From the IMG/VR virus record IMGVR_UViG_2740892115_000003: a stretch of DNA of 27,180 nt; one strand, 5' to 3'. The notes beneath the pieces were generated by a model, which was given only the letters and a program-made list of their open reading frames with translations, was not told the DNA's origin and did not search any database. The translations under genes and the position numbers were made by a program. Numbering within the stretch: the first letter of the stretch is position 1; every line of letters starts with the position of its first letter. This document shows positions 1-27,180 of this stretch, one piece after another. The DNA comes from a virus. Its lineage: Duplodnaviria > Heunggongvirae > Uroviricota > Caudoviricetes.

Positions 1-1005
1 TTAATCCCCCGTGGACACTGCGTGGACACTCACGCCACCTTTCAGCGGATTAAGGGCCACCGCATCCTGCAGGTAATCCGGTGCAAAATGTGCATATGCC
101 ATTGTTTGCTGAATGGTTGCGTGGCCAAGAATCTTCTGAAGCGCAATAATGTTTCCTCCGTTCATCACAAAATGACTGGCGAACGTATGCCGCAGCACAT
201 GCGCAGCCTGGCCTTTTGGCAAATCGGGCTTAACCCTTTTCAGCGCCAGGCAGAATTCCCGGTACTTCACCTCAAACAAGTTGCCTGTTTCTCTGGTTCT
301 GATCGCCTCACAAACCGCCTGTGAAATTGGCACCGTTCTCTTCCGGCCATTTTTAGTTTCAAGAAACGTTACACGGTTATGAACTATCTGTTCACCACGA
401 AGCTTACAAGCTTCACTCCAGCGCGCCCCTGTGCTTAAACACAAAAGCGCAACACGCCAGTAGTCGCCCTCCAGTGTATCGAGCAATAGCGCCACTTCCT
501 TCTGTGACAGGAACGCCATTTCTCGTGGAGATACATAAAGAATAGAAATTCCCCTTACTGGATGTTCTGCATCCCAAAGACCTATTTTTTTCAGCACGGT
601 AAACATTCCGGATAACCGATTCATGTACCTGTTAGCAGATGACGGTTTCAATCCAGCAGCTATCTTTTGAGAACGCCACGCGATAATTTTCAGCTTATCA
701 AGATCCACAGCCTGCATATCAGCGCCAAGCTCATTGATTATGTTGCACAGTTGTTTTCGGTCTTCTTCCGCCTTACGCCTGTGTTGACCGTGATACATCC
801 ACCACAACTCAAGCAAATCATTTAGCGTTCGGCGATCACGGTAGCCCTGTATATATTCCCGCTTTTCAGCGTTCGCCATGATGTAGCGTTCAGTGGCCAC
901 CGCTACCGATTTTTTGTCAAATACCTTACGCACGCGCTTTCCCTTGCGTCCGTTCGGCCTGATGTCCAGCAAATAACGACCATCTTCGAGCTTCTTAATT
1001 GACAT
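1..1005 (-). CDS. int: Tyrosine integrase (P2 Int-like site-specific recombinase)
   Basis: Minus-strand ORF with stop at 1-3 and ATG at 1005-1003 preceded by GGAGGG; C-terminal catalytic region HVLRHTFASHF...LGHATIQQTMAYAH is typical of tyrosine recombinases. The ORF-track start at 1020 is a TTG and less likely. Confidence 0.9.
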   Translation of the reverse strand: MSIKKLEDGRYLLDIRPNGRKGKRVRKVFDKKSVAVATERYIMANAEKREYIQGYRDRRTLNDLLELWWMYHGQHRRKAEEDRKQLCNIINELGADMQAVDLDKLKIIAWRSQKIAAGLKPSSANRYMNRLSGMFTVLKKIGLWDAEHPVRGISILYVSPREMAFLSQKEVALLLDTLEGDYWRVALLCLSTGARWSEACKLRGEQIVHNRVTFLETKNGRKRTVPISQAVCEAIRTRETGNLFEVKYREFCLALKRVKPDLPKGQAAHVLRHTFASHFVMNGGNIIALQKILGHATIQQTMAYAHFAPDYLQDAVALNPLKGGVSVHAVSTGD

Positions 1006-1101
1006 TGCGAAGCCCTCCAATGAACCGCCCTACAATTTCTCCAGCCTCTTTCCAGCAATAATCAGACCAGACAAAGAGCAGGTCTAACCAGTTTTCTGGC
1101 C

Positions 1102-1440
1102 TTAGCGGGGTGATTTTTGGTTTGTTTCGGTTGAAACCTGATCGCCCTCCGAATCGAAGAAGCCATCAAGAGAGAGAGGCGGAGCAATCTGCCCCGTCGC
1201 AGCATTAGTTTGATTAAACATCACCCAATCCGAATACTTCCGAAAACGAGGATGATTCAAAATCAGGAGTAACGTTTCTCCAGGTATCATTCTTCCCAAT
1301 ATTTCATAATTTTTGAGATTGTATTGAGATACCCCTGTCACCTCCTCCATCTCTCTACGTGACAATCCCTCTGCCTCTCGAATCAGGCGAAGTTTTTCTC
1401 CAAGGCTTGATTTATGGATCATATGTGATCTAAACTCCAT
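1102..1440 (-). CDS. C: Immunity repressor, P2 C-like (HTH)
   Basis: Small minus-strand ORF divergent from cox; HTH segment LSRREMEEVTGVSQYNLKNYE and C-terminal FNQTNAATGQIAPPL resemble P2 C (FMTNQIAPESGQIAPAL). In-frame ATGs at 1440 and 1422; true start ambiguous. Confidence 0.8.
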   Translation of the reverse strand: MEFRSHMIHKSSLGEKLRLIREAEGLSRREMEEVTGVSQYNLKNYEILGRMIPGETLLLILNHPRFRKYSDWVMFNQTNAATGQIAPPLSLDGFFDSEGDQVSTETNQKSPR

Positions 1441-1537
1441 GCTATTGGGTTACATGTGATACAAAACATTCAAATAGCCAAAATAAGCCTATATAAGCCA
1501 TTTTGGGCCATTTGGACGAATTAAGGAGATTACCACA
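1441..1537. promoter_or_regulatory. Lysogeny switch region with divergent promoters (Pe-like for cox, Pc-like for C) and operator-like direct repeats
   Basis: Candidate rightward promoter TTCAAA (1469-1474), 17-nt spacer, TATAAG (1492-1497), then AAGGAG RBS (1523-1528) before the cox ATG; direct repeats TAAGCC x2 (1484-1489, 1494-1499) and GCCATTT(T)GG x2 (1498-1517). Confidence 0.4.
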
Positions 1538-1825
1538 ATGAGCGAATCAGAGCTTGAGGGGTTCATTCAGGTAGCACCATATCCACTTGAAGCGGTGCCA
1601 TATCAACTATTTGCCAAGATGATTGGTCGCAAAGAATCAACCGTCAGAACCATGATTGACGCTGCAAAGTTACCAACGATTGACTTTGTAAAACCAGGTT
1701 CAGTGAAGACGCGAGCATCAGAAAACTGGGTATATCTGCCAGCATTTAACGCAGGTATGCGCAAAGCGTTTTTTGATCAGCCGAAAGAACGCCGCGATGC
1801 ATGGTTGTTGTGGCTGGGGCTTTAA
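1538..1825 (+). CDS. cox: Cox-like excisionase / transcriptional regulator
   Basis: 95-aa ORF with strong RBS; shares PYQ.FAK.IG....TVR.MID..KLP.ID and WVYLPA.N...WL.WLGL with P2 Cox as remembered. Confidence 0.85.
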   Translation: MSESELEGFIQVAPYPLEAVPYQLFAKMIGRKESTVRTMIDAAKLPTIDFVKPGSVKTRASENWVYLPAFNAGMRKAFFDQPKERRDAWLLWLGL

Positions 1826-1831
1826 TCATAA

Positions 1832-2038
1832 ATGACCAGCAATATCACCAGCGCCATTTTGGACCTTGTATTCCTAGAAGTGGGTGTAATAGCGATTTAT
1901 CTGCTTAGCAAGCTAACAGGACAAAAAGAACGCTTTATTGTTCTCAACGTTCATTACCTCGCCGCTTATGCCAGAGGTCTTTTTCCGATCACCATTGGTG
2001 CGGTGCTCATGGCGTTTGTTATTTGGCTCATCGGGTAG
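1832..2038 (+). CDS. Small hydrophobic protein (two predicted TM helices), function unknown
   Basis: 68-aa ORF right after cox, ATG at 1832, no clear SD; hydrophobic composition; position corresponds to small early ORFs of P2-like phages. Confidence 0.4.
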   Translation: MTSNITSAILDLVFLEVGVIAIYLLSKLTGQKERFIVLNVHYLAAYARGLFPITIGAVLMAFVIWLIG

Positions 2039-2049
2039 AGGCACGAAAA

Positions 2050-2508
2050 ATGAATAAGCAACAGCGAAATGGCAAGCCCCATAACACGGGACTTCGTCGC
2101 AATTACTTTGAAAATGGGCGTTATGCCGGGGAAGTAAATAGGTACGGAGTTTTTGACATGAAGCAACAGTGCAATTCTTCACAGCAGCGCTTCCGCAACG
2201 GTGCGGAACGCCATGCTAACCGTTTCGCTACCAGTGCATCACGCAGCAGCTCTCGCTACAGCCTGAGCGAAACGCATGCAACACCAGACGGACACGCTGT
2301 AAAACAAATCGGCGAGCACACCTGGCTGATTGAGAAAGCAGGAATCGTGGTTCACAGATGCCCACGCAATCCGTTTACCGGAAACCGCATTTTTGCTCTG
2401 AGCAACGGCGACAATCACTTCGGACAGGATTTCACATTATACGAAGCACTTCGCACGGTTGATCGTCTGCTTCGCGGGCAAAGTTTTATTAAACAGGCTG
2501 ATTTATAA
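2050..2508 (+). CDS. Early-operon protein, unknown function (basic, Arg/Ser-rich N-terminus)
   Basis: In-frame ATG at 2050 with GAGG 9 nt upstream; the ORF-track start at 2023 is TTG; codon-like composition over 152 aa. Confidence 0.55.
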   Translation: MNKQQRNGKPHNTGLRRNYFENGRYAGEVNRYGVFDMKQQCNSSQQRFRNGAERHANRFATSASRSSSRYSLSETHATPDGHAVKQIGEHTWLIEKAGIVVHRCPRNPFTGNRIFALSNGDNHFGQDFTLYEALRTVDRLLRGQSFIKQADL

Positions 2509-2518
2509 CAGGTGCTTT

Positions 2519-2806
2519 ATGACCAAAGAGCATGCACAAGGTGTATTTATCCGTTTTATTGATTTTCGCGGTGAACTGTTATTACGCGCATCCGCTATTG
2601 ATGGAGTGGCTCCGGCGGGTAAAAACGGAGCCGACGAAGCCACTTACGTTTATCTGAACGGCACGCGACTGCTTGTGGAACTTCCGTACCAGACCGTACG
2701 AGAAATCATTAGTGAAGCTGAAAAGGCACGCCTGGCTAATGGCGATGAACCCTATATCGAAATTATTTGTATGGATTCAGAAACTGAAATTCAGAAAGCA
2801 GATTAA
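2519..2806 (+). CDS. Early-operon protein, unknown function
   Basis: ATG at 2519 with AGGTG upstream; 95 aa; tightly packed after the preceding ORF. Confidence 0.55.
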   Translation: MTKEHAQGVFIRFIDFRGELLLRASAIDGVAPAGKNGADEATYVYLNGTRLLVELPYQTVREIISEAEKARLANGDEPYIEIICMDSETEIQKAD

Positions 2807-2817
2807 AGGGCGTTGCG

Positions 2818-3060
2818 ATGGGCAAAGAATATAAAACTCTCATTAACAAAGCACTTGAGCGTTTTTATTTTCGCTTAAGTGCATCAGGCGCTCATGCTGA
2901 ACGTGCAGCCCGTGACTCATTGACCAGGGCAATCCGGAGTCTGTATGACGTGGCTTTTTACGCTGATGATCTGGATGCACTTAACGAACTTTCCGAGCTG
3001 ATCTGTGCCGCAGAATGCGGGGAACATATTGAACCGTATAAGCTGAGGAATATTGCATGA
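2818..3060 (+). CDS. Early-operon protein, unknown function
   Basis: ATG at 2818, 80 aa; stop overlaps the start of the next small ORF (ATGA). Confidence 0.55.
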   Translation: MGKEYKTLINKALERFYFRLSASGAHAERAARDSLTRAIRSLYDVAFYADDLDALNELSELICAAECGEHIEPYKLRNIA

Positions 3061-3170
3061 GTATATTTATCTCATGGCTTGTTCTGATTATTTCGGTAGC
3101 CTGCGCCATTGGGATTATGCGAATTATTCATTCAGTAAAAAAGATTGAACGCTTTTTCACTGGTGAATAA
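3057..3170 (+). CDS. Putative 37-aa single-pass membrane peptide (below ORF-track size cutoff)
   Basis: ATG at 3057 overlaps the upstream stop (ATGA); GAGGA 9 nt upstream; translation MSIFISWLVLIISVACAIGIMRIIHSVKKIERFFTGE is one hydrophobic helix plus a basic tail. Confidence 0.4.
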   Translation: MSIFISWLVLIISVACAIGIMRIIHSVKKIERFFTGE

Positions 3171-3263
3171 CGATACAAATAAAGCATCAAATTAAATAAG
3201 AAAACGTGAAAACCTTCCGTATTAACGGAGGTATTCGCACACGCAAATAACGGAGATACAAAA

Positions 3264-3674
3264 ATGCACGCAAAAGAAGAAGGTATCATCAGAGCACTGA
3301 AAGAAATTTCAAAGACAGAAAACGAAGTAGCGAAAAAAGCCGTGGCAAATGCACATATGGACGTCGCAACCCACACACTGATAGTCGCAAGAGTCACGGC
3401 AGAAGCAGCCGAAATTATCGCAAAACAGGATGCTGAACTGGCGGTTCTCAGAACACAACCAGTCACCGGACTGGATTTGTCTAACACCGGACGCCTTATT
3501 TACACAATTGGCTCGGAGCTACAGCGATACACCATTATCGCCGGATTACAGGATAAATACCTGATCACTCCTCACCCCATAAGGGAATCAGAAATTCTGA
3601 CAAATCTCCGCCTGATAGAGCGCTCTCAAGTCGCATTCATTGATGACGCACAGCGCACCGTATTTAACGCATAG
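3264..3674 (+). CDS. Early-operon protein, unknown function
   Basis: 136-aa ORF, ATG at 3264 with GGAG upstream; balanced amino-acid composition. Confidence 0.6.
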   Translation: MHAKEEGIIRALKEISKTENEVAKKAVANAHMDVATHTLIVARVTAEAAEIIAKQDAELAVLRTQPVTGLDLSNTGRLIYTIGSELQRYTIIAGLQDKYLITPHPIRESEILTNLRLIERSQVAFIDDAQRTVFNA

Positions 3675-3697
3675 GGTTATTGGACAAAGGGGGCGCA

Positions 3698-3901
3698 GTG
3701 GCAATTAAGCGTTTTTCCGTCATTCGTTTCACCTCCAGAGGGCGTGAATACGAAGTTGACGAACGGCTGATTAAAACGATCGACCGTCACCGTTCGCAAC
3801 CTGACGCGCATCACATTTATCTCACTGACGACACTTACTTCTGCGCCACCAACGTGGTGCAGGTGAATCTTATCAGACTGGTACAGGAGTCACGCAGATG
3901 A
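3698..3901 (+). CDS. Small early protein, unknown function
   Basis: ORF-track start 3680 is TTG; in-frame GTG at 3698 has AGGGGG 7 nt upstream and is preferred; ends by overlapping the next ATG. Confidence 0.45.
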   Translation: MAIKRFSVIRFTSRGREYEVDERLIKTIDRHRSQPDAHHIYLTDDTYFCATNVVQVNLIRLVQESRR

Positions 3902-4143
3902 CCATTCTGGACTACATCGCCGCCAATCCGGGTTGTAGCGGTGGAGAAATCGCCGCAGCACTGAATACCCCAACCACAGCCATTAATGCGGAGTTACGCC
4001 GACTCTGGCGCAGCGGTTCAGTCATAAGAAAAGAGCGCAAAACAGGTGGTCGCTTTTCTTACCAGATAAACCCGATGCCGTTCGGGTGCGGCAATCCACT
4101 TACCAACATGTTTAACCAGCTACTGAAGGAAGCCAGAGCATGA
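3898..4143 (+). CDS. Small winged-helix-like DNA-binding protein
   Basis: 81 aa; CAGGAG RBS; N-terminal LDYIAANPGCSGGEIAAALNTPTTAINAELRRLWRSG reads as a MarR/ArsR-type winged helix. Confidence 0.55.
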   Translation: MTILDYIAANPGCSGGEIAAALNTPTTAINAELRRLWRSGSVIRKERKTGGRFSYQINPMPFGCGNPLTNMFNQLLKEARA

Positions 4144-4439
4144 GCACCATCAACCACCAGGAACTACGCGAACTGGCGACTGACCTGCAACGAATGGCAA
4201 CGCATCAAAAATTACTGGCGTTTCGCGCAATGCTCTCGCCATCTGCCGTGCTGGCACTGCTGGATGAGCTGGAGCACGCCAGAACCATGGCTCCTGCCAT
4301 TCGTCTGACGCTCCATCATGAAATCAAGGATTTCTGCGCGACGCTGGAGTCACCAGGTGAATCAGAAACGCCGGAAGCAATGCAGCAGGAGCTGCTGCAA
4401 CGCATCGACAACGTTTTCGATTTTTTCCTTAACCAGTAA
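4140..4439 (+). CDS. Early-operon protein, unknown function (acidic, helical)
   Basis: 99 aa; start overlaps the preceding stop (ATGA). Confidence 0.55.
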   Translation: MSTINHQELRELATDLQRMATHQKLLAFRAMLSPSAVLALLDELEHARTMAPAIRLTLHHEIKDFCATLESPGESETPEAMQQELLQRIDNVFDFFLNQ

Positions 4440-4453
4440 GGGAGTAAATCACA

Positions 4454-5005
4454 ATGAAACTCAAACCAATGGGTACACCTGGTGTGGCTCCGGCACATGT
4501 AAAACCATGGACACAGCAGGAGGATGAACTTTTAGCCACGTTATACCACTCCCACACAGCGCCGGAGCTGACAAAACACCTTCAGAGAACCGAGTCAGCA
4601 ATACGAAGTCGCATCCGTCTTTTGCTCTCTCAGGGGGTTATTCACGCCAAACGCCCCCACCTGAGCACAAAAGAACTCAGCATGCTCATCAGGAATCGCC
4701 ACACAAAAACTATCCGGGAACTCGCGAATGAGCTGGGGCGCTCGCCATCCACGGTGGAACTGAACCTGAGAAAAAGAGGGTATCGGTTCAGGAAATACGG
4801 GGAACTCCACCACAGAACCAGATACAGCGATCACCTGGTGGAGTTGGTAACTGAACTGCGTGATGAGAAGGGGATGACATTCAGCGAAATCAGGAAGCAC
4901 ATCCGGGACACAGCCGGGATATCCCTTAAAAGATGGGTTCCCGCCCGGCTTTACGCACGATATACCGCCGCTGACACCGTGCTTTGCGAACTGCTACCGG
5001 ACTGA
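4454..5005 (+). CDS. Putative DNA-binding protein with Myb/SANT-like and HTH-like segments
   Basis: 183 aa; AGGGAG RBS; PWTQQEDELLATLY...RTESAIRSRIRLL fits a Myb/SANT-like pattern, followed by IRELANELGRSPSTVELNLRKRG. Confidence 0.55.
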   Translation: MKLKPMGTPGVAPAHVKPWTQQEDELLATLYHSHTAPELTKHLQRTESAIRSRIRLLLSQGVIHAKRPHLSTKELSMLIRNRHTKTIRELANELGRSPSTVELNLRKRGYRFRKYGELHHRTRYSDHLVELVTELRDEKGMTFSEIRKHIRDTAGISLKRWVPARLYARYTAADTVLCELLPD

Positions 5006-5125
5006 GTAACCACTATGCACACACAAAAAAACCGCTTGCCATGCCGCAATCAGTCAGGTTACATTTTCGCTGCACCTCATAAAACGGGTGCCGGGTTTCG
5101 CAGCCTGCTGACAACCAAAGCGCAC

Positions 5126-5147
5126 AACCGCGCCAGCGGTTTTTTTG
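5126..5147 (+). terminator. Rho-independent terminator-like hairpin after the 4454-5005 gene
   Basis: Stem AACCGC (5126-5131), loop GCCA, stem GCGGTT (5136-5141), then a run of seven T (5140-5146). Confidence 0.5.
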
Positions 5148-5158
5148 TGCGTACTGTA

Positions 5159-5187
5159 TTGCCACGTTTTTTTCGCACACGAATTAT
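5159..5187 (+). promoter_or_regulatory. Candidate sigma70-type promoter immediately upstream of the structured element
   Basis: TTGCCA (5159-5164), 17-nt spacer, AATTAT (5182-5187); moderate match only. Confidence 0.3.
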
Positions 5188-5263
5188 GGCGGGGCGTACG
5201 GGGCCGACTTCGGTCGGGCCGGGTTCTTTGGTTGCCGGTACTGCGAACCCCGTACGTCTCGCC
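5188..5263 (+). ncRNA. Candidate structured RNA element (small RNA or structured 5' leader), strand-specific fold
   Basis: 16-bp closing helix 5188-5203 with 5248-5263 including two G-U pairs (only possible on the + strand RNA); inner hairpin CCGAC-TTCG-GTCGG (5204-5217); second inner stem GCCGG (5218-5222) with CCGGT (5235-5239). Confidence 0.3.
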
Positions 5264-5325
5264 ACCCACAGTTTCGCAGCTCTGGATGGTGAGTTTTCAA
5301 AACTTACAACCAAAGAGGCCACACC

Positions 5326-5556
5326 ATGGCAAACCGCAAACAGCACCGCGCTATCGCGGAGCGTCGTCACATCCAGACTGAAATCGATCGCAGACTCACC
5401 CGCGCCGCACACATCGCCTTTATCATGCAATCCAACACATTGCACAGACTCAACAGCACTATTTCAGCCGACTACTGCGCCGCTGTATTCAGCTATCTGG
5501 CGGAAGACCTCCTGTCTCTTCAGGATCTCATCCAGCAGCAAAACAAACTCCATTAA
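5326..5556 (+). CDS. Small protein, unknown function (76 aa)
   Basis: ATG at 5326 with AAAGAGG 8 nt upstream; balanced composition; overlapped by a longer + ORF (5015-5632) judged spurious. Confidence 0.4.
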   Translation: MANRKQHRAIAERRHIQTEIDRRLTRAAHIAFIMQSNTLHRLNSTISADYCAAVFSYLAEDLLSLQDLIQQQNKLH

Positions 5557-5628
5557 TTCCTGTTCCGGGCCTTTCTTGCACCTTGCGGCGGGAGGCCTTC
5601 GCACATCTGTAACCAGAGGATTGCCGCA

Positions 5629-5994
5629 ATGATTCTCGCCAACGACTTTCTTGAATACCTGCTCAACACAGAGCGTGATCTTGCCGTTCGCGTGCGTGAC
5701 CGTTATGACATGTACCTGAAATCCCTGCCTGTACCGCAGCTCGCTGACGGAAAGATTGTTATTGATGGCCGCTACATGATTGACAGCCACGAGGGAAATT
5801 ACAGGCTTTACCGCATTGAAGGTGGCACCCCGTCCGTTATTGGCATTTACCAGCGCCCATCCTCTGCAATCGTCGATGTGATTGCCGACAGCATCCGCAT
5901 CACACATCGCCATGCCGACACAGAAGACACCGTGCTGGAAATTCAGCGGCTGGCTGCCGTCTGCCGCGACACCCTGAATGGCATGACGAAGTAA
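5629..5994 (+). CDS. Protein of unknown function immediately upstream of replication gene A
   Basis: 121 aa; ATG at 5629 with AGAGGA upstream; ends 6 nt before the A start. Confidence 0.6.
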   Translation: MILANDFLEYLLNTERDLAVRVRDRYDMYLKSLPVPQLADGKIVIDGRYMIDSHEGNYRLYRIEGGTPSVIGIYQRPSSAIVDVIADSIRITHRHADTEDTVLEIQRLAAVCRDTLNGMTK

Positions 5995-6000
5995 ATCACT

Positions 6001-8802
6001 ATGACGGCAGAGTACATCAGGGACTGGCAACAACCGCGCCACGCGGTGGGGCGTGAAGGAACGGGGATCCCCGCTCCTGAATCCGCGCTTTCCTCCTGGC
6101 TGGGCGCCTACCGGGTAGAGAACGAGCGCCGCCAGGAAATGGCTGATGCGGCGTTCTCCGCCACGCCGCTGGGCAACCTGATTAATAAAAGCTTGGACGC
6201 ACAGGAAAAACAGGACAAAACCATCACACTGGCAGGAGACGCCAGAAAACAGGCACGCGGCGCGGTGGATGAAGCCATGGCCTCGCTGCGCCTGCTGCCG
6301 TCCTATCTGCGCGATCCGCTTATTCGCCACCTCTCCTTCCTGCGCAAAAAACAGGAAGCCGATCGCCGGAAAGGCAAAAAGAGCTGGCAGGCGGAACGCT
6401 ATGCACGCGGAACCCTGCGCAAAATATTCGAACGTCTGGACCGCACCGATCACCGCTGGCTGACACCGGGTTATCGCTCCCTTGCTGGACGCGAACGCCT
6501 GGACGATTTGCTTTACCTGCCGCAGCTCAACAAACACCAGATACAGACGCTGGCCACCATGACGGCGGCGATGTTCAGCAGCACCTTCGAAAAACTCTGC
6601 GATGGCTTTGGCGCGACTGATGGCGAACTGACCATGGATGTAACGCTGAAGGCGTATCAGATGCTGGCCCGCATGGCGTTACACCTGCACGCCATGCCTC
6701 CACATTATGACTCACTGACAACAGACAAAGACCGGAGGAACGAACCGGACACAGAGCTGCTGCCGGGCGCAATCCTTCGCCTGACCTGTGCGGAATGGTG
6801 GAAACGCAAACTATGGCTGTTACGTTGCGAGTGGAGAGAAGAACAACTCCGCGCCGCCTGTCTGGTTTCCAGAAAAACATCGCCCTATCTGAGCCAGGAC
6901 GCGTTAAGCGAGTTTCGCGCACAGCGCGAGAAAACACGCGATTTCCTGAAAAGTTTCATGCTGGAAAACGAAGACGGGTTCACGATTGATCTCGAGACAG
7001 TGTATTACGCGGGAGTAAGTAACCCGGTTCACCGTAAGGCAGAAATGATGGCCACCATGAAGGGACTGGAACTTCTGGCCGAAGCCCGTGGCGACAGAGC
7101 GGTGTTTCTGACTGTCACCTGCCCGTCAAAATACCACGCAACAACGGAGAACGGTCATCCGAACCCCAAATGGAACGGGGCCACCATGCGCGACTCCAGC
7201 GATTACCTGGTTAACACGTTTTTTGCGGCGGTCCGCAAAAAACTGAACCGCGACGGCCTGCGCTGGTATGGCATCCGCACGGTGGAGCCTCACCATGACG
7301 GCACCGTGCACTGGCATATGATGGTCTTTGCTCATCCGGAAGAAATCGACAGCATCGTGGCCATCACCCGCGATATTGCCATTCAGGAAGACCGCCACGA
7401 GCTGGGCAATGATATTACTCCGCGCTTTAAAGTGGAGTATGTCGACGGCTCAAAAGGCACACCAACCAGCTATATCGCGACCTACATCGGGAAAAACCTG
7501 GACAGCCGCGCCGTGGATGGCATCGACCCGAAAACGGGCAAACCACGCGTTGACCACGAAACCGGAAAATCAATGGCCGAGAGCGTGGAGCGCGCCATCG
7601 GTTGGGCACGCCTTCACCGGGTCCGCCAGTTCCAGTTCTTTGGCATCCCCTCCCGTCAGGTGTGGCGTGAACTCCGCCGCCTTGCCAGCCAGATGGCACG
7701 CAACCCGGAAGGCCCGCAACGGCTGAAGGATGACGCAATGGATGCGGTACTCGCTGCCGCTGATGCCGGATGTTTTGCCACCTACATAGAGAAACAGGGC
7801 GGCGTACTTGTTCCACGCAAAGACTACCTGATTCGCACCGCCTACGACCTCGCCGATGAGCTGAACGATTACGGCGAACAGAGTGTACAGATTTACGGGA
7901 TCTGGTCACCACTCATCGGGGAATCCTCCCGTGTGTGCACGCACCCGGATAACTGGAAGCTGGTAAGACGTAAACCGGAACAGGAAGGCAGCGCCCACGA
8001 AAATGGTTTTGACCTTCAGGGCGGCCCTGCCGCCCCTTGGACTCGTGGCAATAACTGTCCCCGTGTACAGGAAACGGACAACAACGGGACAGAACAGCCG
8101 GAAGAACGGCCAGCACCGTGGCCGCAGCTTCCTGACGGCGTTGACGTGAACGAATGGATGCGCTCACTGAAACGGCACGAACGCCGGGCGCTGATGCATT
8201 CGCTGCGTGACAAACAGGCAAAAAACAGCAGTGATGAAATGCAGAGCTGGACACAGAGCCGCAAACAGCAGCGGCCTTTGCCTGATAACCACGAATTACT
8301 CGCTAAAGAATGGCGGGAGTCTGCCGAATCTCTCGGCCTGCATATCGGTGAACAGCAGATGCAGCACCTGTTACGGGGCGGCAGTCTGTACGTTGACGGC
8401 AGCATCATTGCACCGCAGGGATTTGAAATTGTACGCAAACCGGATACCCGACCGGACAGCCGGATCACGCAGCTCTGGCAGCGCCTGAGCCGTAACCACG
8501 GCGTAAGCAGTACGGAGATCCGCCATAACCCGGTCGCCAGCTATCTGGAACAGCTGAGGGCATCAGACCCCGAAGCCGCCGCACGCCTGGCATCCACACT
8601 TCAGCAAGACCAGAACACCATGAAAACACCCGTTACCGTGCTTTCTGACATGCTGCGCGCCATCCGCGACGCAGAGCACGCACAGAGAATCAGTGAAACC
8701 ACTGAACGCGCCCGCCGCAAAGCAGACCTGCTGCGGGGTGGCCTGACCAGTGGAAACAAAAAACAGACAGAAACGGGATTTCAGAATCCCGTAAACGATT
8801 AA
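6001..8802 (+). CDS. A: Replication initiation endonuclease, P2 A-like (rolling-circle initiator)
   Basis: 933-aa ORF; central region carries the HUH-type metal motif VEPHHDGTVHWHMMVF and the catalytic tyrosine motif YIATYIGKN, as in the P2/186 A family. Confidence 0.9.
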   Translation: MTAEYIRDWQQPRHAVGREGTGIPAPESALSSWLGAYRVENERRQEMADAAFSATPLGNLINKSLDAQEKQDKTITLAGDARKQARGAVDEAMASLRLLPSYLRDPLIRHLSFLRKKQEADRRKGKKSWQAERYARGTLRKIFERLDRTDHRWLTPGYRSLAGRERLDDLLYLPQLNKHQIQTLATMTAAMFSSTFEKLCDGFGATDGELTMDVTLKAYQMLARMALHLHAMPPHYDSLTTDKDRRNEPDTELLPGAILRLTCAEWWKRKLWLLRCEWREEQLRAACLVSRKTSPYLSQDALSEFRAQREKTRDFLKSFMLENEDGFTIDLETVYYAGVSNPVHRKAEMMATMKGLELLAEARGDRAVFLTVTCPSKYHATTENGHPNPKWNGATMRDSSDYLVNTFFAAVRKKLNRDGLRWYGIRTVEPHHDGTVHWHMMVFAHPEEIDSIVAITRDIAIQEDRHELGNDITPRFKVEYVDGSKGTPTSYIATYIGKNLDSRAVDGIDPKTGKPRVDHETGKSMAESVERAIGWARLHRVRQFQFFGIPSRQVWRELRRLASQMARNPEGPQRLKDDAMDAVLAAADAGCFATYIEKQGGVLVPRKDYLIRTAYDLADELNDYGEQSVQIYGIWSPLIGESSRVCTHPDNWKLVRRKPEQEGSAHENGFDLQGGPAAPWTRGNNCPRVQETDNNGTEQPEERPAPWPQLPDGVDVNEWMRSLKRHERRALMHSLRDKQAKNSSDEMQSWTQSRKQQRPLPDNHELLAKEWRESAESLGLHIGEQQMQHLLRGGSLYVDGSIIAPQGFEIVRKPDTRPDSRITQLWQRLSRNHGVSSTEIRHNPVASYLEQLRASDPEAAARLASTLQQDQNTMKTPVTVLSDMLRAIRDAEHAQRISETTERARRKADLLRGGLTSGNKKQTETGFQNPVND

Positions 8803-8826
8803 TTAATCAACATAAGGAAAAGCGAC

Positions 8827-9786
8827 ATGAAAATTTGTATCGATGACGGCTCCACCAACATCAAGCTGGCATGGACTGAGAACGGCGAACGCCGCAACGC
8901 CATCAGCCCGAACAGCTTCAAGTCGGAATGGTCTGCGCCGTTCGGTGGCACGCAGCCCGCGAACTACATGCTTGATGGCGTGCGCTATGGTTTTGATCCG
9001 GTCAGCGATCGCTTTGTCCAGACGACTGACACGCAATACCAGTACAGCGATGTGAATGTCATTGCCATTCATCACGCGTTGGTCAAATCAGGCATCACGC
9101 CACAGGAGGTGGATGTGGTTGTCACCCTGCCACTGAGCGAGTATTTCGACACAAACGCACAGCCGGACATAGCCAACATCAACCGCAAAAAAGCGAACGT
9201 TATGCGCCCGGTGGAGTACCAGAACGGCGAAGCATTCACTATCCGTAACGTACGGGTTATGCCTGAATCCATTCCGGCTGGCTTTAAGGCACTGGCTGAC
9301 ATGAGTCCGTTTGAATCCCTGCTGATTGTGGATTTAGGCGGAACCACGCTGGATGTGGCAAAGGTTCAGGGACAACTGGCAGGTATCAGCCAGGTGTTTT
9401 GCGATCCACACGTAGGCGTTTCCCTGATGGCCGATGCCGTACTGTCGGTGATGGCCACTAACGGTATGCGTACCAGTCACCACATCGCCAATACCATTAT
9501 CGAACATCGCCATGATGAAGCCTGGCTGCGCCAGCACATCCACAATGACGCGCATTACGCCAGCCTGATGGCGGTTATTCGTGAAAAGGAAGAAACACTG
9601 AAACAACGCGTGATCCGCGCGCTGGCGGGTTTTTCGGGTTACGGGCGGGTGATGGTTGTCGGTGGAGGGGCGGAGATTGTGGCACCCGCTATCCGCGAAG
9701 CCTGCGGAGTTAATGCGACTTTCATCGCGGACGGGGTGCCACAGTTTGCTCTGGTTAATGGGCTGTACGCAATGGACAAGGAGTAA
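8827..9786 (+). CDS. parM: Actin-like segregation ATPase, ParM/StbA family
   Basis: 319 aa; N-terminal MKICIDDGSTNIKL and LIVDLGGTTLDV phosphate-binding motifs, ESIPAG, MVVGGGAE, and C-terminal LVNGLYA follow plasmid R1 ParM along the whole length (from memory); AAGGAAAAG RBS. Confidence 0.85.
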   Translation: MKICIDDGSTNIKLAWTENGERRNAISPNSFKSEWSAPFGGTQPANYMLDGVRYGFDPVSDRFVQTTDTQYQYSDVNVIAIHHALVKSGITPQEVDVVVTLPLSEYFDTNAQPDIANINRKKANVMRPVEYQNGEAFTIRNVRVMPESIPAGFKALADMSPFESLLIVDLGGTTLDVAKVQGQLAGISQVFCDPHVGVSLMADAVLSVMATNGMRTSHHIANTIIEHRHDEAWLRQHIHNDAHYASLMAVIREKEETLKQRVIRALAGFSGYGRVMVVGGGAEIVAPAIREACGVNATFIADGVPQFALVNGLYAMDKE

Positions 9787-9790
9787 ACCA

Positions 9791-10102
9791 ATGACGACAC
9801 CAACCAGACGGATAAGTTTCTATCTGAAGCCTGCGGCCGTCAAGAACGAAAGCGAAGCATGCGCCTGGCTGGACAGCCTTACACCAGAAGCCCGCAAAAG
9901 CGGCCAACGCGTGGCTTTTCTGGCCGGGCTGGCACTACTGAAAATGAATCCGGCAGAGGCTTACCGACTGGCTGCATGGGCTGATGATGAGGCATTATCA
10001 GTGACACAAACCAGGACAGAACGCCCCGCGTCACAGCCAGTATCAGCCGCACAGATAACCAGTCAGATGGCCGGAAATATCCGGGCGTTATTTCCCGAAT
10101 AA
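9791..10102 (+). CDS. parR: ParR-like DNA-binding adaptor (ribbon-helix-helix N-terminus)
   Basis: ATG at 9791 with AAGGAG SD, 4 nt after the parM stop; N-terminal RRISFYLKPA...LDSLTPEARKSGQRVAFLAGLALL parallels R1 ParR. The ORF-track start at 9656 lies inside parM and is rejected. Confidence 0.65.
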   Translation: MTTPTRRISFYLKPAAVKNESEACAWLDSLTPEARKSGQRVAFLAGLALLKMNPAEAYRLAAWADDEALSVTQTRTERPASQPVSAAQITSQMAGNIRALFPE

Positions 10103-10107
10103 CACAA

Positions 10108-10131
10108 CATCAGGGCGCATCCGCCCTGATG
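10108..10131. repeat. Perfect 10-bp inverted repeat with 4-nt loop just after the parR-like stop
   Basis: CATCAGGGCG-CATC-CGCCCTGATG; no T-run follows on the + strand, so it is not a canonical intrinsic terminator. Confidence 0.6.
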
Positions 10132-10165
10132 ACTTTAACCCGGGAGCATAAACAAGGGGGACACA

Positions 10166-10501
10166 ATGCAACACATTGACAGAGAAAAAGCGCAGCGACT
10201 GATTGAGCGGATGGAAGCGCTGGCGAAAGAAGAAAATGTCAACATCCAAAAAATAGCTGAATGTGGCCAGATAGTTCTTCGTCGTGAAAAAGACCTCAAA
10301 CAACTGATGTCTGGCGAAACCAGCAAAACATGGACTTCAGGCGAGAAGACGGTTTATTGCAGTTTCTGCAATAAATCCCAGTACGAAGTCACAAAGGTGA
10401 TTGCCGGACCGTCTGTTTACATCTGCAATGAGTGCGTGGATTTGTGCAATGAAATTATCAGGAAAGAAGTGACAGACCATGAAGAAAAAACGCATGAATG
10501 A
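10166..10501 (+). CDS. Small protein with C-terminal ClpX-type C4 zinc-binding domain (ClpX N-domain-like)
   Basis: 111 aa; AAGGGGG RBS; residues [39 protein letters not shown] nearly duplicate the E. coli ClpX N-terminus ([39 protein letters not shown], from memory), all four Cys retained; about 65 aa of helical N-terminus precede it. Confidence 0.8.
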
Positions 10502-10667
10502 CGAATTTGACGGCTTTTAATTTTATCGGGGCGCACTGTCGCCCTGCATGGAGAAAAACAATAAAAAAGATGAATAACTGCTCATGTCAGACGCGCTGCG
10601 GGCAAGTCTGGCACCCTGCCCTGTTTCCGCAAAGGCTGTTGTCTTAACACGACAGAGTATGCCAGCA

Positions 10668-11075
10668 TTAAATATAATCTTCTTCGTAGTCGCTGATTAA
10701 TTCATTGCCATAATCAGACAGCAATTTCAAAGCAAAGGTAACTTCCTCAAGGGTAGCTATCCCCATTGCTGAAAACACCGTTAATTTAACCAGCAGCAGG
10801 GAGTTTGAAAGTTCGGAAGAGTTCATCATTAAAAATATTGATGCAGCCTGAAAAGCTGTGCGTTTATTCCCATCATGAAAGGCATGAGCCTTGGCTATAC
10901 CAATCAAATACATAGCAGCCAGAGCATGAATATCATCAACCCCTTCATAGTAGTGTAGTGTCCTGACGCGATTTAAAGCACCTTCAAGTAGCCCGTCATT
11001 GGCATTTCCGCTCTGGGGTAAAGTTTCAGCATGGATACGTTCTACTTGTTCTTTTGACAAAAACACTATGTCCAT
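10668..11075 (-). CDS. doc: Doc-family toxin (Fic fold)
   Basis: 135 aa; motif HAFHDGNKRTA fits the Fic/Doc signature Hx(F)x(D/N)(G/A)NKR; start ATG overlaps the upstream antitoxin stop (ATGA). Confidence 0.85.
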   Translation of the reverse strand: MDIVFLSKEQVERIHAETLPQSGNANDGLLEGALNRVRTLHYYEGVDDIHALAAMYLIGIAKAHAFHDGNKRTAFQAASIFLMMNSSELSNSLLLVKLTVFSAMGIATLEEVTFALKLLSDYGNELISDYEEDYI

Positions 11076-11431
11076 CAGTTATCCTCAAGCTTTTTAATGA
11101 TATCCGCATGTTTTTCTCTTGTACGCTTCATTGCATCTTCAAAAGACAATCCTTTTTTTCTCTGTGCGACAAGAGCTGGATGACGTTTTTCCAGATCTCT
11201 CACTGCATTTATTAAGAGTGGTTGCTTCATTTTGTTTATTTGATCCCGCAGTTTTTTGGTTTTGCCAAGGACAGCCCGTATTTCAGGACTAAGATCAGAA
11301 CCAGCAAGAACAACATCCTTCCCTCCCTGCGCAGTGATAACGACACTGCCACCGGAAGAAAGGTAATCCAGAATTTCACTCAGGTTCTCACGAAATTCAT
11401 CATCAGTTACAGTTTTCATATTCATTTCCAT
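11075..11431 (-). CDS. phd: Phd/YefM-type antitoxin
   Basis: Directly upstream of and overlapping doc; N-terminal KTVTDDEFRENLSEILDYLSSGGSVVIT is Phd/YefM-like. Three in-frame ATGs (11431, 11425, 11419); exact start uncertain. Confidence 0.7.
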   Translation of the reverse strand: MEMNMKTVTDDEFRENLSEILDYLSSGGSVVITAQGGKDVVLAGSDLSPEIRAVLGKTKKLRDQINKMKQPLLINAVRDLEKRHPALVAQRKKGLSFEDAMKRTREKHADIIKKLEDN

Positions 11432-11627
11432 TATGCACGCCCATAACGTAAGTATAACGGCTTGTTGGGCAGTAATAACACCGCCATATTTTCATTTTAT
11501 ACACCGCACAATAGTGCACAAATTTGCACAATTTTTTTGAACAACTTTTTACCCTTCCGGCCCGCGTGGCGACTGGATCCGTCAGGGATCCGTGCGTGCA
11601 CAAAAAAACGCGTTTTTTCTGCGCGCA

Positions 11628-11646
11628 GGTGACGGGGGAACAGCCC
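11628..11646. other. Candidate cos (cohesive end) site
   Basis: GGTGACGGGGGAACAGCCC resembles the P2 19-nt cohesive end GGCGAGGCGGGGAAAGCAC (recalled, not searched); lies in the 520-bp non-coding region downstream of portal Q, where P2-type cos is expected. Confidence 0.25.
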
Positions 11647-11955
11647 GCGTTTCAGGGGGTAAATAGCATTCCCTGAACGATGTCGCAGAGATACAACAGA
11701 ATGGCTGTATTTCTCACGCTGAGCGTGAAAAATACGTGAGGGATTCTGATTTGATGGGGTGAAAGGTAAGGCCGTCAAAATCGCACTGAGGCGGCGAGAA
11801 CATGCAGTCAACGCGGTAGGATTGCGTAAGAGTCTGACCGTCGATGATGGCAATAAGCAGGAAAGCGTCGTGAAATTATCTGATTGATACAGGAGCTGGA
11901 GAGTCGGGGCATAAATTTTTTATGCCCCGGCGAAGCAGCAGACAAGCGAAGCGCG

Positions 11956-13002
11956 TCAGGATGTGGGCTGGGTGTCTAACAGTGCGTAAGGGTTAAAGCG
12001 GATCACCTCTTCGCCGAGCCAGTCATTGATGTGCTTCATGGCCTCCATGACGGGCATCAGCTCGTTAATTGCGTAAACCCGCGCGGCCTTCTCCACATCA
12101 CCAAACGCACTTTTTTCGCCTGGCATCGCCCCCATCAGTTGCGGCGGAACGCGGTGCGCAGCCAGCACATCATCACGGGATGCCGCCTTAACATTCATGA
12201 ACTCATCCTTTGCAGTGATCTGCTGGAACGGCAAAATTTGCACACCTTCTTTGCCCCCGTTGGGCGCATGGATGAGCACGTTTTTAAACGCACCACCGCC
12301 ACGCGCGCCCTGTAACGTTTCTTTCAGGGAGTCCATGCTTTCGCGGTTTACCTGCGCTGCGCCGATGTAGATGATACACCCGGCGTGGGATCCGTTGTCG
12401 TAATACAGTTTTCTGAACATGTCCGCCGAATGAGACAGGCTGGCCGAGAGTAATGCGCCAAGATATTCCGGCATGCCGTAGATTTCCTGGTTAATATCCG
12501 GATTCATCAGGTGGCACACTTTGCCAGGGCGAAACTGGAACGCGTCCTTGCCATCCTGCACATACCACCATGATTCAAGATCGCTTCCGCGTCGCATGTA
12601 TTTCGCCAGGGCGTGCCGTAATTTAAGCGGTTCGCCGAGCATATTGCTTCGAAGCTCAAGGAATGCGTTACCGAACACAAACCAGTCCAGCGCCAGCGCC
12701 GAGAAATCCTGCCGGGAAAGCAGCGGGTGCGGAATATAGCAGCCGAGCAATACATTGCGCTTAAAGTAAAGCGCAGACTGATGCCAGGACGTTTGCCGGG
12801 CAGCTCTTGCCAGACCGTACCAGTCCACCGGGGTTTCATACCACCGCCCGTTATCAGCACAGTACATATTATCCAGCAGGTCATGCCCGGTCAGGCGATA
12901 AGGACCATCAAATGTGAATGCACTGAGCGACGATTCTTTCCTGAGCGCATCAGCGAGATCAATGCGTGAACTCATGCGCACTTTTTTATTTTTTCTGCTC
13001 AT
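11956..13002 (-). CDS. Q: Portal protein, P2 Q-like
   Basis: 348-aa minus-strand ORF directly downstream of and overlapping (ATGA) the terminase ATPase gene; position and size fit P2 Q. Confidence 0.85.
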   Translation of the reverse strand: MSRKNKKVRMSSRIDLADALRKESSLSAFTFDGPYRLTGHDLLDNMYCADNGRWYETPVDWYGLARAARQTSWHQSALYFKRNVLLGCYIPHPLLSRQDFSALALDWFVFGNAFLELRSNMLGEPLKLRHALAKYMRRGSDLESWWYVQDGKDAFQFRPGKVCHLMNPDINQEIYGMPEYLGALLSASLSHSADMFRKLYYDNGSHAGCIIYIGAAQVNRESMDSLKETLQGARGGGAFKNVLIHAPNGGKEGVQILPFQQITAKDEFMNVKAASRDDVLAAHRVPPQLMGAMPGEKSAFGDVEKAARVYAINELMPVMEAMKHINDWLGEEVIRFNPYALLDTQPTS

Positions 13003-14753
13003 CAGAACTCCATAACCGTGAAACGCTCGTTTTCTCCTTCGCCGCCAATCGGTTCGTTAATGACAGCAAGCATGGTTGCCCACGCAAGGTCGCCGTGGCT
13101 GATCCCCCTCGCGCGGTCCGTTTCGTAAGTGATAAAGCCGCCCGGTGTTTTCACCTTACGCACGGCGTTAAAGGCCGCGACCAGCTCGCGTTCGGCGCGA
13201 TCGTATTCCCACCGCCCGGCACGCATTATTTGCAGCATTTTCAGTACCAGCGACCGTTTTGATGACAGCGTGAAGGTGTACGGAATAGCAGCAGGGAAAA
13301 ACCGCTTCACTATCTGATAAACAGCCTCCCCGTTCCCGCCCGTCACATCAATGCCGATGTGTTCCACGTTGTAGCGACACGTGAACTCTTCAATGACTCT
13401 GGCCTGTTCTTCAAACTCCAGCCCCTGAACGCGTCGCGTCTCCACCGTTCGAAAACGGCCACCAGGAACAGCCGGAGGAACCACCACGGACACAGCGCCG
13501 CTGTCGCCGTTGCCACTGCTGCCGTTTGCGTCATACCCAATCCATACCGGACGATTCCCCATCGGGCGGGGAGCAAAAGGTTTCCAGTCTTTCCAGTCGT
13601 CGTATCCGTCAACACCGCAGCCAATCAGGATATTCAGGTTAAATGCCGATTCCCCTTCGCGGACAAACTCACACATATAGAGATTGAGGAACTCGTCTTC
13701 GGTGTTTTCATCACGAATTTCGTCGATATCGGTGTGTTTCCAGCCGTGATTAACCACATCTTCCAGCGTGACAATTTGCCGCCACGTCCGGTCAGGGCAG
13801 ATAAGCCCGTTATGCAGCGTTTTCCAGTCAACAGAAAAACGCTGGCGTTTATGCGTGGCCTTTTTCTCGTTCCAGCGGTCGCCGTTCCAGTAGGCGTATG
13901 CCTCGTGCGTTTCGGTGGATGGCGTGGAGAAGTAGGTGCGCCGCAGTCCGCTGAGGGTTGCCATAGCGCCAGCCACCTTGCGCAGTTCAGCAAAGCGACT
14001 GACCCAGAAAAATTCATCAAAATAAAAATTGCCCGTATAGGACTGTGCCGACGCAGCAGAAGTGCCGAGAAAATGCAGCTCTGCGCCGTTGGAGAGGATG
14101 ATTTTATCGCCCCCTTTCAGCTCCACATCAACTTCAGCCGCAGCCTTCTGAATAATGCTTTTAAACTGGAACGCCTGACGACGCGACGCAGACAAAAAAA
14201 TCTGGTTACGCTGGTAAGGTTGCGCCACATCGTCACGCAGCGCCATCAGCAGTGCTTCCTGTGCAAAATACCAGGTCGCGCCAATCTGTCGGGATTTCAG
14301 GATCATCCTGTTACGTATCCCGGCTTCCCTGCAAAGGGTCAGGGAGTCAAACCAGCCCCGCTGATGCCACTCCAGCCTGCTGATGATTTTTTCCCGCAGT
14401 GCGGCAATCTGTTCCGGCGTGAAATGATTTTTGAGTTTTTTCGCCCGGCCTTTCTTTCCTGTGGCCGTCGCATCCGGCTGGCCATCATGCATTTTTTTAA
14501 GCTGCCGGGTCAGCAGGTCTATTTCCTTAAAGTCACCGCCTGTTTTATTCTGTTTTTCAGTAAGCTGGATGAGGCGCGCATCGATGGACTGCGTGACACG
14601 CTGCACGGGTGGCGTTTCATCCCACTGGTCGCGTTTTTTCCACGCATAAATCGTGTTCGGGTTTATTCCCATCAGACGTGATATTTCTGCGGGCGGATAA
14701 CCCTGCCAGTAAAGTTGCCGCGCACGCTGGCGCACAAAAGCGTCCTGAATCAT
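13002..14753 (-). CDS. P: Terminase large (ATPase) subunit, P2 P-like
   Basis: 583-aa minus-strand ORF with GGGGGAG RBS, divergent from the capsid scaffold gene; position and size fit P2 P. Confidence 0.85.
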   Translation of the reverse strand: MIQDAFVRQRARQLYWQGYPPAEISRLMGINPNTIYAWKKRDQWDETPPVQRVTQSIDARLIQLTEKQNKTGGDFKEIDLLTRQLKKMHDGQPDATATGKKGRAKKLKNHFTPEQIAALREKIISRLEWHQRGWFDSLTLCREAGIRNRMILKSRQIGATWYFAQEALLMALRDDVAQPYQRNQIFLSASRRQAFQFKSIIQKAAAEVDVELKGGDKIILSNGAELHFLGTSAASAQSYTGNFYFDEFFWVSRFAELRKVAGAMATLSGLRRTYFSTPSTETHEAYAYWNGDRWNEKKATHKRQRFSVDWKTLHNGLICPDRTWRQIVTLEDVVNHGWKHTDIDEIRDENTEDEFLNLYMCEFVREGESAFNLNILIGCGVDGYDDWKDWKPFAPRPMGNRPVWIGYDANGSSGNGDSGAVSVVVPPAVPGGRFRTVETRRVQGLEFEEQARVIEEFTCRYNVEHIGIDVTGGNGEAVYQIVKRFFPAAIPYTFTLSSKRSLVLKMLQIMRAGRWEYDRAERELVAAFNAVRKVKTPGGFITYETDRARGISHGDLAWATMLAVINEPIGGEGENERFTVMEF

Positions 14754-14907
14754 TGCTCCCCCTGAGTAATTACAGGAAGATTACCCGCGCGCGAAACCGT
14801 TCTCCTTAACCCCCTGCTCTGACTGTTTTCTTACAACAAAAGCCCTTTGTATCTGCCTGTTACGCTTTGCCATCATGACTGAAGAACCAGTCAGAGGGGC
14901 AAAAACT
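14754..14907. promoter_or_regulatory. Divergent late promoter region (leftward P-Q operon, rightward O-N-M-L operon)
   Basis: 154-bp intergenic region between divergent late operons, as in P2; only imperfect TGT-N(11-12)-AC(A/G) activator-site candidates seen (for example 14848-14864). Confidence 0.3.
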
Positions 14908-15744
14908 ATGGCTAATGAAAAAAAGACATCCCGCAAAAAGTTTCGCGTGGCTGTCTCCGGTGTAACGGCAGACGGGCGCGAAATCAACGGCGACATGCTG
15001 AAAGCTGCCGCCACCAGTTATAACCCGTCCGTTTATGGTGCACGTGTGAATATTGAGCACATCCTGTCACCACTCCCCGGTAGCGAGTTTTCCGCTATGG
15101 GCGATGTTGTGGGGTTGAGCACCGAAGACATAACCGATGGTCCGCTGGCAGGCCGCACGGCACTGTATGCCGAAATTGAGCCGACCACTCGCATGATGTC
15201 CCTGCTTAACGATGGTAAAAAAATTTACTCCAGTATTGAGCTGGAACCACAGTCAACCATCACGGGAGGCCCTTACCTGCGCGGGCTGGCAATGACCGAC
15301 ACCCCCGCCAGCCTGGGCACGGAACGTCTGGCCTTTGCGGCACAACAACGTATGCAACTGATGACATTCAACTGTCAGCAGGGAGAGGTGGCGATGTTCA
15401 CCGCCGCTATGGAGTCGGAACTCATCGAACTCACCGAACATCGTCAGGAAGAAGGCACCCAGTGGTTTAACCGCGTTATGGGGATTATTGGCCGTGGCCG
15501 CAAAGCGGATGACGCCAGTTTCTCCCGTATTCAGGAAGCGGTGGAAGGTGTCGCAACGTCACAGGCCGACATTATCGACCGTTTTAATGCACTGGAAACC
15601 CGCCATCAGCAGGACAGCCAGAAAATCACGTCACTGACCACAGAGCTGACAACACTGAAGGAAAAGCTGTGCACGCAGGACGGCGATCCGCAGAACCGGT
15701 TCACCGCAACGGGCGCAGCCTCCGACCAGCTGGCTGACTTCTGA
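14908..15744 (+). CDS. O: Capsid scaffolding protein, P2 O-like
   Basis: Start chosen at ATG 14908 (GAGGGG RBS) rather than ORF-track 14875; N-terminus MANEKKTSRKKFRVAVSGVTADGREI parallels P2 O (MAKKVSKFFRIGVEGDTCDGRVI). Confidence 0.85.
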   Translation: MANEKKTSRKKFRVAVSGVTADGREINGDMLKAAATSYNPSVYGARVNIEHILSPLPGSEFSAMGDVVGLSTEDITDGPLAGRTALYAEIEPTTRMMSLLNDGKKIYSSIELEPQSTITGGPYLRGLAMTDTPASLGTERLAFAAQQRMQLMTFNCQQGEVAMFTAAMESELIELTEHRQEEGTQWFNRVMGIIGRGRKADDASFSRIQEAVEGVATSQADIIDRFNALETRHQQDSQKITSLTTELTTLKEKLCTQDGDPQNRFTATGAASDQLADF

Positions 15745-15767
15745 TAAGACAAAGGAGCAAATTTTTT

Positions 15768-16820
15768 ATGAATCTGGTGATGTCAGATAATGCCCGTAAC
15801 AAGCTGGGCCGCTACATGACGCGACAGGCATCGATTAACAATATCCCGGTTTCTGGACTGGTATCGCGATTTACCGTGGAACCCTCGGTGCAGCAGCGTT
15901 TTGAAAACGCCTCAAAGGAAAGTACCGAATTTACGAAAAGAATTAACGTGATCGGCGTGACCGACCAGAAAGGCGAAAAAATCCTCCTGGACACCACCGG
16001 GCCAATTGCGCGCACGAATAGCAGTTATGACGGCATCAAACGCCGTAACCCGAATAACGTGATCGATATGAAGTCTCGTCAGTACCAGTGCGAACAGGTG
16101 AACTACGATACCTTTATTTCGTACCCACAGCTTGATACCTGGGCGGCCCACAGCGATTTTCAGTCCCGTATCAGTACACAGATCACCCGGCAGGTAGCGC
16201 TTGATCGCATCATGATTGGCTTTAACGGCACATCCCACGCCTACGAGTCTGATTTTCACACCAACAAGCTGCTTCAGGACGTTAACGTGGGCTGGCTGGA
16301 GCACATCAGAACCGATGCCAGCGAGCGCGTAATGAATGACGTGACGCTGACCTCCCGCAACATGGACAACACTGTGGCGCACGCGGGTAAATACGCGAAC
16401 CCTGATGCACTGGTACAGGATGCGCGCTCATCCCTGCTGGATGAATGGCACAAGGAAGCAGACGACCTCGTGGTGATTATGGGACGCAACCTGTTTAACT
16501 CGCTGCGTCTGCCCGTACTGAACAGCATCAGCGGCCAGAATCCCAATGCGGAATTACTTGCCGGGCAGCTCATCCTGTCATCGCGCACCATTGGCGGGCT
16601 GGGCGTGTTCCTTGCGCCGTTCTTCCCGGATGCAACGATGCTGATCACCTCGTTCAACAACCTGTCGATTTACTGGCAGAAAGGTTCAATGCGTCGCCTG
16701 ATGAAAGACGAGCCGGAATACAACCGCATCGCCACCTACCAGTCCATCAATGACGCTTATGTCGTTGAAGACTATGGCAAGTGCGCGATGATCACTGGCC
16801 TGAAGTTCGCCGACAGCTAA
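15768..16820 (+). CDS. N: Major capsid protein, P2 N-like
   Basis: 350 aa; AAAGGAG RBS; FTVEPSVQQ, GEKILLDTTG, MIGFNG, VGWL, NLSIYWQ, YVVEDY parallel P2 N. Confidence 0.9.
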   Translation: MNLVMSDNARNKLGRYMTRQASINNIPVSGLVSRFTVEPSVQQRFENASKESTEFTKRINVIGVTDQKGEKILLDTTGPIARTNSSYDGIKRRNPNNVIDMKSRQYQCEQVNYDTFISYPQLDTWAAHSDFQSRISTQITRQVALDRIMIGFNGTSHAYESDFHTNKLLQDVNVGWLEHIRTDASERVMNDVTLTSRNMDNTVAHAGKYANPDALVQDARSSLLDEWHKEADDLVVIMGRNLFNSLRLPVLNSISGQNPNAELLAGQLILSSRTIGGLGVFLAPFFPDATMLITSFNNLSIYWQKGSMRRLMKDEPEYNRIATYQSINDAYVVEDYGKCAMITGLKFADS

Positions 16821-16865
16821 TCAACTCACGGCGGGCATCATGCCCGCCTGTAACGGAGAGAAAAA

Positions 16866-17666
16866 ATGATTACTCCTGCACAACAACACTGGCTGAACGT
16901 GATGGCACAGCGCGCAGGCCGGGCGAATGAAGGTGTGGACCACGCCGCGCGTACCGCGCATGAAGAGGTGCTGTATCGTCTGCGTCTGGCACAGGCCAGG
17001 CTAAAGGGCGTACAGGCCAGAAGCGCGAAAGCCGCCATCAAAAAAGAGTTGTTGCCGGATTTTTCCGGCTGGATTGAGGGAACGCTGGAAGCTGACGGCG
17101 GGCAGCAGGATGAAGTGATTGCCACGCTGATGGTGTGGGCGATTGACTGCGGCGATCTTCCGCTGGCGCTGCGTATTGGTGCATATGTGGTCCGTCACAA
17201 CCTCATCATGCCGGATAACTTTGGCCGTACTGCTGCCACGGTACTGACCGAAGAAATCTGCAACCCGGTACTGACGCAGGCCGGGACGGATGCCGACGCG
17301 GATTTATCCGCCTTTATCGAACCACTGGACACACTTTGGGAAATTGTCGCCAACCAGGACATGCCGGACGAAGTGCGCGCCAAATTATGCAAGGCGTGTG
17401 CCTTTGCCCGTCGTGGCCTGACCGATGCAGACAACATGGCCTCATCACTGAAGCTGCTGCGCGAAGCGATGCACCTGAACCCGAACGCAGGTGTGAAACG
17501 CGAGATTGCAACCCTTTCCCGCGCCCTGAAAAAAGCCGATTCCGCAGCCGCACCAGAAGACGCCAGCGCACAGCAGACGCAGGACGAAAGCAGCAAAAGT
17601 AAAAAGACAACGCAGAAGCCTGCAACACGAAAAATCACCGCGTCGCAGAAGGCGAAGCGCGGTTAA
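16866..17666 (+). CDS. M: Terminase small (endonuclease) subunit, P2 M-like
   Basis: 266 aa; KKELLP and MPDEVRAKL match P2 M as recalled; basic C-terminal tail. Confidence 0.85.
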   Translation: MITPAQQHWLNVMAQRAGRANEGVDHAARTAHEEVLYRLRLAQARLKGVQARSAKAAIKKELLPDFSGWIEGTLEADGGQQDEVIATLMVWAIDCGDLPLALRIGAYVVRHNLIMPDNFGRTAATVLTEEICNPVLTQAGTDADADLSAFIEPLDTLWEIVANQDMPDEVRAKLCKACAFARRGLTDADNMASSLKLLREAMHLNPNAGVKREIATLSRALKKADSAAAPEDASAQQTQDESSKSKKTTQKPATRKITASQKAKRG

Positions 17667-17769
17667 CGACTGACCCCGTCAGCGGGCGGCGTGCGCGGTG
17701 TTCCGGTTTGACTCCGTGACCGTTTACACCGCGCACCCACCGCCCGATTTTTTTTCAGGAGTGAACTCC

Positions 17770-18264
17770 ATGAGTATGGTTGCCAGAACTGAACCAGGAC
17801 CCGCAGAGGACGACATCACCGATACCGATGATGGCGACACTCGCATTTCAGCAGGTGCATTCTGGCCGGATATTGTGCTGCGCGAGCTGCGTCTGGCGGT
17901 ACGACTGCCGGGCCGCGTGACCACCTCCCGCCTGCTGCATACCGCCACTGGGGCCGTGGCTCACGTTACCCGCGAACTGGAAGCGTGGCAGCAGGAACAG
18001 CAGGCGGCTGGCCATCAGACGCTGGCCGATGTTCCGGCACCCGTAATTAACGGAGAAAGCGTCAATCTCTGGCACTGGCGCAATGCTGTTTATACCGCCA
18101 CACGTGCCCTGATTCTGGAGCGTTACCGCGATGCGGACACAACGGACAAGGGCGATCGCCGGGCGGACGCACTGGATATACAGACATCGGATTTGTGGCG
18201 CGATGTGAGCTGGGCCATCTCTGACATTCTGTGCCGCCCGCGAATCTTTGCGGAGTTGTGCTGA
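17770..18264 (+). CDS. L: Head completion/stabilisation protein, P2 L-like
   Basis: ATG at 17770 with CAGGAG RBS (ORF-track 17698 is upstream in frame); LADVPA, GES, DELWRD-like segments parallel P2 L. Confidence 0.8.
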   Translation: MSMVARTEPGPAEDDITDTDDGDTRISAGAFWPDIVLRELRLAVRLPGRVTTSRLLHTATGAVAHVTRELEAWQQEQQAAGHQTLADVPAPVINGESVNLWHWRNAVYTATRALILERYRDADTTDKGDRRADALDIQTSDLWRDVSWAISDILCRPRIFAELC

Positions 18265-18464
18265 TGAAAGTGAAGGCACTGGAAGACGACACCGTGGATT
18301 CGCTCTGTTTCCGGTACTACGGCACGACGCAGGGCGTCACCGAAAAGGTGCTGGATGCCAACCCCGGACTCTGTCAGCAGGTATTTCTGGACGCCGGGCA
18401 GGAAGTGGAGATGCCGGAGCCGGAGAAGAAGAAACGAGAAATGATTCAGTTGTGGGGGGAGTAG
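18264..18464 (+). CDS. X: Tail protein X (LysM-like)
   Basis: ATG at 18264 overlaps the L stop; MKVKALEDDTVDSLCFRYYGTTQGVTEKVLDANPGL parallels P2 X (MKTFALQGDTLDAICVRYYGRTEGVVETVLAANPGL). Confidence 0.8.
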   Translation: MKVKALEDDTVDSLCFRYYGTTQGVTEKVLDANPGLCQQVFLDAGQEVEMPEPEKKKREMIQLWGE

Positions 18465-18466
18465 CA

Positions 18467-18790
18467 GTGAGCACCATTCAAACAGGGATCACAGAGCAGG
18501 TTATTGCGTGGCTCTTTGACCACCTGCCAACGGTGTATGCAGTAGGCGCGGCTGTCAGCATTTCCGCGCTGATGAGTCTTTATGACGGACGAACACTGGT
18601 TCAGACCGTAACGGGATCGCTGGCGTGCGGCGTTCTTGCCATGGCCGTGGCCGGGTCGCTGCGCTTCTTCGGGATCCCTGAGGATGCAGTGACGTTTTTT
18701 GGTGCCTCAATCGGTTTTATGGGCGCAGAGAAAGCACGCGACAAGGTTATTGCAATATTTGATCGCAGGGTGAAGGAGAGGAACGAATGA
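18467..18790 (+). CDS. Holin (lysis protein, P2 Y position)
   Basis: GTG at 18467 with GGGGGAG RBS; about 108 aa with two or three hydrophobic helices and a charged C-terminus; directly precedes the endolysin. Confidence 0.6.
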   Translation: MSTIQTGITEQVIAWLFDHLPTVYAVGAAVSISALMSLYDGRTLVQTVTGSLACGVLAMAVAGSLRFFGIPEDAVTFFGASIGFMGAEKARDKVIAIFDRRVKERNE

Positions 18791-19179
18791 GCAACACATT
18801 TAAATTCAGCAGCCGAAGCGAAAAGAATTTGCAGGGTGTAAATCCTGATCTGGTGAAAGTGACCCGACGGGCGCTGGAAATCTCGGAAGTGGATTTTGGT
18901 ATCACCGAAGGATTGCGCAGTCGTTATCGTCAGAAGCAGCTCGTGACCACAGGCAAGAGCCAGACCATGAACAGTCGCCATCTCACAGGGCATGCCGTGG
19001 ATGTTGTGGCTTATGTCGGCAACCAGGTGTCATGGGAATGGCCGCTGTACGAAAAAATCGCAGCAGCATTCAGACAGGCCAGCCAGGAACTGAATATTCC
19101 GGTGGAATGGGGCGGCGACTGGAAGACCCTGAAAGACGGACCGCATTTTCAGTTACCACACGGAGCCTATCCGGCATGA
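18787..19179 (+). CDS. Endolysin, peptidase M15-type (L-alanyl-D-glutamate peptidase-like)
   Basis: 130 aa; SRHLTGHAVDVV metal-binding segment and overall pattern typical of VanY/M15 phage endolysins; start overlaps the holin stop. Confidence 0.75.
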   Translation: MSNTFKFSSRSEKNLQGVNPDLVKVTRRALEISEVDFGITEGLRSRYRQKQLVTTGKSQTMNSRHLTGHAVDVVAYVGNQVSWEWPLYEKIAAAFRQASQELNIPVEWGGDWKTLKDGPHFQLPHGAYPA

Positions 19180-19583
19180 AGCTCTGGCCCACGCTTGGCG
19201 TCGCTTTCCTTCTGATTGCCGCATGGGGAACATCCATGCGTCTGTCGTGGTCGCTGGGCCGGGAGAACGCCAGAAACGAAGCGCAGGCCAGCACCCTGAA
19301 AAGTACCGTCGACACACTGAATATCATCAGCGCCGGGGTACAGGATATGCAGCAGGTGCTGGCTCAGCTCCGCGCGGAAAATCAGCAACGCAATCAGGAC
19401 GGAGAGGTAAGACGTGAACAGCTACGCAACGATATTGCAAAAGATGAATGCGCCCACGCTTTGCCTGACGCTCGTTTTACTGACAGGTTGCGCAGGCACG
19501 CAGAACGCGCCAGGGCCAGCGCCGTCAGTCCGGCTTATACCGCAGACGCTGACCATGCCGGTAACGCCCCCCCCCTTCCCTGA
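19176..19583 (+). CDS. i-spanin (Rz/LysB-like)
   Basis: ATG at 19176 overlapping the endolysin stop; N-terminal TM helix WPTLGVAFLLIAAWG followed by coiled-coil-like sequence; the o-spanin gene is embedded in its 3' end. Confidence 0.7.
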   Translation: MKLWPTLGVAFLLIAAWGTSMRLSWSLGRENARNEAQASTLKSTVDTLNIISAGVQDMQQVLAQLRAENQQRNQDGEVRREQLRNDIAKDECAHALPDARFTDRLRRHAERARASAVSPAYTADADHAGNAPPLP

Positions 19584-19725
19584 CCCACCCACATGGGGAA
19601 ACCTCGGAATATGGGGCGACCGCCTTCTGGATGCACTGGAAACCTGTAACGCGGATAAACGGGCCATTGCTGAACTGGATAAGAGAATAGCCGAACTGAC
19701 ACACCAGACGGGAGTAACACAATGA
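19414..19725 (+). CDS. o-spanin (Rz1/LysC-like outer-membrane lipoprotein)
   Basis: GTG at 19414 with GGAGAGG RBS; signal peptide ending in lipobox LLTGC; Pro-rich; overlaps the i-spanin in another frame. Confidence 0.65.
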   Translation: MNSYATILQKMNAPTLCLTLVLLTGCAGTQNAPGPAPSVRLIPQTLTMPVTPPPFPDPPTWGNLGIWGDRLLDALETCNADKRAIAELDKRIAELTHQTGVTQ

Positions 19726-21602
19726 CCAGTAAGAACTTTGCACTGATTACAGCCATGACACAGGCTGAACTGACTCAAAAGGTGAATGAACATCTTGCGA
19801 AAGGGTGGCATCTTCAGGGGGAGACGCGGGTTGCCTACGAACCCGGCACCCCGTGGTATCTAATGCAGGCAATGGTGGCCGATGGCACTACAGACATCTC
19901 ACCTGATTCCCCCCAGCACGGCAGCGTGCCGGAGTGGTATTACGTGGTGGTACTTGCTGGTCAATCCAATGCCATGTCATATGGTGATGGAATGCCGCTG
20001 CCGGATTCTTACGATGCGCCCCACCCACGCATTAAGCAACTGGCCCGTCGCAACACAGTGACTCCCGGTGGTAAAGCATGCGCATTTAACGACATCATTC
20101 CGGCAGACCACTGCCTGCATGATGTTCAGGATATGAGCGCACTGAATCATCCGAAGGCAGACCTGAGCAAAGGGCAGTACGGCTGTGTCGGCCAGGGCTT
20201 ACATATTGCCAAAAAACTGCTTCCGTATATCCCGAATAACGCGGGGATCCTGCTGGTACCATGCTGTCGTGGTGGTTCGGCATTCACCCAGGGCGCGGAG
20301 GGGACATTCAGTGCGGACACGGGGGCCAGCCAGGATTCGGCGCGCTGGGGTGCGGGTAAGCCGTTATATCAGGACCTGATCGCACGCACCAAAGCGGCAT
20401 TACAGAAGAACCCGAAAAATGTGTTGCTGGCGGTGTGCTGGATGCAGGGCGAATTTGACATGAGCGCTGCCACCTACGCACAGCAACCGGACCTGTTCAC
20501 GGCCATGCTGAAGCAGTTCCGTACTGACCTTTCCGGATTTAACGCGCAGTGCCATGGCGGCAGTGCTGCAGTTGTACCGTGGATTTGTGGCGACACGACG
20601 TATTACTGGAAAAACACATACGGCACACAGTATGACTCCGTCTACGGCGCGTACAAAAACAGGGAGAGCGACAACGTTTTCTTTGTGCCGTTCATGACCG
20701 ACGGTAACGGCAACAACACGCCCACCAACTTACCGGCAGAAGACCCGGATATTGCTGATGCAGGTTATTACGGCGCGCAATCCCGTAGTAATGGTAATTG
20801 GGTATCGTCAAATCGTCCGACACATTTCAGTTCATGGGCGCGCAGGGGCATTATTTCGGATCGCCTGGCAACCGCTATTCTGAACGCAGTTGGTCGAACC
20901 AGCGCCTTCATCAGCGGTACCGCACCGGAGATTAAACCCTCGCCCGGCGGCGACACGCCATCGGGGCCGTCTGATGGTGACACATCCGTTCGTACAGTCT
21001 CCCTGCTGCCGACAGCCGGAGAGGCTGCTGCGCAGGGCTGGACCATCACCGGCGGCAGTGTTGCGCTGGAAGATGGTGTGTTTAAGGTTACCAAGCAGAG
21101 CAATAAAACCTGGTCCCTGATGCATCCGGTGGATGACGCAGTCTCCCTGCTGACACGGGGTGGCAGACTGAGCTGTAAGTTTCGACTGTCAGGCGCACTG
21201 ACCAACAACCAGTTCGGTCTGGGAATTTATCTGTATACCGATGTAGCGTTACCTGACGTCGTGGCGATGACCGGGACTGGTAACCCGTTCCTGATGTCGT
21301 TCTTCACCCAGACCACAGACGGCAAACTGAATCTGATGCATCACAAGAAAGCCGGAAACACAAAGTTGGGCGAGTTCGGGAATTACAGTAACGACTGGCA
21401 GACGCTGGAGCTGGTGTTCACCGCCGGCAGTGCCACGGTTACTCCGAAACTGAATGGAGTGGCTGGCCCGGCATTCCAGGTCATAAAAGACAGTCTGACA
21501 CTGGGGCTGAATGCGCTGACGTTAACTGATATCACTAAAAATGCCGCGTACGGCGTCGATATCGGTAGCCTGGTGCTGGAAATCAATAATCCCGCAGCAT
21601 AA
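19722..21602 (+). CDS. Prophage NanS-p-like sialate O-acetylesterase (SGNH/SASA domain plus C-terminal beta-rich domain)
   Basis: 626 aa; N-terminal domain MTSKNFALITAMTQAELTQKVNEHLAKGWHL; esterase motif VVVLAGQSNAMSYGDG (catalytic Ser in GQSN); architecture and length match the NanS-p esterases of E. coli Stx prophages. Confidence 0.75.
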   Translation: MTSKNFALITAMTQAELTQKVNEHLAKGWHLQGETRVAYEPGTPWYLMQAMVADGTTDISPDSPQHGSVPEWYYVVVLAGQSNAMSYGDGMPLPDSYDAPHPRIKQLARRNTVTPGGKACAFNDIIPADHCLHDVQDMSALNHPKADLSKGQYGCVGQGLHIAKKLLPYIPNNAGILLVPCCRGGSAFTQGAEGTFSADTGASQDSARWGAGKPLYQDLIARTKAALQKNPKNVLLAVCWMQGEFDMSAATYAQQPDLFTAMLKQFRTDLSGFNAQCHGGSAAVVPWICGDTTYYWKNTYGTQYDSVYGAYKNRESDNVFFVPFMTDGNGNNTPTNLPAEDPDIADAGYYGAQSRSNGNWVSSNRPTHFSSWARRGIISDRLATAILNAVGRTSAFISGTAPEIKPSPGGDTPSGPSDGDTSVRTVSLLPTAGEAAAQGWTITGGSVALEDGVFKVTKQSNKTWSLMHPVDDAVSLLTRGGRLSCKFRLSGALTNNQFGLGIYLYTDVALPDVVAMTGTGNPFLMSFFTQTTDGKLNLMHHKKAGNTKLGEFGNYSNDWQTLELVFTAGSATVTPKLNGVAGPAFQVIKDSLTLGLNALTLTDITKNAAYGVDIGSLVLEINNPAA

Positions 21603-21625
21603 GGAAGAGCAGGAGAGCAAAACAG

Positions 21626-22093
21626 ATGCTTAAGACAAACAGTCTGCGAGAGTCCATGCTTCATGGGTGTCGGTGGTGCCAGGCTAATCCCGAGAAATTC
21701 ACCATTTTCGTGGAGAGCGGCAACATTGAAACGACCGGAGAAGCGCCCTCGTTTGTTTACCGCTATCAGATGGTGATGTTTGTCATGGATTACGCCGGAG
21801 AGCTGGACGACCTCACGCTGCCGCTGCTGGCGTGGTTATCCGAAAATCAGCCACAGTTGTTGCTCAATCCGGAGCGTAATCAGGACATCAAATTTTCTGC
21901 CGTTATCAATGACGATGACAGCGCCGATCTCCTGTTTACGCTCCCCCTGCGGGAACGCGTTCGCATCACGCGCAACAGTCAGGGCACACCGCAGGCAGAA
22001 CACCTGCCGGAGCCAAAACCCCGTCTGCCTTCTTCCGAAGGCGACTGGTCGCATGTATTCCAGGATGTGACGTGGGGTGAAAGCGATGGATAA
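21626..22093 (+). CDS. R: Tail completion protein, P2 R-like
   Basis: 155 aa; MLKTNSLRESML..., LPLLAWLSENQP parallel P2 R (MLKPDSLRRAL..., VPVLAWLRENQP). Confidence 0.8.
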   Translation: MLKTNSLRESMLHGCRWCQANPEKFTIFVESGNIETTGEAPSFVYRYQMVMFVMDYAGELDDLTLPLLAWLSENQPQLLLNPERNQDIKFSAVINDDDSADLLFTLPLRERVRITRNSQGTPQAEHLPEPKPRLPSSEGDWSHVFQDVTWGESDG

Positions 22094-22721
22094 GGCATTC
22101 ACCAGCGTGGATGAAACCTTTGAGGCTATCCGCGACAGCCTGAATCAGCAGGCCATCAATAACATCGCCAGAAAGCTGGCACAGGATTTACGTCGCGCCC
22201 AGCAGGCACGTATCCGGTCACAAAAAGCGCCGGACGGGACCGAATGGACACCACGCAGACGCCGCGTAACCCGGATACAGGAGCGCATTCGCTTTATCTG
22301 GAATAACGAAGCACGCACGCTGAAAAACTGGCATCACGACACAGGGAAATACGGGCGAACCATTACCGGGTGGGATGAGGATAAAAACAATATCCGCACG
22401 TTTTACCGGGATGACATCGACCGTTTTCTGGAAATACGCACCCGGCGCATCAACCAGGACAGCACAAAGCGCGTCCCCATGTTCGTAAAACTGCGCACCG
22501 CCCGCTACCTGAAAGCCCGTGCAGATGCTTCCGGTGTGACGGTGGGTTACAGCGGCGTGGCCGCACGTATTGCCCGCGTTCATCAGTTCGGTGAGCGCGA
22601 TCAGGTTGCGCCGGGCATTTTCACCGATTACCCGGTACGTGAGCTGCTGGGTATCAGCCAGGCAGATGAGCGCCTGATTTATAACACGGTGCTGGGCCGG
22701 ATTGCGGAGGCTGTACGGTGA
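22086..22721 (+). CDS. S: Tail completion/virion morphogenesis protein, P2 S-like
   Basis: Start taken at ATG 22086 (GGGGTGA upstream; ORF-track 22077 is GTG); position between R and V. Confidence 0.75.
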   Translation: MDKAFTSVDETFEAIRDSLNQQAINNIARKLAQDLRRAQQARIRSQKAPDGTEWTPRRRRVTRIQERIRFIWNNEARTLKNWHHDTGKYGRTITGWDEDKNNIRTFYRDDIDRFLEIRTRRINQDSTKRVPMFVKLRTARYLKARADASGVTVGYSGVAARIARVHQFGERDQVAPGIFTDYPVRELLGISQADERLIYNTVLGRIAEAVR

Positions 22722-23299
22722 GCGCAGAACTCATGCGACTGCTGAGCAATATCATCCGCACCGGGATCATCTCTGAAGTTGATGAGAAGTCCTGGCGCGT
22801 GCGCGTTCGCAGCGGCGAACTGGAAACAGGCTGGCTGCGCTGGAACACCACGCGCGCGGGAGCCTTCAATGTGTGGCTGCCGCCATCACCAGGCGAACAG
22901 GTGGTAATTGCCTGCATTGGCGGCAACCCGGAAACCGCCATGATAATTGGCAGCCTGTGGAGTGATGCCAGTCCGGCCCCCGGCAAAAGCCTGAAAGAAA
23001 TCGTGATCAGCGCGCCGGACGGCGCGGTGTTCCGCTACGACGCGGACGCAGGCGCACTGAGCGCCAGCGGCATGAAAACGGCCACTTTACAGGCATCCGT
23101 CAGCGTGAAACTGGACACGCCCGTCGTGGAATGCACAAACCTTCTGAGAACGGCGACGCTTGACGTCACAAAAGGAGGAAAGATGAGCGGCAATATCACG
23201 CACAGCGGCGGCAACTTCACCTCAAACGACATCACGGTGCATACGCATAAACACGGTGGCGTGAAAGGCGGCAGCGATTCGACAGGAGGCCCGCAGTGA
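22718..23299 (+). CDS. V: Baseplate spike protein, P2 V-like
   Basis: GTG start with GGAGG RBS; 193 aa; Gly-rich C-terminus; sits where P2 V does. Confidence 0.8.
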   Translation: MSAELMRLLSNIIRTGIISEVDEKSWRVRVRSGELETGWLRWNTTRAGAFNVWLPPSPGEQVVIACIGGNPETAMIIGSLWSDASPAPGKSLKEIVISAPDGAVFRYDADAGALSASGMKTATLQASVSVKLDTPVVECTNLLRTATLDVTKGGKMSGNITHSGGNFTSNDITVHTHKHGGVKGGSDSTGGPQ

Positions 23300-23646
23300 C
23301 AACCCGCTACACAGGAATGAATCCGGACGGGACGGGAAACCTGAACGATATGGAGCACCTGAAACAGTCAGCCAGGGACATCCTGACCACCCCGCTGGCC
23401 AGCCGGGTTATGCGACGGGAATATGGCAGCCTTGTACCTGATTTGATTGACGAACCCATGAATAACACCACGCGTCTGCAATGCATGAGTGCTGCCGTGA
23501 TTGCGCTGACACGATGGGAACCCCGCATTGCCCTGGACGCCATCGACGTTGTCTGGAAAGCGGGAGGCCGCGCCGGGGTGACGCTGTCGGGCACTGTCAT
23601 GCAGACCATGCAGAATGTTGAGTTAACCATCACGCTGAGGGAGTAA
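23296..23646 (+). CDS. W: Baseplate wedge protein, P2 W-like (gp25/GPW family)
   Basis: GTG start with CAGGAGG RBS; 116 aa; sits where P2 W does. Confidence 0.8.
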   Translation: MTTRYTGMNPDGTGNLNDMEHLKQSARDILTTPLASRVMRREYGSLVPDLIDEPMNNTTRLQCMSAAVIALTRWEPRIALDAIDVVWKAGGRAGVTLSGTVMQTMQNVELTITLRE

Positions 23647-23649
23647 ATC

Positions 23650-24546
23650 ATGCCTGCTGTTGACCTTTCCCAGTTACCGGAACCCGCCATCATCGCGAAG
23701 CCTGATTTTGAGGCAATTCTGGCTGACACAAAGGCCATGATGATTGCGTCCTATCCTGCCGAACAGCGTGAAGCCGTCTCCGCCGCGCTGGAGCTGGAAT
23801 CAGAACCCCTGAACGTTATCGCCCAGACAACAGCGTTTCGTGAAATGCTGTTACGCCAGCGGGTCAATGAGGGTGCACGCGCCTGCATGTTAAGCCACAG
23901 CGCCGGGACAGACCTGGACAACCTCACGGGCAATATGAACACAAAGCGCCTGGTTATCACTCCGGCAACGGATACCACCGACGCGGTGATGGAAAGCGAC
24001 ACATCGCTGAGACTGCGGGCGCAACGGGCGTATGACGGTCTGAGTGTTGCTGGCCCGTCAGGCGCATACGAGTATTTTGCACGCAGCGCCAGCGGTCTGG
24101 TACGCGACGCGCGAGCCATCAGCCCGTCTCCGGCCAACGTGACGGTTTCCATCCTGTCCACTGAAGGCGACGGCACAGCAACGGAGGCGTTGCTTAATAC
24201 CGTTCGCGCCGTTCTGAATGCAGAGGATACCCGCCCGGTGGCCGACCGCCTGACCGTACAGAGCGCCAGAATCGTGACATGGCGGCTGAATGCAAAACTG
24301 TACTTTTACCCCGGCCCGGAATCCGAACCTATTCTGGCCGCGGCTGAATCGTCGTTCAGGAAGTGGCTGGCTGAGCAGGGGCTTATCGGTCAGGACGTGG
24401 CGTTGTCCGCCATTGCTGCCGCACTGCATGTGCACGGTGTGCAACGCGTGGAGATAATCGAACCCACACAGAATATGGCCATCAGCGACATACAGGCGGC
24501 GCGCTGTGAGTCATTCACCATCAGCGAAGGTGGACGCAATGAGTAA
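23650..24546 (+). CDS. J: Baseplate assembly protein, P2 J-like
   Basis: 298 aa; directly follows W, as in P2. Confidence 0.8.
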   Translation: MPAVDLSQLPEPAIIAKPDFEAILADTKAMMIASYPAEQREAVSAALELESEPLNVIAQTTAFREMLLRQRVNEGARACMLSHSAGTDLDNLTGNMNTKRLVITPATDTTDAVMESDTSLRLRAQRAYDGLSVAGPSGAYEYFARSASGLVRDARAISPSPANVTVSILSTEGDGTATEALLNTVRAVLNAEDTRPVADRLTVQSARIVTWRLNAKLYFYPGPESEPILAAAESSFRKWLAEQGLIGQDVALSAIAAALHVHGVQRVEIIEPTQNMAISDIQAARCESFTISEGGRNE

Positions 24547-25147
24547 TTCGTTGTTACCACCATCAGCCAGCAATTTCATGCGTTGTGCCGAAGCCGTCGG
24601 AACACGCATTACAGACATTCCGGTAGACCTCAACACGCTGTGGTCGCCGGACACCTGCCCGGTGCATCTGCTGCCTTATCTCGCCTGGGCGTTTTCCGTT
24701 GACCGCTGGGATCGCAACTGGCCGGAAGAGACAAAGCGACAGGTGATTCGTGATGCATGGCTGATACACCGACACAAAGGGACCATCAGCGCACTGCGAA
24801 GAGCCGTGGAGCCTCTCGGCTACCTGATTGAAGTAAAGGAGTGGTGGCAACTCAACGAGGAGCCGGGAACATTTCGCATTGTTGTCGGAGTACTTGATCA
24901 GGGCATCACCGATGAAATGTATCAGGAACTTGAGCGCCTTATTGCGGATGCAAAACCAGTAAGTCGCCATCTGACGGGGCTGGCGATCAGCCTGAGTGTG
25001 AACGGAAAGATTTTCGTTGGTACGGGATGCTATCACGGCGATGCCCTGACGGTTTATCCCTACACCCCGGAGTCCATTATTGTCGAAGGGGATTATTTCC
25101 CTGCCCCGGCCATTCATTTAATTGATAATCTGAGAGTAAACGCATGA
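24539..25147 (+). CDS. I: Tail protein, P2 I-like
   Basis: ATG at 24539 overlapping the J 3' end (ORF-track 24506 is upstream in frame); 202 aa. Confidence 0.8.
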   Translation: MSNSLLPPSASNFMRCAEAVGTRITDIPVDLNTLWSPDTCPVHLLPYLAWAFSVDRWDRNWPEETKRQVIRDAWLIHRHKGTISALRRAVEPLGYLIEVKEWWQLNEEPGTFRIVVGVLDQGITDEMYQELERLIADAKPVSRHLTGLAISLSVNGKIFVGTGCYHGDALTVYPYTPESIIVEGDYFPAPAIHLIDNLRVNA

Positions 25148-26874
25148 CAGTGAAATACTACGCCATTCTGACTAATCAGGGCGCGGCACGACTGGCTAAC
25201 GCGACGATGCTCGGCAGTAAGCTGAATCTGACGCGAATGGCCGTTGGTGATGCAAATGGTGTGTTACCAACACCAGACCCTGCACAAACAAAACTGATTA
25301 ACCAGAAACGCATTGCACCGCTGAATCTTCTGAGTGTTGACCCTAACAATCAGAGCCAGATTATTGCGGAGCAAATCATCCCTGAAAGCGAGGGAGGATT
25401 CTGGATCCGTGAGATTGGTCTTTATGATGATAAAGGTGTACTCATTGCGGTGGCAAACTGCCCGGAAACGTACAAACCGCAGTTGCAGGAAGGCAGTGGA
25501 CGCACCCAGACTATCCGCATGATTCTGGTTGTCACGAACACCGAAGCCATCACGCTGAAAATCGACCCGTCTGTGGTTCTGGCAACCCGCAAATATGTGG
25601 ATGATAAAATATCAGAGCACGAGCAGTCACGACGTCACCCGGACGCCTCGCTGACCGCAAAAGGCTTTGTTCAACTTAGCAGCGCCACCAACAGCACCTC
25701 TGAAACGCTGGCCGCAACACCGAAAGCGGTTAAGGCTGCATATGACCTGGCTAACGGGAAATATACCGCTCAGGATGCGACTACGGCACGAAAAGGCCTT
25801 GTTCAACTCAGTAGCGCCACAAACAGCACGTCTGAAACGCTGGCCGCAACACCGAAAGCGGTTAAGGCTGCATATGACCTGGCTAACGGGAAATATACCG
25901 CTCAGGATGCGACTGCGGCACGAAAAGGCCTTGTTCAACTCAGTAGCGCCACAAACAGCACGTCTGAAACGCTGGCAGCGACACCAAAAGCTGTTAAGGC
26001 GGTAATGGATGAAACGAACAAGAAAGCGCCCTTAAATAGTCCTGCACTGACCGGAACGCCAACAACACCAACTGCGCGACAGGGAACGAATAATACCCAA
26101 ATCGCAAGCACGGCTTTCGTTATGGCTGCGATTGCCGCCCTTGTAGATTCGTCACCTGATGCACTGAACACGCTGAACGAGCTGGCTGCGGCGCTGGGCA
26201 ACGACCCGAATTTTGCGACCACCATAACTAACGCGCTTGCGGGTAAGCAACCGAAGGATGCCACCCTGACGGCGCTGGCGGAGCTTGCTACATCAGCAGA
26301 TAAACTCCCATATTTTAAAGGGGCAGATCGTGCCGCGTTAACTGCACTGACAAGTGTTGGACGCGCCATTCTTGGTAAGACCAGTATTCAGAGCGTTCTT
26401 GATTACCTTGGTTTGGGGGAAGGCTCTGCATTGCCTGTTGGTGTACCGGTTCCATGGCCCACCGCCACACCGCCAGCAGGCTGGTTACAGTGCAACGGAG
26501 CTACGTTCACCAAAGAACAATATCCTGTTCTGGCCAGAGTCTACCCGACCCTCCGTCTTCCCGATTTACGCGGTGAGTTTATCCGTGGATGGGACGGTGG
26601 TCGCAAGGTTGATACCGGGCGTGCGCTACTTTCATTTCAGGAAGGGACTATCGTATCCGGTTTTGATGATAATGATACCGGAGATATCAGTTCGCTCGGC
26701 TCTACACAATACGGATTTGGTGACGCTTTAACCTCTAATCAACTGGGGGTCATAAATGGCAAAAAGTGGATATTTGATGCATCCTCTAAAGGTGCACGAA
26801 GACATGACTGGTGGGCTTATGTATCAGCTCGCCCCCGCAATATCGCATTTAACTATATCGTGAGGGCGGCGTGA
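25144..26874 (+). CDS. H: Tail fibre protein, P2 H-like, with internal tandem repeats and a variable receptor-binding C-terminus
   Basis: 576 aa; conserved H-type N-terminus (MTVKYYAILTNQGAARLANA...); C-terminal PWP...GWL.CNG..F....YP.L...YP.LRLPDLRGEFIRGWDGGR is the common tail-fibre distal-domain pattern. Confidence 0.85.
   Translation: MTVKYYAILTNQGAARLANATMLGSKLNLTRMAVGDANGVLPTPDPAQTKLINQKRIAPLNLLSVDPNNQSQIIAEQIIPESEGGFWIREIGLYDDKGVLIAVANCPETYKPQLQEGSGRTQTIRMILVVTNTEAITLKIDPSVVLATRKYVDDKISEHEQSRRHPDASLTAKGFVQLSSATNSTSETLAATPKAVKAAYDLANGKYTAQDATTARKGLVQLSSATNSTSETLAATPKAVKAAYDLANGKYTAQDATAARKGLVQLSSATNSTSETLAATPKAVKAVMDETNKKAPLNSPALTGTPTTPTARQGTNNTQIASTAFVMAAIAALVDSSPDALNTLNELAAALGNDPNFATTITNALAGKQPKDATLTALAELATSADKLPYFKGADRAALTALTSVGRAILGKTSIQSVLDYLGLGEGSALPVGVPVPWPTATPPAGWLQCNGATFTKEQYPVLARVYPTLRLPDLRGEFIRGWDGGRKVDTGRALLSFQEGTIVSGFDDNDTGDISSLGSTQYGFGDALTSNQLGVINGKKWIFDASSKGARRHDWWAYVSARPRNIAFNYIVRAA
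25659..26000 (+). repeat. Tandem 132-bp repeats (about 2.6 copies) inside the tail fibre gene
   Basis: Near-identical units encoding KGFVQLSSATNSTSETLAATPKAVKAAYDLANGKYTAQDATTAR start near 25659 and 25792, with a partial third from about 25923. Confidence 0.8.
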
Positions 26875-26880
26875 TACCGT

Positions 26881-27180
26881 TCAGCCGGCAAGCGCCAGTG
26901 GCGCTTCCGGCCAGCTGATTTCAGGTGCCTTGCTGATATCCAGTGCGTTCAGCTCGTCGATATAATCCAGCACGGCGTTCAGTTTTGCCGTTTCTTCTGG
27001 TTTCAGACTGCGACCTGCCCGCAGTTTGAGGTTGATGAGGTCGATGGACTTCATCGCCTGATCCACCCGTTTCTGGCGTTGCTGTCTGGCAACCTCCAGT
27101 TCTGCGGCTCGCTGCCGTTCAGTATCGGTTACCCACGCCTCACCGTTCCAGGTATCCCATGGCGTGGCTGGCTGTTTTGT
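26881..27180 (-). CDS. Tail fibre assembly (chaperone) protein, Tfa/P2 G-like, C-terminal part; 5' end beyond the window
   Basis: Minus-strand frame open from 27180 to stop at 26881; C-terminus ...DISKAPEISWPEAPLALAG matches the conserved Tfa C-terminal pattern (P2 G ends ...DPANPEWPEMPQ, from memory). Confidence 0.6.
   Translation of the reverse strand, partial: TKQPATPWDTWNGEAWVTDTERQRAAELEVARQQRQKRVDQAMKSIDLINLKLRAGRSLKPEETAKLNAVLDYIDELNALDISKAPEISWPEAPLALAG

Follow-up and report, generated by a model that had tools for sequence, protein, structure and literature searches.

The region between the divergent C and cox genes of this phage appears to hold two separate sets of repeats, one for each of two repressors. 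We consider it likely that the locus is a P2-type bistable switch, in which the C repressor would act at a pair of directly repeated sites, O1 and O2, at the early promoter Pe, and Cox would act at a phased array at the leftward promoter Pc. A preliminary description had singled out the repeats closest to cox (TAAGCC twice and GCCATTT(T)GG twice) and taken them for the C operators. On the basis of the loci compared here, those repeats are most likely Cox boxes lying over Pc rather than C operators. The C operators are probably at positions 1416 to 1431 and 1447 to 1462, about 60 bp to the left of those repeats and partly outside the region first described. Our direct results are the protein homologies, the anatomy of the repeats and their periodicity, the half of the region that changes with the type of C, and the ranking of the promoters.

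The switch locus and its genes

The window, by which we mean the whole 27,180-nucleotide stretch that was analyzed, carries int, C, and cox at its left end, in the order found in P2. By sequence comparison, positions 1021 to 1900 are 100% identical to Citrobacter phage Shae_phiSM, OR565851. Shae_phiSM is a member of the genus Xuanwuvirus in the Peduoviridae, with C. rodentium DBS100 as its host. phiSM is a functional phage that is spontaneously released from C. rodentium (PMC6456863). The phiSM paper does not treat the switch, and a literature search found no paper on the switches of Xuanwuvirus. Positions 1407 to 1537 are an ordinary P2-type lysis/lysogeny switch in this known phage. The same C gene and switch occur in 70 to 78 of 5,426 complete E. 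coli genomes (~1.3%) and in 17 IMG/VR prophages.

The int gene (1 to 1005, minus strand) encodes a tyrosine integrase, identified by Pfam Phage_integrase and Int_N and by the GenBank coding sequence of OR565851, and is the second gene of the leftward, lysogenic operon. The C gene (1102 to 1422, minus strand, from the GenBank start) encodes an immunity repressor of 106 amino acids. This protein matches phrog_147 and aligns from end to end with P2 C at 35% identity (E = 2e-19), and P2 C is its sole match in the PDB (2XCJ/2L49). Among sequenced phages, no other record had a C more than 60% identical to that of phiSM. On the plus strand, cox (1538 to 1825; Pfam Phage_Cox, 1.2e-22) comes first in the early operon and encodes the lytic repressor and excision directionality factor. 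Its product is 56% identical to P2 Cox (PDB 4LHF, E = 6e-26). The cox ribosome-binding site, AAGGAG, was read from the sequence at 1523 to 1528 on the plus strand, 9 nt before the ATG; it is nearly invariant among relatives, position 1524 being G in the P88 type. Downstream of cox are a 68-amino-acid ORF and a DUF4761 gene. There is no cII-like gene after cox, and the DUF4761 protein lacks a helix-turn-helix (HTH). The preliminary description had assigned the switch to the P2 type rather than the 186 type, and this assignment holds, since C is homologous to P2 C, a Cox homologue is encoded divergently, the gene order is int-C-cox, and a cII-like gene is absent.

At the left edge of the window, GTGGACACT occurs twice, at 11 to 19 and 22 to 30, 11 bp apart and overlapping the 3′ end of int. 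This sequence fits the P2-type Int arm-site consensus tgTGGaCa, and its position is that of the P2 P′ arm (PMC3448106). Immediately to the left of the window come the attP core and a putative Cox site. The OR565851 record, deposited as "circular," both begins and ends with ACAAGGAT, probably the att core, which would have been included two times because the record was cut at the prophage borders.

The longest ORF for C runs from 1102 to 1440 (112 amino acids), and with this start the region between the repressor and cox is indeed the 97 bp given in the preliminary description. GenBank, with its 106 amino acids, starts C at 1422. All C types have the methionine at 1422, and this start is also favored when C is aligned to P2 C. 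The upstream ATG, at 1438 to 1440, reads GTG in 13 of the 18 close relatives and has no Shine-Dalgarno sequence before it; the only Shine-Dalgarno-like motif, GGAG at 1435 to 1438 on the minus strand, is 12 nt upstream of the ATG at 1422. Since Met 1422 is conserved, and the upstream start is often GTG and without a Shine-Dalgarno sequence, the intergenic region is more likely to be 1423 to 1537. The switch itself reaches farther left, to 1407 within the 5′ end of C, beyond the region first described.

The predicted early promoter and the repeats that follow the C type

A strict sigma-70 scan of 1300 to 1700 found nothing. A weighted −35/−10 matrix scan, which also recovers the mapped Pe promoters of P2 and WPhi as top matches, gave TTGATT-N18-TAAACT as the top plus-strand promoter, with a score of 10.1. 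This predicted Pe has its −35, TTGATT, at 1407 to 1412, within the first codons of C, and its −10, TAAACT, at 1431 to 1436, and its transcript would start near 1443. The top-scoring promoter lies at the same position in every relative. TTGA is invariant, and the relatives read TTGACA-N18-TATCCT or TATACT. The preliminary description had placed a rightward cox promoter over the repeats near cox, made up of TTCAAA (1469 to 1474), N17, and TATAAG (1492 to 1497). There is a weak promoter-like match at that place, but it scores 5.7, versus 10.1 for the promoter at 1407 to 1436, which is both better and conserved; the weaker match has no −7 T in its −10, and relatives do not keep its −35.

The −10 of the predicted Pe is flanked by a direct repeat that is absent from the preliminary description. 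A 20-nt sequence at 1415 to 1434 recurs 31 bp away at 1446 to 1465, with 15 of 20 positions identical, and lag-31 identity in 1400 to 1470 has a P of 0.03 over all lags. We predict that the two copies contain the C operators, both given here on the plus strand. O1, GGATCATATGTGATCT, at 1416 to 1431, falls between the −35 and −10 of Pe, and the start codon of C overlaps with it. Its partner O2, GGGTTACATGTGATAC, at 1447 to 1462, is 31 bp from O1 centre to centre and occupies ~+4 to +19 of Pe. The phiSM pair alone is marginal (12 of 16 positions identical, P = 0.07), and the proven P2 operator scores similarly (P = 0.057). The case for the operators rests mainly on three independent repeat pairs found at one position.

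These pairs come from a sample of 55 IMG/VR loci and three sequenced phages with close Cox relatives; a contig search with Cox gave one locus only, and IMG/VR gave the 55. Three types of C (phiSM, P88, and Chuche) sit on one cox backbone in these loci, the other two being 47 to 48% identical to the phiSM C. The phiSM-type pair, GGATCATATGTGATCT and GGGTTACATGTGATAC, was found at 31 bp in 18 of 18 loci, with ATGTRAT cores. In the P88 type, the pair is ATGCCATATCGGGCAT and ATGCCACATCGGGCAC (ATGCCAYATCGGGCA twice), also at 31 bp, in 21 of 21 loci (14/16 identical, P = 0.003). The Chuche type has TTTCTCATATGAGAAA and TTTCTAAGTTGAGAAA (TTTCTN5GAGAAA twice) at 24 bp in 8 of 8 loci (P = 0.01). In 47 of 47 loci, the repeat pair goes with the C type and keeps its distance from cox, although part of this agreement between the left half and the C type is simple linkage, O1 overlapping the opening codons of C. 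When the best direct repeat was searched for blind, the proven O1 and O2 of P2, GTTTAGAT twice at 22 bp, were recovered. In phiSM, the same search gave the pair at 1415 to 1434 and 1446 to 1465, 31 bp apart, and in a prophage with a P2-like C (L058) it returned GTTTAGATCT twice, 21 bp apart.

Within the phiSM type, the 18 loci differ at 10 positions only, which is too slight a variation to map constraint; none of these positions falls in O1, the −35, or the −10. Three of the 10 cluster at 1440 to 1442, close to where Pe is predicted to start, in the interval from the Pe −10 to O2. Elsewhere in the window, we found no convincing secondary C sites. Five matches with up to 3 mismatches were detected, versus 2.15 expected, and four of the five are O1 and O2 themselves.

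The predicted operators have some dyad symmetry, with 6 of 8 pairs in O1 and 5 of 8 in O2, and the Chuche-type O1, TTTCTCATATGAGAAA, has 8 of 8. We considered this symmetry as a departure from the "non-palindromic" paradigm of P2 and rejected the idea, since the P2 operator contexts score the same, 6/8 for O1 and 5/8 for O2 when the register is searched. A tentative possibility, toward which we do not lean, is that the direct-repeat half-sites here, and perhaps in P2, are a pair of 16-bp quasi-palindromes and that a single C dimer binds each of them symmetrically; the scores behind it are inflated by register searching. If true, this would ease the paradox of a symmetric P2 C dimer reading non-palindromic repeats (PMC2995052).

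The phased array upstream of cox

The repeats reported near cox are present exactly where they were said to be, with TAAGCC at 1484 to 1489 and 1494 to 1499, GCCATTTTGG at 1497 to 1506, and GCCATTTGG at 1507 to 1515. As two families of k-mers, however, they are close to chance. Dinucleotide shuffles of 1441 to 1537 contain a repeated 6-mer in 72% of cases and a repeated 7-mer in 28%; the sequence itself has four repeated 6-mers (P = 0.12) and two repeated 7-mers (P = 0.10). Both pairs are spaced exactly 10 bp, and they represent the same head-to-tail array read in two registers, TCAAATAGCC / AAAATAAGCC / TATATAAGCC / ATTTTGGGCC / (ATTTGGACGA), which covers 1470 to 1519 on the plus strand. Its units have the form (A/T-rich)RGCC and lie at 1470 to 1479, 1480 to 1489, 1490 to 1499, and 1500 to 1509, followed by a degenerate fifth at 1510 to 1519; we predict that they form a Cox-binding site. 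At a lag of 10, identity reaches 58%, whereas shuffles give 26% (z = 5.1; P = 0.003 when all lags are considered). Four consecutive RGCC-N6 units occur once in the 27-kb window, versus 0.02 expected, for a pattern that was picked after looking. The phased RGCC pattern is retained upstream of cox in 44 loci.

The preliminary description held that these repeats are C operators over the rightward promoter TTCAAA-N17-TATAAG. The repeats do exist and are direct, and direct repeats are what the C proteins of the P2 family use (PMC1904268). Against this, the recognition helices of the three C types differ (SQYNLKNYE, PYGTVTNYE, and PLNTIQKYE), and the cox-proximal 58 bp, which hold the array, are nonetheless 81 to 100% identical to the window in 29 prophages of the P88 and Chuche C types. 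The 73 bp to the left of this block have an identity of 27 to 37% in the other C types, which is the random level. The array and its TAAGCC repeats cannot set the specificity of C, because they are unchanged although the neighboring C has one of three recognition helices; the repeat pair peculiar to each C type is found elsewhere. Furthermore, the equivalent stretch of P2 is the Pc and cox-box region. We give almost no credence to the array as the operator of C. The direct repeats had also been offered as support for a P2-type mechanism, and in this respect the right class was reached from the wrong sequences.

Cox is a better candidate for the array. The P2 cox boxes, TTAAA(G/C)NC(A/C), are spaced 10 to 11 bp apart and overlap the −10 and −35 of Pc, and earlier footprints put the Cox binding region over Pc at the position of the array (PMC3936717). 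The boxes of P2 (TAAAAGGCA, TATAAGACA, and TTAAACGCA) start 51 to 32 nt upstream of cox, and the units of phiSM (AAATAGCCA, AATAAGCCT, TATAAGCCA, and TTTGGGCCA) start 66 to 36 nt upstream; TATAAGCCA is 46 nt before the phiSM cox ATG, and TATAAGACA is 41 nt before that of P2. A lag-10 peak is found at the array position in every relative with a P2-like Cox, P2 itself included (0.48), and WPhi has none (0.26). In distant Cox lineages (~50% identity), RGCA replaces RGCC in the same phase, and the Cox recognition helix differs too. The three best-matching phiSM units agree with the P2 cox-box consensus at 5 to 6 of 8 positions. We tried a scan with this consensus as a discriminator and abandoned it as too degenerate, with 114 matches per kb at 5/8. 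Since the match to the consensus is weak and nonspecific, the assignment to Cox rests on position, phasing, and protein homology. Cox must act at attP as well. Just outside the window, the stretch of 203 bp that separates the att core from the Int P′ arm has 7 matches to the box matrix, versus 2.2 expected (P = 0.005), although some of these overlap and the top-two score has a P of 0.2. A comparison of attP across relatives was uninformative, as it is 94% identical throughout.

The array could also exist without a specific phage protein, as curved A/T-tract DNA, a site for a host factor (IHF or Fis), or an element upstream of Pc, and be retained mainly through joint descent with cox. A- and T-tracts (AAAAT, ATTTT, and ATTT) do recur every 10 bp, and the weak fit to the P2 consensus speaks for such an origin as well. 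The right half could be conserved because it shares a recent ancestry with cox and not because of selection, the Cox product being 95 to 100% identical in most of the loci (L049 has 74%). However, the invariant part of each unit is its G+C end, RGCC, and not the A/T tract, which makes this explanation less likely. It also does not sit well with the distant Cox lineages, in which RGCA at the same phase accompanies a differing recognition helix, with the P2 Cox binding region over Pc at the same position (PMC3936717), or with the enrichment of box-like sequences at attP. We regard a purely structural or host-factor array as unlikely and favor binding by Cox.

The same stretch contains an imperfect inverted repeat, 1471 to 1495 with 1490 to 1514. 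The 25-nt arms are 76% complementary and include a perfect 7-nt pair, CCAAAAT/ATTTTGG, and the cox leader folds the stretch into a hairpin. CAAATAGCCAAAAT (1471 to 1484) and ATTTTGGGCCATTTG (1500 to 1514), on either side of the TAAGCC pair, could on these grounds be read as a palindromic operator in the style of 186 or lambda or as a hairpin in the cox leader. We find this very improbable. The leader fold is no better than that of shuffles (z = −0.28), and the intergenic region had no Rfam match at E ≤ 1. The left arm is not kept in the P88 and Chuche types and the right arm is, with no consistent compensating changes, and no 186-type CI is encoded.

Strict and matrix scans of the minus strand found no strong −10/−35 for Pc. 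The annotated −10 of the P2 Pc is TATAAT, inside GGCATTATAAGACA, and the positional equivalent in phiSM is TATATA or TTATAT in GCCTATATAAGCCA. We place the candidate Pc −10 there, near 1490 to 1496 on the minus strand, with low confidence; it has no canonical −7 T or −11 A.

For who binds where, for cooperativity, and for the exact position of Pc, the mechanism we favor draws on P2 and WPhi. Two face-to-face promoters would be controlled by two repressors, each with a separate set of repeats. C dimers would bind the directly repeated ~16-bp O1 and O2, which are 31 bp, or about three helical turns, apart. Occupancy of these sites would turn Pe off and keep cox and the lytic genes silent. Once Pe has fired, Cox would polymerize on the array at 1470 to 1519, one protomer per helical turn, over the leftward Pc, and this would turn off C and int. 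The Pe and Pc transcripts would overlap by ~40 nt.

C modules and comparison with known switches

The three C types have in common a C-terminal tail, GQIAP..LSLDG..EGDQVSTETNQK (~1102 to 1180), and the cox-proximal DNA, and they differ in the HTH core and the operators. This pattern points to recombination junctions in the 3′ end of C and near 1466 to 1480, with C and its operators apparently swapped as a cassette. The three C types are presumably heteroimmune. Five related prophages (L025, L027, L028, L031, and L033) have a tandem-fused C of 195 to 211 amino acids with two phrog_147 matches (about 490 to 1140 per locus), in which the first module is of the Chuche type and the second, joined to it in frame, is of the phiSM or P88 type. 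Pe of these five prophages has Chuche-type operators only. The second module of the fused C might provide immunity against a second phage type.

The C of phiSM adds an uncharacterized immunity class to the P2 C family, and the constant cox/Pc module, combined with at least three C-plus-operator modules, is a natural swap series for repressor specificity. The annotation of the phiSM switch can now include positions, open to testing, of Pe, O1, O2, and the Cox boxes; beyond annotation, this matters little. For genome scans, the lesson is that repeats beside a repressor gene need not be the operators of that repressor. In P2-type switches, the 5′ end of the repressor gene is where its operators are found, and repeats close to cox are those of Cox.

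Phage 186 has face-to-face promoters and an excisionase-type lytic repressor that acts on direct repeats one helical turn apart (PMC7498355), an arrangement like the one predicted for phiSM. The CI of 186, at ~190 amino acids, is unrelated to P2 C, uses inverted repeats, and needs CII (PMC1904268), and none of these features of CI is found in phiSM.

WPhi, of immunity class III, is closer. C half-sites flank the Pe −10 in both P2 and WPhi (PMC1904268, PMC1904263), and those of WPhi, like the predicted phiSM sites, are about three helical turns apart (34 bp, versus 31 bp in phiSM), with O1 in the promoter spacer. WPhi differs in its C, which is 38% identical, in its half-sites, the 10-bp TATTGGTGAC, and in its Cox, which is 42% identical. 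The best repeat in the WPhi switch (L063) is CCTAGAARGGAC, found twice, 20 bp apart, ~75 to 40 nt upstream of cox. This pair presumably represents WPhi-specific Cox boxes, unlike those of the P2/phiSM type.

Xuanwuviruses of the P88 type (P88_4B11 and PhiR44_2) and the Chuche type share with phiSM the cox gene, the cox-proximal 58 bp, the attP region, and the position of Pe. Their difference lies in C, at 47 to 48% identity, and in their own repeat pairs, at 31 bp in P88 and 24 bp in Chuche.

From P2, phiSM differs in the operator core, ATGTGAT in place of GTTTAGAT, and in operator spacing, 31 bp versus 22 bp. The C start is overlapped by O1 in phiSM and by the Pe −35 in P2. The box units end in GCC in phiSM and in (G/A)CA in P2, and the Pc-equivalent −10 of phiSM is not canonical. 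The likeness to P2 nevertheless extends over the whole locus. It includes the int-C-cox order, a C of ~100 amino acids with an HTH (35% identity), a Cox that is 56% identical, and a Pe −35 at the 5′ end of C. Two direct C sites, which in phiSM are predicted, flank the Pe −10 in both phages. Boxes phased at 10 bp lie 25 to 45 nt upstream of cox, where P2 has Pc, and Int arm sites, GTGGACA, overlap the 3′ end of int.

Follow-up and report, generated by a model that had tools for sequence, protein, structure and literature searches.

A predicted IsrK-C4-type immunity RNA module upstream of replication gene A in a P88-like Escherichia coli prophage

When the early operon of a viral contig of 27,180 nt (IMG/VR record IMGVR_UViG_2740892115_000003; the whole stretch is called the window here) was analyzed, a strongly structured element upstream of replication gene A was recognized, from family models, fold and covariation, as a C4/CI-type phage immunity antisense RNA with an IsrK-like partner, the two together forming an IsrK-C4 module. 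In this module, a conserved promoter is followed by the IsrK-like RNA with its terminator and then by the C4-type RNA, which extends from about 5188 to 5266 (Table 1). We consider it likely that the whole region 5036-5556 is an IsrK-C4 immunity module of the P1 immI / P4 cI type, including the repression proposed below. The host of the module is a P88-like (Xuanwuvirus, Peduoviridae) E. coli prophage, and the module is located in its early operon. There it most likely holds an anti-repressor-like gene off, and gene A, which lies behind this epsilon-like ORF, would probably be kept off as well. We infer repression, processing and polarity at the prophage locus from homology to the characterized systems.

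The module was found at 80 % identity or more in 1399 of 5426 complete genomes, with 1566 places in E. coli, and is a common E. coli prophage module. No report of a C4/IsrK module in P2-like or P88-like phages (Peduoviridae) was found in the literature searched, which was a limited collection. Knowledge of the mechanism class goes back to 1990 in P1 and to 1992-95 in P4, and it is not overturned by the module.

Structure and family assignment of the two RNAs

Rfam RF01695 (C4 antisense RNA) matched positions 5182-5269 on the + strand with 87.1 bits (cut-off 45; E = 3.5e-16) and over its full length (model positions 1-87 of 87). The reference RNAs P1 C4 and P4 CI score 68.8 and 74.9 bits on the same model. 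Members of this class are stable RNAs of approximately 77 nt whose 5' end is set free from a longer transcript by RNase P, and both C4 and CI have been described as substrates of this enzyme (PMC5499578). The element has the three-helix architecture of the class, in which a long closing helix surrounds two hairpins. The closing helix (5188-5203 with 5248-5263) consists of 16 bp, or 17 bp when U5187-A5264 is included; two of the pairs, G5192-U5259 and G5194-U5257, are of the G-U type. Inner hairpin 1 (5204-5217) is closed by a UUCG loop and inner hairpin 2 (5218-5239) carries a 12-nt loop.

All of these helices had been described in an earlier sequence-only reading, which also regarded the fold as specific to the + strand and as unlikely to arise by chance, and which named RNA folding, an Rfam scan and covariation as suitable checks. 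The three checks bear it out. The + strand RNA folds at -49.8 kcal/mol (z = -4.05; 1 of 200 shuffles was as good) and the - strand at -37.8 kcal/mol (z = -1.9), thus the strand asymmetry is real. Among related loci, compensatory changes on both sides of the helix occur in 14 of the 27 C4 helix pairs, and none of 500 shuffles reached any of the five covariation measures. The helix cells of C4 were paired in 95.9 % of cases versus 32-49 % when the partners were slid, although this percentage, like the invariance of hairpin 2, is biased because the loci were gathered with a pattern that was taken from the window's own element and fixed the hairpin-2 stem, and were then filtered on the closing helix.

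The AAUUAU^GG junction at the 5' side of the element and its ...GCCACC tail are the same as those of the annotated P1 C4 RNA. The likeness of the element to a tRNA is limited to the acceptor-type helix and the ACC tail, and a tRNA/tmRNA scan of the whole window gave no matches.

The upstream RNA matched Rfam RF01394 (isrK Hfq-binding RNA) over its full length with 65.9 bits (cut-off 50), and the P4 seqA region scores 60.8 bits on this model. It has two 5' hairpins, a Rho-independent terminator and a predicted promoter of its own. The terminator stem (5126-5141; AACCGC/GCCA/GCGGTT) is followed by a T-run to 5146; this hairpin, correctly picked out as a terminator before, is predicted to be a genuine intrinsic terminator and the 3' end of the IsrK-like RNA. 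That it is part of an RNA carrying decoy target sites had been missed. Rfam RF03163 (c4-a1b1) remained below its gathering threshold in the window (19.6 bits vs 46.7, at 5059-5111), and the isrK model covers the same stretch. Since the upstream element of P1 scores on both models (51.0 bits on c4-a1b1 and 35.1 bits on isrK), both models represent a single homologous element. Hfq binding and partial terminator read-through are known only for the IsrK of Gifsy-1 (PMC4825925).

The -10 box of the module promoter ends 7 nt ahead of the start of the isrK model (5072), and the positions of its -35 and -10 boxes are kept across divergent C4 loci. The c4-a1b1 model aligns TACAT of the window with the annotated -10 of P51b in P1 (TATAGT).

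Table 1 Features of the predicted IsrK-C4 module and of the genes downstream
Feature	Position	Strand	Basis or remark
Predicted sigma-70 promoter (TTGCCA - 18 nt - TACATT)	5036..5065	+	Consensus scan, conservation
IsrK-like small RNA (a1/b1 leader; seqA in P4 terms)	5072..5146	+	Hairpin 1, hairpin 2, terminator 5126-5146
Site a1 (TTCGCAG)	5097..5103	+	IsrK hairpin-2 loop; exact 7-nt complement of C4 a'
Site b1 (CAACCAAAG)	5112..5120	+	Single-stranded IsrK linker; exact 9-nt complement of C4 b'
Promoter-like match, TTGCCA (5159-5164), 17 nt, AATTAT (5182-5187)	5159..5187	+	9/12 matches; probably non-functional
C4/CI-type antisense RNA	5188..5266	+	RF01695 match, fold, compensatory changes; mature ends by homology to annotated P1 C4
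b' antisense segment (UCUUUGGUUG)	5225..5234	+	12-nt loop of C4 hairpin 2
a' antisense segment (CUGCGAA)	5241..5247	+	Unpaired linker, hairpin 2 to closing helix
Site a2 (TTCGCAG)	5273..5279	+	Downstream mRNA leader, 9 nt past C4 helix; equals annotated a2 of P1
Site b2 (CAACCAAAGA, 5307-5316)	5307..5318	+	Overlaps Shine-Dalgarno AAGAGG (5313-5318) of ORF 5326-5556
Epsilon-like ORF, 76 aa	5326..5556	+	Homologue of P4 epsilon (helper derepression); presumed first regulated gene
ORF121 (phrog_3237)	5629-5994	+	ORF list
Replication gene A	6001-8802	+	Pfam Phage_GPA, E = 1.7e-130

Complementarity between the C4-type RNA and its target sites

Two unpaired segments of the C4-type RNA are complementary to the downstream leader, a' to a2 and b' to b2, with b2 at the ribosome-binding site, and the targets occur once more further upstream on the same transcript (a1/b1; seqA in P4). 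The pairing of b' comprises 10 nt with b2 (-14.2 kcal/mol) and 9 nt with b1 (-11.4 kcal/mol), and that of a' comprises 7 nt with each of a1 and a2 (-10.0 kcal/mol). The position of a1 is that of the annotated a1 in P1. The sequence-only reading had not noticed that loop and linker of C4 complement the ribosome-binding region of ORF 5326-5556.

Both antisense segments are hypervariable within the P88-like group (0.31 differences per site for a' and 0.28 for b'). When the six interacting segments were taken together, they showed 0.28-0.32 differences per site in 10 P88-like loci, versus 0.01-0.12 in the scaffold, and P88 itself carries another a'/b' pair (GUUCUGUAGUUG / UUGUGGAAA). A pattern scan of viral contigs gave 120 matches, approximately two thirds of them chance matches in GC-rich DNA; 35 loci in 22 specificity classes (19 loop types and 16 linker types) remained once the presence of both hairpin 2 and the closing helix was explicitly required. 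Across these classes the segments change together with their targets, a1 with a' and b1 with b'. Complementarity of at least 7 nt was observed in 64 %, 86 %, 91 % and 91 % of the cognate combinations and in 3 %, 5 %, 1 % and 1 % of the non-cognate ones. For a1/b1 alone, cognate matches occur in 64-91 % of the classes (1-3 % for non-cognate), and a2/b2 co-vary with C4 as tightly as a1/b1 do. The a and b determinants are exchanged independently among the 22 reassorting classes. In addition, the start codon of the downstream ORF lies 54-65 nt past the C4 helix in 26 of 27 distinct loci and at +41 in the other one.

Regulated genes, proposed mechanism and other readings

ORF 5326-5556 shares 29 % identity with P4 epsilon over 66 aa (BLASTP, E = 2e-8), and the two proteins are linked by reciprocal PHROG cross-matches (P4 epsilon on phrog_3688 at 7.6e-9). 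With Pfam PF25738 (Derepression) the ORF reached 22.1 bits, under the cut-off of 27. By these matches it is a homologue of P4 epsilon that falls outside the curated Pfam threshold, and its anti-repressor activity is putative. The ORF is C-rich and G-poor (C/G 1.88), and some of its sub-windows exceed the 99th percentile for the whole window; we regard this composition as rut-like. ORF121 and gene A (5629..8802) are probably subject to polarity. An NCBIfam search of ORFs 5015-5632, 5326-5556 and 5629-5994 gave no matches, and neither of the reverse-strand ORFs 5054-5269 and 5077-5445 had a Pfam match.

The following mechanism is proposed. As in P1, P4 and Gifsy-1, some transcripts would pass the IsrK terminator, and RNase P would cut them after AAUUAU to give a stable RNA of approximately 79 nt with the ...GCCACC end. 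By pairing with a2/b2 in trans, the released C4 RNA would keep the epsilon-like ORF from being translated. The untranslated C-rich ORF would then permit Rho-dependent termination, and neither ORF121 nor gene A would be expressed from such transcripts. Rho-dependent polarity has been described in P1 and P4. The a1/b1 sites of IsrK would serve as a competing C4 site, which may either autoregulate read-through or titrate C4 and turn the operon on, and the C4 loop and linker sequences would set the immunity specificity. The sequence-only reading had suggested a small RNA, a structured leader controlling the downstream ORFs, or a processing or protein-binding site; the RF01695 identity and the target complementarity agree with a small RNA and processed leader, and control of the ORFs would follow by homology. 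CI and seqA are homologous to C4 and IsrK, and the name 'IsrK-C4 immunity system' has been given to the arrangement (PMC3632133). In P1, full repression of ant requires C4 (PMC8198154).

In Gifsy-1 lysogens, IsrK and the C4-like STnc1160 are both highly expressed (PMC7067206). Experiments in this phage, the only lambdoid homologue examined in detail, favoured a structural switch by which IsrK activates, and constitutive expression of STnc1160 left the toxicity of IsrK unrelieved (PMC4825925); therefore the simple picture in which C4 represses may be incomplete. If a switch of this type were the main mode in the window, the C4-like sequence would act mostly in cis within a read-through mRNA that is translationally silent and in which a1/b1 are paired with a'/b', and C4 would not be a trans-acting repressor. 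This explanation overlaps partly with IsrK-C4 immunity, and the mechanism has been demonstrated at the homologous isrK-orf45-anrP locus (PMC4825925). The predicted MFE fold of the 274-nt read-through RNA (5072-5345; -109.8 kcal/mol) is consistent with it, containing a long-range IsrK:C4 helix in which a1/b1 pair with a'/b' in cis and the closing helix of C4 is opened. The IsrK:C4 duplex is also larger than that of C4 with the leader (duplexfold, -57.1 vs -40.0 kcal/mol), and 24 of 27 loci keep an ATG (5186 in the window) where C4 begins on its 5' side. However, the frame opened by this ATG has 148 codons and runs out of frame over the epsilon-like gene, whereas the corresponding Gifsy-1 ORF (orf45) is short, translated and coupled to anrP. 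The co-variation of a2/b2 with C4 is not required by a purely IsrK-centred model, and for P1 and P4 the trans-acting immunity factor has been defined genetically as the processed RNA (PMC8198154, PMC3632133). We hold a switch as the main mode to be possible but rather doubtful.

Two further readings explain the element without the read-through transcript or without an RNA. According to the sequence-only reading, a moderate sigma70-like promoter at 5159-5187 would start a transcript at about 5190-5196, and the element would then be an independent small RNA or leader. The match to the consensus does exist (9/12 positions, 17-nt spacing) and its -35 box is TTGCCA, TCGCCA or TTGCTA in 10 of 10 P88-like loci, but promoter-like matches are no commoner in the region (two) than in shuffles (1.5 +/- 1.4), and its function is unlikely. 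The proposed start is also unlikely, as it falls inside the closing helix and would delete 5-9 nt from the 5' strand of these 16 covarying and conserved base pairs. The distance between terminator and C4 ranges between about 25 and 90 nt, and the spacer of the promoter-like match is conserved only in the P88-like group; in the other C4 groups, where the terminator lies about 25 nt from C4, the -35 box and this spacer are missing. Moreover, both c4 promoters of P1 are located upstream of a1/b1, and AATTAT also stands directly 5' of the annotated mature end of P1 C4. Judged by this counterpart, AATTAT represents a conserved leader on the 5' side of C4, and we find a separate promoter for the element improbable. 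The other reading takes the region as coding for an 'Ash family protein', through ORF 5015-5632 or the RefSeq pseudogene, and the RNA structure as incidental. This is how PGAP annotates it ('ash family protein' pseudogene), and Pfam PF10554 (Phage_ASH) matches aa 16-107 with 30.8 bits (cut-off 26). However, PF10554 also matches the obsolete 'cI gene product' CDS of P4, which lies over the CI RNA. ORF 5015-5632 crosses a promoter and an intrinsic terminator and shares sequence with the epsilon-like gene in a different frame, the groups are separated by large spacer indels of varying length, and the variation of the region tracks base-pairing and target complementarity. A protein-coding origin is therefore given hardly any credence here. 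RefSeq lists the module either as a pseudogene ('ash family protein') or as hypothetical CDSs rather than as two RNA genes; the pseudogene is a mis-annotation of the RNA module, and PF10554 appears to model translated RNA.

Under the preferred IsrK-C4 immunity reading, a second, RNA-based immunity layer is predicted in P2-like phages besides the C repressor, which the window encodes at 1102-1422 on the - strand. An epsilon-like protein of the anti-repressor type, and possibly gene A, would be gated by this RNA layer. With respect to evolution, the P4 immunity/epsilon cassette is linked to helper-type phages, and the loci supply naturally occurring antisense/target pairs that are orthogonal to one another. 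A bolder idea, which we put forward as speculative and on balance unlikely, is that a complete P2-family phage of the type that helps P4-like satellites carries, ahead of its own replication gene, a satellite-type IsrK-C4/CI-epsilon cassette whose many specificities could define cross-immunity and cross-derepression networks with P4-like satellites. If this were true, the networks would link co-resident P2-like prophages and P4-like satellites, the C4 of a helper might shut down a satellite of matching specificity or vice versa, and a layer of helper-satellite conflict would be encoded in RNA, beyond simple self-immunity.

Relation to the systems of P1/P7, P4 and Gifsy-1

The immI region occupies 48.1-49.7 kb of the P1 record. 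The c4 RNA of P1/P7 belongs to the same Rfam family (RF01695) and has the same three-helix architecture as that of the window, with a linker that carries a' and a hairpin-2 loop that carries b'. In both, a1 lies in the upstream hairpin loop, b1 just 3' of a1 and ahead of the terminator, a2 a few nt past C4, and b2 over the Shine-Dalgarno of the first ORF (icd in P1). The order and spacing of the sites in the window match the annotated a1, b1, C4, a2, b2 and icd of P1, and the promoter aligns with P51b in addition to the shared AAUUAU leader and 3' end. The systems differ in the first regulated gene, which encodes an epsilon-like protein in the window and is icd/ant in P1 (c4, icd, ant1/2). Unlike in P1/P7 immI, replication gene A lies downstream and the upstream element is recognized by the isrK model instead of c4-a1b1. 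The a and b sequences differ as well, and a different specificity is thus expected. P1/P7 immI is a separate operon under a C1 operator, whereas the window module is part of a P2-type early operon. This operon is driven by Pe, unlike in P1 and P4, so lytic transcripts would carry the module too, a point against the preferred reading.

The immunity region of P4 is arranged as PLE, seqA, CI RNA (seqB), seqC, epsilon, orf151, orf106 and alpha, and the gene order of the window parallels its cI, epsilon, orf151, orf106 and alpha. Both have CI/C4 on RF01695, seqA/IsrK on RF01394 and an epsilon homologue downstream, a replication gene ends the same transcription unit, and the 'Ash' mis-translation is common to them. 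P4 is a satellite, whereas the window derives from a complete P2-like phage, and as replication gene the window has a P2 gpA-type endonuclease where P4 has the alpha primase. The start of the epsilon-like ORF is 62 nt past C4, in contrast to approximately 245 nt between CI and epsilon in P4, and ORF121 had no similarity to P4 orf151 (E = 0.17).

The Gifsy-1 locus of Salmonella (isrK, orf45/STnc1160, anrP) combines a read-through IsrK, a C4-like RNA and an anti-repressor-type gene, as would the window if its IsrK terminator is read through. The predicted cis pairing of IsrK and C4 in the window resembles 'structure A' of Gifsy-1 (PMC4825925). Unlike the window, Gifsy-1 has a lambdoid context and an anti-repressor of the Rha/AnrP type. 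The predicted module promoter of the window corresponds to P51b (P1c4) in P1, PLE in P4 and PisrK in Gifsy-1.

Family assignment and genomic setting

When the whole window was scanned against Rfam, two matches exceeded the curated thresholds, C4 antisense RNA and the Hfq-binding RNA isrK. The terminator proposed in the sequence-only reading, a stem-loop at 5126-5141 with a T-run to 5146, was present and is that of the IsrK-like RNA. In a permissive scan the c4-a1b1 model ("a1, b1 targets of C4 antisense RNA") matched the same stretch as isrK with 19.6 bits, below its 46.7 cut-off. The experimentally defined RNAs of P4 and P1 served as positive controls. The P4 CI RNA scored 74.9 bits on C4 and the seqA region 60.8 bits on isrK; P1 C4 scored 68.8 bits, and its a1/b1 region 51.0 bits on c4-a1b1 and 35.1 on isrK. 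No tRNA or tmRNA was called in the corresponding scan.

The c4 and c4-a1b1 motifs have been listed for Proteobacteria and phages (PMC2864571), and seqA and CI were recognized as homologues of IsrK and C4 under the name "IsrK-C4 immunity system" (PMC3632133). Modules of this kind are familiar: Rfam has a curated family, and P1 and P4 have been studied genetically for decades. In the literature searched, no description of the module from P2-like or P88-like phages turned up.

The window represents a P2-like prophage of the P88 group (Xuanwuvirus, Peduoviridae). Its sequence is matched at 100 % identity by a prophage adjoining pdxB in an E. coli chromosome, at 96 % by Citrobacter phage Shae_phiSM and at 87-89 % by P88 and relatives. 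Similar DNA at a minimum of 80 % identity occurs in 1399 of 5426 complete E. coli genomes, some of which carry 2-4 copies of related modules (up to four places per genome). The module sits in the rightward early operon, downstream of the integrase, C repressor and cox genes; parM comes after replication gene A. In place of the gene just 5' of the module (4454-5005; 183 aa, HTH domains, phrog_323 "transcriptional regulator, D5-like"), P88 has a different one (lipoprotein/serine protease). Homology to the P88 relatives starts only at about 5015-5022, which makes the module's left edge a mosaic junction. Right behind gene A lie a ParM/partition pair (8827-10102) and a Doc/Phd toxin-antitoxin pair (about 10668-11419), plasmid-maintenance-type functions within an integrated chromosomal P2-like prophage.

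In public records this stretch carries either an "ash family protein" pseudogene or, on the opposite strand, a hypothetical CDS. The RefSeq pseudogene, with its PGAP name, lies in the region of the window ORF 5015-5632 (+), where Pfam PF10554 (Ash protein family) matches amino acids 16-107 of the window ORF with 30.8 bits. The same model matches the obsolete "cI gene product" CDS of P4 (L123, 8168-8584, - strand; 59.7 bits), which covers the CI RNA. What PF10554 and the name "ash family protein" describe is apparently the IsrK and C4/CI RNA region, especially about 5060-5335, conceptually read as protein.

Features of the IsrK-C4 module and the genes behind it (window coordinates)
Feature	Position	Strand	Details
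Conserved promoter 5' of IsrK	5036-5065	+	TTGCCA (5036-5041), 18 nt, TACATT (5060-5065)
isrK Hfq-binding RNA (RF01394)	5072-5146	+	65.9 bits, cut-off 50
a1	5097-5103	+	TTCGCAG; complement of linker
b1	5112-5120	+	CAACCAAAG; complement of loop 2
C4 antisense RNA (RF01695)	5182-5269	+	87.1 bits, cut-off 45, E = 3.5e-16, full length
Closing helix of C4-like element	5188-5203 with 5248-5263	+	17 bp if U5187-A5264 counted
Hairpin 1	5204-5217	+	UUCG loop
Hairpin 2	5218-5239	+	12-nt loop GUUCUUUGGUUG
b' (loop 2)	5225-5234	+	UCUUUGGUUG; complements b1 and b2
a' (linker)	5241-5247	+	CUGCGAA; complements a1 and a2
a2	5273-5279	+	TTCGCAG; complement of linker
b2	5307-5316	+	CAACCAAAGA; complement of loop 2
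ORF, 76 aa	5326-5556	+	first gene 3' of module
ORF121, 121 aa	5629-5994	+	phrog_3237
Replication gene A	6001-8802	+	Pfam Phage_GPA 1.7e-130

Fold and promoters of the C4-like RNA

The structured element was recovered at 5188-5263 with the three helices described earlier; its closing helix contains two G-U pairs (G5192-U5259 and G5194-U5257). Folding was strand-specific, as had been claimed: the + strand RNA reached -49.8 kcal/mol (z = -4.05; equalled by 1 of 200 shuffles) and the - strand -37.8 kcal/mol (z = -1.9). When 22 distinct C4 sequences, P1 and P4 among them, were aligned, RNAalifold found the same three helices with compensatory double changes in 14 of 27 pairs, and none of 500 shuffles reached any of five covariation measures. 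On the named structure 95.9 % of cells were paired, compared with 32-49 % with slid partners; this percentage is inflated, since loci were retrieved with a fixed hairpin-2 stem and UUCG loop and then filtered for at least 13 of 17 closing-helix pairs. Compensatory changes and loop-target co-variation lay outside these selection criteria.

The conserved promoter ends 7 nt ahead of the IsrK model start. Divergent groups share the positions of its -35 and -10, and through the c4-a1b1 model the promoter aligns with the annotated P51b -10 (TATAGT) of P1. A further sigma70-like promoter had been proposed between the terminator and the element. A + strand match exists there (TTGCCA at 5159-5164, 17 nt, AATTAT at 5182-5187; 9/12), but it is unlikely to be functional. 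Transcription starting 5-9 nt past 5187 would begin within the 5' strand of the closing helix. AATTAT is the conserved leader ahead of the annotated mature P1 C4 5' end, the terminator-C4 spacer ranges between about 25 and 90 nt with no -35 in other groups, and both P1 c4 promoters sit 5' of a1/b1. Promoter-like matches in the region (2, versus 1.5 +/- 1.4 in shuffles) were not above chance. Both C4 (P1/P7) and CI (P4) have been described as RNase P substrates of the hairpin type (PMC5499578). By homology, the mature C4 RNA here would span about 5188-5266 (79 nt).

Antisense segments and co-variation of their targets

For each of two unpaired segments in the C4-like RNA, an exact complement lies 5' and another 3' of the element; the sites were named by P1 nomenclature. 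The Shine-Dalgarno sequence of ATG 5326, AAGAGG (5313-5318), lies partly within b2. Duplex energies were -14.2 kcal/mol for b':b2, -11.4 for b':b1 and -10.0 for both a':a1 and a':a2; crossed combinations gave only 0 to -4.6 kcal/mol.

The hairpin-1/hairpin-2 junction pattern was scanned over IMG/VR and an explicit structural filter applied, which yielded 35 distinct C4-like loci (window included) with 22 loop/linker combinations, 19 loop-2 types and 16 linker types. Cognate and non-cognate pairs were then scored for complementary stretches of 7 nt or more. Loop 2 matched the upstream flank in 64 % of cognate versus 2.9 % of non-cognate pairs and the downstream flank in 86 % versus 4.8 %; for the linker, the values were 91 % versus 1.1 % on either flank. 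Target offsets were fixed at about +9 and +43 past the helix and -66 to -120 ahead of it.

Window segments 5097-5120, 5225-5247 and 5273-5316 were compared with nine related P88-like loci (L002, L022, L030, L037, L054, L060, L067, L069 and L112). Among these ten loci the six interacting segments showed 0.28-0.32 differences per site, versus 0.01-0.12 in the scaffold. The near-identical modules held nine loop/linker combinations, a and b being hypervariable and reassorting independently; in the window, the loop found in L060/L112 is joined to the linker of L054/L067/L069. Such a pattern points to immunity type being under diversifying selection or exchanged by recombination. Target co-variation together with reassortment is the signature expected for an antisense specificity determinant, as for the heteroimmunity of P1 against P7.

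Downstream genes and proposed regulation

Judged by its sequence, the first ORF is homologous to epsilon of P4, known as the "helper derepression protein" (BLASTP E = 2e-8, with 29 % identity across 66 aa; reciprocal PHROG cross-hits); on Pfam Derepression it scored 22.1 bits, under the cut-off of 27. In other C4 loci the first ORF begins 54-65 nt past the helix (41 nt in one locus, L087) and encodes a Rha-type anti-repressor, a 64-aa P4-like ORF or a DUF3077/DUF6124 protein. Base composition in the epsilon-like ORF strongly favours C over G (C/G ratio 1.88), and 78-nt windows within 5360-5497 reach 2.1-2.5, over the window's 99th percentile. This bias would fit a rut-like Rho-utilisation region exposed upon translation block.

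Of 27 loci, 24 keep an ATG at the C4 5' edge (5186-5188 in the window). In the lambdoid and P4-like groups no stop separates this ATG from the downstream ORF, whose frame it shares; the window's ATG begins a frame of 148 codons that crosses the epsilon-like gene. The Gifsy-1 orf45 start appears to lie at the equivalent position, as judged from mutant numbering (PMC4825925).

Family membership, structure, four co-varying target sites, b2 on the Shine-Dalgarno sequence and first-gene homology are established at the sequence level. By analogy with P1, P4 and Gifsy-1, the IsrK terminator would be read through in part and C4 processed by RNase P; C4 would then pair in trans with a2/b2 and block translation, with Rho-dependent polarity on ORF121 and gene A, and a1/b1 of IsrK may act as a competing or decoy site. 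In P1, C4 is needed for full ant repression (PMC8198154). A Gifsy-1-type switch, built on cis-pairing between IsrK and the C4-like region, is compatible with this trans-repression model, and either may dominate in this phage. In Gifsy-1, experiments support such a switch: cis-pairing of IsrK silences translation of the read-through RNA, which short IsrK activates in trans (PMC4825925), and IsrK and STnc1160 are highly expressed in lysogens (PMC7067206). The predicted MFE structure of 5072-5345 contains a Gifsy-1-like IsrK:C4 cis helix and also employs a conserved GGUGGUGAG-like motif (5286-5294). That motif is complementary to 5258-5266 on the 3' side of the C4 closing helix, and between a2 and b2 there is a covarying hairpin (5289-5307); together they suggest alternative pairings in the unprocessed transcript. 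During lytic growth, Pe transcripts also carry the IsrK-C4 module, and gene A would have to escape its repression there.

The IsrK-C4 system is found in P1, P7, N15, P4 and some lambdoid prophages (PMC3632133). The annotated P1 record has the same layout as the window's module: promoters P51a and P51b at its head, a1 in an upstream hairpin loop, b1, a terminator-like hairpin, C4 RNA beginning directly 3' of AAUUAU and finishing in GCCACC, a2 a few nt past C4, and b2 overlapping the icd Shine-Dalgarno sequence. There, linker CUGUCAA pairs with the a-sites and loop 2 CACUAAC with the b-sites. ORF121 is unrelated to P4 orf151; the P4 order seqA, cI, epsilon, orf151, orf106, alpha is mirrored here by IsrK, C4, epsilon-like gene, small ORF and replication gene.

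Follow-up and report, generated by a model that had tools for sequence, protein, structure and literature searches.

The A-parM-parR locus

The window (27,180 nucleotides of IMG/VR record IMGVR_UViG_2740892115_000003, a virus of the Caudoviricetes) belongs to a prophage of 39 kb, of a P2-like (P88-type) kind common in E. coli, that adjoins pdxB and encodes an integrase. The features of the region discussed here are as follows, with no strand given for repeats and palindromes.

6001-8802, plus strand: gene A, rolling-circle replication endonuclease (Pfam Phage_GPA, 1.7e-130; RefSeq 'replication endonuclease')
8764-8799: lone surviving copy of a repeat unit of ~28-36 nt, CAGACAGAAACGGGATTTCAGAATCCCGTAAACGA, from the alignment with P88
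8773-8792: palindrome ACGGGATT-TCAG-AATCCCGT (whole: ACGGGATTTCAGAATCCCGT) with 8-bp arms; candidate ParR site, operator or half of a minimal parC
8798-8810, plus strand: AT-rich box ATTAATTAATCAA (ATTAATCAA), invariant in a four-genus alignment
8814-8819, plus strand: ribosome-binding site (RBS) of parM, AAGGAA, read from the sequence and kept in relatives
8827-9786, plus strand: parM, actin-like ATPase, 319 aa (Pfam StbA_N, 3.6e-82, and ParM C-terminal domain, 1.3e-68)
9791-10102, plus strand: parR (StbB family), centromere-binding adaptor, 103 aa (Pfam PF10784 Plasmid_stab_B, 1.6e-24; PHROG 2515 'partition protein')
10108-10131: perfect inverted repeat with a 10-bp stem, end of the conserved block
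10166-10501, plus strand: ClpX zinc-finger-domain protein, 111 aa (Pfam zf-C4_ClpX, 7e-18)

The two partition genes lie directly downstream of gene A, on the same strand. The product of gene A has 933 residues in the window, compared to 940 in P88, and is 97% identical to P88 A. Its TAA stop is located at 8800-8802 and the ATG of parM at 8827, leaving a spacer of 24 nt that contains the RBS, and parR starts 4 nt past parM. This is the layout described in an earlier note on this DNA, which had also placed the pair immediately behind the replication gene. Promoter and terminator scans predict neither a promoter nor a plus-strand terminator between gene A and parM, and no Rfam match is found in the A-parM-parR region, even at E values up to 1.

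ParM can be aligned end to end with R1 ParM (PDB 1mwk), with an E value of 9e-93. The motifs DDGSTN, PESIPAG, DLGGTT (DLGGTTLD) and GGGAE are kept relative to R1 ParM, and the nucleotide-binding motifs are invariant across 19 homologues. The protein has the actin-fold ATPase with phosphate-1, connect and phosphate-2/adenosine motifs by which a type II ParMRC system is recognized. Strong purifying selection acts on the gene (pN/pS 0.05), and all 80 of 80 population copies are intact. These values exclude decay, which the earlier note had raised as an alternative should the ATPase motifs prove degraded on alignment. The Pfam matches, the R1 alignment and the homologues bear out its suggestion that this is a genuine ParM/ParR pair, probably active as judged from the phosphate motifs.

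In ParR, the N-terminal segment MTTPTRRISFYLKPA (RRISFYLKP) and the C-terminal motif NI(R/Q)xxFPE (NIRALFPE here) are invariant, and the middle of the protein is swapped between alleles. The AF2 model of the monomer places helices in residues 20-61 and, past a disordered linker, one more at the C terminus (residues 86-100); its confidence is so low (pLDDT 56) that it does not confirm a ribbon-helix-helix fold. A search of PDB sequences with ParR gives zero matches. The invariant N terminus is probably the DNA-binding part of the protein, and the C terminus the ParM-binding part.

The homology of many relatives stops at the inverted repeat after parR (10108-10131). Its RNA fold has energies of -20.5 / -25.3 kcal/mol, with a z value near -4.5. 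The hairpin is terminator-like only on the minus strand, where it carries a U-rich tail (TTGTGTTATT). Among relatives its loops vary, its stem shows a compensatory change from G-C to A-T, and the element is missing where the same ParM is paired with a different ParR allele. For these reasons the hairpin behaves as a terminator, and its probable function is to terminate, or insulate against, transcription that enters leftward from the neighboring hotspot. The perfect repeat reported in the earlier note is indeed present, but its candidacy as the centromere is unlikely given its absence with a different ParR allele.

The ClpX zinc-finger gene is the first of the variable A-Q hotspot and lies outside the partition core; only 113 of 1376 matching records have coverage through it. 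The cargo 3' of the hairpin varies, and a Doc/Phd toxin-antitoxin pair is located downstream.

A parM/parR pair in a P2-like prophage is not new. The genes are annotated in RefSeq, belong to PHROG families and have been noted in the literature. A 'putative plasmid partitioning system' was described in the gpA-gpQ interval of about one quarter of P2-like phages, with the suggestion that it may permit plasmid maintenance (Rousset et al. 2022, PMC9122126). That system is the same module as the one studied here; it is mentioned there in one sentence, and its centromere, conservation and linkage to the type of gene A are not analyzed in that paper.

Of the complete E. coli genomes, 24% carry the pair. 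With counts of 1374 E. coli genomes for P88-type A and 1303 for parM, the two are almost always linked, parM accompanying ~94% of the A copies. The phage ParMs group in a single clade, and in E. coli, Salmonella, Citrobacter, Hafnia, Plesiomonas, Serratia and Enterobacter their genes lie without exception between A and the portal gene. Most other P2-like genera are without parMR. In complete E. coli genomes, 1441 of 1443 parM sites (>99.8%) are chromosomal, and plasmid-like maintenance is therefore not the usual state; this is not a phage-plasmid in the sense of a prophage normally kept as a plasmid. One complete P88-like genome has been deposited as a circular 'plasmid' of 34.5 kb, closed at attP.

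Palindromes upstream of parM

No iteron array was found in a repeat search of positions 8000-11000, by Tandem Repeats Finder in the window, or by a k-mer cluster scan of the 39-kb prophage. About 20 plasmid relatives, inspected by eye as a positive control, have obvious arrays of 11-bp repeats flanking the promoter just upstream of parM. The k-mer scan recovered four copies in two of five plasmid controls and missed the R1-type locus L030, so that its negative result for the prophage is a weak test. The only clusters detected by these searches are repeats within coding regions and TGCACAA repeats upstream of phd (11506-11603), the latter probably the operator of the toxin-antitoxin genes. The search of the whole prophage that the earlier note had proposed thus indicates, within the sensitivity of the k-mer test, that a centromere of the R1 style is absent. 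Two of the plasmid relatives (L007 and L011) have palindromic repeats, TCTCA-N4-TGAGA, with the same geometry as the phage palindromes.

The palindrome at 8773-8792 lies in the last 10 codons of gene A in the window. It occurs once there, with 0 matches expected by chance, and has no second copy elsewhere in the 39-kb prophage. Alignment with P88 shows a clean gap of 73 bp between two direct copies of a unit of ~28 nt, each containing the palindrome ACGGGATT-N4-AATCCCGT, and the junction sits in the left part of the unit at 8764-8799. As read from this alignment, the window has lost 73 bp by recombination between the two direct repeat copies. The spacer between A and parM is 76 nt in ~99% of relatives, compared to 24 nt here, and the segment deleted here is present in 1044 E. 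coli genomes. The 24-nt spacer is found in about 5 of the ~1270 complete E. coli genomes having an A-parM junction, and the 80 IMG/VR loci include one more independent case of the 73-bp deletion. The short spacer is a rare, derived state.

The normal form upstream of parM has two palindromes ~70-73 bp apart and a central GC dyad. In an alignment of phages from E. coli, Salmonella, Hafnia and Plesiomonas, the only islands kept in this region are the arms of both palindromes, their spacing of ~70 bp, ATTAAT and the RBS. The arms are invariant among the four, and the loops and flanks diverge. The statement in the earlier note that only an RBS and no centromere lies upstream of parM holds for the deletion variant alone, in which the loss of one of two conserved palindromes accounts in part for the seeming absence of a centromere. 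The same note had recorded the hairpin at 8773-8792 and dismissed it. The hairpin exists, but the four-genus alignment reverses the dismissal, as this surviving copy is the best candidate for parC or an operator.

The dyad element accompanies parM even when other genes part parM from gene A, and is missing after gene A in a P2-like phage without parMR. In Cartapus, a P2-like phage without parMR, gene A is followed by a LexA-box promoter of dinI and not by such an array of terminator-like dyads. A sister phage subclade has another ParR N terminus (NRKISFYLKPAHSR) together with another conserved inverted repeat, of 19 bp, with a symmetric base change. This co-variation is based on two phage subclades only, a small test because IMG/VR contains almost no relatives close to the Hafnia and Plesiomonas ParMs. 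Arm variants in the population are single-sided transitions that give G-U pairs on either strand, and covariation between the arms is not clear. We read the palindromes upstream of parM as a putative minimal parC or operator containing candidate ParR sites.

A promoter close to parM may have its -10 element, a weak one, in the AT-rich box at 8798-8810; TTCAGA is located 16 nt upstream, in the palindrome. The match to a promoter is 8 of 12 positions by manual count, under the threshold of the promoter scan, which predicts none at this position. The proximal palindrome overlaps this promoter-like element, and would therefore probably serve as an autoregulatory operator as well.

The dyads were also compared to the nick site of the P2 origin. 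The P2 ori nick sequence gave no match, and the variable loops also argue against this identity.

Proposed role and alternative explanations

With a probability of roughly 0.6, P88-type P2-like temperate phages (Xuanwuvirus and related) have the pair in their core as a type II (ParM-ParR) partition module that is functional and works as follows. Located last in the early replication operon, the genes would be co-transcribed with gene A, and ParM and ParR would then be made while the phage genome is a free circle in rolling-circle replication, after infection or excision. ParR dimers are predicted to bind the palindromes GGGATT-N4-AATCCC that lie shortly before parM; a normal phage has two of these and a central GC dyad, and the window, owing to the 73-bp deletion, retains one palindrome. 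Growing ParM filaments would be linked to the bound DNA by the conserved C-terminal helix of ParR, and would push sister circles apart or position them. The outcome could be that fewer excised or not-yet-integrated genomes are lost at cell division, or that replication and packaging are improved. By analogy with srpMRC of SXT/R391 and AlpAC of CGP3, the pair most likely partitions or positions the phage circle after its excision and replication by A. Our more specific proposal is tentative: P88-type phages would carry a stripped-down ParMRC, with a two-palindrome centromere at the end of the replication gene, that moves rolling-circle monomers as a cytoskeletal step of the life cycle (establishment of lysogeny, a carrier state, or replication and packaging) and not for plasmid maintenance.

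Alternatively, the hairpin behind parR and the two palindromes that precede parM could be terminators of leftward antisense transcripts from late or hotspot genes and not ParR sites, shielding the early operon, with the true centromere absent or ParR of low specificity. On the minus strand, the dyads of P88 (3293-3274 and 3366-3347) and of the window (8792-8773 and 10131-10108) all score as a hairpin with a T-rich tail, and the region contains 10-12 terminator-like sites where 3-4 are expected. An A-run precedes each dyad in P88-type and Serratia-type phages, the Serratia relatives having an A-run and then a GC hairpin three times over, which gives the look of tandem intrinsic terminators on the minus strand. 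Moreover, two variants of P88 copy 1 form G-U pairs on the minus strand only. However, the arms are conserved in the Hafnia and Plesiomonas phages, whose copies lack the A-run or have it on the opposite side, so that minus-strand termination would be impossible. On the plus strand the commonest D2 variant (..AATCCTGT) forms a G-U pair, and on the minus strand it leaves a mismatch. The interval from A to parR contains no minus-strand gene for which three successive terminators would be required. We consider this explanation unlikely as the sole role of the palindromes; the terminator and ParR-site roles are not mutually exclusive.

It is also rather improbable that the pair acts mainly in lytic development, like AlpAC of CGP3 or PhuZ, by positioning monomeric circles for replication and packaging and not for inheritance. 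P2-type replication yields monomeric circles, which are the packaging substrate. The position of parMR next to gene A at the end of the early operon and the integrated state of nearly all copies, with plasmid-like maintenance rare, would fit such a role, as would the halving of phage copy number upon loss of AlpAC (PMC4446434). Against it, the phage ParM is a close, full-length homologue of R1 ParM, known for bipolar plasmid pushing, and most other P2-like genera lack the pair. Finally, the pair could be hotspot cargo that aids the host or prophage as a device against phages or, through incompatibility, against plasmids, or else a decaying remnant. It is located between gpA and gpQ, an interval treated as a defence hotspot (PMC9122126), and has defence-type cargo downstream in the Doc/Phd genes. 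The defence module suggested in the earlier note finds no support, however. Neither ParM nor ParR has a PADLOC match, and the pair is conserved with P88-type gene A across genera, in contrast to the varying cargo past the hairpin. We regard a cargo or remnant origin as very improbable.

Most of what is found here is a well-annotated feature that has been noted before. In the mining of P2 hotspots, the stretch from gpA to the hairpin after parR should be taken as phage core and not as defence cargo. Should the centromere consist of the two palindromes, it would be one of the smallest of type II, and the 73-bp deletion, which recurs, would represent a naturally occurring centromere-down allele.

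Comparison with known partition systems

The closest likeness is to ParMRC (StbA/StbB) of plasmids R1 and NR1. ParM is homologous over its full length with all ATPase motifs, a candidate cis element is located upstream of parM, and a ParR of the same Pfam family (PF10784) is encoded immediately 3' of parM. As in R1/NR1 ParR, there is probably a conserved N-terminal β-strand region and a C-terminal helix of the ParM-binding type. R1 ParM pushes plasmid pairs apart in a bipolar fashion. In the R1 centromere a strong promoter is flanked by 11-bp direct iterons, ten in all, whereas the phage has two palindromes ~73 bp apart, one of them in the window. This leaves far fewer sites for a ParR ring, which counts against the parC reading. 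The phage module also differs in its location, at the 3' end of a rolling-circle replication operon, and in its carrier, an integrating prophage.

AlpAC/alpS of the Corynebacterium prophage CGP3 (Donovan et al. 2015, PMC4446434) likewise pairs a prophage actin-like ATPase with a DNA-binding adaptor. The adaptor binds repeats upstream of its own operon, and the system acts on excised, circular phage DNA. In comparison to the module studied here, the ATPase is of another actin family, its gene follows that of the adaptor, and the alpS site is made up of 24 short repeats; the role shown for AlpAC is efficient replication and not partition.

The module srpMRC of SXT/R391 (Carraro et al. 2015, PMC4489591) is an actin-type partition system on a normally integrated element. 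SrpM and SrpR are distant from R1 ParM and ParR, of which the phage pair is a close relative. The carrier is an ICE and not a phage, and the function of srpMRC has been shown experimentally, whereas the phage module is known here from its sequence. The repeats of srpMRC, only four and of 13 bp each, lie in the srpM leader, and the module is co-expressed with the excision operon (PMC4489591). SXT/R391 replicates with a rolling-circle initiator, and a similar co-expression with excision and replication functions is predicted for the prophage. If the two palindromes are the centromere, an integrating rolling-circle phage would invest in active DNA segregation, as the SXT/R391 ICEs do.

The parMR module and its distribution

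The window belongs to a P88-type E. coli P2-like prophage (Xuanwuvirus, Peduoviridae), and the prophage adjoining pdxB in NZ_OZ039818.1 is 100% identical to it. The two segregation genes directly follow the phage replication gene A.

6001–8802 (+): gene A, rolling-circle replication endonuclease (Pfam Phage_GPA, 1.7e-130)
8827–9786 (+): parM, with its ATG 24 nt past the A stop codon
9791–10102 (+): parR, beginning 4 nt after parM

From end to end the ParM protein aligns with R1 ParM (PDB 1mwk; E 9e-93), and it has hits to both Pfam ParM domains. The phosphate-binding and catalytic motifs are kept, and comparison of 19 aligned homologues shows no variation at their positions. Pfam places ParR in PF10784 (StbB), the family of R1 ParR. 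The parMR pair is a genuine and probably active module of a known kind.

The upstream neighbor has features of its own. The C-terminal ~135 residues of A (residues ~797–933; window 8390–8802) are missing from the gpA proteins that come next in similarity, which match A at 42–43% identity over residues 9–796 only; this extension is specific to P88-type phages. Upstream of orf121/A, inside the early operon and adjoining an 'ash family' pseudogene, Rfam locates an isrK Hfq-binding RNA (5072–5146, +; 65.9 bits) followed by a C4 antisense RNA (5182–5269, +; 87.1 bits). In this P2-like phage the pair resembles a control module for antisense immunity or anti-repression, in the c4 style of P1/P7. Elsewhere in the window, a 626-aa DUF6645 protein is encoded between the lysis and tail genes (19722–21602, +), a non-standard position for P2 gene order, and a 132-nt tandem repeat (25659–26000; 2.6 copies, 95% match) lies within the 576-aa tail fibre gene (25144–26874).

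Of 5426 complete E. coli genomes, 1303 contain the parM DNA, nearly always on the chromosome; 14 phage records have it too. As 1374 genomes carry a P88-type A, the linkage of the two genes is almost constant. ParMs carried by phages group into a single clade, split into two subclades. In every case (E. coli, Salmonella, Citrobacter, Hafnia, Plesiomonas, Serratia and Enterobacter) parMR sits between A and the portal gene. More than 99.8% of the copies are integrated. One complete P88-like genome, with integrase, A, parMR and structural genes, stands in the databases as a 'plasmid' from an E. coli isolate (circular, non-mobilizable, 34.5 kb; NZ_CP148288.1, 1–34461). The molecule closes at the att junction (attP), not at cos, and the record shows that the excised P88-like circle can be abundant.

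The module is already annotated, under the RefSeq names "plasmid segregation protein ParM" and "plasmid partitioning/stability family protein" and with a PHROG family for each protein, and it is briefly mentioned by Rousset et al. A literature search found no papers analysing the centromere or function of phage parMR.

Among 80 population loci from IMG/VR, ParM is 319 aa long in every copy, with a pN/pS of 0.05. The value for ParR is 0.33–0.38, and the gene is a mosaic. The first ~17 and last ~8 codons are invariant, giving an N-terminus MTTPTRRISFYLKPA and a C-terminus NI(R/Q)xxFPE, the latter coinciding with where R1 ParR has its ParM-binding helix. Between these ends, sequence has been exchanged among several allele classes, with 103-aa and 104-aa classes about 54% identical (window 9791–10102; locus L003 4965–5276; population loci L062–L141). 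ParM is 99% identical across these classes, and the recombination breakpoints must therefore fall inside parR. PADLOC returned no match for parMR. The module is under selection as part of the phage core and is not cargo in decay.

A palindromic element upstream of parM

The earlier note held that an R1-type iteron centromere is missing, and this is borne out. No direct-repeat array was found in the window or in the whole 39-kb prophage, whereas the plasmid-borne relatives used as a positive control (~20, including an R1-type locus; ParM 41–53% identical) all have classical 11-bp repeat arrays directly upstream of parM, flanking a TTGACA/TATAAT promoter.

The same note saw nothing but an RBS between A and parM, which is true of a rare variant and not of the normal form. 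The A–parM spacer is 76 nt in P88 and nearly all relatives. Alignment of the window with P88 shows exactly 73 bp missing, between two direct copies of the unit CAGAAACGGGAyTyAsGAATCCCGyAAAyGA. The deleted segment was found in 1044 complete genomes, and the deleted junction as a single contiguous match in only ~5. One further deletion among the 80 IMG/VR loci is independent, as it occurred in another allele. The 24-nt spacer of the window is thus a rare deletion, and as the lost segment is present in nearly all relatives, the normal form has three elements.

Within the last codons of A: palindrome D1
Between D1 and D2: central GC-rich dyad, one variant of which carries a compensatory G-C to A-T change
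About 40–55 nt upstream of the parM ATG: palindrome D2

Both symmetric elements that had been reported in the window, at 8773–8792 and 10108–10131, are present. The first, described as an 8-bp hairpin within the 3' end of A, is what remains after D1 and D2 recombined; dismissed earlier, it is instead the best centromere candidate.

When the 150 nt upstream of parM are aligned (E. albertii, Salmonella, Hafnia, Plesiomonas), the invariant columns cluster in a few islands, GGGA..AAnCCC (D1), CGGG..AnCCC (D2), ATTAAT and the RBS, and the remainder has diverged. In Hafnia and Enterobacter the upstream element accompanies parM even where other genes intervene between A and parM, and it is absent downstream of A in one P2-like phage that lacks parMR, Cartapus. 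(There a LexA-box-like sequence, TACTGTAAATATAAACAGT, comes after A, ahead of a small ORF and dinI; L142 4930–4970.) Between the two subclades, the element also co-varies with the ParR N-terminus. This is TRR(I/V)SFYL in all members of the E. coli/Hafnia/Plesiomonas subclade and NRKISFYLKPAHSR in the Serratia/Enterobacter subclade, which has a different conserved upstream element, a 19-bp inverted repeat (A/G)GGAACGAnATAGAAAAAT ... ATTTTTCTnTTTCGTTCC(C/T) with a symmetric base change. Moreover, some plasmid relatives (L007, L011) build parC from palindromes, TCTCA-N4-TGAGA, with the same geometry as those of the phage. The phage palindrome is found once in the prophage.

The dyads could also be minus-strand intrinsic terminators, a reading compatible with ParR binding. 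An A-run precedes each dyad in P88-type and Serratia-type phages and gives them this appearance, but Hafnia and Plesiomonas keep the palindrome arms and not the A-run, and G-U pairs in the population arm variants arise on either strand. The terminator reading is ranked second for these reasons. Given clade and position, the conserved islands, travel with parM, the ParR co-variation, the plasmid geometry and uniqueness, the dyads are the strongest candidate for a minimal parC/operator, to which we infer that ParR binds.

The hairpin after parR and the hotspot border

The hairpin at 10108–10131 ends the block conserved among relatives and has one compensatory stem change. It is absent where the parR allele differs, its loops vary, and its U-rich tail is on the minus strand only. 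The preferred reading is a terminator or insulator where the variable gpA–gpQ hotspot begins, and a centromere is unlikely.

Directly past it, in only ~8% of P88-type prophages, lies a gene for a 111-aa protein (10166–10501, +) whose C-terminal half is the ClpX N-terminal C4 zinc-finger domain (7e-18); the ATPase part is lacking. PHROGs gives the protein a family to itself, of unknown function, and the P88 annotation wrongly calls it a carboxylate-amine ligase. The protein could be a mimic or titrator of the ClpX substrate/adaptor-binding domain. The hotspot also contains a Doc (Fic family)/Phd toxin-antitoxin pair (10668–11431, −), with three to four TGCACAA repeats of period about 10–13 upstream of phd (11506–11603), probably the phd operator.

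Proposed role and related systems

A sequence scan found no promoter-like site and no plus-strand terminator between A and parM, and parMR is therefore probably co-transcribed with the early operon, while the genome is a free circle replicating via A. Phage circles would be linked to ParM filaments through dyad-bound ParR, and the filaments would move them apart or position them. One may speculate that the single dyad of the window weakens centromere function and perhaps keeps operator function. The two-palindrome element is a candidate centromere of an integrating phage found in a quarter of E. coli genomes.

The closest functional precedents are srpMRC and AlpAC. In the srpMRC locus of the SXT/R391 ICEs, the srpM leader contains four 13-bp repeats; the locus is co-expressed with the excision operon and provides stability to the element once it is excised and replicating by the rolling-circle mode (PMC4489591). 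The other precedent is AlpAC of prophage CGP3 (PMC4446434).

Follow-up and report, generated by a model that had tools for sequence, protein, structure and literature searches.

In P2-like phages, replication gene A and portal gene Q flank a variable hotspot that adjoins cos and in which validated defence systems are enriched (Rousset et al. 2022, PMC9122126). P2 itself carries tin/old there, and a partition system is found "in around a fourth of P2-like phages" (PMC9122126). The locus described here lies in the same gpA-gpQ interval by cos, at positions 8803-11955 of the window (the whole 27,180-nucleotide stretch of DNA that was analysed), in an E. coli prophage of the P2 family classed as P88-like (Xuanwuvirus), and it shows a like turnover of cargo. 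It differs from the surveyed hotspot in that its cargo is absent from the systems cloned or tested in that survey, and in that its parMR pair behaves like a lineage-level fixture, unlike fast-turnover cargo.

An earlier note on this DNA had placed five genes at the tin/old position, and that placement is correct, the flanks being gene A, which forms the hotspot's left anchor, and portal gene Q on the right, both outside the cargo. All five open reading frames are present in the place and orientation claimed for them: parM, parR and ZF (encoding a stand-alone ClpX N-domain protein) on the + strand, doc and phd on the - strand. Profile and structure searches of the five proteins bear out the ParM, ParR, ClpX-zinc-domain, Doc and Phd calls. 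The boundaries needed adjustment at the starts of ParR, corrected to 9791, and Phd, corrected to 11419; and of the cargo extent claimed, 8803-11955, the gene part stands, whereas the final 450 bases (11506-11955) are conserved non-coding cos-proximal DNA (Table 1).

Table 1. Features of the A-Q interval and its flanks, in window coordinates.
Feature	Position	Strand	Description
Replication endonuclease gene A	6001..8802	+	933 aa; PF05840 Phage_GPA 1.7e-130; RefSeq 'replication endonuclease'
parM	8827..9786	+	319 aa; R1-type actin-like segregation ATPase; Pfam StbA_N 3.6e-82, ParM C-terminal domain 1.3e-68
parR/stbB-type adaptor	9791..10102	+	103 aa; PF10784 Plasmid_stab_B 1.6e-24; phrog_2515 'partition protein' 5.3e-57; RefSeq start
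Perfect palindrome	10108..10131		10-bp stem, CATCAGGGCG-CATC-CGCCCTGATG, just 3' of parR stop
ZF	10166..10501	+	111 aa; PF06689 zf-C4_ClpX 7e-18, residues 64-99
ZF 3' spacer	10502..10642		short GC hairpin at ~10527-10546; accompanies free-standing ZF form
doc	10668..11075	-	135 aa Doc-type Fic-fold toxin; Fic 3.5e-11; TIGR01550 DOC_P1 53.6 bits (cut-off 38.65)
phd	11075..11419	-	114 aa Phd/YefM-type antitoxin; RefSeq start; PF02604 29.2 bits (cut-off 29.8); phrog_375 4e-5
Presumed phd-doc promoter/operator, right end of toxin-antitoxin cassette	11420..11505	-	putative TTATTA, 16 nt, TATACT
Conserved non-coding cos-proximal region, hotspot right anchor	11506..11955		91-97% conserved whatever the cargo, with or without parMR
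Portal gene Q	11956..13002	-	RefSeq 'phage portal protein'; PF04860 seen in related loci

We conclude, with a probability of roughly 0.7, that the island consists of three independent modules, parMR, ZF and phd-doc, stacked side by side in a known cos-proximal hotspot. The claim that the five genes form an undescribed composite system is not upheld: the modules occur independently, and the same domain arrangement is already listed in Table S5A of Rousset et al. 2022 (PMC9122126). Of 5,426 complete E. coli genomes, 1,307 have parMR, 112 have ZF and 20 have phd-doc, while all five genes occur together in 18. The survey of synteny proposed in the earlier note, which had named independent occurrence without conserved linkage as grounds for abandoning its reading, largely returned just that; across lineages the components are found separately, with no conserved co-occurrence beyond a recurrent adjacency of ZF and phd-doc. 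As a composite system the island has little importance, being ordinary mosaic cargo in an already surveyed hotspot.

The modules also differ in composition and history. GC content is 55% in parMR, 43.5% in the ZF gene and 42% in the toxin-antitoxin (TA) block (40% in doc), and the TA block is 99.6-100% identical across loci whose parMR, ZF and cos flanks diverge by 2-5%. The stretch from parR to cos is either empty or filled with at least seven alternative contents. Homology to a locus with ZF and other cargo breaks at 10498 and returns at 11506, and such break-points set the cassette edge at 11505/11506. In another locus (L030) the crossover lies within ZF, at the start of its half encoding the zinc-binding domain (ZBD), after which 91.5% homology to the window runs from 10349 to 12100. 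A deletion derivative, found in UPEC132 and related strains, has lost parM, parR and ZF and retains phd-doc. The modules would adjoin because of their fixed docking positions, ZF as the last gene of the early operon and phd-doc beside cos; cargo would also be exchanged by homologous recombination, with the conserved half of ZF that codes for the ZBD as left anchor and cos-Q as right anchor.

The partition module resembles ParMRC of plasmid R1. Its ParM aligns with R1 ParM over the full length (PDB 1MWK, E 9e-93), and a ParR/StbB-type gene of the PF10784 family lies directly downstream, after a gap of 4 bases; ParR has no sequence relative among solved structures. The P88-like parMR differs from that of R1 in residing in an integrating phage, where parM starts 24 bases past the gene A stop, in showing no upstream promoter or parC region, and in having copies that are nearly all chromosomal. 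Near parMR we found no iteron array that could mark a parC centromere, only the single palindrome at 10108-10131. It is likely that parM-parR, fixed in the P88 lineage, is transcribed by read-through from the early A operon. The most likely role of ParMR is to position or segregate phage DNA outside the chromosome, either genomes in replication or an episome that exists transiently, ahead of integration or following excision. By analogy, AlpAC of the Corynebacterium prophage CGP3, which is likewise a prophage-encoded actin-like filament with a DNA-binding adaptor, is a plausible working model for ParMR of the P88-like prophage; AlpC, however, belongs to another, distant actin-like family and another host. 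About one quarter of complete E. coli genomes hold an R1-type ParMR within an integrating P2-family prophage.

ZF is the sole uncharacterised part of the island. Preceded by a strong ribosome-binding site (AAGGGGGA), it encodes a protein in which a helical hairpin at the N-terminus (residues 6-48) is joined through a disordered linker (52-59) to a C4 zinc-binding domain (62-110). ZF matches residues 7-51 of E. coli ClpX (PDB 1OVX/2DS5) with an E-value of 5e-20, and in its AlphaFold model (mean pLDDT 79.8) the zinc-binding domain is 78% identical to 2DS5 and superposes on it at 0.7 A. The four cysteines of the ClpX N-terminal ZBD are shared, as are the pocket residues F16 and I46, conserved in ZF as F67 and I97; in ClpX these two are needed for the binding region that trigger factor, lambda O, SspB and RssB have in common (PMC7804408). 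ZF differs from ClpX by a helical hairpin of ~45 residues and by the absence of the AAA+ module, as matches to ClpX models span only positions 3-53 and reach 50 bits where the cut-off is ~360-370; lacking this module, ZF is not a ClpX. The hairpin has only 11 matches in 1.84 billion representative proteins, almost all of them short proteins or fragments of the ZF family.

The ZF gene is inserted between parR and a gene of the 'hyp104' family, the latter lying directly 3' of parR in a ZF-less phage. In both Salmonella and E. coli, homologues with 45-54% identity occur in P2-like hotspots, with neither parMR nor a TA pair, and further homologues lie on D6-like phage-plasmids; many phages outside these two groups also encode stand-alone ZBD proteins of this kind. 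A free docking domain of ClpX is encoded repeatedly by temperate phages, and in the literature searched we found no description of a phage-encoded free ClpX ZBD. We suggest that ZF is a single-gene insertion that would close the early operon, a free ClpX zinc-binding domain joined to a helical hairpin that is specific to the family, and that it most likely mimics the docking domain of ClpX. It could titrate ZBD-dependent adaptors or substrates, or pair with the ClpX ZBD, and so alter degradation by ClpXP. A precedent is Gp53 of phage SPO1, a small phage protein that behaves as an adaptor for a Clp unfoldase, in that case within ClpCP (PMC6873191), although Gp53 is unrelated in sequence to ZF, acts in another host and targets ClpC. 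If ZF does retune ClpXP, it would represent a new kind of host-takeover or counter-defence factor.

The third module shares with P1 Phd-Doc the Doc fold and the motif H-x-F-x-D-G/A-N-K-R, the fold of the Phd N-domain, and a gene order in which the antitoxin comes first and the genes overlap, here by one base between the phd stop and the doc start codon. Doc matches P1 Doc (PDB 3K33) with an E-value of 6e-13, HAFHDGNKRTA aligning with HIFNDANKRTA. The PF02604 score of the antitoxin falls just below the cut-off, its TIGR score is likewise just short of its own, and phmmer finds no sequence match between it and P1 Phd; in the AlphaFold model its N-domain superposes on P1 Phd (4ZLX) at 0.9 A over 41 columns (TM 0.81) and matches 3HS2 with an E-value of 3.6e-4. 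The 114-residue protein has a long C-terminal half predicted to be helical, whereas P1 Phd chains in the PDB have ~73 residues. A strict consensus scan called no phd-doc promoter at 11420-11505.

Also in distinction to P1 Phd-Doc, the subfamily found here is specific to P2-like hotspots of Enterobacterales. It occurs by cos (Doc 81-87% identical) in Serratia, Edwardsiella, Raoultella, Citrobacter, Symbiopectobacterium and two further lineages, all of them ZF-less, and has long been resident at the cos-proximal end of P2-like phages in this order. In the island we read phd-doc as a type II toxin-antitoxin cassette of ~0.85-1.0 kb and low GC content, probably with its own promoter and recently spread into the site. 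Doc would stop translation unless neutralised by labile Phd, and the pair would serve as abortive-infection or stabilisation cargo, like other hotspot toxin-antitoxin pairs.

Could ZF nonetheless act on its neighbour? The earlier note proposed that ZF gates Phd turnover, and in its strong form this makes ZF and Phd-Doc a functional unit, in which a free ClpX docking domain governs how ClpXP turns Phd over and thereby whether Doc becomes active; ZF expressed from the early lytic operon could for example keep Phd stable and the phage's own toxin untriggered during phage growth. P1 Phd is a ClpXP substrate according to Lehnherr & Yarmolinsky (1995), as cited in PMC4963847, and the close identity of the ZF and ClpX ZBDs, pocket included, is consistent with such a role. 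So is the direct adjacency of ZF and phd-doc in four allele combinations: the window type; L026, with ZF 93% and Phd 64% identical and parMR absent; L030, with a different N-terminal half of ZF; and the distant phage L073 (A 37%, ZF 36% and Doc 58% identical), whose genes come in another order, with a decayed parR between ZF and phd-doc. Against base rates of ~2-8% for ZF and ~1% for phd-doc, four adjacencies are more than expected by chance if the cases are independent, an estimate that ignores shared descent. Yet phd-doc is missing from 94 of the 112 E. coli genomes that carry ZF and from 27 of 31 IMG/VR loci with ZF, and phd-doc is retained without ZF in the deletion derivative and at least seven other P2-like lineages; elsewhere, 80 Doc-family loci in species-representative genomes all lack a ZF gene within 6 kb. 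The age of the TA cassette also differs from that of ZF, and recombination with its anchor points in ZF and cos-Q can account for the adjacencies seen in E. coli. Of the gating proposal, then, adjacency is borne out and required linkage is not, since each partner persists without the other, and we consider a functional unit of ZF and Phd-Doc quite unlikely. Because the adjacency recurs in four allele combinations, the L073 one in a distant phage, an optional interaction is possible: ZF might be a decoy or ZBD-pairing partner that retunes host ClpXP and, in phages that carry phd-doc, also buffers Phd turnover and so keeps the toxin silent while the phage grows lytically, a tentative proposal that we regard as somewhat improbable.

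ParMR and Phd-Doc are classic plasmid-stability modules, and the presence of both a partition and an addiction module raises the alternative that the island is a plasmid-style maintenance kit holding the prophage as a stable episome. An episomal state has been speculated on in two papers, Rousset et al. among them (PMC9122126), and in L073 a parR remnant stands alongside ZF and phd-doc. The circular record pZ1323PEC0009-2 (34,461 bp) amounts to an entire P88-like genome, int and parMR included, and lends weak support to the episomal option raised in the earlier note, though it could be excised, replicating phage DNA. Against this single 34.5-kb circle, all but two of the 1,455 parMR copies in complete E. 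coli genomes (1,453) lie in the chromosome, and the window's own copy is integrated beside pdxB with its integrase intact. Only 20 of the 1,307 genomes with parMR carry phd-doc, and no parC iterons were found, which also speaks against such a kit; we judge it very unlikely. Less likely still is a single new anti-phage defence system made up of all five genes. The wealth of validated defence systems in the A-Q hotspot (PMC9122126) favours it, as do weak matches of the Fic/Doc domains to the PADLOC candidates PDC-S23 and PDC-M59B (7e-6 to 6e-4). However, PADLOC has no model for ParM, ParR or ZF, and its search of the island gave no match to a known system, Doc alone showing those weak Fic-domain matches to candidate families. 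The three modules are inherited separately, parMR is lineage-wide and was left out of the defence class by the authors of the hotspot survey (PMC9122126), and Phd-Doc acting by itself as abortive-infection cargo already falls within the modular explanation; we regard a five-gene defence system as highly improbable, and favour the three stacked modules.

Several non-coding elements punctuate the locus. The palindrome at 10108-10131 has no T-run downstream on the + strand and no other exact copy in the window; judged from its sequence, it could form an RNA hairpin or bind a protein. Around the ZF 3' spacer, L019, which has the ZF gene and no phd-doc, is 81% identical to the window over 10349-10642, and L026 shares 10149-10548 at 95.8%. 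The right anchor opens with three GCACAA repeats (tandem repeat 11506-11532) at 10 bp spacing and a terminator-like hairpin, and the same repeats are present in a relative without parMR.

The window is a P2-family prophage with 100% identity to E. coli chromosome NZ_OZ039818.1, in which the prophage adjoins pdxB and the integrase lies at the window start; among isolated phages, P88 (Xuanwuvirus, Peduoviridae) and PhiR44_2 come closest. The interval between replication gene A and portal gene Q lies next to cos and is a diversity hotspot of P2-like phages, occupied by tin/old in P2 (Rousset et al., 2022; PMC9122126), as the earlier note had placed it. A six-frame ORF list gives exactly five ORFs in this interval, and together with family matches confirms the genes, places and orientations of that note, although three bounds had to be redrawn: ParR starts at 9791, Phd starts at 11419, and 11506-11955 is non-coding. 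A 49-aa ORF at 10498-10647 was not counted as a gene; it does not resemble hyp104, which in other phages overlaps the gene for the ClpX-like zinc protein (ZF). Tool results establish the family assignments of the five proteins; for ParMR, ZF and Phd-Doc we infer functions. At the exact right boundary of the hotspot lie three copies of GCACAA at 10-bp spacing, overlapping a terminator-like hairpin at 11506-11535 and kept whatever the cargo, with or without parMR.

Features of the A-Q interval and its flanking genes (window coordinates)
Feature	Coordinates	Strand	Basis or position
Replication gene A	6001-8802	+	left flank of A-Q interval
ParM	8827-9786	+	Pfam 3.6e-82, 1.3e-68; full-length alignment to R1 ParM, E 9e-93
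ParR/StbB-type	9791-10102	+	PF10784 1.6e-24
ZF, 111 aa	10166-10501	+	PF06689 7e-18; PDB 1OVX/2DS5, E 5e-20
Doc	10668-11075	-	TIGR01550 above cut-off; P1 Doc, E 6e-13
Phd-like antitoxin	11075-11419	-	borderline sequence scores; AlphaFold N-domain resembles P1 Phd DNA-binding domain
Non-coding conserved stretch	11506-11955		right end of A-Q interval
Portal gene Q	11956-13002	-	right flank of A-Q interval

The five genes fall into three modules, each with a history of its own. With megablast sensitivity, a census of 5,426 complete E. coli genomes found parM-parR in 1,307, ZF in 112, phd-doc in 20, and the whole interval in 18. Across a spread sample of 60 hotspots A-parM-parR was invariant, and the position 3' of parR was empty or held hypothetical genes, ead/Ea22-like genes, DUF4760, HTH plus PIN, ZF with varied followers, or ZF plus phd-doc. 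Alignment to a locus carrying ZF with other cargo stops at 10498 and restarts at 11506; across loci, the intervening block keeps 99.6-100% identity, whereas their parMR, ZF and cos flanks diverge by 2-5%. This near-identity beside diverged flanks, together with a GC content of 42% (55% in parMR), marks the phd-doc cassette as a young, foreign insertion. ZF (43.5% GC), too, is an insertion, since a hyp104-family gene directly follows parR in one phage lacking ZF and follows ZF elsewhere. In a deletion derivative (UPEC132 and related strains), window 8877-10528 is gone, and with it the whole of parR and ZF and the greater part of parM; an identical phd-doc is retained. The earlier note had taken the five genes for an undescribed composite system; with modules that occur apart, histories that differ and an arrangement that is already catalogued (Rousset et al., 2022), that reading is not supported, and the locus is an assembly of known kinds of module in a described hotspot.

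Alternative cargo at the hotspot is itself varied. Members of the hyp104 family (L003 9330-9644 and L021 24434-24841, in other P2-like hotspots) lie 3' of parR or ZF and have no Pfam match; their N-terminal 55 residues are conserved (MNRKQKQELKYFLRK...) and their C-terminal halves unrelated, a pattern suggestive of a polymorphic protein whose C-terminal modules can be exchanged. At L003 9647-10138 an alternative cargo gene ("XF1762 family") has a weak Mom-family match (9.7e-5, below cut-off), and its product may have a DNA-modification or anti-restriction function.

Conserved linkage, on which the earlier note had made its composite system depend, largely fails in the synteny survey, where the modules occur independently in other lineages. 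ZF homologues from Salmonella (45% identity) and E. coli (54%) occupy P2-like A-Q hotspots that have neither parMR nor phd-doc; full-length relatives (hairpin plus zinc-binding domain, ZBD; 48-51% identity) occur in D6-like and ~108-kb phage or phage-plasmid records (comparison locus L022, 5776-6138; phage D6, NC_050154.1, 78798-79082), and shorter stand-alone ZBD ORFs in many unrelated phages, including those of Pseudomonas, Caulobacter and faecal metagenomes. Likewise, the phd-doc subfamily (Doc 81-87%, Phd 53-68% identity) sits at the cos-proximal end, oriented as in the window, in P2-like prophages of Serratia, Edwardsiella, Raoultella, Citrobacter youngae, Ca. Symbiopectobacterium and two further lineages, all without ZF and without parMR. 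Scanning one genome per species gave 80 Doc-family loci, with no ClpX-type zinc-domain ORF within 6 kb of any of them, and among 31 P88-type ZF loci in IMG/VR phd-doc is present in four and absent from 27.

A single-origin accident, our initial reading of why ZF and phd-doc lie together, was given up because the two adjoin directly in three more allele combinations. L026, which lacks parMR, has ZF, Doc and Phd at 93%, 86% and 64% identity to the window. In L030 the ZF gene (4917-5249) is chimeric: its N-terminal half belongs with the 54%-identity type, while the locus is homologous to the window without a break from 10349 to 12100 (91.5%), from the ZBD half of ZF rightward; this half-and-half match places a crossover inside ZF, at the start of the conserved ZBD-coding half. 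The ZBD of the L030 protein has unusual substitutions (AGQSVCICDECVEVC). In L073, a distantly related P2-like phage (A 37%, Q 31%, ZF 36% identity), A is followed by a small ORF, then by doc and phd, which lie on the opposite strand, then by a decayed parR and lastly by ZF. Its parR remnant (4730-4927) is 40% identical to residues 37-102, has an in-frame stop and ends in ...FFPE (ParR ...LFPE), which implies an old parR-ZF adjacency and a cassette insertion that removed parM.

These neighbours, counted with the window and with no adjustment for shared descent, keep an optional ZF-Phd interaction alive as a minority reading, which we consider unlikely. Against it, recombination and fixed gene positions can account for the E. 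coli adjacencies: cargo would be exchanged between a left anchor in the ZBD-coding half of ZF plus spacer and a right anchor in cos-Q, with ZF always the last early-operon gene and phd-doc always beside cos. L019, a comparison locus without the cassette, shares window 10349-10642. The E. coli cases can thus be explained without function; the adjacency in L073 is harder to dismiss.

In layout the cassette is a canonical antitoxin-toxin pair with overlapping genes, and it leaves room for a promoter of its own. The Doc motif HAFHDGNKRTA aligns with HIFNDANKRTA of P1 Doc, and the N-domain of Phd, as modelled by AlphaFold, fits the DNA-binding domain of P1 Phd at 0.9 Å. P1 Doc arrests translation upon loss of Phd, and by this likeness the Doc of the window would do the same. 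P1 Phd is degraded by ClpXP (cited in PMC4963847); the Phd of the window is longer than that of P1. By analogy, phd-doc in this hotspot is most plausibly abortive-infection or stabilisation cargo. PADLOC returned only weak Fic hits for the five proteins, and we identified no plasmid source of the cassette, the nearest plasmid-borne Doc being only 56% identical (Arsenophonus).

The part of the island that most merits follow-up is ZF, a stand-alone ClpX docking domain; the role of ParMR in an integrating phage comes second. Residues 58-102 of ZF align to residues 7-51 of E. coli ClpX, and in its AlphaFold model a helical hairpin spans residues 6-48 and is joined through a disordered linker to a ZBD, which superposes on that of E. 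coli at 0.7 Å with 78% identity. The ZBD of ClpX forms dimers. Its hydrophobic-pocket residues F16 and I46 are conserved as F67 and I97 in ZF, and trigger factor, lambda O, SspB and RssB all use the region of this pocket (PMC7804408). As a free ZBD, ZF could compete for these ligands or pair with the ClpX ZBD. Among 1.84 billion representative proteins the hairpin had 11 matches, nearly all short proteins or fragments of the ZF family and none offering a functional clue; judged by sequence, it is restricted to that family. Foldseek matches came from the ZBD part only, and the literature searched contained nothing relevant on phage-encoded stand-alone ClpX ZBDs.

Because parM lies 24 bases 3' of A, with no promoter-like site in front in a consensus scan, parMR is probably read from the early operon. 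The A proteins of phages with parMR are longer (933-940 aa) than those of the P2-like relatives without it that were sampled with ZF homologues (763-838 aa), the extra C-terminal part ending 24 bases before parM. No parC iteron array near parMR emerged from repeat searches (direct and inverted), Tandem Repeats Finder or a mismatch-tolerant k-mer scan, and a palindrome at 10108-10131 has no other exact copies in the window; the set of three GCACAA copies (11506-11532) was rejected as parC, being kept also in a relative without parMR. In complete E. coli genomes 1,453 of 1,455 parMR copies are chromosomal. P88 has been flagged as a possible phage-plasmid (Pfeifer et al., 2021). As the best working model, we infer that ParMR would position or segregate extrachromosomal phage DNA, either as it replicates or in a transient episomal phase, a role demonstrated for AlpAC, the actin-like pair of prophage CGP3 (PMC4446434). 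The circular "plasmid" pZ1323PEC0009-2 (L021; NZ_CP148288.1; 34,461 bp) comprises an entire P88-like phage genome, in which integrase, cox, A, parMR and structural genes are all present, and may represent either a true episome or phage DNA that was excised and is replicating.

Between the lysis and tail genes lies a 626-aa ORF (19722-21602, +) with DUF1737 (3.3e-7), SASA sialate O-acetylesterase (5e-13) and DUF6645 (2.2e-19) domains. We take this ORF of a P2-family late region to resemble the esterase morons of NanS-p type found in Stx lambdoid prophages.

Follow-up and report, generated by a model that had tools for sequence, protein, structure and literature searches.

A lambda S-type holin, an M15 endopeptidase and overlapped LysB/LysC-like spanins in the probable lysis cassette of a P88-type Escherichia coli prophage

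Between the tail genes X and R, the position at which phage P2 carries Y, K, lysA, lysB and lysC, an Escherichia coli prophage holds a compact set of genes resembling its P2 counterpart in part, which raises the question of how this prophage would lyse its host and which components of its lysis module were exchanged relative to P2. The locus occupies positions 18467 to 19725 of the window, i.e., the whole stretch of 27,180 nt of DNA that was analysed here. An earlier note on this DNA had described a holin, an M15-type endolysin and an embedded spanin pair, with no lysA-like gene, and had taken this as an indication of module exchange within an otherwise P2-type late operon. Based on the genes and their sequences, from which we also infer lytic activity and timing, the locus is very probably a canonical cassette for lysis in three steps, carried by a P88-type E. 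coli prophage and set in a P2-type late operon between X and R.

Over its whole length, the window matches the E. coli chromosome NZ_OZ039818.1 at 100% identity; in this chromosome, the prophage adjoins pdxB. Across the late region, nucleotide identity with phage P88 and other Xuanwuvirus members reaches 93-96%; with P88 itself it amounts to 92.9-95.4% over positions 14599-19669 and 21668-24982, the gene order being the same. The prophage can be classified as P88-type, within the genus Xuanwuvirus of the family Peduoviridae. P88 was reported to be inducible and to produce infectious phage (PMC5285337). The 1259-bp cassette was detected, at 95-99% identity in most cases, in 1049 of the 5426 complete E. 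coli genomes, and its RefSeq labels read "phage holin family protein", "M15 family metallopeptidase", "DUF2570" and "LysC". It is the already known and annotated set of lysis genes belonging to a P2-like prophage that is very common in E. coli. Its GC content (0.55-0.56) is close to that of the flanking regions (0.56-0.59).

From 18264 to 22093, the genes are tightly packed on the + strand in the order gpX, holin, endolysin, spanins, esterase and gpR. The gene for the gpX tail protein (18264..18464, with a RefSeq start also at 18264) matches PF05489 Phage_tail_X (2e-19), while that for the gpR tail completion protein (21626..22093) matches PF06891 (1e-38); both belong to a series of late products with recognizable P2 counterparts. 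These include Q (47% identity to P2), P (44%), O (33%), N (41%), M (38%) and L (38%), as well as X (47%), R (36%), S (26%), V (46%), W (44%), J (54%) and I (61%), with portal, terminase, capsid and baseplate proteins ranging from 33 to 61%. Profile searches placed the flanking late genes in the Phage_GPL, Phage_tail_X, P2_Phage_GpR and Phage_tail_S families. Within this framework, the holin, endolysin, i-spanin and o-spanin genes follow one another in the order and at the coordinates given by the earlier note, all four being co-directional on the + strand, and ATGA overlaps occur at the holin/endolysin, endolysin/i-spanin and o-spanin/esterase junctions. An Rfam scan of the whole window returned no match in the cassette, the only hits being the isrK and C4 RNAs, both in the early region. 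In the interval 14700-23000, promoter and terminator predictions were at or below the shuffled expectation, and this interval contained no convincing internal terminator or attenuator of the kind annotated in P2 lysC.

The first gene (18467..18790, + strand) starts with GTG, preceded 5 nt upstream by the Shine-Dalgarno sequence GGGGGGAG, and encodes a 107-aa product. This product matches PF05106, the lambda S family (69.2 bits, cut-off 23.8), and phrog_126 (1e-34); its score against the NCBIfam lambda-holin equivalog TIGR01594 (51.2 bits) is slightly below the cut-off of 55.05, and pairwise identity with lambda S is 23% over 60 aa. A simple Kyte-Doolittle scan identified three hydrophobic segments (aa ~12-36, 45-62 and 73-87), a pattern paralleled by lambda S under the same settings, and the C-terminal tail, EKARDKVIAIFDRRVKERNE, is strongly charged. 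The product is predicted to be a class I holin, with a topology of three hydrophobic segments and a charged C-terminal tail as suggested by this hydropathy scan. It thus shares with lambda S its Pfam family, its length and its three-segment hydropathy, and differs from P2 Y, which belongs to PF04550 and phrog_175. This difference in holin family comes in addition to those listed in the earlier note.

In lambda, the S gene has a Met-Lys-Met dual start, a motif that is absent from the window holin, whose N-terminus reads V/M-S-T-I-Q; it is also missing from the holin homologues of phages SEN5, P88 and Shae. The sole in-frame start located upstream, GTG 18452, has no Shine-Dalgarno sequence and would add the residues M-G-G-V-A, with no positive charge. 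Both the N-terminus of the holin and the context of GTG 18452 rule out a lambda-like dual-start antiholin.

The second gene (18787..19179, + strand) encodes a single-domain protein of 130 aa. That this endolysin is of the M15 type rather than a lysozyme-type enzyme, as had been proposed, was borne out by a domain search, which gave PF13539 Peptidase_M15_4 at 47 bits (4e-12; cut-off 25), and by a match to phrog_465 at 4e-76. Its best relative in the PDB is Serratia ChiX (5opz; 7e-48, 61% identity over 126 aa), and further matches were obtained with 8q2g (2e-45), the T5 endolysin 2mxz (6e-22) and 2vo9 (1.5e-7); two of the PDB matches, 23ri and 8q2g, are phage L-alanyl-D-glutamate endopeptidases. 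ChiX is a zinc L-Ala-D-Glu endopeptidase in which His68, Asp75 and His123 bind the metal and Asp120 is catalytic (PMC5778951). All four positions are conserved in the window protein, where H65, D72, H120 and D117 align with ChiX H68, D75, H123 and D120, respectively. Family and residues together predict a ChiX/T5-type L-Ala-D-Glu zinc endopeptidase of the M15C/LAS group. The T5 endolysin and the RB43/RB49-type L-alanyl-D-glutamate peptidases belong to the same single-domain M15C fold family, but they occur in other phage types and with other holin partners. No hydrophobic N-terminus was found in the hydropathy scan of the endolysin, which points to a soluble enzyme relying on the holes formed by the holin. 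P2 K, in contrast, is a lambda-R-type endolysin (phrog_90; 55% identity to lambda R), and lambda R itself is a transglycosylase rather than a peptidase.

The earlier note further held that no lysA-like ORF separates the endolysin from the spanins, and this proved correct: the ATGA overlap between the endolysin and i-spanin genes leaves no room for a separate gene. BLASTP and six-frame TBLASTN searches of the window with P2 Y, K and LysA gave no matches (best E values 0.06-0.7; 0.5-0.7 for LysA), and the P2 families to which they belong, including phrog_162 for LysA, were not matched by any window protein. When every ORF of 50 aa or longer in the window was scanned for two or more hydrophobic segments, the holin frame was the only one retrieved in the late operon, the remaining multi-segment ORFs being either antisense or a 68-aa ORF of the early region. 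A homologue or analogue of LysA elsewhere in the window was rejected on the basis of the BLAST searches, the hydropathy scan and the lack of any gap between endolysin and i-spanin genes. The absence of LysA is, with the holin and the endolysin, the third difference from P2.

Downstream of the endolysin, the i-spanin gene (19176..19583, + strand) encodes a LysB-like product of 135 aa that matches phrog_214, "Rz-like spanin", at 9e-42. Its single hydrophobic segment (aa 3-24 in the hydropathy scan) is followed by charged sequence, and the protein is predicted to consist of an N-terminal transmembrane domain and a charged helical periplasmic domain with one cysteine, C92. The score against Pfam DUF2570 (20.9) falls under the gathering score of 26.6. 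The o-spanin gene, which starts in the +1 frame within the i-spanin gene (at 19414 or 19444) and ends at 19725 on the + strand, encodes a LysC-like lipoprotein matching PF23793, "Rz1-like lysis system protein LysC", at 51.2 bits (1e-13; cut-off 27), the same family that P2 LysC matches at 64.9 bits. The lipobox cysteine expected of an o-spanin is present in the motif L-T-G-C, as Cys26 if translation starts at GTG 19414 and as Cys16 if it starts at ATG 19444. Counted from this cysteine, the mature product has 78 aa; its N-terminal part is rich in proline, and it contains a second cysteine.

The start of the o-spanin is uncertain. GTG 19414 is favoured over ATG 19444 because it has a good Shine-Dalgarno sequence (GGAGAGG, 6 nt upstream) and yields a signal peptide with a lysine in its n-region. 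The RefSeq start, which maps to CTG 19465 just nine residues ahead of the lipobox cysteine, is probably wrong, and the P88 record carries no annotation for the o-spanin.

The spanin pair had been described as embedded and listed as a difference from P2. The out-of-frame start of the o-spanin within the i-spanin gene was confirmed, but its stop codon (19725) lies 142 nt beyond that of the i-spanin (19583). In the classification of Kongari et al., "overlapped" spanins are typified by P2 and "embedded" ones by lambda (PMC6139136), and since the o-spanin extends past the i-spanin stop, the pair belongs to the overlapped class. P2 lysB (7922-8347) and lysC (8202-8492) have the same overlapped layout, so that this feature is a likeness to P2 and a difference from lambda. 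Pairwise BLAST of the two spanins against P2 LysB and LysC was not significant; their kinship rests on profile matches, namely the Pfam LysC family and reciprocal PHROG cross-matches. The i-spanin weakly matches the P2 LysB family phrog_89 (4e-4) and P2 LysB in turn matches phrog_214 (2e-4), while the o-spanin matches phrog_3001 (8e-20) and the P2 LysC family phrog_456 (1e-15). With an o-spanin in the Pfam LysC family and an i-spanin distantly related to LysB, the pair is the P2-like component of the cassette, retained from the P2 lineage and not exchanged.

Taken together, these genes suggest a lysis pathway in three steps, encoded in the holin, endolysin, spanin order known from lambda S-R-Rz/Rz1. 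The lambda-S-type holin would build up in the inner membrane and trigger the formation of large holes, through which the soluble, signal-less zinc endopeptidase of 130 aa would cross and cut the L-Ala-D-Glu bond of the peptidoglycan stem peptides. Finally, the i-spanin, a LysB-like protein of the inner membrane, and the o-spanin, a LysC-like lipoprotein of the outer membrane, which together already span the periplasm, would fuse or disrupt the outer membrane. With neither LysA nor a lambda-like dual start, the timing of lysis would presumably depend on the holin alone.

Whether this pathway operates in the present host is a point on which the chromosome record has some bearing. Downstream of the window, the tail genes from sheath to U, a block that also includes the tube and tape-measure genes, lie on the opposite strand beside an invertase gene, and gpD, also outside the window, is a short protein of 266 aa next to pseudogene fragments. 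Given this inverted tail block and the short gpD, this particular prophage may not be fully functional, and the cassette could be viewed as a silent remnant whose genes are intact while no productive lytic cycle takes place in this host. We consider this very unlikely: the four lysis ORFs are intact, tightly coupled and nearly identical to genes of inducible phages, the catalytic residues of the endolysin are preserved, and the cassette would keep its identity whatever defect lies elsewhere in the prophage.

With the cassette read as a functional lysis module, its composition can be compared with that of related phages. Relative to P2, the holin and the endolysin are non-homologous replacements, a PF05106 protein taking the place of a PF04550 one and an M15 zinc peptidase that of a lambda-R-type enzyme. 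Module exchange in an otherwise P2-type late operon, the central claim of the earlier note, is supported by the P2-homologous flanks, the unrelated families of Y, K and LysA, and a comparison with a close relative. BLASTN analysis revealed that Citrobacter phage Shae_phiSM, another Xuanwuvirus member, shares 96% identity with the window as far as position 18753 and again from 19197, and that the intervening exchangeable endolysin segment (18754..19196, + strand), a 443-bp M15 region in the window, is replaced in Shae_phiSM by 654 bp encoding an endolysin with GH108 and PG_binding_3 domains. The comparison shows directly that the endolysin alone was swapped, the holin on one side and the spanins on the other being conserved.

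Other combinations point in the same direction. The holin of Salmonella phage SEN5 is 57% identical to that of the window and is paired with a Phage_lysozyme endolysin, while an endolysin 75% identical to the window protein occurs among unrelated membrane-protein genes in Sashavirus 536P12. M15 endolysins with 62-80% identity were also found in many genomes that have neither this holin nor P2 flanks. In P2-like prophages of Enterobacter, Dryocola and Citrobacter, however, the layout X, S-type holin (57%), M15 endolysin (71-74%) and R is found again, with about 540 bp for the spanins and no space for lysA, which indicates that the pairing is not a recent event particular to the window. The combination of this holin with an M15 endolysin is instead normal across the P88 lineage, as well as old and widespread in enterobacterial P2-like prophages. 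P88 and other Xuanwuvirus members share with the window the series X, holin, M15 endolysin, i-spanin/o-spanin and R; the P88 holin and i-spanin are 92.5% and 94.8% identical to those of the window, respectively, and among the 15 closest phage records the endolysin shows 95-100% identity. The P88 lysin was reported as phylogenetically distinct from lysins of other P2-like coliphages (PMC5285337), and P2-like phages of Burkholderia were described as having mosaic lysis modules in which LysB/LysC are retained (PMC3091744).

The window departs from P88 at the cassette's right end, where a NanS-p-like esterase gene lies between lysC and gpR. This gene (19722..21602, + strand) encodes 626 aa with Pfam matches to DUF1737, a SASA esterase domain and DUF6645, and is 86-87% identical at the nucleotide level to the "yjhS" genes of Stx phages. 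The insertion measures about 2 kb, window positions 19670-21667 standing in for 93 bp of P88, and no notable flanking direct repeats were detected in a repeat search around it. It alters the last ~18 residues of the o-spanin relative to P88, and the same arrangement was found in 373 genomes; P88 and most relatives are without the esterase. The ATG of the esterase gene overlaps the lysC stop, so that it is translationally abutted to the cassette without being part of the lysis machinery.

The close similarity of the endolysin to ChiX, together with this neighbouring gene, brings up a different function for the locus. Serratia ChiWXYZ, a Type 10 secretion system, is likewise composed of a holin-3/lambda-S holin, an endopeptidase (ChiX) and two spanin-like proteins, and its holin ChiW has also been noted to have a single start (PMC4259817); of these components, ChiX was compared here by sequence and ChiW, ChiY and ChiZ by description. 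By analogy, the cassette could act as a device releasing cytoplasmic proteins from a subpopulation of cells, rather than mainly virions, and the esterase, which abuts lysC and has no obvious signal peptide, would be one such protein. Several observations make this extremely improbable. ChiWXYZ was defined as not prophage-associated (PMC4259817), residing in a chromosomal chitin-utilisation locus devoid of phage structural genes and serving to secrete chitinase, while a Type 10 system is by definition a non-phage locus for cargo export; the window cassette is flanked by head and tail genes and lies at the usual P2 position within the complete head and tail late operon of a phage lineage that is inducible. 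The esterase is moreover missing from P88 and most relatives, and ordinary phage lysis would free it with no need for a special mechanism. Finally, the DUF1737 domain of its phi24B homologue binds capsids, which argues for a virion-associated role. A genome-collection scan with the endolysin returned 77 loci, and Serratia chiX was not among them.

With a phage lysis cassette as the preferred reading, a link to these systems may still be considered at the level of ancestry. ChiWXYZ-type Type 10 systems could have arisen from P88-type phage cassettes or be closely related to them as sisters and, where the signal-less sialate esterase is joined to the end of lysC (about one third of the E. coli carriers), the cassette could also provide its release route from a lysing subpopulation, a suggestion that we regard as unlikely. 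The 61% identity between the endolysin and ChiX nonetheless offers a modest lead on the origin of Type 10 secretion systems.

Beyond correct annotation, the significance of the cassette is slight, and two annotation problems deserve attention, namely the start of the o-spanin and its absence from the P88 record. For the family as a whole, these comparisons illustrate the mosaic nature of Peduoviridae lysis modules, in which the holin and the endolysin are swappable while the LysB/LysC spanins and the flanking genes stay in place. In this respect, the M15 and GH108 endolysins of two near-identical phages represent a clean natural case of an endolysin-only swap.

A NanS-p-like sialate O-acetylesterase gene lies between the o-spanin gene lysC and the tail gene gpR (plus strand, 19722-21602), its 626-residue product combining DUF1737, a SASA esterase domain and DUF6645. 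Comparison with Escherichia phage P88 delimits the insertion segment that carries it at 19670-21667, where P88 has only 93 bp. The insertion also affects the gene upstream, as the last ca. 18 codons of lysC are altered compared with P88, and the ATG start of the esterase gene overlaps the lysC stop. The order lysC-esterase-gpR was found in 373 of 5426 E. coli genomes, and the "yjhS" genes of Stx1a phages share 86-87% nucleotide identity with the esterase gene of the window. According to a 2026 preprint, the homologue in phage phi24B has a DUF1737 domain that decorates a T=9 capsid.

At its other end (19414-19470), lysC raises a question of annotation. RefSeq places its start at CTG 19465, leaving a signal of just 9 residues, and GTG 19414, with the SD sequence GGAGAGG, is a more plausible start. 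In the P88 RefSeq record, the o-spanin is without any annotation.

Downstream, the gpS homologue (22077-22721, plus strand) matches the Pfam family Phage_tail_S in two stretches and is 214 residues long, in contrast to 150 in P2. Its best PHROG, phrog_36427, spans R and S together, as if the two were fused in some phages.

Several features of the early region were also recorded. Within the early operon, the cox-like gene is directly followed by a 68-residue ORF that is annotated as hypothetical (1832-2038, plus strand) and has two strong hydrophobic segments. Rfam matches to the Hfq-binding RNA isrK (5072-5146; 65.9 bits) and the C4 antisense RNA (5182-5269; 87.1 bits), both on the plus strand, overlap the area of a truncated "ash family protein" annotated by RefSeq. 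RefSeq annotates genes for ParM-like and partition proteins in the early/accessory region (8827-10102 and 10668-11431), together with one for a ClpX-type zinc-finger protein and, on the minus strand, a Doc/Phd toxin-antitoxin pair, a cargo that is unusual in prophages of the P2 type.

Outside the window, in the same prophage (L003, 29600-37100), the genes for tail sheath, tube, E, tape measure and U are encoded on the strand opposite to that of the other late genes, and a gene for an invertase-type recombinase adjoins this tail block. The same interval holds an inserted PIN-domain gene and a gpD annotated as short (266 residues), alongside pseudogene fragments. The prophage copy in this host may be rearranged or defective.

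Follow-up and report, generated by a model that had tools for sequence, protein, structure and literature searches.

A putative NanS-p-type sialate O-acetylesterase gene between the lysis and tail genes of a P88-like prophage

The esterase gene and its place in the late gene order

We analyzed a stretch of 27,180 nucleotides from a member of the Caudoviricetes (IMG/VR record IMGVR_UViG_2740892115_000003), which is referred to below as the window. The presence of gpA, portal, gpO, gpN, gpR, gpS, and gpV genes identifies it as a P2-family prophage. An earlier note, made from the letters alone, had described a sialate O-acetylesterase gene inserted in a P2-type late operon. The P2-family gene set agrees with this description, but the phage is not P2 itself; it is a P88-like E. 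coli prophage (Xuanwuvirus, Peduoviridae), with flanks ~96-97% identical to phage P88. Upstream of the esterase gene are genes for gpX, a holin, an M15 endolysin, a LysB-like protein, and LysC, and downstream are gpR, gpS, and gpV. Thus, the gene does lie between the lysis cassette and the tail genes, in the order lysC, esterase, gpR. The features considered here are:

15768-16820, + strand: gene for the P2-family major capsid protein gpN, a candidate docking partner of DUF1737 (Pfam Phage_cap_P2, E=3e-116)
19414-19725, + strand: lysC reading frame, Rz1-like o-spanin (Pfam LysC, E=1.6e-13; sequence)
19670-21667, + strand: block missing in phage P88, 1,998 bp versus 93 bp in P88 (blastn of the window against the P88 locus, L001)
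19722-21602, + strand: nanS-p-type sialate O-acetylesterase gene, 626 aa plus stop (open reading frame list; Pfam DUF1737, SASA, and DUF6645; phrog_143; sequence matches to PDB 3PT5 and 6YP6)
19722-19883, + strand: DUF1737 N-terminal domain, aa 1-54, a P2-family-specific variant with the conserved loop EPG[T/V]PWYLMQAM (Pfam, E=2.7e-8, 34 bits with aa 1-68 alone)
19884-19925, + strand: Ser/Pro-containing linker, aa 55-68 (...DGTTDISPDSPQHGS), where DNA homology to lambdoid alleles is absent (alignments)
19926-20885, + strand: SGNH type II/SASA esterase core, aa 69-388 (3PT5, E=3e-123; 98% amino acid identity to the lambdoid allele L017)
19928-21600, + strand: payload module of 1,673 bp, esterase plus C-terminal domain (blastn, 98.0% DNA identity to lambdoid prophage alleles)
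19965-19967, + strand: codon of the catalytic nucleophile Ser82, motif G80-Q81-S82-N83 (alignment to 3PT5; position checked by script)
20823-20825, + strand: codon of the catalytic base His368, motif T-H-F-S (aligned with NanS His301, chain index 312 of 3PT5; invariant in an alignment of four sequences)
20886-21011, + strand: second Pro/Ser-rich linker, aa 389-430, corresponding to the part of phi24B gp84 in which autoproteolysis has been reported (alignment)
21012-21599, + strand: C-terminal lectin-like jelly-roll domain, aa 431-626, DUF6645 (6YP6, E=4e-30; 99% identity to L017 and 37% to phi24B)
21626-22093, + strand: gpR tail completion gene with its own AGGAG ribosome-binding site (Pfam P2_Phage_GpR, E=1.4e-38; sequence)

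The esterase is encoded by a single intact open reading frame on the + strand, from an ATG at 19722 to a stop codon at 21600-21602. Pfam places DUF1737 (PF08410; E=3e-7) at aa 4-53, with 30.5 bits where the cut-off is 24. SASA covers aa 75-271 (E=5e-13) and DUF6645 covers aa 477-587 (E=2e-19), and all three matches exceed the curated cut-offs. The PHROG family phrog_143 covers the whole length of the protein (1079 bits). Comparison of the sequence with the PDB matches aa 69-388 to E. coli NanS (3PT5) and aa 431-623 to the C-terminal domain of NanS-p (6YP6); because these matches to solved structures are strong, two of the three domain folds can be regarded as already established. Judged by its length and these E-values, the reading frame cannot be of chance origin. 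Pfam, the PDB sequence matches, and alignments all bear out the three-domain NanS-p architecture that had been proposed for this 1.9-kb gene, and alignment with NanS and NanS-p sequences confirms the proposed resemblance to the esterases of lambdoid Stx prophages. On this evidence the gene belongs to the known NanS-p family, in a setting that has been little discussed.

The GQSN motif claimed in the earlier note is present at aa 80-83. Alignment to 3PT5 pairs Ser82 with NanS Ser19, His368 with His301, and Gln81 with Gln18. In E. coli NanS, catalysis depends on Ser19 and His301 without a catalytic Asp, and Gln18 lies in the oxyanion hole (PMC9063846). The note had envisaged Ser, His, and Asp residues alignable with SASA esterases; since the NanS subfamily has no catalytic Asp, the Ser-His pair found here is the appropriate form of this active site. 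All tested NanS-p alleles of EDL933 and five from O104:H4 C227-11 phi-cu are reported to be active esterases (PMC8065619). The allele in the P88-like prophage of O104:H4, WP_000202135.1 at locus O3K_RS11555 of 2011C-3493, encodes a protein one residue apart from that of the window (A211V).

The ATG of the esterase overlaps the stop codon of lysC (ATGA), and 23 nt separate its stop codon from gpR. The esterase is translationally coupled to lysC. By offset mapping, the PGAP start of the lysC homologue of O104:H4 falls at about position 19465 of the window. Between lysC and gpR, a promoter search returned one weak promoter-like site versus 2.6 expected by chance, and a terminator search found no terminator on the + strand. 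The overlap, the short spacer, and signals not above chance are at odds with the label of moron, in the classical sense of a gene with its own promoter and terminator, that the gene had been given. GC content of the gene (0.55-0.57) equals that of the flanks. No Ogr-type site (TGT-N12-ACA) was found in the intergenic portal/scaffold promoter region, and matches across the window are at chance level; late expression of the esterase is thus deduced from gene order alone. PADLOC, which bears on a role in defence, gave no match for the esterase.

Besides the esterase gene, the block absent from P88 takes in the final 18 codons of lysC and the initial 14 of gpR. P88 and the Xuanwuviruses 500465-2, 520873, 503458, Chuche, and P884B11 share the flanks (96-97% DNA identity) and the same order from integrase to tail fibre, but have 93 bp in place of the 1,998 bp and no esterase. 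Of 5,426 closed E. coli genomes, 373 (~7%) have the lysC-esterase-gpR arrangement; they come from diverse human, environmental, and other sources and include the O104:H4 outbreak strain. An empty P88-type junction is present in 689 closed genomes. Full-length copies of such esterase genes number roughly 1,800 in closed E. coli genomes. The outbreak strain has five places homologous to the esterase core, a number that would fit its P88-like allele being among the five assayed but does not prove it. Three deposited P88-like records carry the esterase cut at the record end (vB_EcoM-705R2, vB_EcoM-569R5, and PV468777), and truncated copies are present in databases. The esterase sequence is neither rare nor new. 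We consider it probable that the product of the gene is a functional sialate 9-O-acetylesterase of the NanS-p family, and that the gene is a resident but optional part of the late (head-lysis-tail) operon in P2-family phages.

Relatives of the enzyme payload and of the N-terminal domain

By blastn, the payload at 19928-21600 is the sole homology between the lambdoid genomes that carry these alleles and the window. The homology starts at 19928, where the esterase core has its first residues, and extends as far as the stop codon; because it starts only at the core, crossovers can fall only there. The lambdoid prophage allele L017 encodes an enzyme payload 98-99% identical to that of the window, and the DNA identity of the payload to an Stx1a phage is 86.5%. 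A second crossing of the payload was found between phage 1717 and phi24B (96-99% identity).

The relatives of the N-terminal domain are others. Against three lambdoid prophage alleles it shows 30-34% identity, and against phi24B 21%. Identity rises to 56-65% with a sister P2-family lineage, in which the esterase occupies the same slot between lysC and gpR and the major capsid protein is 62% identical to that of the window. DNA identity to this sister lineage is ~66-69%, matching the genome-wide divergence, and continues without a break from the lysC tail into the N-domain and on into the core. The DUF1737 of the window belongs to a divergent clade with a loop four residues longer than in lambdoid versions. 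With a dN/dS of 0.06-0.07 (unsaturated pairs), the N-domain is under purifying selection. HMMER searches with this domain gave only 11 matches among 1.84 billion representative proteins. As to its origin, a word-index protein search returned near-identical fragments only, and species-representative genomes gave no match when scanned. Among standalone DUF1737 proteins, the closest ones are encoded in uninformative or early-gene-like contexts.

The earlier note suggested horizontal transfer between unrelated phage lineages. This stands for the esterase and C-terminal domain, given their 98.0% identity to lambdoid alleles, but not for DUF1737 and both junctions, which are P2-family-specific. Read from these comparisons, the payload is exchanged with lambdoid prophages while the DUF1737 N-domain stays with the P2-family backbone, giving the two parts of the gene separate histories. 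The idea that an entire lambdoid gene was recently inserted in one simple event was rejected, as the N-domain and both junctions are non-lambdoid and, further, because the sister lineage has the gene in the same slot at genome-wide divergence.

Two other candidates were set aside. Hybrid P88/lambdoid prophages joined inside the esterase (IMG/VR contigs L010, L011, L066, and L086, the last two with the reciprocal junction) are most likely assembly chimeras across the ~1.7-kb repeat, because the L010-type junction, the one used for this test, was found at ≥80% coverage in none of the 5,426 closed genomes. Ongoing gene conversion between co-resident copies is unsupported; in two genomes that carry both, identity between the modules is no more than 85-87%.

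Proposed release from the cell and possible attachment to the capsid

In the mechanism that we propose, the esterase would be transcribed only together with the late genes, after induction, and would meet its substrate only once the adjacent lysis cassette bursts the cell. By inspection, no signal peptide was seen on the protein, so that lysis would be its only means of release. Outside the cell, it would strip 9-O-acetyl groups from free and mucin-bound sialic acids, and this deacetylation would make Neu5Ac usable by surviving lysogens and mucus glycans accessible. If docked on the capsid, the enzyme would be carried by fresh virions and later shed at the Ser/Pro linkers.

In phi24B, DUF1737 docks the esterase gp84 onto the capsid, where it binds only the flat, face-centred hexons of the T=9 shell; full-length gp84 is present in fresh virions, and its cleavage has been proposed at an SSP-type motif in the linker equivalent to aa 55-68 (bioRxiv 10.64898/2026.04.10.717836). 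Because DUF1737 has this role in phi24B, virion tethering of the window esterase is plausible. The type of N-domain follows the capsid family in three families (Phage_cap_P2, the PF05065 protease-capsid fusion, and Phage_capsid_3) and the payload does not, a match that could be mere linkage. We regard the chance that DUF1737 docks the full-length esterase onto the P2-type capsid as nearly even. Put more broadly, and more tentatively, DUF1737 may be a capsid-family-specific adaptor, the esterase and lectin a payload swapped among unrelated temperate coliphages, and the P2-clade DUF1737 the part that tethers the esterase to the T=7 gpN shell. Some P88-like phages without the esterase have capsids that score the same as those of gene carriers against a sister-lineage capsid query, which is an indirect comparison. 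Since P88-like phages without the esterase are viable, any decoration of the capsid would be dispensable.

A serious contender, just short of an even chance, is that the protein is purely soluble public-good cargo that is never in the particle. Lysis of an induced minority would free the carbon of 9-O-acetylated sialic acid for lysogens, and DUF1737 would be an oligomerisation or stability domain. This is the published NanS-p model, in which growth of EDL933 and O104:H4 on Neu5,9Ac2 depends on nanS-p copies, and it is consistent with the dispensability of the esterase for P88-like phages and with standalone DUF1737 proteins outside head modules. It also fits the geometry of the particle, as the P2-type T=7 shell is not known to have face-centred hexons of the phi24B type. 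However, it leaves unexplained why the N-domain is under purifying selection when chromosomal NanS (3PT5) aligns only from aa 69, and why N-domain type tracks capsid family in three families, and it gives no account of phi24B gp84 as a major virion protein.

It is improbable that the esterase is a virion-borne receptor-modifying enzyme that de-O-acetylates sialic-acid bacterial surface polymers for adsorption or release, in the manner of the influenza C virus and coronavirus esterases. The gene does sit in a structural operon, and the allele occurs in O104:H4, whose O104 antigen contains O-acetylated sialic acid. De-O-acetylation of surface polysaccharides has also been raised as a possible phage-side role (PMC8065619). 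Against this, the enzyme module is 98% identical in lambdoid phages that use other receptors, the esterase domains suggest no association with tail or baseplate, and the arrangement is spread over 373 genomes of diverse sources. Most of these carrier strains would not be expected to display sialic acid. Lastly, although many P88-like phages lack the esterase and databases hold truncated copies, a decaying passenger, left as a non-functional recombination scar of exchange with lambdoid prophages, is hardly credible given the intact frame of 626 aa, the conserved catalytic and oxyanion residues, the near-identical alleles in hundreds of genomes, and the low dN/dS of the N-domain.

Comparison with known esterases and wider significance

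The window esterase shares with lambdoid NanS-p the DUF1737 domain, the SASA/SGNH type II core with the same catalytic residues, and the lectin-like jelly roll, as well as a late-operon position adjoining lysis genes; its esterase and C-terminal domains are up to 98-99% identical to some alleles. The setting is different. Lambdoid NanS-p genes sit between Q/stx and holin S, whereas the window gene follows lysC and precedes gpR in a myovirus of the P2 family, and an Ogr/Delta-type late activator would probably take the part that antiterminator Q has in lambdoid phages. The window esterase does not lie downstream of Q/stx in a lambdoid phage; this position is typical of NanS-p but not required, and alleles of non-Stx prophages have been accepted as NanS-p.

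E. coli NanS (YjhS, 3PT5) is homologous to aa 69-388 and has the same Ser-His dyad without Asp, the oxyanion-hole Gln, and the SGNH type II fold. The alignment covers the core only, and nothing in the NanS structure aligns with DUF1737 or the lectin-like domain. Moreover, NanS belongs to the host sialoregulon and not to a phage late operon. The window esterase resembles phi24B gp84 in that its domains are homologous and stand in the same order, that Ser/Pro-containing linkers mark both borders between them, and that it would likewise be expressed with virion genes. phi24B is a podovirus with a T=9 shell of the Phage_capsid_3 family, whereas the window phage has a P2-family capsid protein.

NanS-p enzymes are thought to aid pathogenic E. 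coli in feeding on and moving through gut mucus, and the number of copies affects growth on acetylated sialic acid. Our analysis indicates that the NanS-p gene pool extends beyond lambdoid and Stx phages to a P2-family lineage, which is carried by the O104:H4 outbreak clone among others. The clean breakpoint between DUF1737 and esterase, along with N-domains that track the capsid, turns the observation of a capsid anchor in phi24B into a general hypothesis. If DUF1737 is indeed a capsid adaptor, a contractile-tailed phage would gain a coat of mucus-active enzyme that can be shed, comparable in function to the receptor-destroying esterases known from influenza C virus and coronaviruses.

A NanS-p esterase in a P88-like late operon

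We identified the window as a P2-family prophage that runs from integrase to tail fibre and holds genes for gpA (replication), ParM/StbB, portal, terminase, gpO, gpN, gpM and the tail. The earlier note had called the phage P2-type; the family stands, and the prophage is more precisely P88-like (genus Xuanwuvirus): its sequence on either side of the esterase gene is 96-97% identical to phage P88. Between its lysis and tail genes lies:

19722-21602, plus strand: esterase gene (NanS-p type), one intact open reading frame of 626 aa

The protein exceeds the curated Pfam cut-offs for DUF1737 (aa 4-53, the N-domain), SASA (aa 75-271, in the esterase core) and DUF6645 (aa 477-587, in the lectin-like C-domain), and is matched end to end by phrog_143 (PHROG). 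A search of solved structures paired aa 69-388 with E. coli NanS (3PT5, E=3e-123) and aa 431-623 with a crystallised NanS-p C-terminal domain (6YP6, E=4e-30). Genes for gpX, a holin, an M15 endolysin, a LysB-like protein and LysC lie upstream, and gpR, gpS and gpV follow. These results bear out the coordinates and the description of the gene in the earlier note. E. coli NanS, an SGNH type II esterase, works with Ser19 and His301 and lacks a catalytic Asp; Gln18 forms part of its oxyanion hole (PMC9063846). In the HMMER alignment to 3PT5, the counterparts of Gln18-Ser19 and His301 are Gln81-Ser82 (motif GQSN) and His368 (motif THFS), and both sites are invariant in an alignment of the window protein with three reference NanS-p proteins. 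The expected match of catalytic residues to the esterase family was thus found as a Ser/His pair, the form that fits the Asp-less NanS subfamily. Judged by sequence, the protein has every feature that defines the NanS-p family, so the finding is real and the earlier note interpreted it correctly. Three things set it apart from known NanS-p: its phage family, where it lies with respect to the lysis genes, and its N-domain clade.

According to a review (PMC8065619), growth on Neu5,9Ac2 requires NanS-p enzymes that act as esterases on that sugar, five of them active in O104:H4 C227-11 phi-cu and seven to ten in EDL933. Homology to the esterase core occurs at five places in O104:H4, which is compatible with the P88-like allele being among the five assayed, and is no proof of it.

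The esterase ATG overlaps the lysC stop codon (ATGA), a GGAG precedes it by about 10 nt, and only 23 nt, including an AGGAG, separate its stop from gpR. Across 18200-22800, shuffled sequence yields promoter- and terminator-like sites at least as often, the same scan gave no plus-strand terminator between lysC and gpR, and the gene and its flanks have equal GC content. We therefore see an in-frame passenger within the late operon rather than a self-contained moron. Given this arrangement, expression would be late and dependent on induction. Matches to the Ogr-type site TGT-N12-ACA in a simple search stayed at chance level, with none in the portal/scaffold promoter region. Inspection of the esterase N-terminus revealed no signal peptide, and the enzyme would therefore be expected to leave the cell by way of the lysis genes directly upstream.

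Other cargo of the prophage is as follows:

8827-10099, plus strand: ParM (StbA_N and ParM_N, E=4e-82) and a StbB-like plasmid-stability protein
10166-10498, plus strand: 111-aa protein in the cargo region, with a ClpX-type C4 zinc finger (E=7e-18) as its sole domain
10671-11431, minus strand: Doc (Fic/DOC) toxin gene, with a Phd/YefM-like antitoxin gene upstream

An actin-type partition system is unusual in an integrating P2-family phage; the O104:H4 element is annotated likewise. The Doc/Phd pair sits in a low-GC island (0.40-0.43) between the partition and portal genes, which we take to be an accessory-gene hotspot of P2 phages and which is absent from the O104:H4 prophage. Doc has weak PADLOC matches (PDC-S23), and the esterase matches no known defence-system protein in PADLOC.

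One slot in two P2-family lineages

P88 and most of its deposited relatives lack the esterase gene: 93 bp of P88 correspond to window 19670-21667 (1,998 bp), a swapped block that takes in the final 18 codons of lysC and the initial 14 of gpR. The gene is present in three P88-like records on deposit, truncated in each by the record edge. Among 5,426 closed E. coli genomes, the lysC-esterase-gpR order occurs in 373 and the empty P88-type junction in 689. Carriers include O104:H4 strains of the 2011 outbreak, whose allele (O3K_RS11555, WP_000202135.1) differs from the window protein at one residue (A211V) and is annotated only as 'DUF6645 domain-containing protein', the sole name also borne by an identical copy of the window protein already in NCBI. 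The late region of the O104:H4 prophage is about 96% identical to the window except at the tail fibre (gpH, 25144-26874): past about 24982 and through 27180 only patches of about 86% identity remain, and this divergence (24983-27180) is a typical host-range mosaic.

The closest relatives of the N-domain led us to a second P2-family lineage (loci L110-L116), present in 14 closed E. coli genomes (e.g., NZ_LR134079.1 at 2152048-2155107), in which a DUF1737-esterase-lectin gene occupies the identical lysC/gpR slot. Its capsid protein, gpR and gpS are 62, 58 and 46% identical to those of the window. Megablast against 50,697 deposited phage genomes gave no match, and the closest named phages are Xuanwuviruses, with capsid protein identity of at most about 62%; from its sequences, the lineage looks like an undescribed E. 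coli sister group. Its N-domains are 56-65% identical to that of the window and share the loop EPG[T/V]PWYLMQAM. DNA identity of about 66-69% is unbroken across the lysC tail, N-domain and core, and equals the level in the rest of the genome; the ribosome-binding site/start junction of the window, GGAGTAACACAATGA, is nearly identical in L116. The simplest reading of these sequences is that the gene would be an old, optional resident of this P2-family branch.

In the sister lineage (L112, 11972-12372; L115 and L116), a GC-rich hairpin and a spacer of about 300-400 nt lie between the esterase stop and gpR, compared with 23 nt in the window, and the gene may be insulated differently there. The related contigs L088 and L089 encode a lysozyme-type endolysin in place of the P88-like M15 peptidase.

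Payload exchange with lambdoid prophages

DNA homology to lambdoid alleles extends from window 19928, at the first core residues, to the stop codon. This payload of core and C-domain (19928-21600) is 86.5% identical to an Stx1a phage allele and 98.0% identical to a group of lambdoid prophages. One of these, L017, has the typical lambdoid order (antiterminator Q, then nanS-p, holin, lysozyme, Rz, terminase and an HK97-type protease-capsid fusion) and has only the payload in common with the window genome; the proteins are 98% identical in the core, 99% in the C-domain and 32% in the N-domain. With the first 70 aa as query, tblastn against 50,697 phage genomes found matches in P88-like records only, and just 11 proteins among 1.84 billion representatives reached E<=0.001. 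Because P88-type loci keep a single N-domain (94-100% identical over aa 1-54) and have payloads in about four identity groups (88-99% identical to that of the window), the simplest reading is that lambdoid alleles would have replaced the enzyme half, or received it, on more than one occasion. It is already on record (PMC10462455) that D/SASA/CTR domains are modular among Stx phages and that non-Stx prophages also have nanS-p; we found no discussion of a P2-family context in the searchable literature.

Four contigs (IMG/VR L010 and L011; L066 and L086) switch within the esterase gene from P88-like on the left to lambdoid on the right, or the other way round, and resemble reciprocal recombinants. 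They are probably assembly chimeras over the shared module of about 1.7 kb, since the L010-type junction, the one of the two covered by this check, occurs at >=80% coverage in 0 of 5,426 closed E. coli genomes. Nor is there a sign of ongoing homogenisation, as co-resident P88-type and lambdoid copies are only 85-87% identical.

N-domain type and capsid family

In phage phi24B, the NanS-p gp84 was identified by proteomics and cryo-EM as a capsid-decorating protein, with DUF1737 hexamers in the central pore of the face-centred hexons of a T=9 shell; fresh virions hold the full-length protein (~70 kDa), and the enzyme is later cut off at Ser/Pro motifs (2026 preprint, bioRxiv 10.64898/2026.04.10.717836). 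We compared N-domain type with the capsid gene in three capsid families. Phage_cap_P2 capsids (62% identical) go with the P2-family N-domain type in the window and L112. A PF05065 protease-capsid fusion (99% identical) is common to L017 and Stx2 phage 1717, and so are N-domains that are 94% identical, whereas their cores are just 71% and their C-domains 37% identical. Phage phi24B has a Phage_capsid_3 protein and an N-domain loop of its own, and is 96% (core) and 99% (C-domain) identical to phage 1717. N-domain type tracks capsid family in three of three, and there are two cases of a payload shared across the capsid boundary. Selection on the P2-family N-domain is purifying (dN/dS 0.06-0.07 in two unsaturated comparisons). 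Both the pattern and the selection fit a docking-adaptor role for DUF1737.

Linkage alone could also yield the match of N-domain to capsid, because between phage families homology begins only at the core. The T=7 shell of P2 is not known to have face-centred hexons, a caveat against docking as in phi24B; further caveats are that P88-like phages without the gene are viable and that standalone DUF1737 relatives have uninformative gene contexts. Capsid proteins of gene-free and gene-carrying P88-like phages have the same score against a sister-lineage capsid query, an indirect comparison via that query. Some distant matches to the DUF1737 query (P0012, 602 aa; P0014, 133 aa, with a hydrophobic, signal-peptide-like N-terminus; P0018, 648 aa) have 2 to 11 tandem DUF1737-like stretches, and the small domain therefore serves as a repeat unit outside esterases too.

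The enzyme family is already known and the sequence is common in databases; new are the clean split between payload and adaptor and the slot common to two P2-family lineages. Taking the docking evidence together, we regard tethering of the window esterase to the virion as quite possible, though short of an even chance, and give similar weight to the reading that DUF1737 may be a capsid-specific adaptor, by which a myovirus would carry an esterase coat.

Follow-up and report, generated by a model that had tools for sequence, protein, structure and literature searches.

The window analysed here, a 27,180-nt stretch of a virus of the class Caudoviricetes, very probably (about 0.9) ends within an invertible host-range cassette of the Gin/Cin/Pin type, carried by a P2-like prophage. 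The case is built on sequence: the anatomy of the cassette, an in-frame fusion of the alternative tip, the family of the invertase and the natural occurrence of both orientations all support it. In the proposed mechanism, the invertase would recombine two inverted 26-bp sites and thereby flip a 1,604-bp segment. In the orientation of the window (orientation A), the constant part of the tail fibre gene H and tip a would encode a 576-aa fibre, with the assembly gene (Tfa) and tip b silent on the opposite strand. In orientation B, the constant part would be joined in frame to tip b as a 593-aa fibre, with Tfa directly downstream through an overlapping stop and start and tip a stored backwards. 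Two such states would therefore let a lysogen population release particles with either tip, and these mixed particles may act as bet-hedging on host range, with tips a and b probably binding different receptors. This kind of cassette is already known; its unusual part is the presence of one chaperone gene for two tips. As we read them, the last genes of the window are half of a programmed-inversion host-range switch and should therefore be annotated as two alternative fibres, not as a fibre, an orphan chaperone and a 'pseudogene'.

The fibre gene and its convergent neighbour

By Pfam, H (ORF 25144..26874, plus strand; stop codon TGA at 26872-26874) combines an N-terminal Phage_tail_fib domain (residues 1-150), three Phage_fiber_2 repeats and a Collar domain (residues 433-480), and it shares 88-90% nucleotide identity with P2 H over window positions 25594-26291. 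A minus-strand ORF with its stop at 26881-26883 converges on it and stays open past the window end, with 100 codons in view. The first-pass annotation had placed this Tfa-like ORF 6 bp from the end of H, and both the coordinates and the assignment agree with our results: the complete product, Tfa' (204 aa, Table 1), matched Pfam Caudo_TAP (E 2.4e-27) and carries the annotation 'tail fiber assembly protein', the visible ORF being its C-terminal half. Comparison of Tfa with solved structures gave no significant match. Convergent stops 6 bp apart are by themselves statistically unremarkable, and the same spacing recurs in L004-L006, L010 and L012; the junction is noteworthy because an inverted repeat and crossover sites accompany it. 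The further claim that H lacks a downstream chaperone gene in the same orientation also held, as no plus-strand ORF of at least 40 aa was found from 26874 to 27180 and none of the short plus-strand ORFs 3' of H in L001 is annotated as a gene.

L001, an Escherichia coli chromosome that matches the window without a single mismatch across 14,037 bp, gave access to the region beyond the window end. There, the minus-strand sequence 5' of Tfa' encodes a fibre tip that lacks a start codon and has a Collar domain (tip b); the stop codon of this tip overlaps the Tfa' start (TAATG). An invertase gene, annotated 'recombinase family protein', lies to the right of the right crossover site. Both elements had been predicted from the window, namely a second, reverse-oriented fibre tip and a Cin/Gin/Hin-type invertase just past its end. 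A further prophage (L002, 99.5% identical) has the same layout as L001.

Table 1. Positions of the cassette features in the window and in the E. coli chromosome L001; eq., window-equivalent position.
Feature	Window	L001	Strand	Basis
H constant part (attachment domain, three fibre repeats, shaft, to crossover core)	25144..26407		+	ORF, Pfam, P2 H identity
Left crossover site, 26 bp, inside H	26396..26421		.	gix layout, inverted partner
Inverted repeat, left arm; encodes collar domain common to both tips	26405..26633	13262-13490	.	Repeat search
Variable tip fused to H (tip a)	26408..26874		+	Pfam Collar, structure matches
Spacer between H and Tfa' stops	26875..26880		.	Sequence
Tfa', 3' 300 nt (C-terminal 99 codons and stop)	26881..27180		-	Translation, L001
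Tfa', complete	26881-27495 (eq.)	13738-14352	-	Pfam Caudo_TAP
Tip b		14352-14870	-	Collar domain
Inverted repeat, right arm		14644-14872	.	Repeat search
Right crossover site, inverted	27999-28024 (eq.)	14856-14881	.	
Invertase gene		14936-15535	+	Pfam, Gin identity

Crossover sites and predicted inversion

Inverted sites of 20-30 bp, one of them inside H near its constant/variable junction, had been anticipated, and two 26-bp sites were found in these places; the left one covers position 26400, where the first-pass annotation had set the beginning of its region. The left site, TTCTTGATTACC TT GGTTTGGGGGAA, encodes ..LDYLGLGE.. within H (core TT at 26408-26409) and has the layout of the Mu gix site, TTATCCAAAACC TC GGTTTACAGGAA; its inverted partner reads AAAACGAAAACG TT GGTTTGGGGGAA. 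In each, a 2-bp core separates two imperfect 12-bp half-sites, and the two cores are identical. Across the 26 kb searched, there was no crossover-site match beyond these 2, and none of 100 shuffles attained that number. The sites flank the 1,604-bp segment and head a 229-nt inverted repeat (90% complementary) that is perfect for 80 nt from the core onward. When the segment was flipped in silico, the constant part of H stayed where it was and the outcome was an in-frame H' of 593 aa that ends in ..NYIVRAV and is coupled through TAATG to Tfa' downstream; tip b and Tfa' are both intact ORFs.

Both orientations in nature

The flipped arrangement occurs naturally in a sister prophage (L003), which encodes the fusion of H to tip b. 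Among complete E. coli genomes, the orientation A junction was found in 166 and the orientation B junction in 283 (coverage ≥80%). A homologous cassette in a different prophage from that of the window captures the inversion itself: the near-clonal strains MS1494 and MS1737 (L005 and L006) have identical flanks (4,512 and 3,895 bp) around a middle of 1,591 bp that is an exact reverse complement between them, with the breakpoint within a 7-bp TTGGTTT that contains the site core. Phase variation of the tail-fibre loci of a P2-like prophage in enteropathogenic E. coli (EPEC) E2348/69 has been demonstrated by sequencing and PCR (Goldberg 2014, PMC4272514). Taken together, the natural orientations and the experiment in a relative indicate that the segment inverts, a statement that applies to the cassette family and not to this exact prophage. 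The orientation found in any one assembly is a population snapshot and no fixed genotype.

Two tips and one chaperone gene

The segment contains two tips and one Caudo_TAP gene, and tip a lacks a same-strand chaperone gene. The comparison with Mu G or P1 C cassettes drawn in the first-pass annotation therefore needs amending: the inverted alternative tip, the in-frame fusion and the invertase are all as in those systems, but there is one chaperone gene, not two. At about 155-172 aa the tips are short, and they belong to a family with a constant collar, a variable insert of 60-90 aa and a conserved C-terminal strand. In tip a, the collar domain is followed by an insert of ~75 aa and the conserved end ..RPRNIAFNYIVRAA; it resembles the tip of T4 gp37 (2xgf) in the collar and C-terminal strand, and also the short tail fibre 9cuy. 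Tips a and b have inserts that show no sequence relationship to each other, as would be compatible with binding to different receptors. For P2-type phages and tailocins, the tip family represents a natural library of swappable receptor-binding modules.

Several observations suggest that tip a may give a working fibre without a chaperone in cis. Its distal, receptor-binding part is under purifying selection (dN/dS 0.13-0.16 against the diverged copies in L010 and L011), and the tip is intact in L001, L002, L004-L006, L008, L010 and L011. Cassettes with a single Tfa and two to five tips recur across various prophage backbones and in one Klebsiella phage. Orientation A was assembled in the 166 genomes given above. 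Mutations in T4 gene 37 are able to bypass gp38, and chaperone independence is therefore attainable. In a 2026 study of xenorhabdicin, the fibre gene alone was sufficient, and the choice between a common chaperone and none was left undecided (PMC13280938). All of these points weigh against an on/off switch, in which the tip a fibre could not fold while the sole chaperone gene is antisense, leaving particles non-infective or reliant on the Tfa of other prophages. We consider such a switch improbable, although one Tfa for two tips is what it would look like, Tfa follows every tip in related phages with fixed, non-invertible fibres, and the stored tip a of L003 is annotated as frameshifted. Transcription signals point the same way as these last observations. 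No sigma-70 promoter for Tfa' was found on its strand between the invertase and Tfa' in the orientation of the window, and the U gene further along is followed by a conserved, terminator-like hairpin (12-bp stem and T-run).

A further and less probable reading is that the cassette alternates between a chaperone-coupled tip (tip b with Tfa) and a chaperone-free, self-folding tip a. More generally, the collar-type tips that two- to five-tip cassettes store without Tfa in cis would then be receptor-binding modules that fold either unaided or with a common chaperone. In a weaker form, confined to this lineage, the FI-U operon could supply Tfa transcripts when Tfa faces away from H. As a source of Tfa, read-through from FI-U was rejected: the U hairpin is conserved to the same degree whether a cassette has one chaperone or two and so cannot tell the cassette types apart, and the same cassette also occurs at a prophage end with the invertase beside host genes (L004-L006). 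A P2-type late promoter ahead of Tfa' was likewise rejected. Under a strict search, the motif TGT-N12-ACA was matched 4 times in 26 kb, where ~6 matches are expected by chance, with 0 at the known late promoter regions, and the match near the invertase start is thus put down to chance. No sequence signature divided tips with a cis Tfa from those without; tip e of L010, which lacks Tfa, is similar to tip g of L013, which has one, and the ending ..RPRN(I/V)AFNYIVRAA is common to all tips.

The invertase and its enhancer

The invertase (199 aa; Pfam Resolvase, E 2e-51, and HTH_7) is 73% identical to Mu Gin, matched the Gin structures 4m6f and 3uj3 at E 2e-91, and shares 99.0% identity with its counterpart in the EPEC P2-like prophage (L012). 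In systems of this family, a recombinational enhancer acts in cis through two Fis sites, which as a rule are located towards the 5' end of the invertase gene. Here, nt 94-108 of the invertase gene form one Fis-like 15-mer, GAAGATAAAATCAGC, at a position shared with gin; no second Fis site was recognised. Around this 15-mer, identity at synonymous codons between diverged invertase genes reaches 0.76 (codons 25-36), compared with ~0.35 elsewhere. The protein carries K46, K47 and R50 as well as Q-I-A-R-L in ..KEQHEQIARLIKNG.., at the positions that, with Hin numbering aligned by eye, have been tied to Fis dependence: specific basic residues of helix B (Hin 47, 48 and 51) and Q151/R154/L155 of helix 1 of the DNA-binding domain (PMC3798978). 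We infer that inversion would depend on Fis and on a putative enhancer.

These features also bear on the possibility that the cassette of the window's prophage is a frozen relic, with its parts in place and inversion lost. The partly seen enhancer would fit such a loss, as would the orientation shared by L001 and L002, but these are the only two near-identical copies, both in the orientation of the window, and a bias in orientation cannot be judged from two genomes. We regard a relic as quite unlikely, given that the invertase ORF is intact with Ser9 present and its protein is identical to that of the oppositely oriented L003 (WP_001375851.1), that the TT cores and the 80-bp perfect inverted repeat have been kept, and that the tip b and Tfa' ORFs are undamaged.

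Prophage context

The prophage encodes an integrase, GPA, annotated Q/P/O/N/M/L/X, lysis genes and R/S/V/W/J/I/H; 3' of the invertase, the FI-FII-E-T-U late operon lies on the minus strand and reads toward the cassette. From this gene set and an order matching phage 500465-2, the prophage can be classed at the sequence level as P2-like and Gemsvirus-like (Peduoviridae), the latter label resting on gene order and not on overall nucleotide identity. The reversed FI-U block and an apparently truncated D raised the possibility of a defective, rearranged prophage, which was rejected: the order is normal in 500465-2 and in all relatives examined, and D is an intact 369-aa ORF when read from an upstream ATG. 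The FI-U operon also bears on the alternative that the first-pass annotation itself had named, in which the reverse ORF is simply part of a separate convergent downstream operon with no invertible element; this has next to no likelihood, since, although convergent stops are all that shows within the window alone and a convergent FI-FII-E-T-U does exist past the invertase, Tfa' has only the start-less tip fragment ahead of it on its strand, is flanked by inverted crossover sites, adjoins a Gin-like invertase, is separated from FI-U by the conserved terminator-like hairpin and is found flipped in nature.

Comparison with known systems

The invertible cassette is most readily compared with Mu G/Gin. 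In both, the invertase gene lies directly right of the segment on the plus strand, alternative fibre C-termini are stored inverted, and the 26-bp sites follow the half-site pattern ..AAACC NN GGTTT.., with one site at the constant/variable junction of the fibre. The Mu G segment differs in its length of ~3 kb and its two tip-chaperone pairs (Sv-U and U'-S'v), against 1.6 kb and one Tfa here; Mu has only a short repeat, whereas the tips described here have a 229-nt collar-coding repeat in common, and the backbone here is P2-like. P1 C/Cin, e14 P/Pin and p15B Min are alike in recombinase family and in the swapping of fibre C-termini, a likeness drawn from their description and not from sequence. 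P1 and e14 have two chaperone genes each, and p15B Min reportedly has several tips, as in L010.

Closer in backbone is the 'shufflon' of EPEC E2348/69 (PMC4272514), which has the phage lineage and gene order in common with the window's prophage. L012, from an E2348/69 strain background, appears from its layout and segment sizes to be this published locus. It has the same collar-type tip family, a single reverse Tfa and the 6-bp convergent junction, but three tips (c, d and f), three repeats and four configurations, where the cassette of the window has two tips (a and b) and two configurations. A less complex locus with two variants, in a different P2-like prophage, is noted in the EPEC study as well (PMC4272514).

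In the carotovoricin Er and xenorhabdicin loci, which have P2-type tails and are tailocins rather than prophages, inversion of the fibre C-terminus likewise alters the killing spectrum, and extra fibre fragments occur without chaperones of their own (PMC13280938). Xenorhabdicin loci are reported to lack a linked invertase (PMC13280938). The single-chaperone layout touches the question raised by xenorhabdicin, namely whether each alternative tip needs its own chaperone.

Phage 500465-2 (Peduoviridae, Gemsvirus) matches the window in the N-terminus of H (98% nucleotide identity) and in the order I, H, cassette, DNA invertase, U-T-E-FII-FI on the opposite strand, and D. It differs in having the classical cassette with a pair of chaperones (H-Tfa / Tfa'-tip'), and the two invertases share 83% identity.

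An invertible tail fibre cassette spans the window end

The tail fibre gene H converges on a reverse-strand, Tfa-like open reading frame (ORF) with 6 bp between their stops. This arrangement, described in the first-pass annotation, was confirmed by coordinates and reading frames; its remark that no same-strand chaperone follows H also stood, as the window holds no plus-strand ORF of ≥40 aa 3' of H. Domains recognised in H are an N-terminal fibre domain of the P2 type, Phage_fiber_2 in three repeats, and Collar at residues 433–480. A megablast search with the last 2 kb of the window matched an E. coli chromosome (NZ_OZ039818.1, locus L001) with 0 mismatches across a 14,037 bp overlap (window position = L001 + 13,143). 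In this chromosome and in a second one (L002, 99.5% identity), the reverse ORF extends into a complete tail fibre assembly gene (Tfa'), preceded on its strand by an alternative fibre C-terminus (tip b) whose stop overlaps the Tfa' start (TAATG). An invertase gene lies beyond. Thus, the reverse-strand fibre tip and the Cin/Gin/Hin-type invertase anticipated past position 27180 were both found, as were inverted crossover sites, one of them in H at the constant/variable junction. The left site encodes ..LDYLGLGEG.., the shaft/collar junction of the fibre, and both sites share their layout with Mu gix (TTATCCAAAACC TC GGTTTACAGGAA, read off at the annotated ends of the Mu G segment). When 26 kb were scanned with a degenerate 21-mer of the site, only these two positions matched, and 0 of 100 shuffled controls gave two matches.

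Features of the cassette and the surrounding prophage (W, window; L001, identical E. coli locus)
Feature	Position	Strand	Description
Early genes	W		integrase; repressor-like HTH protein; GPA replication protein; ParM-like protein; Phd/Doc pair
Early-region accessory genes	W 8827-9786, 10166-10501, 10668-11431		Phd/Doc (Fic) pair on - strand
Late genes	W		portal, terminase, capsid, lysis; tail R, S, V, W, J, I, H
SASA ORF	W 19722-21602		626 aa; DUF1737, SASA (sialate O-acetylesterase-like), DUF6645
H	W 25144-26874	+	576 aa; TGA at 26872-26874
Repeat in H	W 25659-26000		132-bp unit, 2.6 copies, 95% identity
Left crossover site	W 26396-26421		TTCTTGATTACC TT GGTTTGGGGGAA; 26 bp, core TT 26408-26409; heads inverted repeat
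Inverted repeat	W 26405-26633; L001 14644-14872		229 nt, 90% complementary, first 80 nt identical
Reverse ORF (Tfa' 3' part)	W, stop 26881-26883, open to window end	-	100 codons visible
Tfa'	L001 13738-14352	-	204 aa, Caudo_TAP
Tip b	L001 14352-14870	-	172-aa fibre C-terminus, Collar, no N-terminus
Right crossover site	L001 14856-14881	inverted	AAAACGAAAACG TT GGTTTGGGGGAA; 26 bp
Invertase	L001 14936-15535	+	199 aa, Resolvase + HTH_7; 65 bp past tip b
Hairpin	L001 15525-15554		12-bp stem (AAAACCGCTAAT..ATTAGCGGTTTT), T-runs on both strands
Sheath, tube, E, tape-measure, U genes	L001 15562-21147	opposite to H	convergent on invertase and cassette
Genes past invertase (U, T, E, FII, FI; D)		U-FI opposite to H; D +
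Right-end genes	L001 22587-25503		PIN-domain protein; ogr; Hok/Gef toxin; Com-family regulator, then DNA methyltransferase

Both orientations occur in sequenced genomes

Reversing L001 13265-14869 in silico yielded an in-frame 593-aa fibre, in which the first 421 residues are unchanged and followed by tip b, ending in ..SIALNYIVRAV. In this orientation (B), Tfa' directly follows on the fibre's strand, and the C-terminus fused to H in the window (tip a, orientation A) is stored backwards beside the invertase. A sister prophage (L003) carries this predicted arrangement with the same gene order, the identical invertase accession (WP_001375851.1) and ~95% cassette identity. Probes of 973 nt, each joining 200 nt of the constant H region to one of the tips, detected (coverage ≥80%) orientation A in 166 and orientation B in 283 of 5,426 complete E. 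coli genomes. The isolates MS1494 and MS1737, obtained from chickens in a single study and with chromosomes measuring 4,787,756 and 4,787,760 bp, both contain a homologous cassette, which lies within a different myovirus prophage and occupies the same position in each. Across the 10-kb stretches compared, their flanks were identical over 4,512 and 3,895 bp, whereas the 1,591 bp in the middle were exact reverse complements, with the breakpoint within a 7-bp TTGGTTT holding the core dinucleotide. Coexisting orientations of tail-fibre loci were reported, by sequencing and PCR, for P2-like prophages of EPEC E2348/69 (Goldberg et al. 2014, PMC4272514). The EPEC-derived locus L012 encodes an invertase 99.0% identical to that of the window phage, and its core-to-core distances (~2,003 and ~1,564 bp) plus the 229-nt repeat arm come near the "around 2,200" and "around 1,800" bp given in PMC4272514; we infer that it is the same locus. 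The element belongs to a familiar class of system for which a near-identical relative provides experimental documentation.

Predicted inversion mechanism

The top solved-structure matches of the invertase were Mu Gin structures (E 2e-91). It shares 73% identity with Gin and retains Ser9. K46, K47 and R50 are also present, as is Q-IARL within helix 1 of the DNA-binding domain (Hin numbering placed by eye); these latter positions are conserved only among Fis/enhancer-dependent invertases (PMC3798978). By analogy with the Gin/Hin/Cin/Pin family, invertase dimers would bind both sites and, together with Fis on an enhancer, assemble an invertasome on supercoiled DNA; cleavage at the 2-bp cores would then be followed by strand exchange via subunit rotation (PMC3798978). 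A comparison of diverged invertase genes showed raised synonymous codon identity at codons 1-12 (0.67) and 25-36 (0.76), relative to ~0.35 elsewhere. A Fis-like 15-mer (gene nt 94-108, the same position as in Mu gin) sits within the second peak. This pattern could hint at an enhancer lying within the invertase reading frame.

One chaperone gene in cassettes with several tips

The first-pass annotation likened the locus to the invertible cassettes of Mu (G segment) and P1 (C segment). Its observation and its interpretation were both correct as to the invertible segment, alternative tip, invertase and sites; the locus differs from the Mu/P1 model in carrying a single chaperone gene and two tips. 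This layout is widespread in sequenced genomes: one-Tfa cassettes held two (window, L004-L006), three (L012, with its Tfa reversed) or five tips (L010), and a Klebsiella phage shares the layout. By contrast, every tip is paired with a Tfa inside the cassette in phage 500465-2 and L013, as is each tip of the non-invertible Erwinia phage EtG. No same-strand Tfa was found 3' of tip a, the tip expressed in the window, in any locus examined. The five-tip cassette of a related prophage (NZ_AP031375.1, L010 5617-8636) is a shufflon-like multiple-inversion system, comprising a fused tip, three stored same-strand tips and one reverse-strand tip, together with one invertase gene and only one Tfa, in reverse orientation.

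Tips across the fetched loci form one family. The collar (GLGEGSALPVGVPVPWP...LPDLRGEFIRGWDDGR) is conserved, as is the end, RPRN(I/V)AFNYIVRAA, which resembles the T4 gp37 C-terminal strand; between them lies an insert that varies in sequence (60-90 aa, at least seven types). The distal part of tip a is under purifying selection, with dN/dS values of 0.13-0.16 against L010 and L011 (~16 synonymous vs 10 non-synonymous differences). The stored tip a of the sister prophage (L003 8305-8767) is annotated as frameshifted, the sole damaged copy among the loci examined. No promoter for Tfa' was found in orientation A. A conserved terminator-like hairpin separates the cassette from the convergent FI-U late tail operon; located between the invertase and U stops in L001 and conserved in L003, L007 and L010-L013, it looks like a bidirectional terminator. 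Tip a may fold chaperone-free or with Tfa from another source, or may fail to fold. We found no explanation for the one-chaperone, two-tip layout within the searchable literature; a recent xenorhabdicin study raises the same question on fibre tips and chaperones (PMC13280938).

Other genes of the prophage

The left and central portions of a P2-like prophage make up the window. In P2, the sheath-to-U genes follow H-G on the same strand, whereas here they are reversed. Since this order recurs in Escherichia phage 500465-2 (Peduoviridae, Gemsvirus) and in every relative examined, it is a trait of the lineage rather than damage. D is intact if read from an upstream ATG. The repeat within H encodes three near-identical copies of a 44-aa Phage_fiber_2 repeat (..KGLVQLSSATNSTSETLAATPKAVKAAYDLANGKYTAQDAT..); because the H proteins of relatives span 501-587 aa, fibre length may vary by repeat copy number.

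The SASA ORF, between the lysis genes and R, is present in L001-L003 and absent from this position in the related prophages L010-L013, where R directly follows lysC; it is a possible moron or carbohydrate esterase associated with the virion. In the early region are genes for a ParM-like actin (StbA_N + ParM), the Phd/Doc (Fic) pair and a small ClpX-type C4 zinc-finger protein; none of these is known to occur in P2. At the right end of the prophage, the Com-family regulator and methyltransferase genes resemble the com-mom arrangement of Mu.
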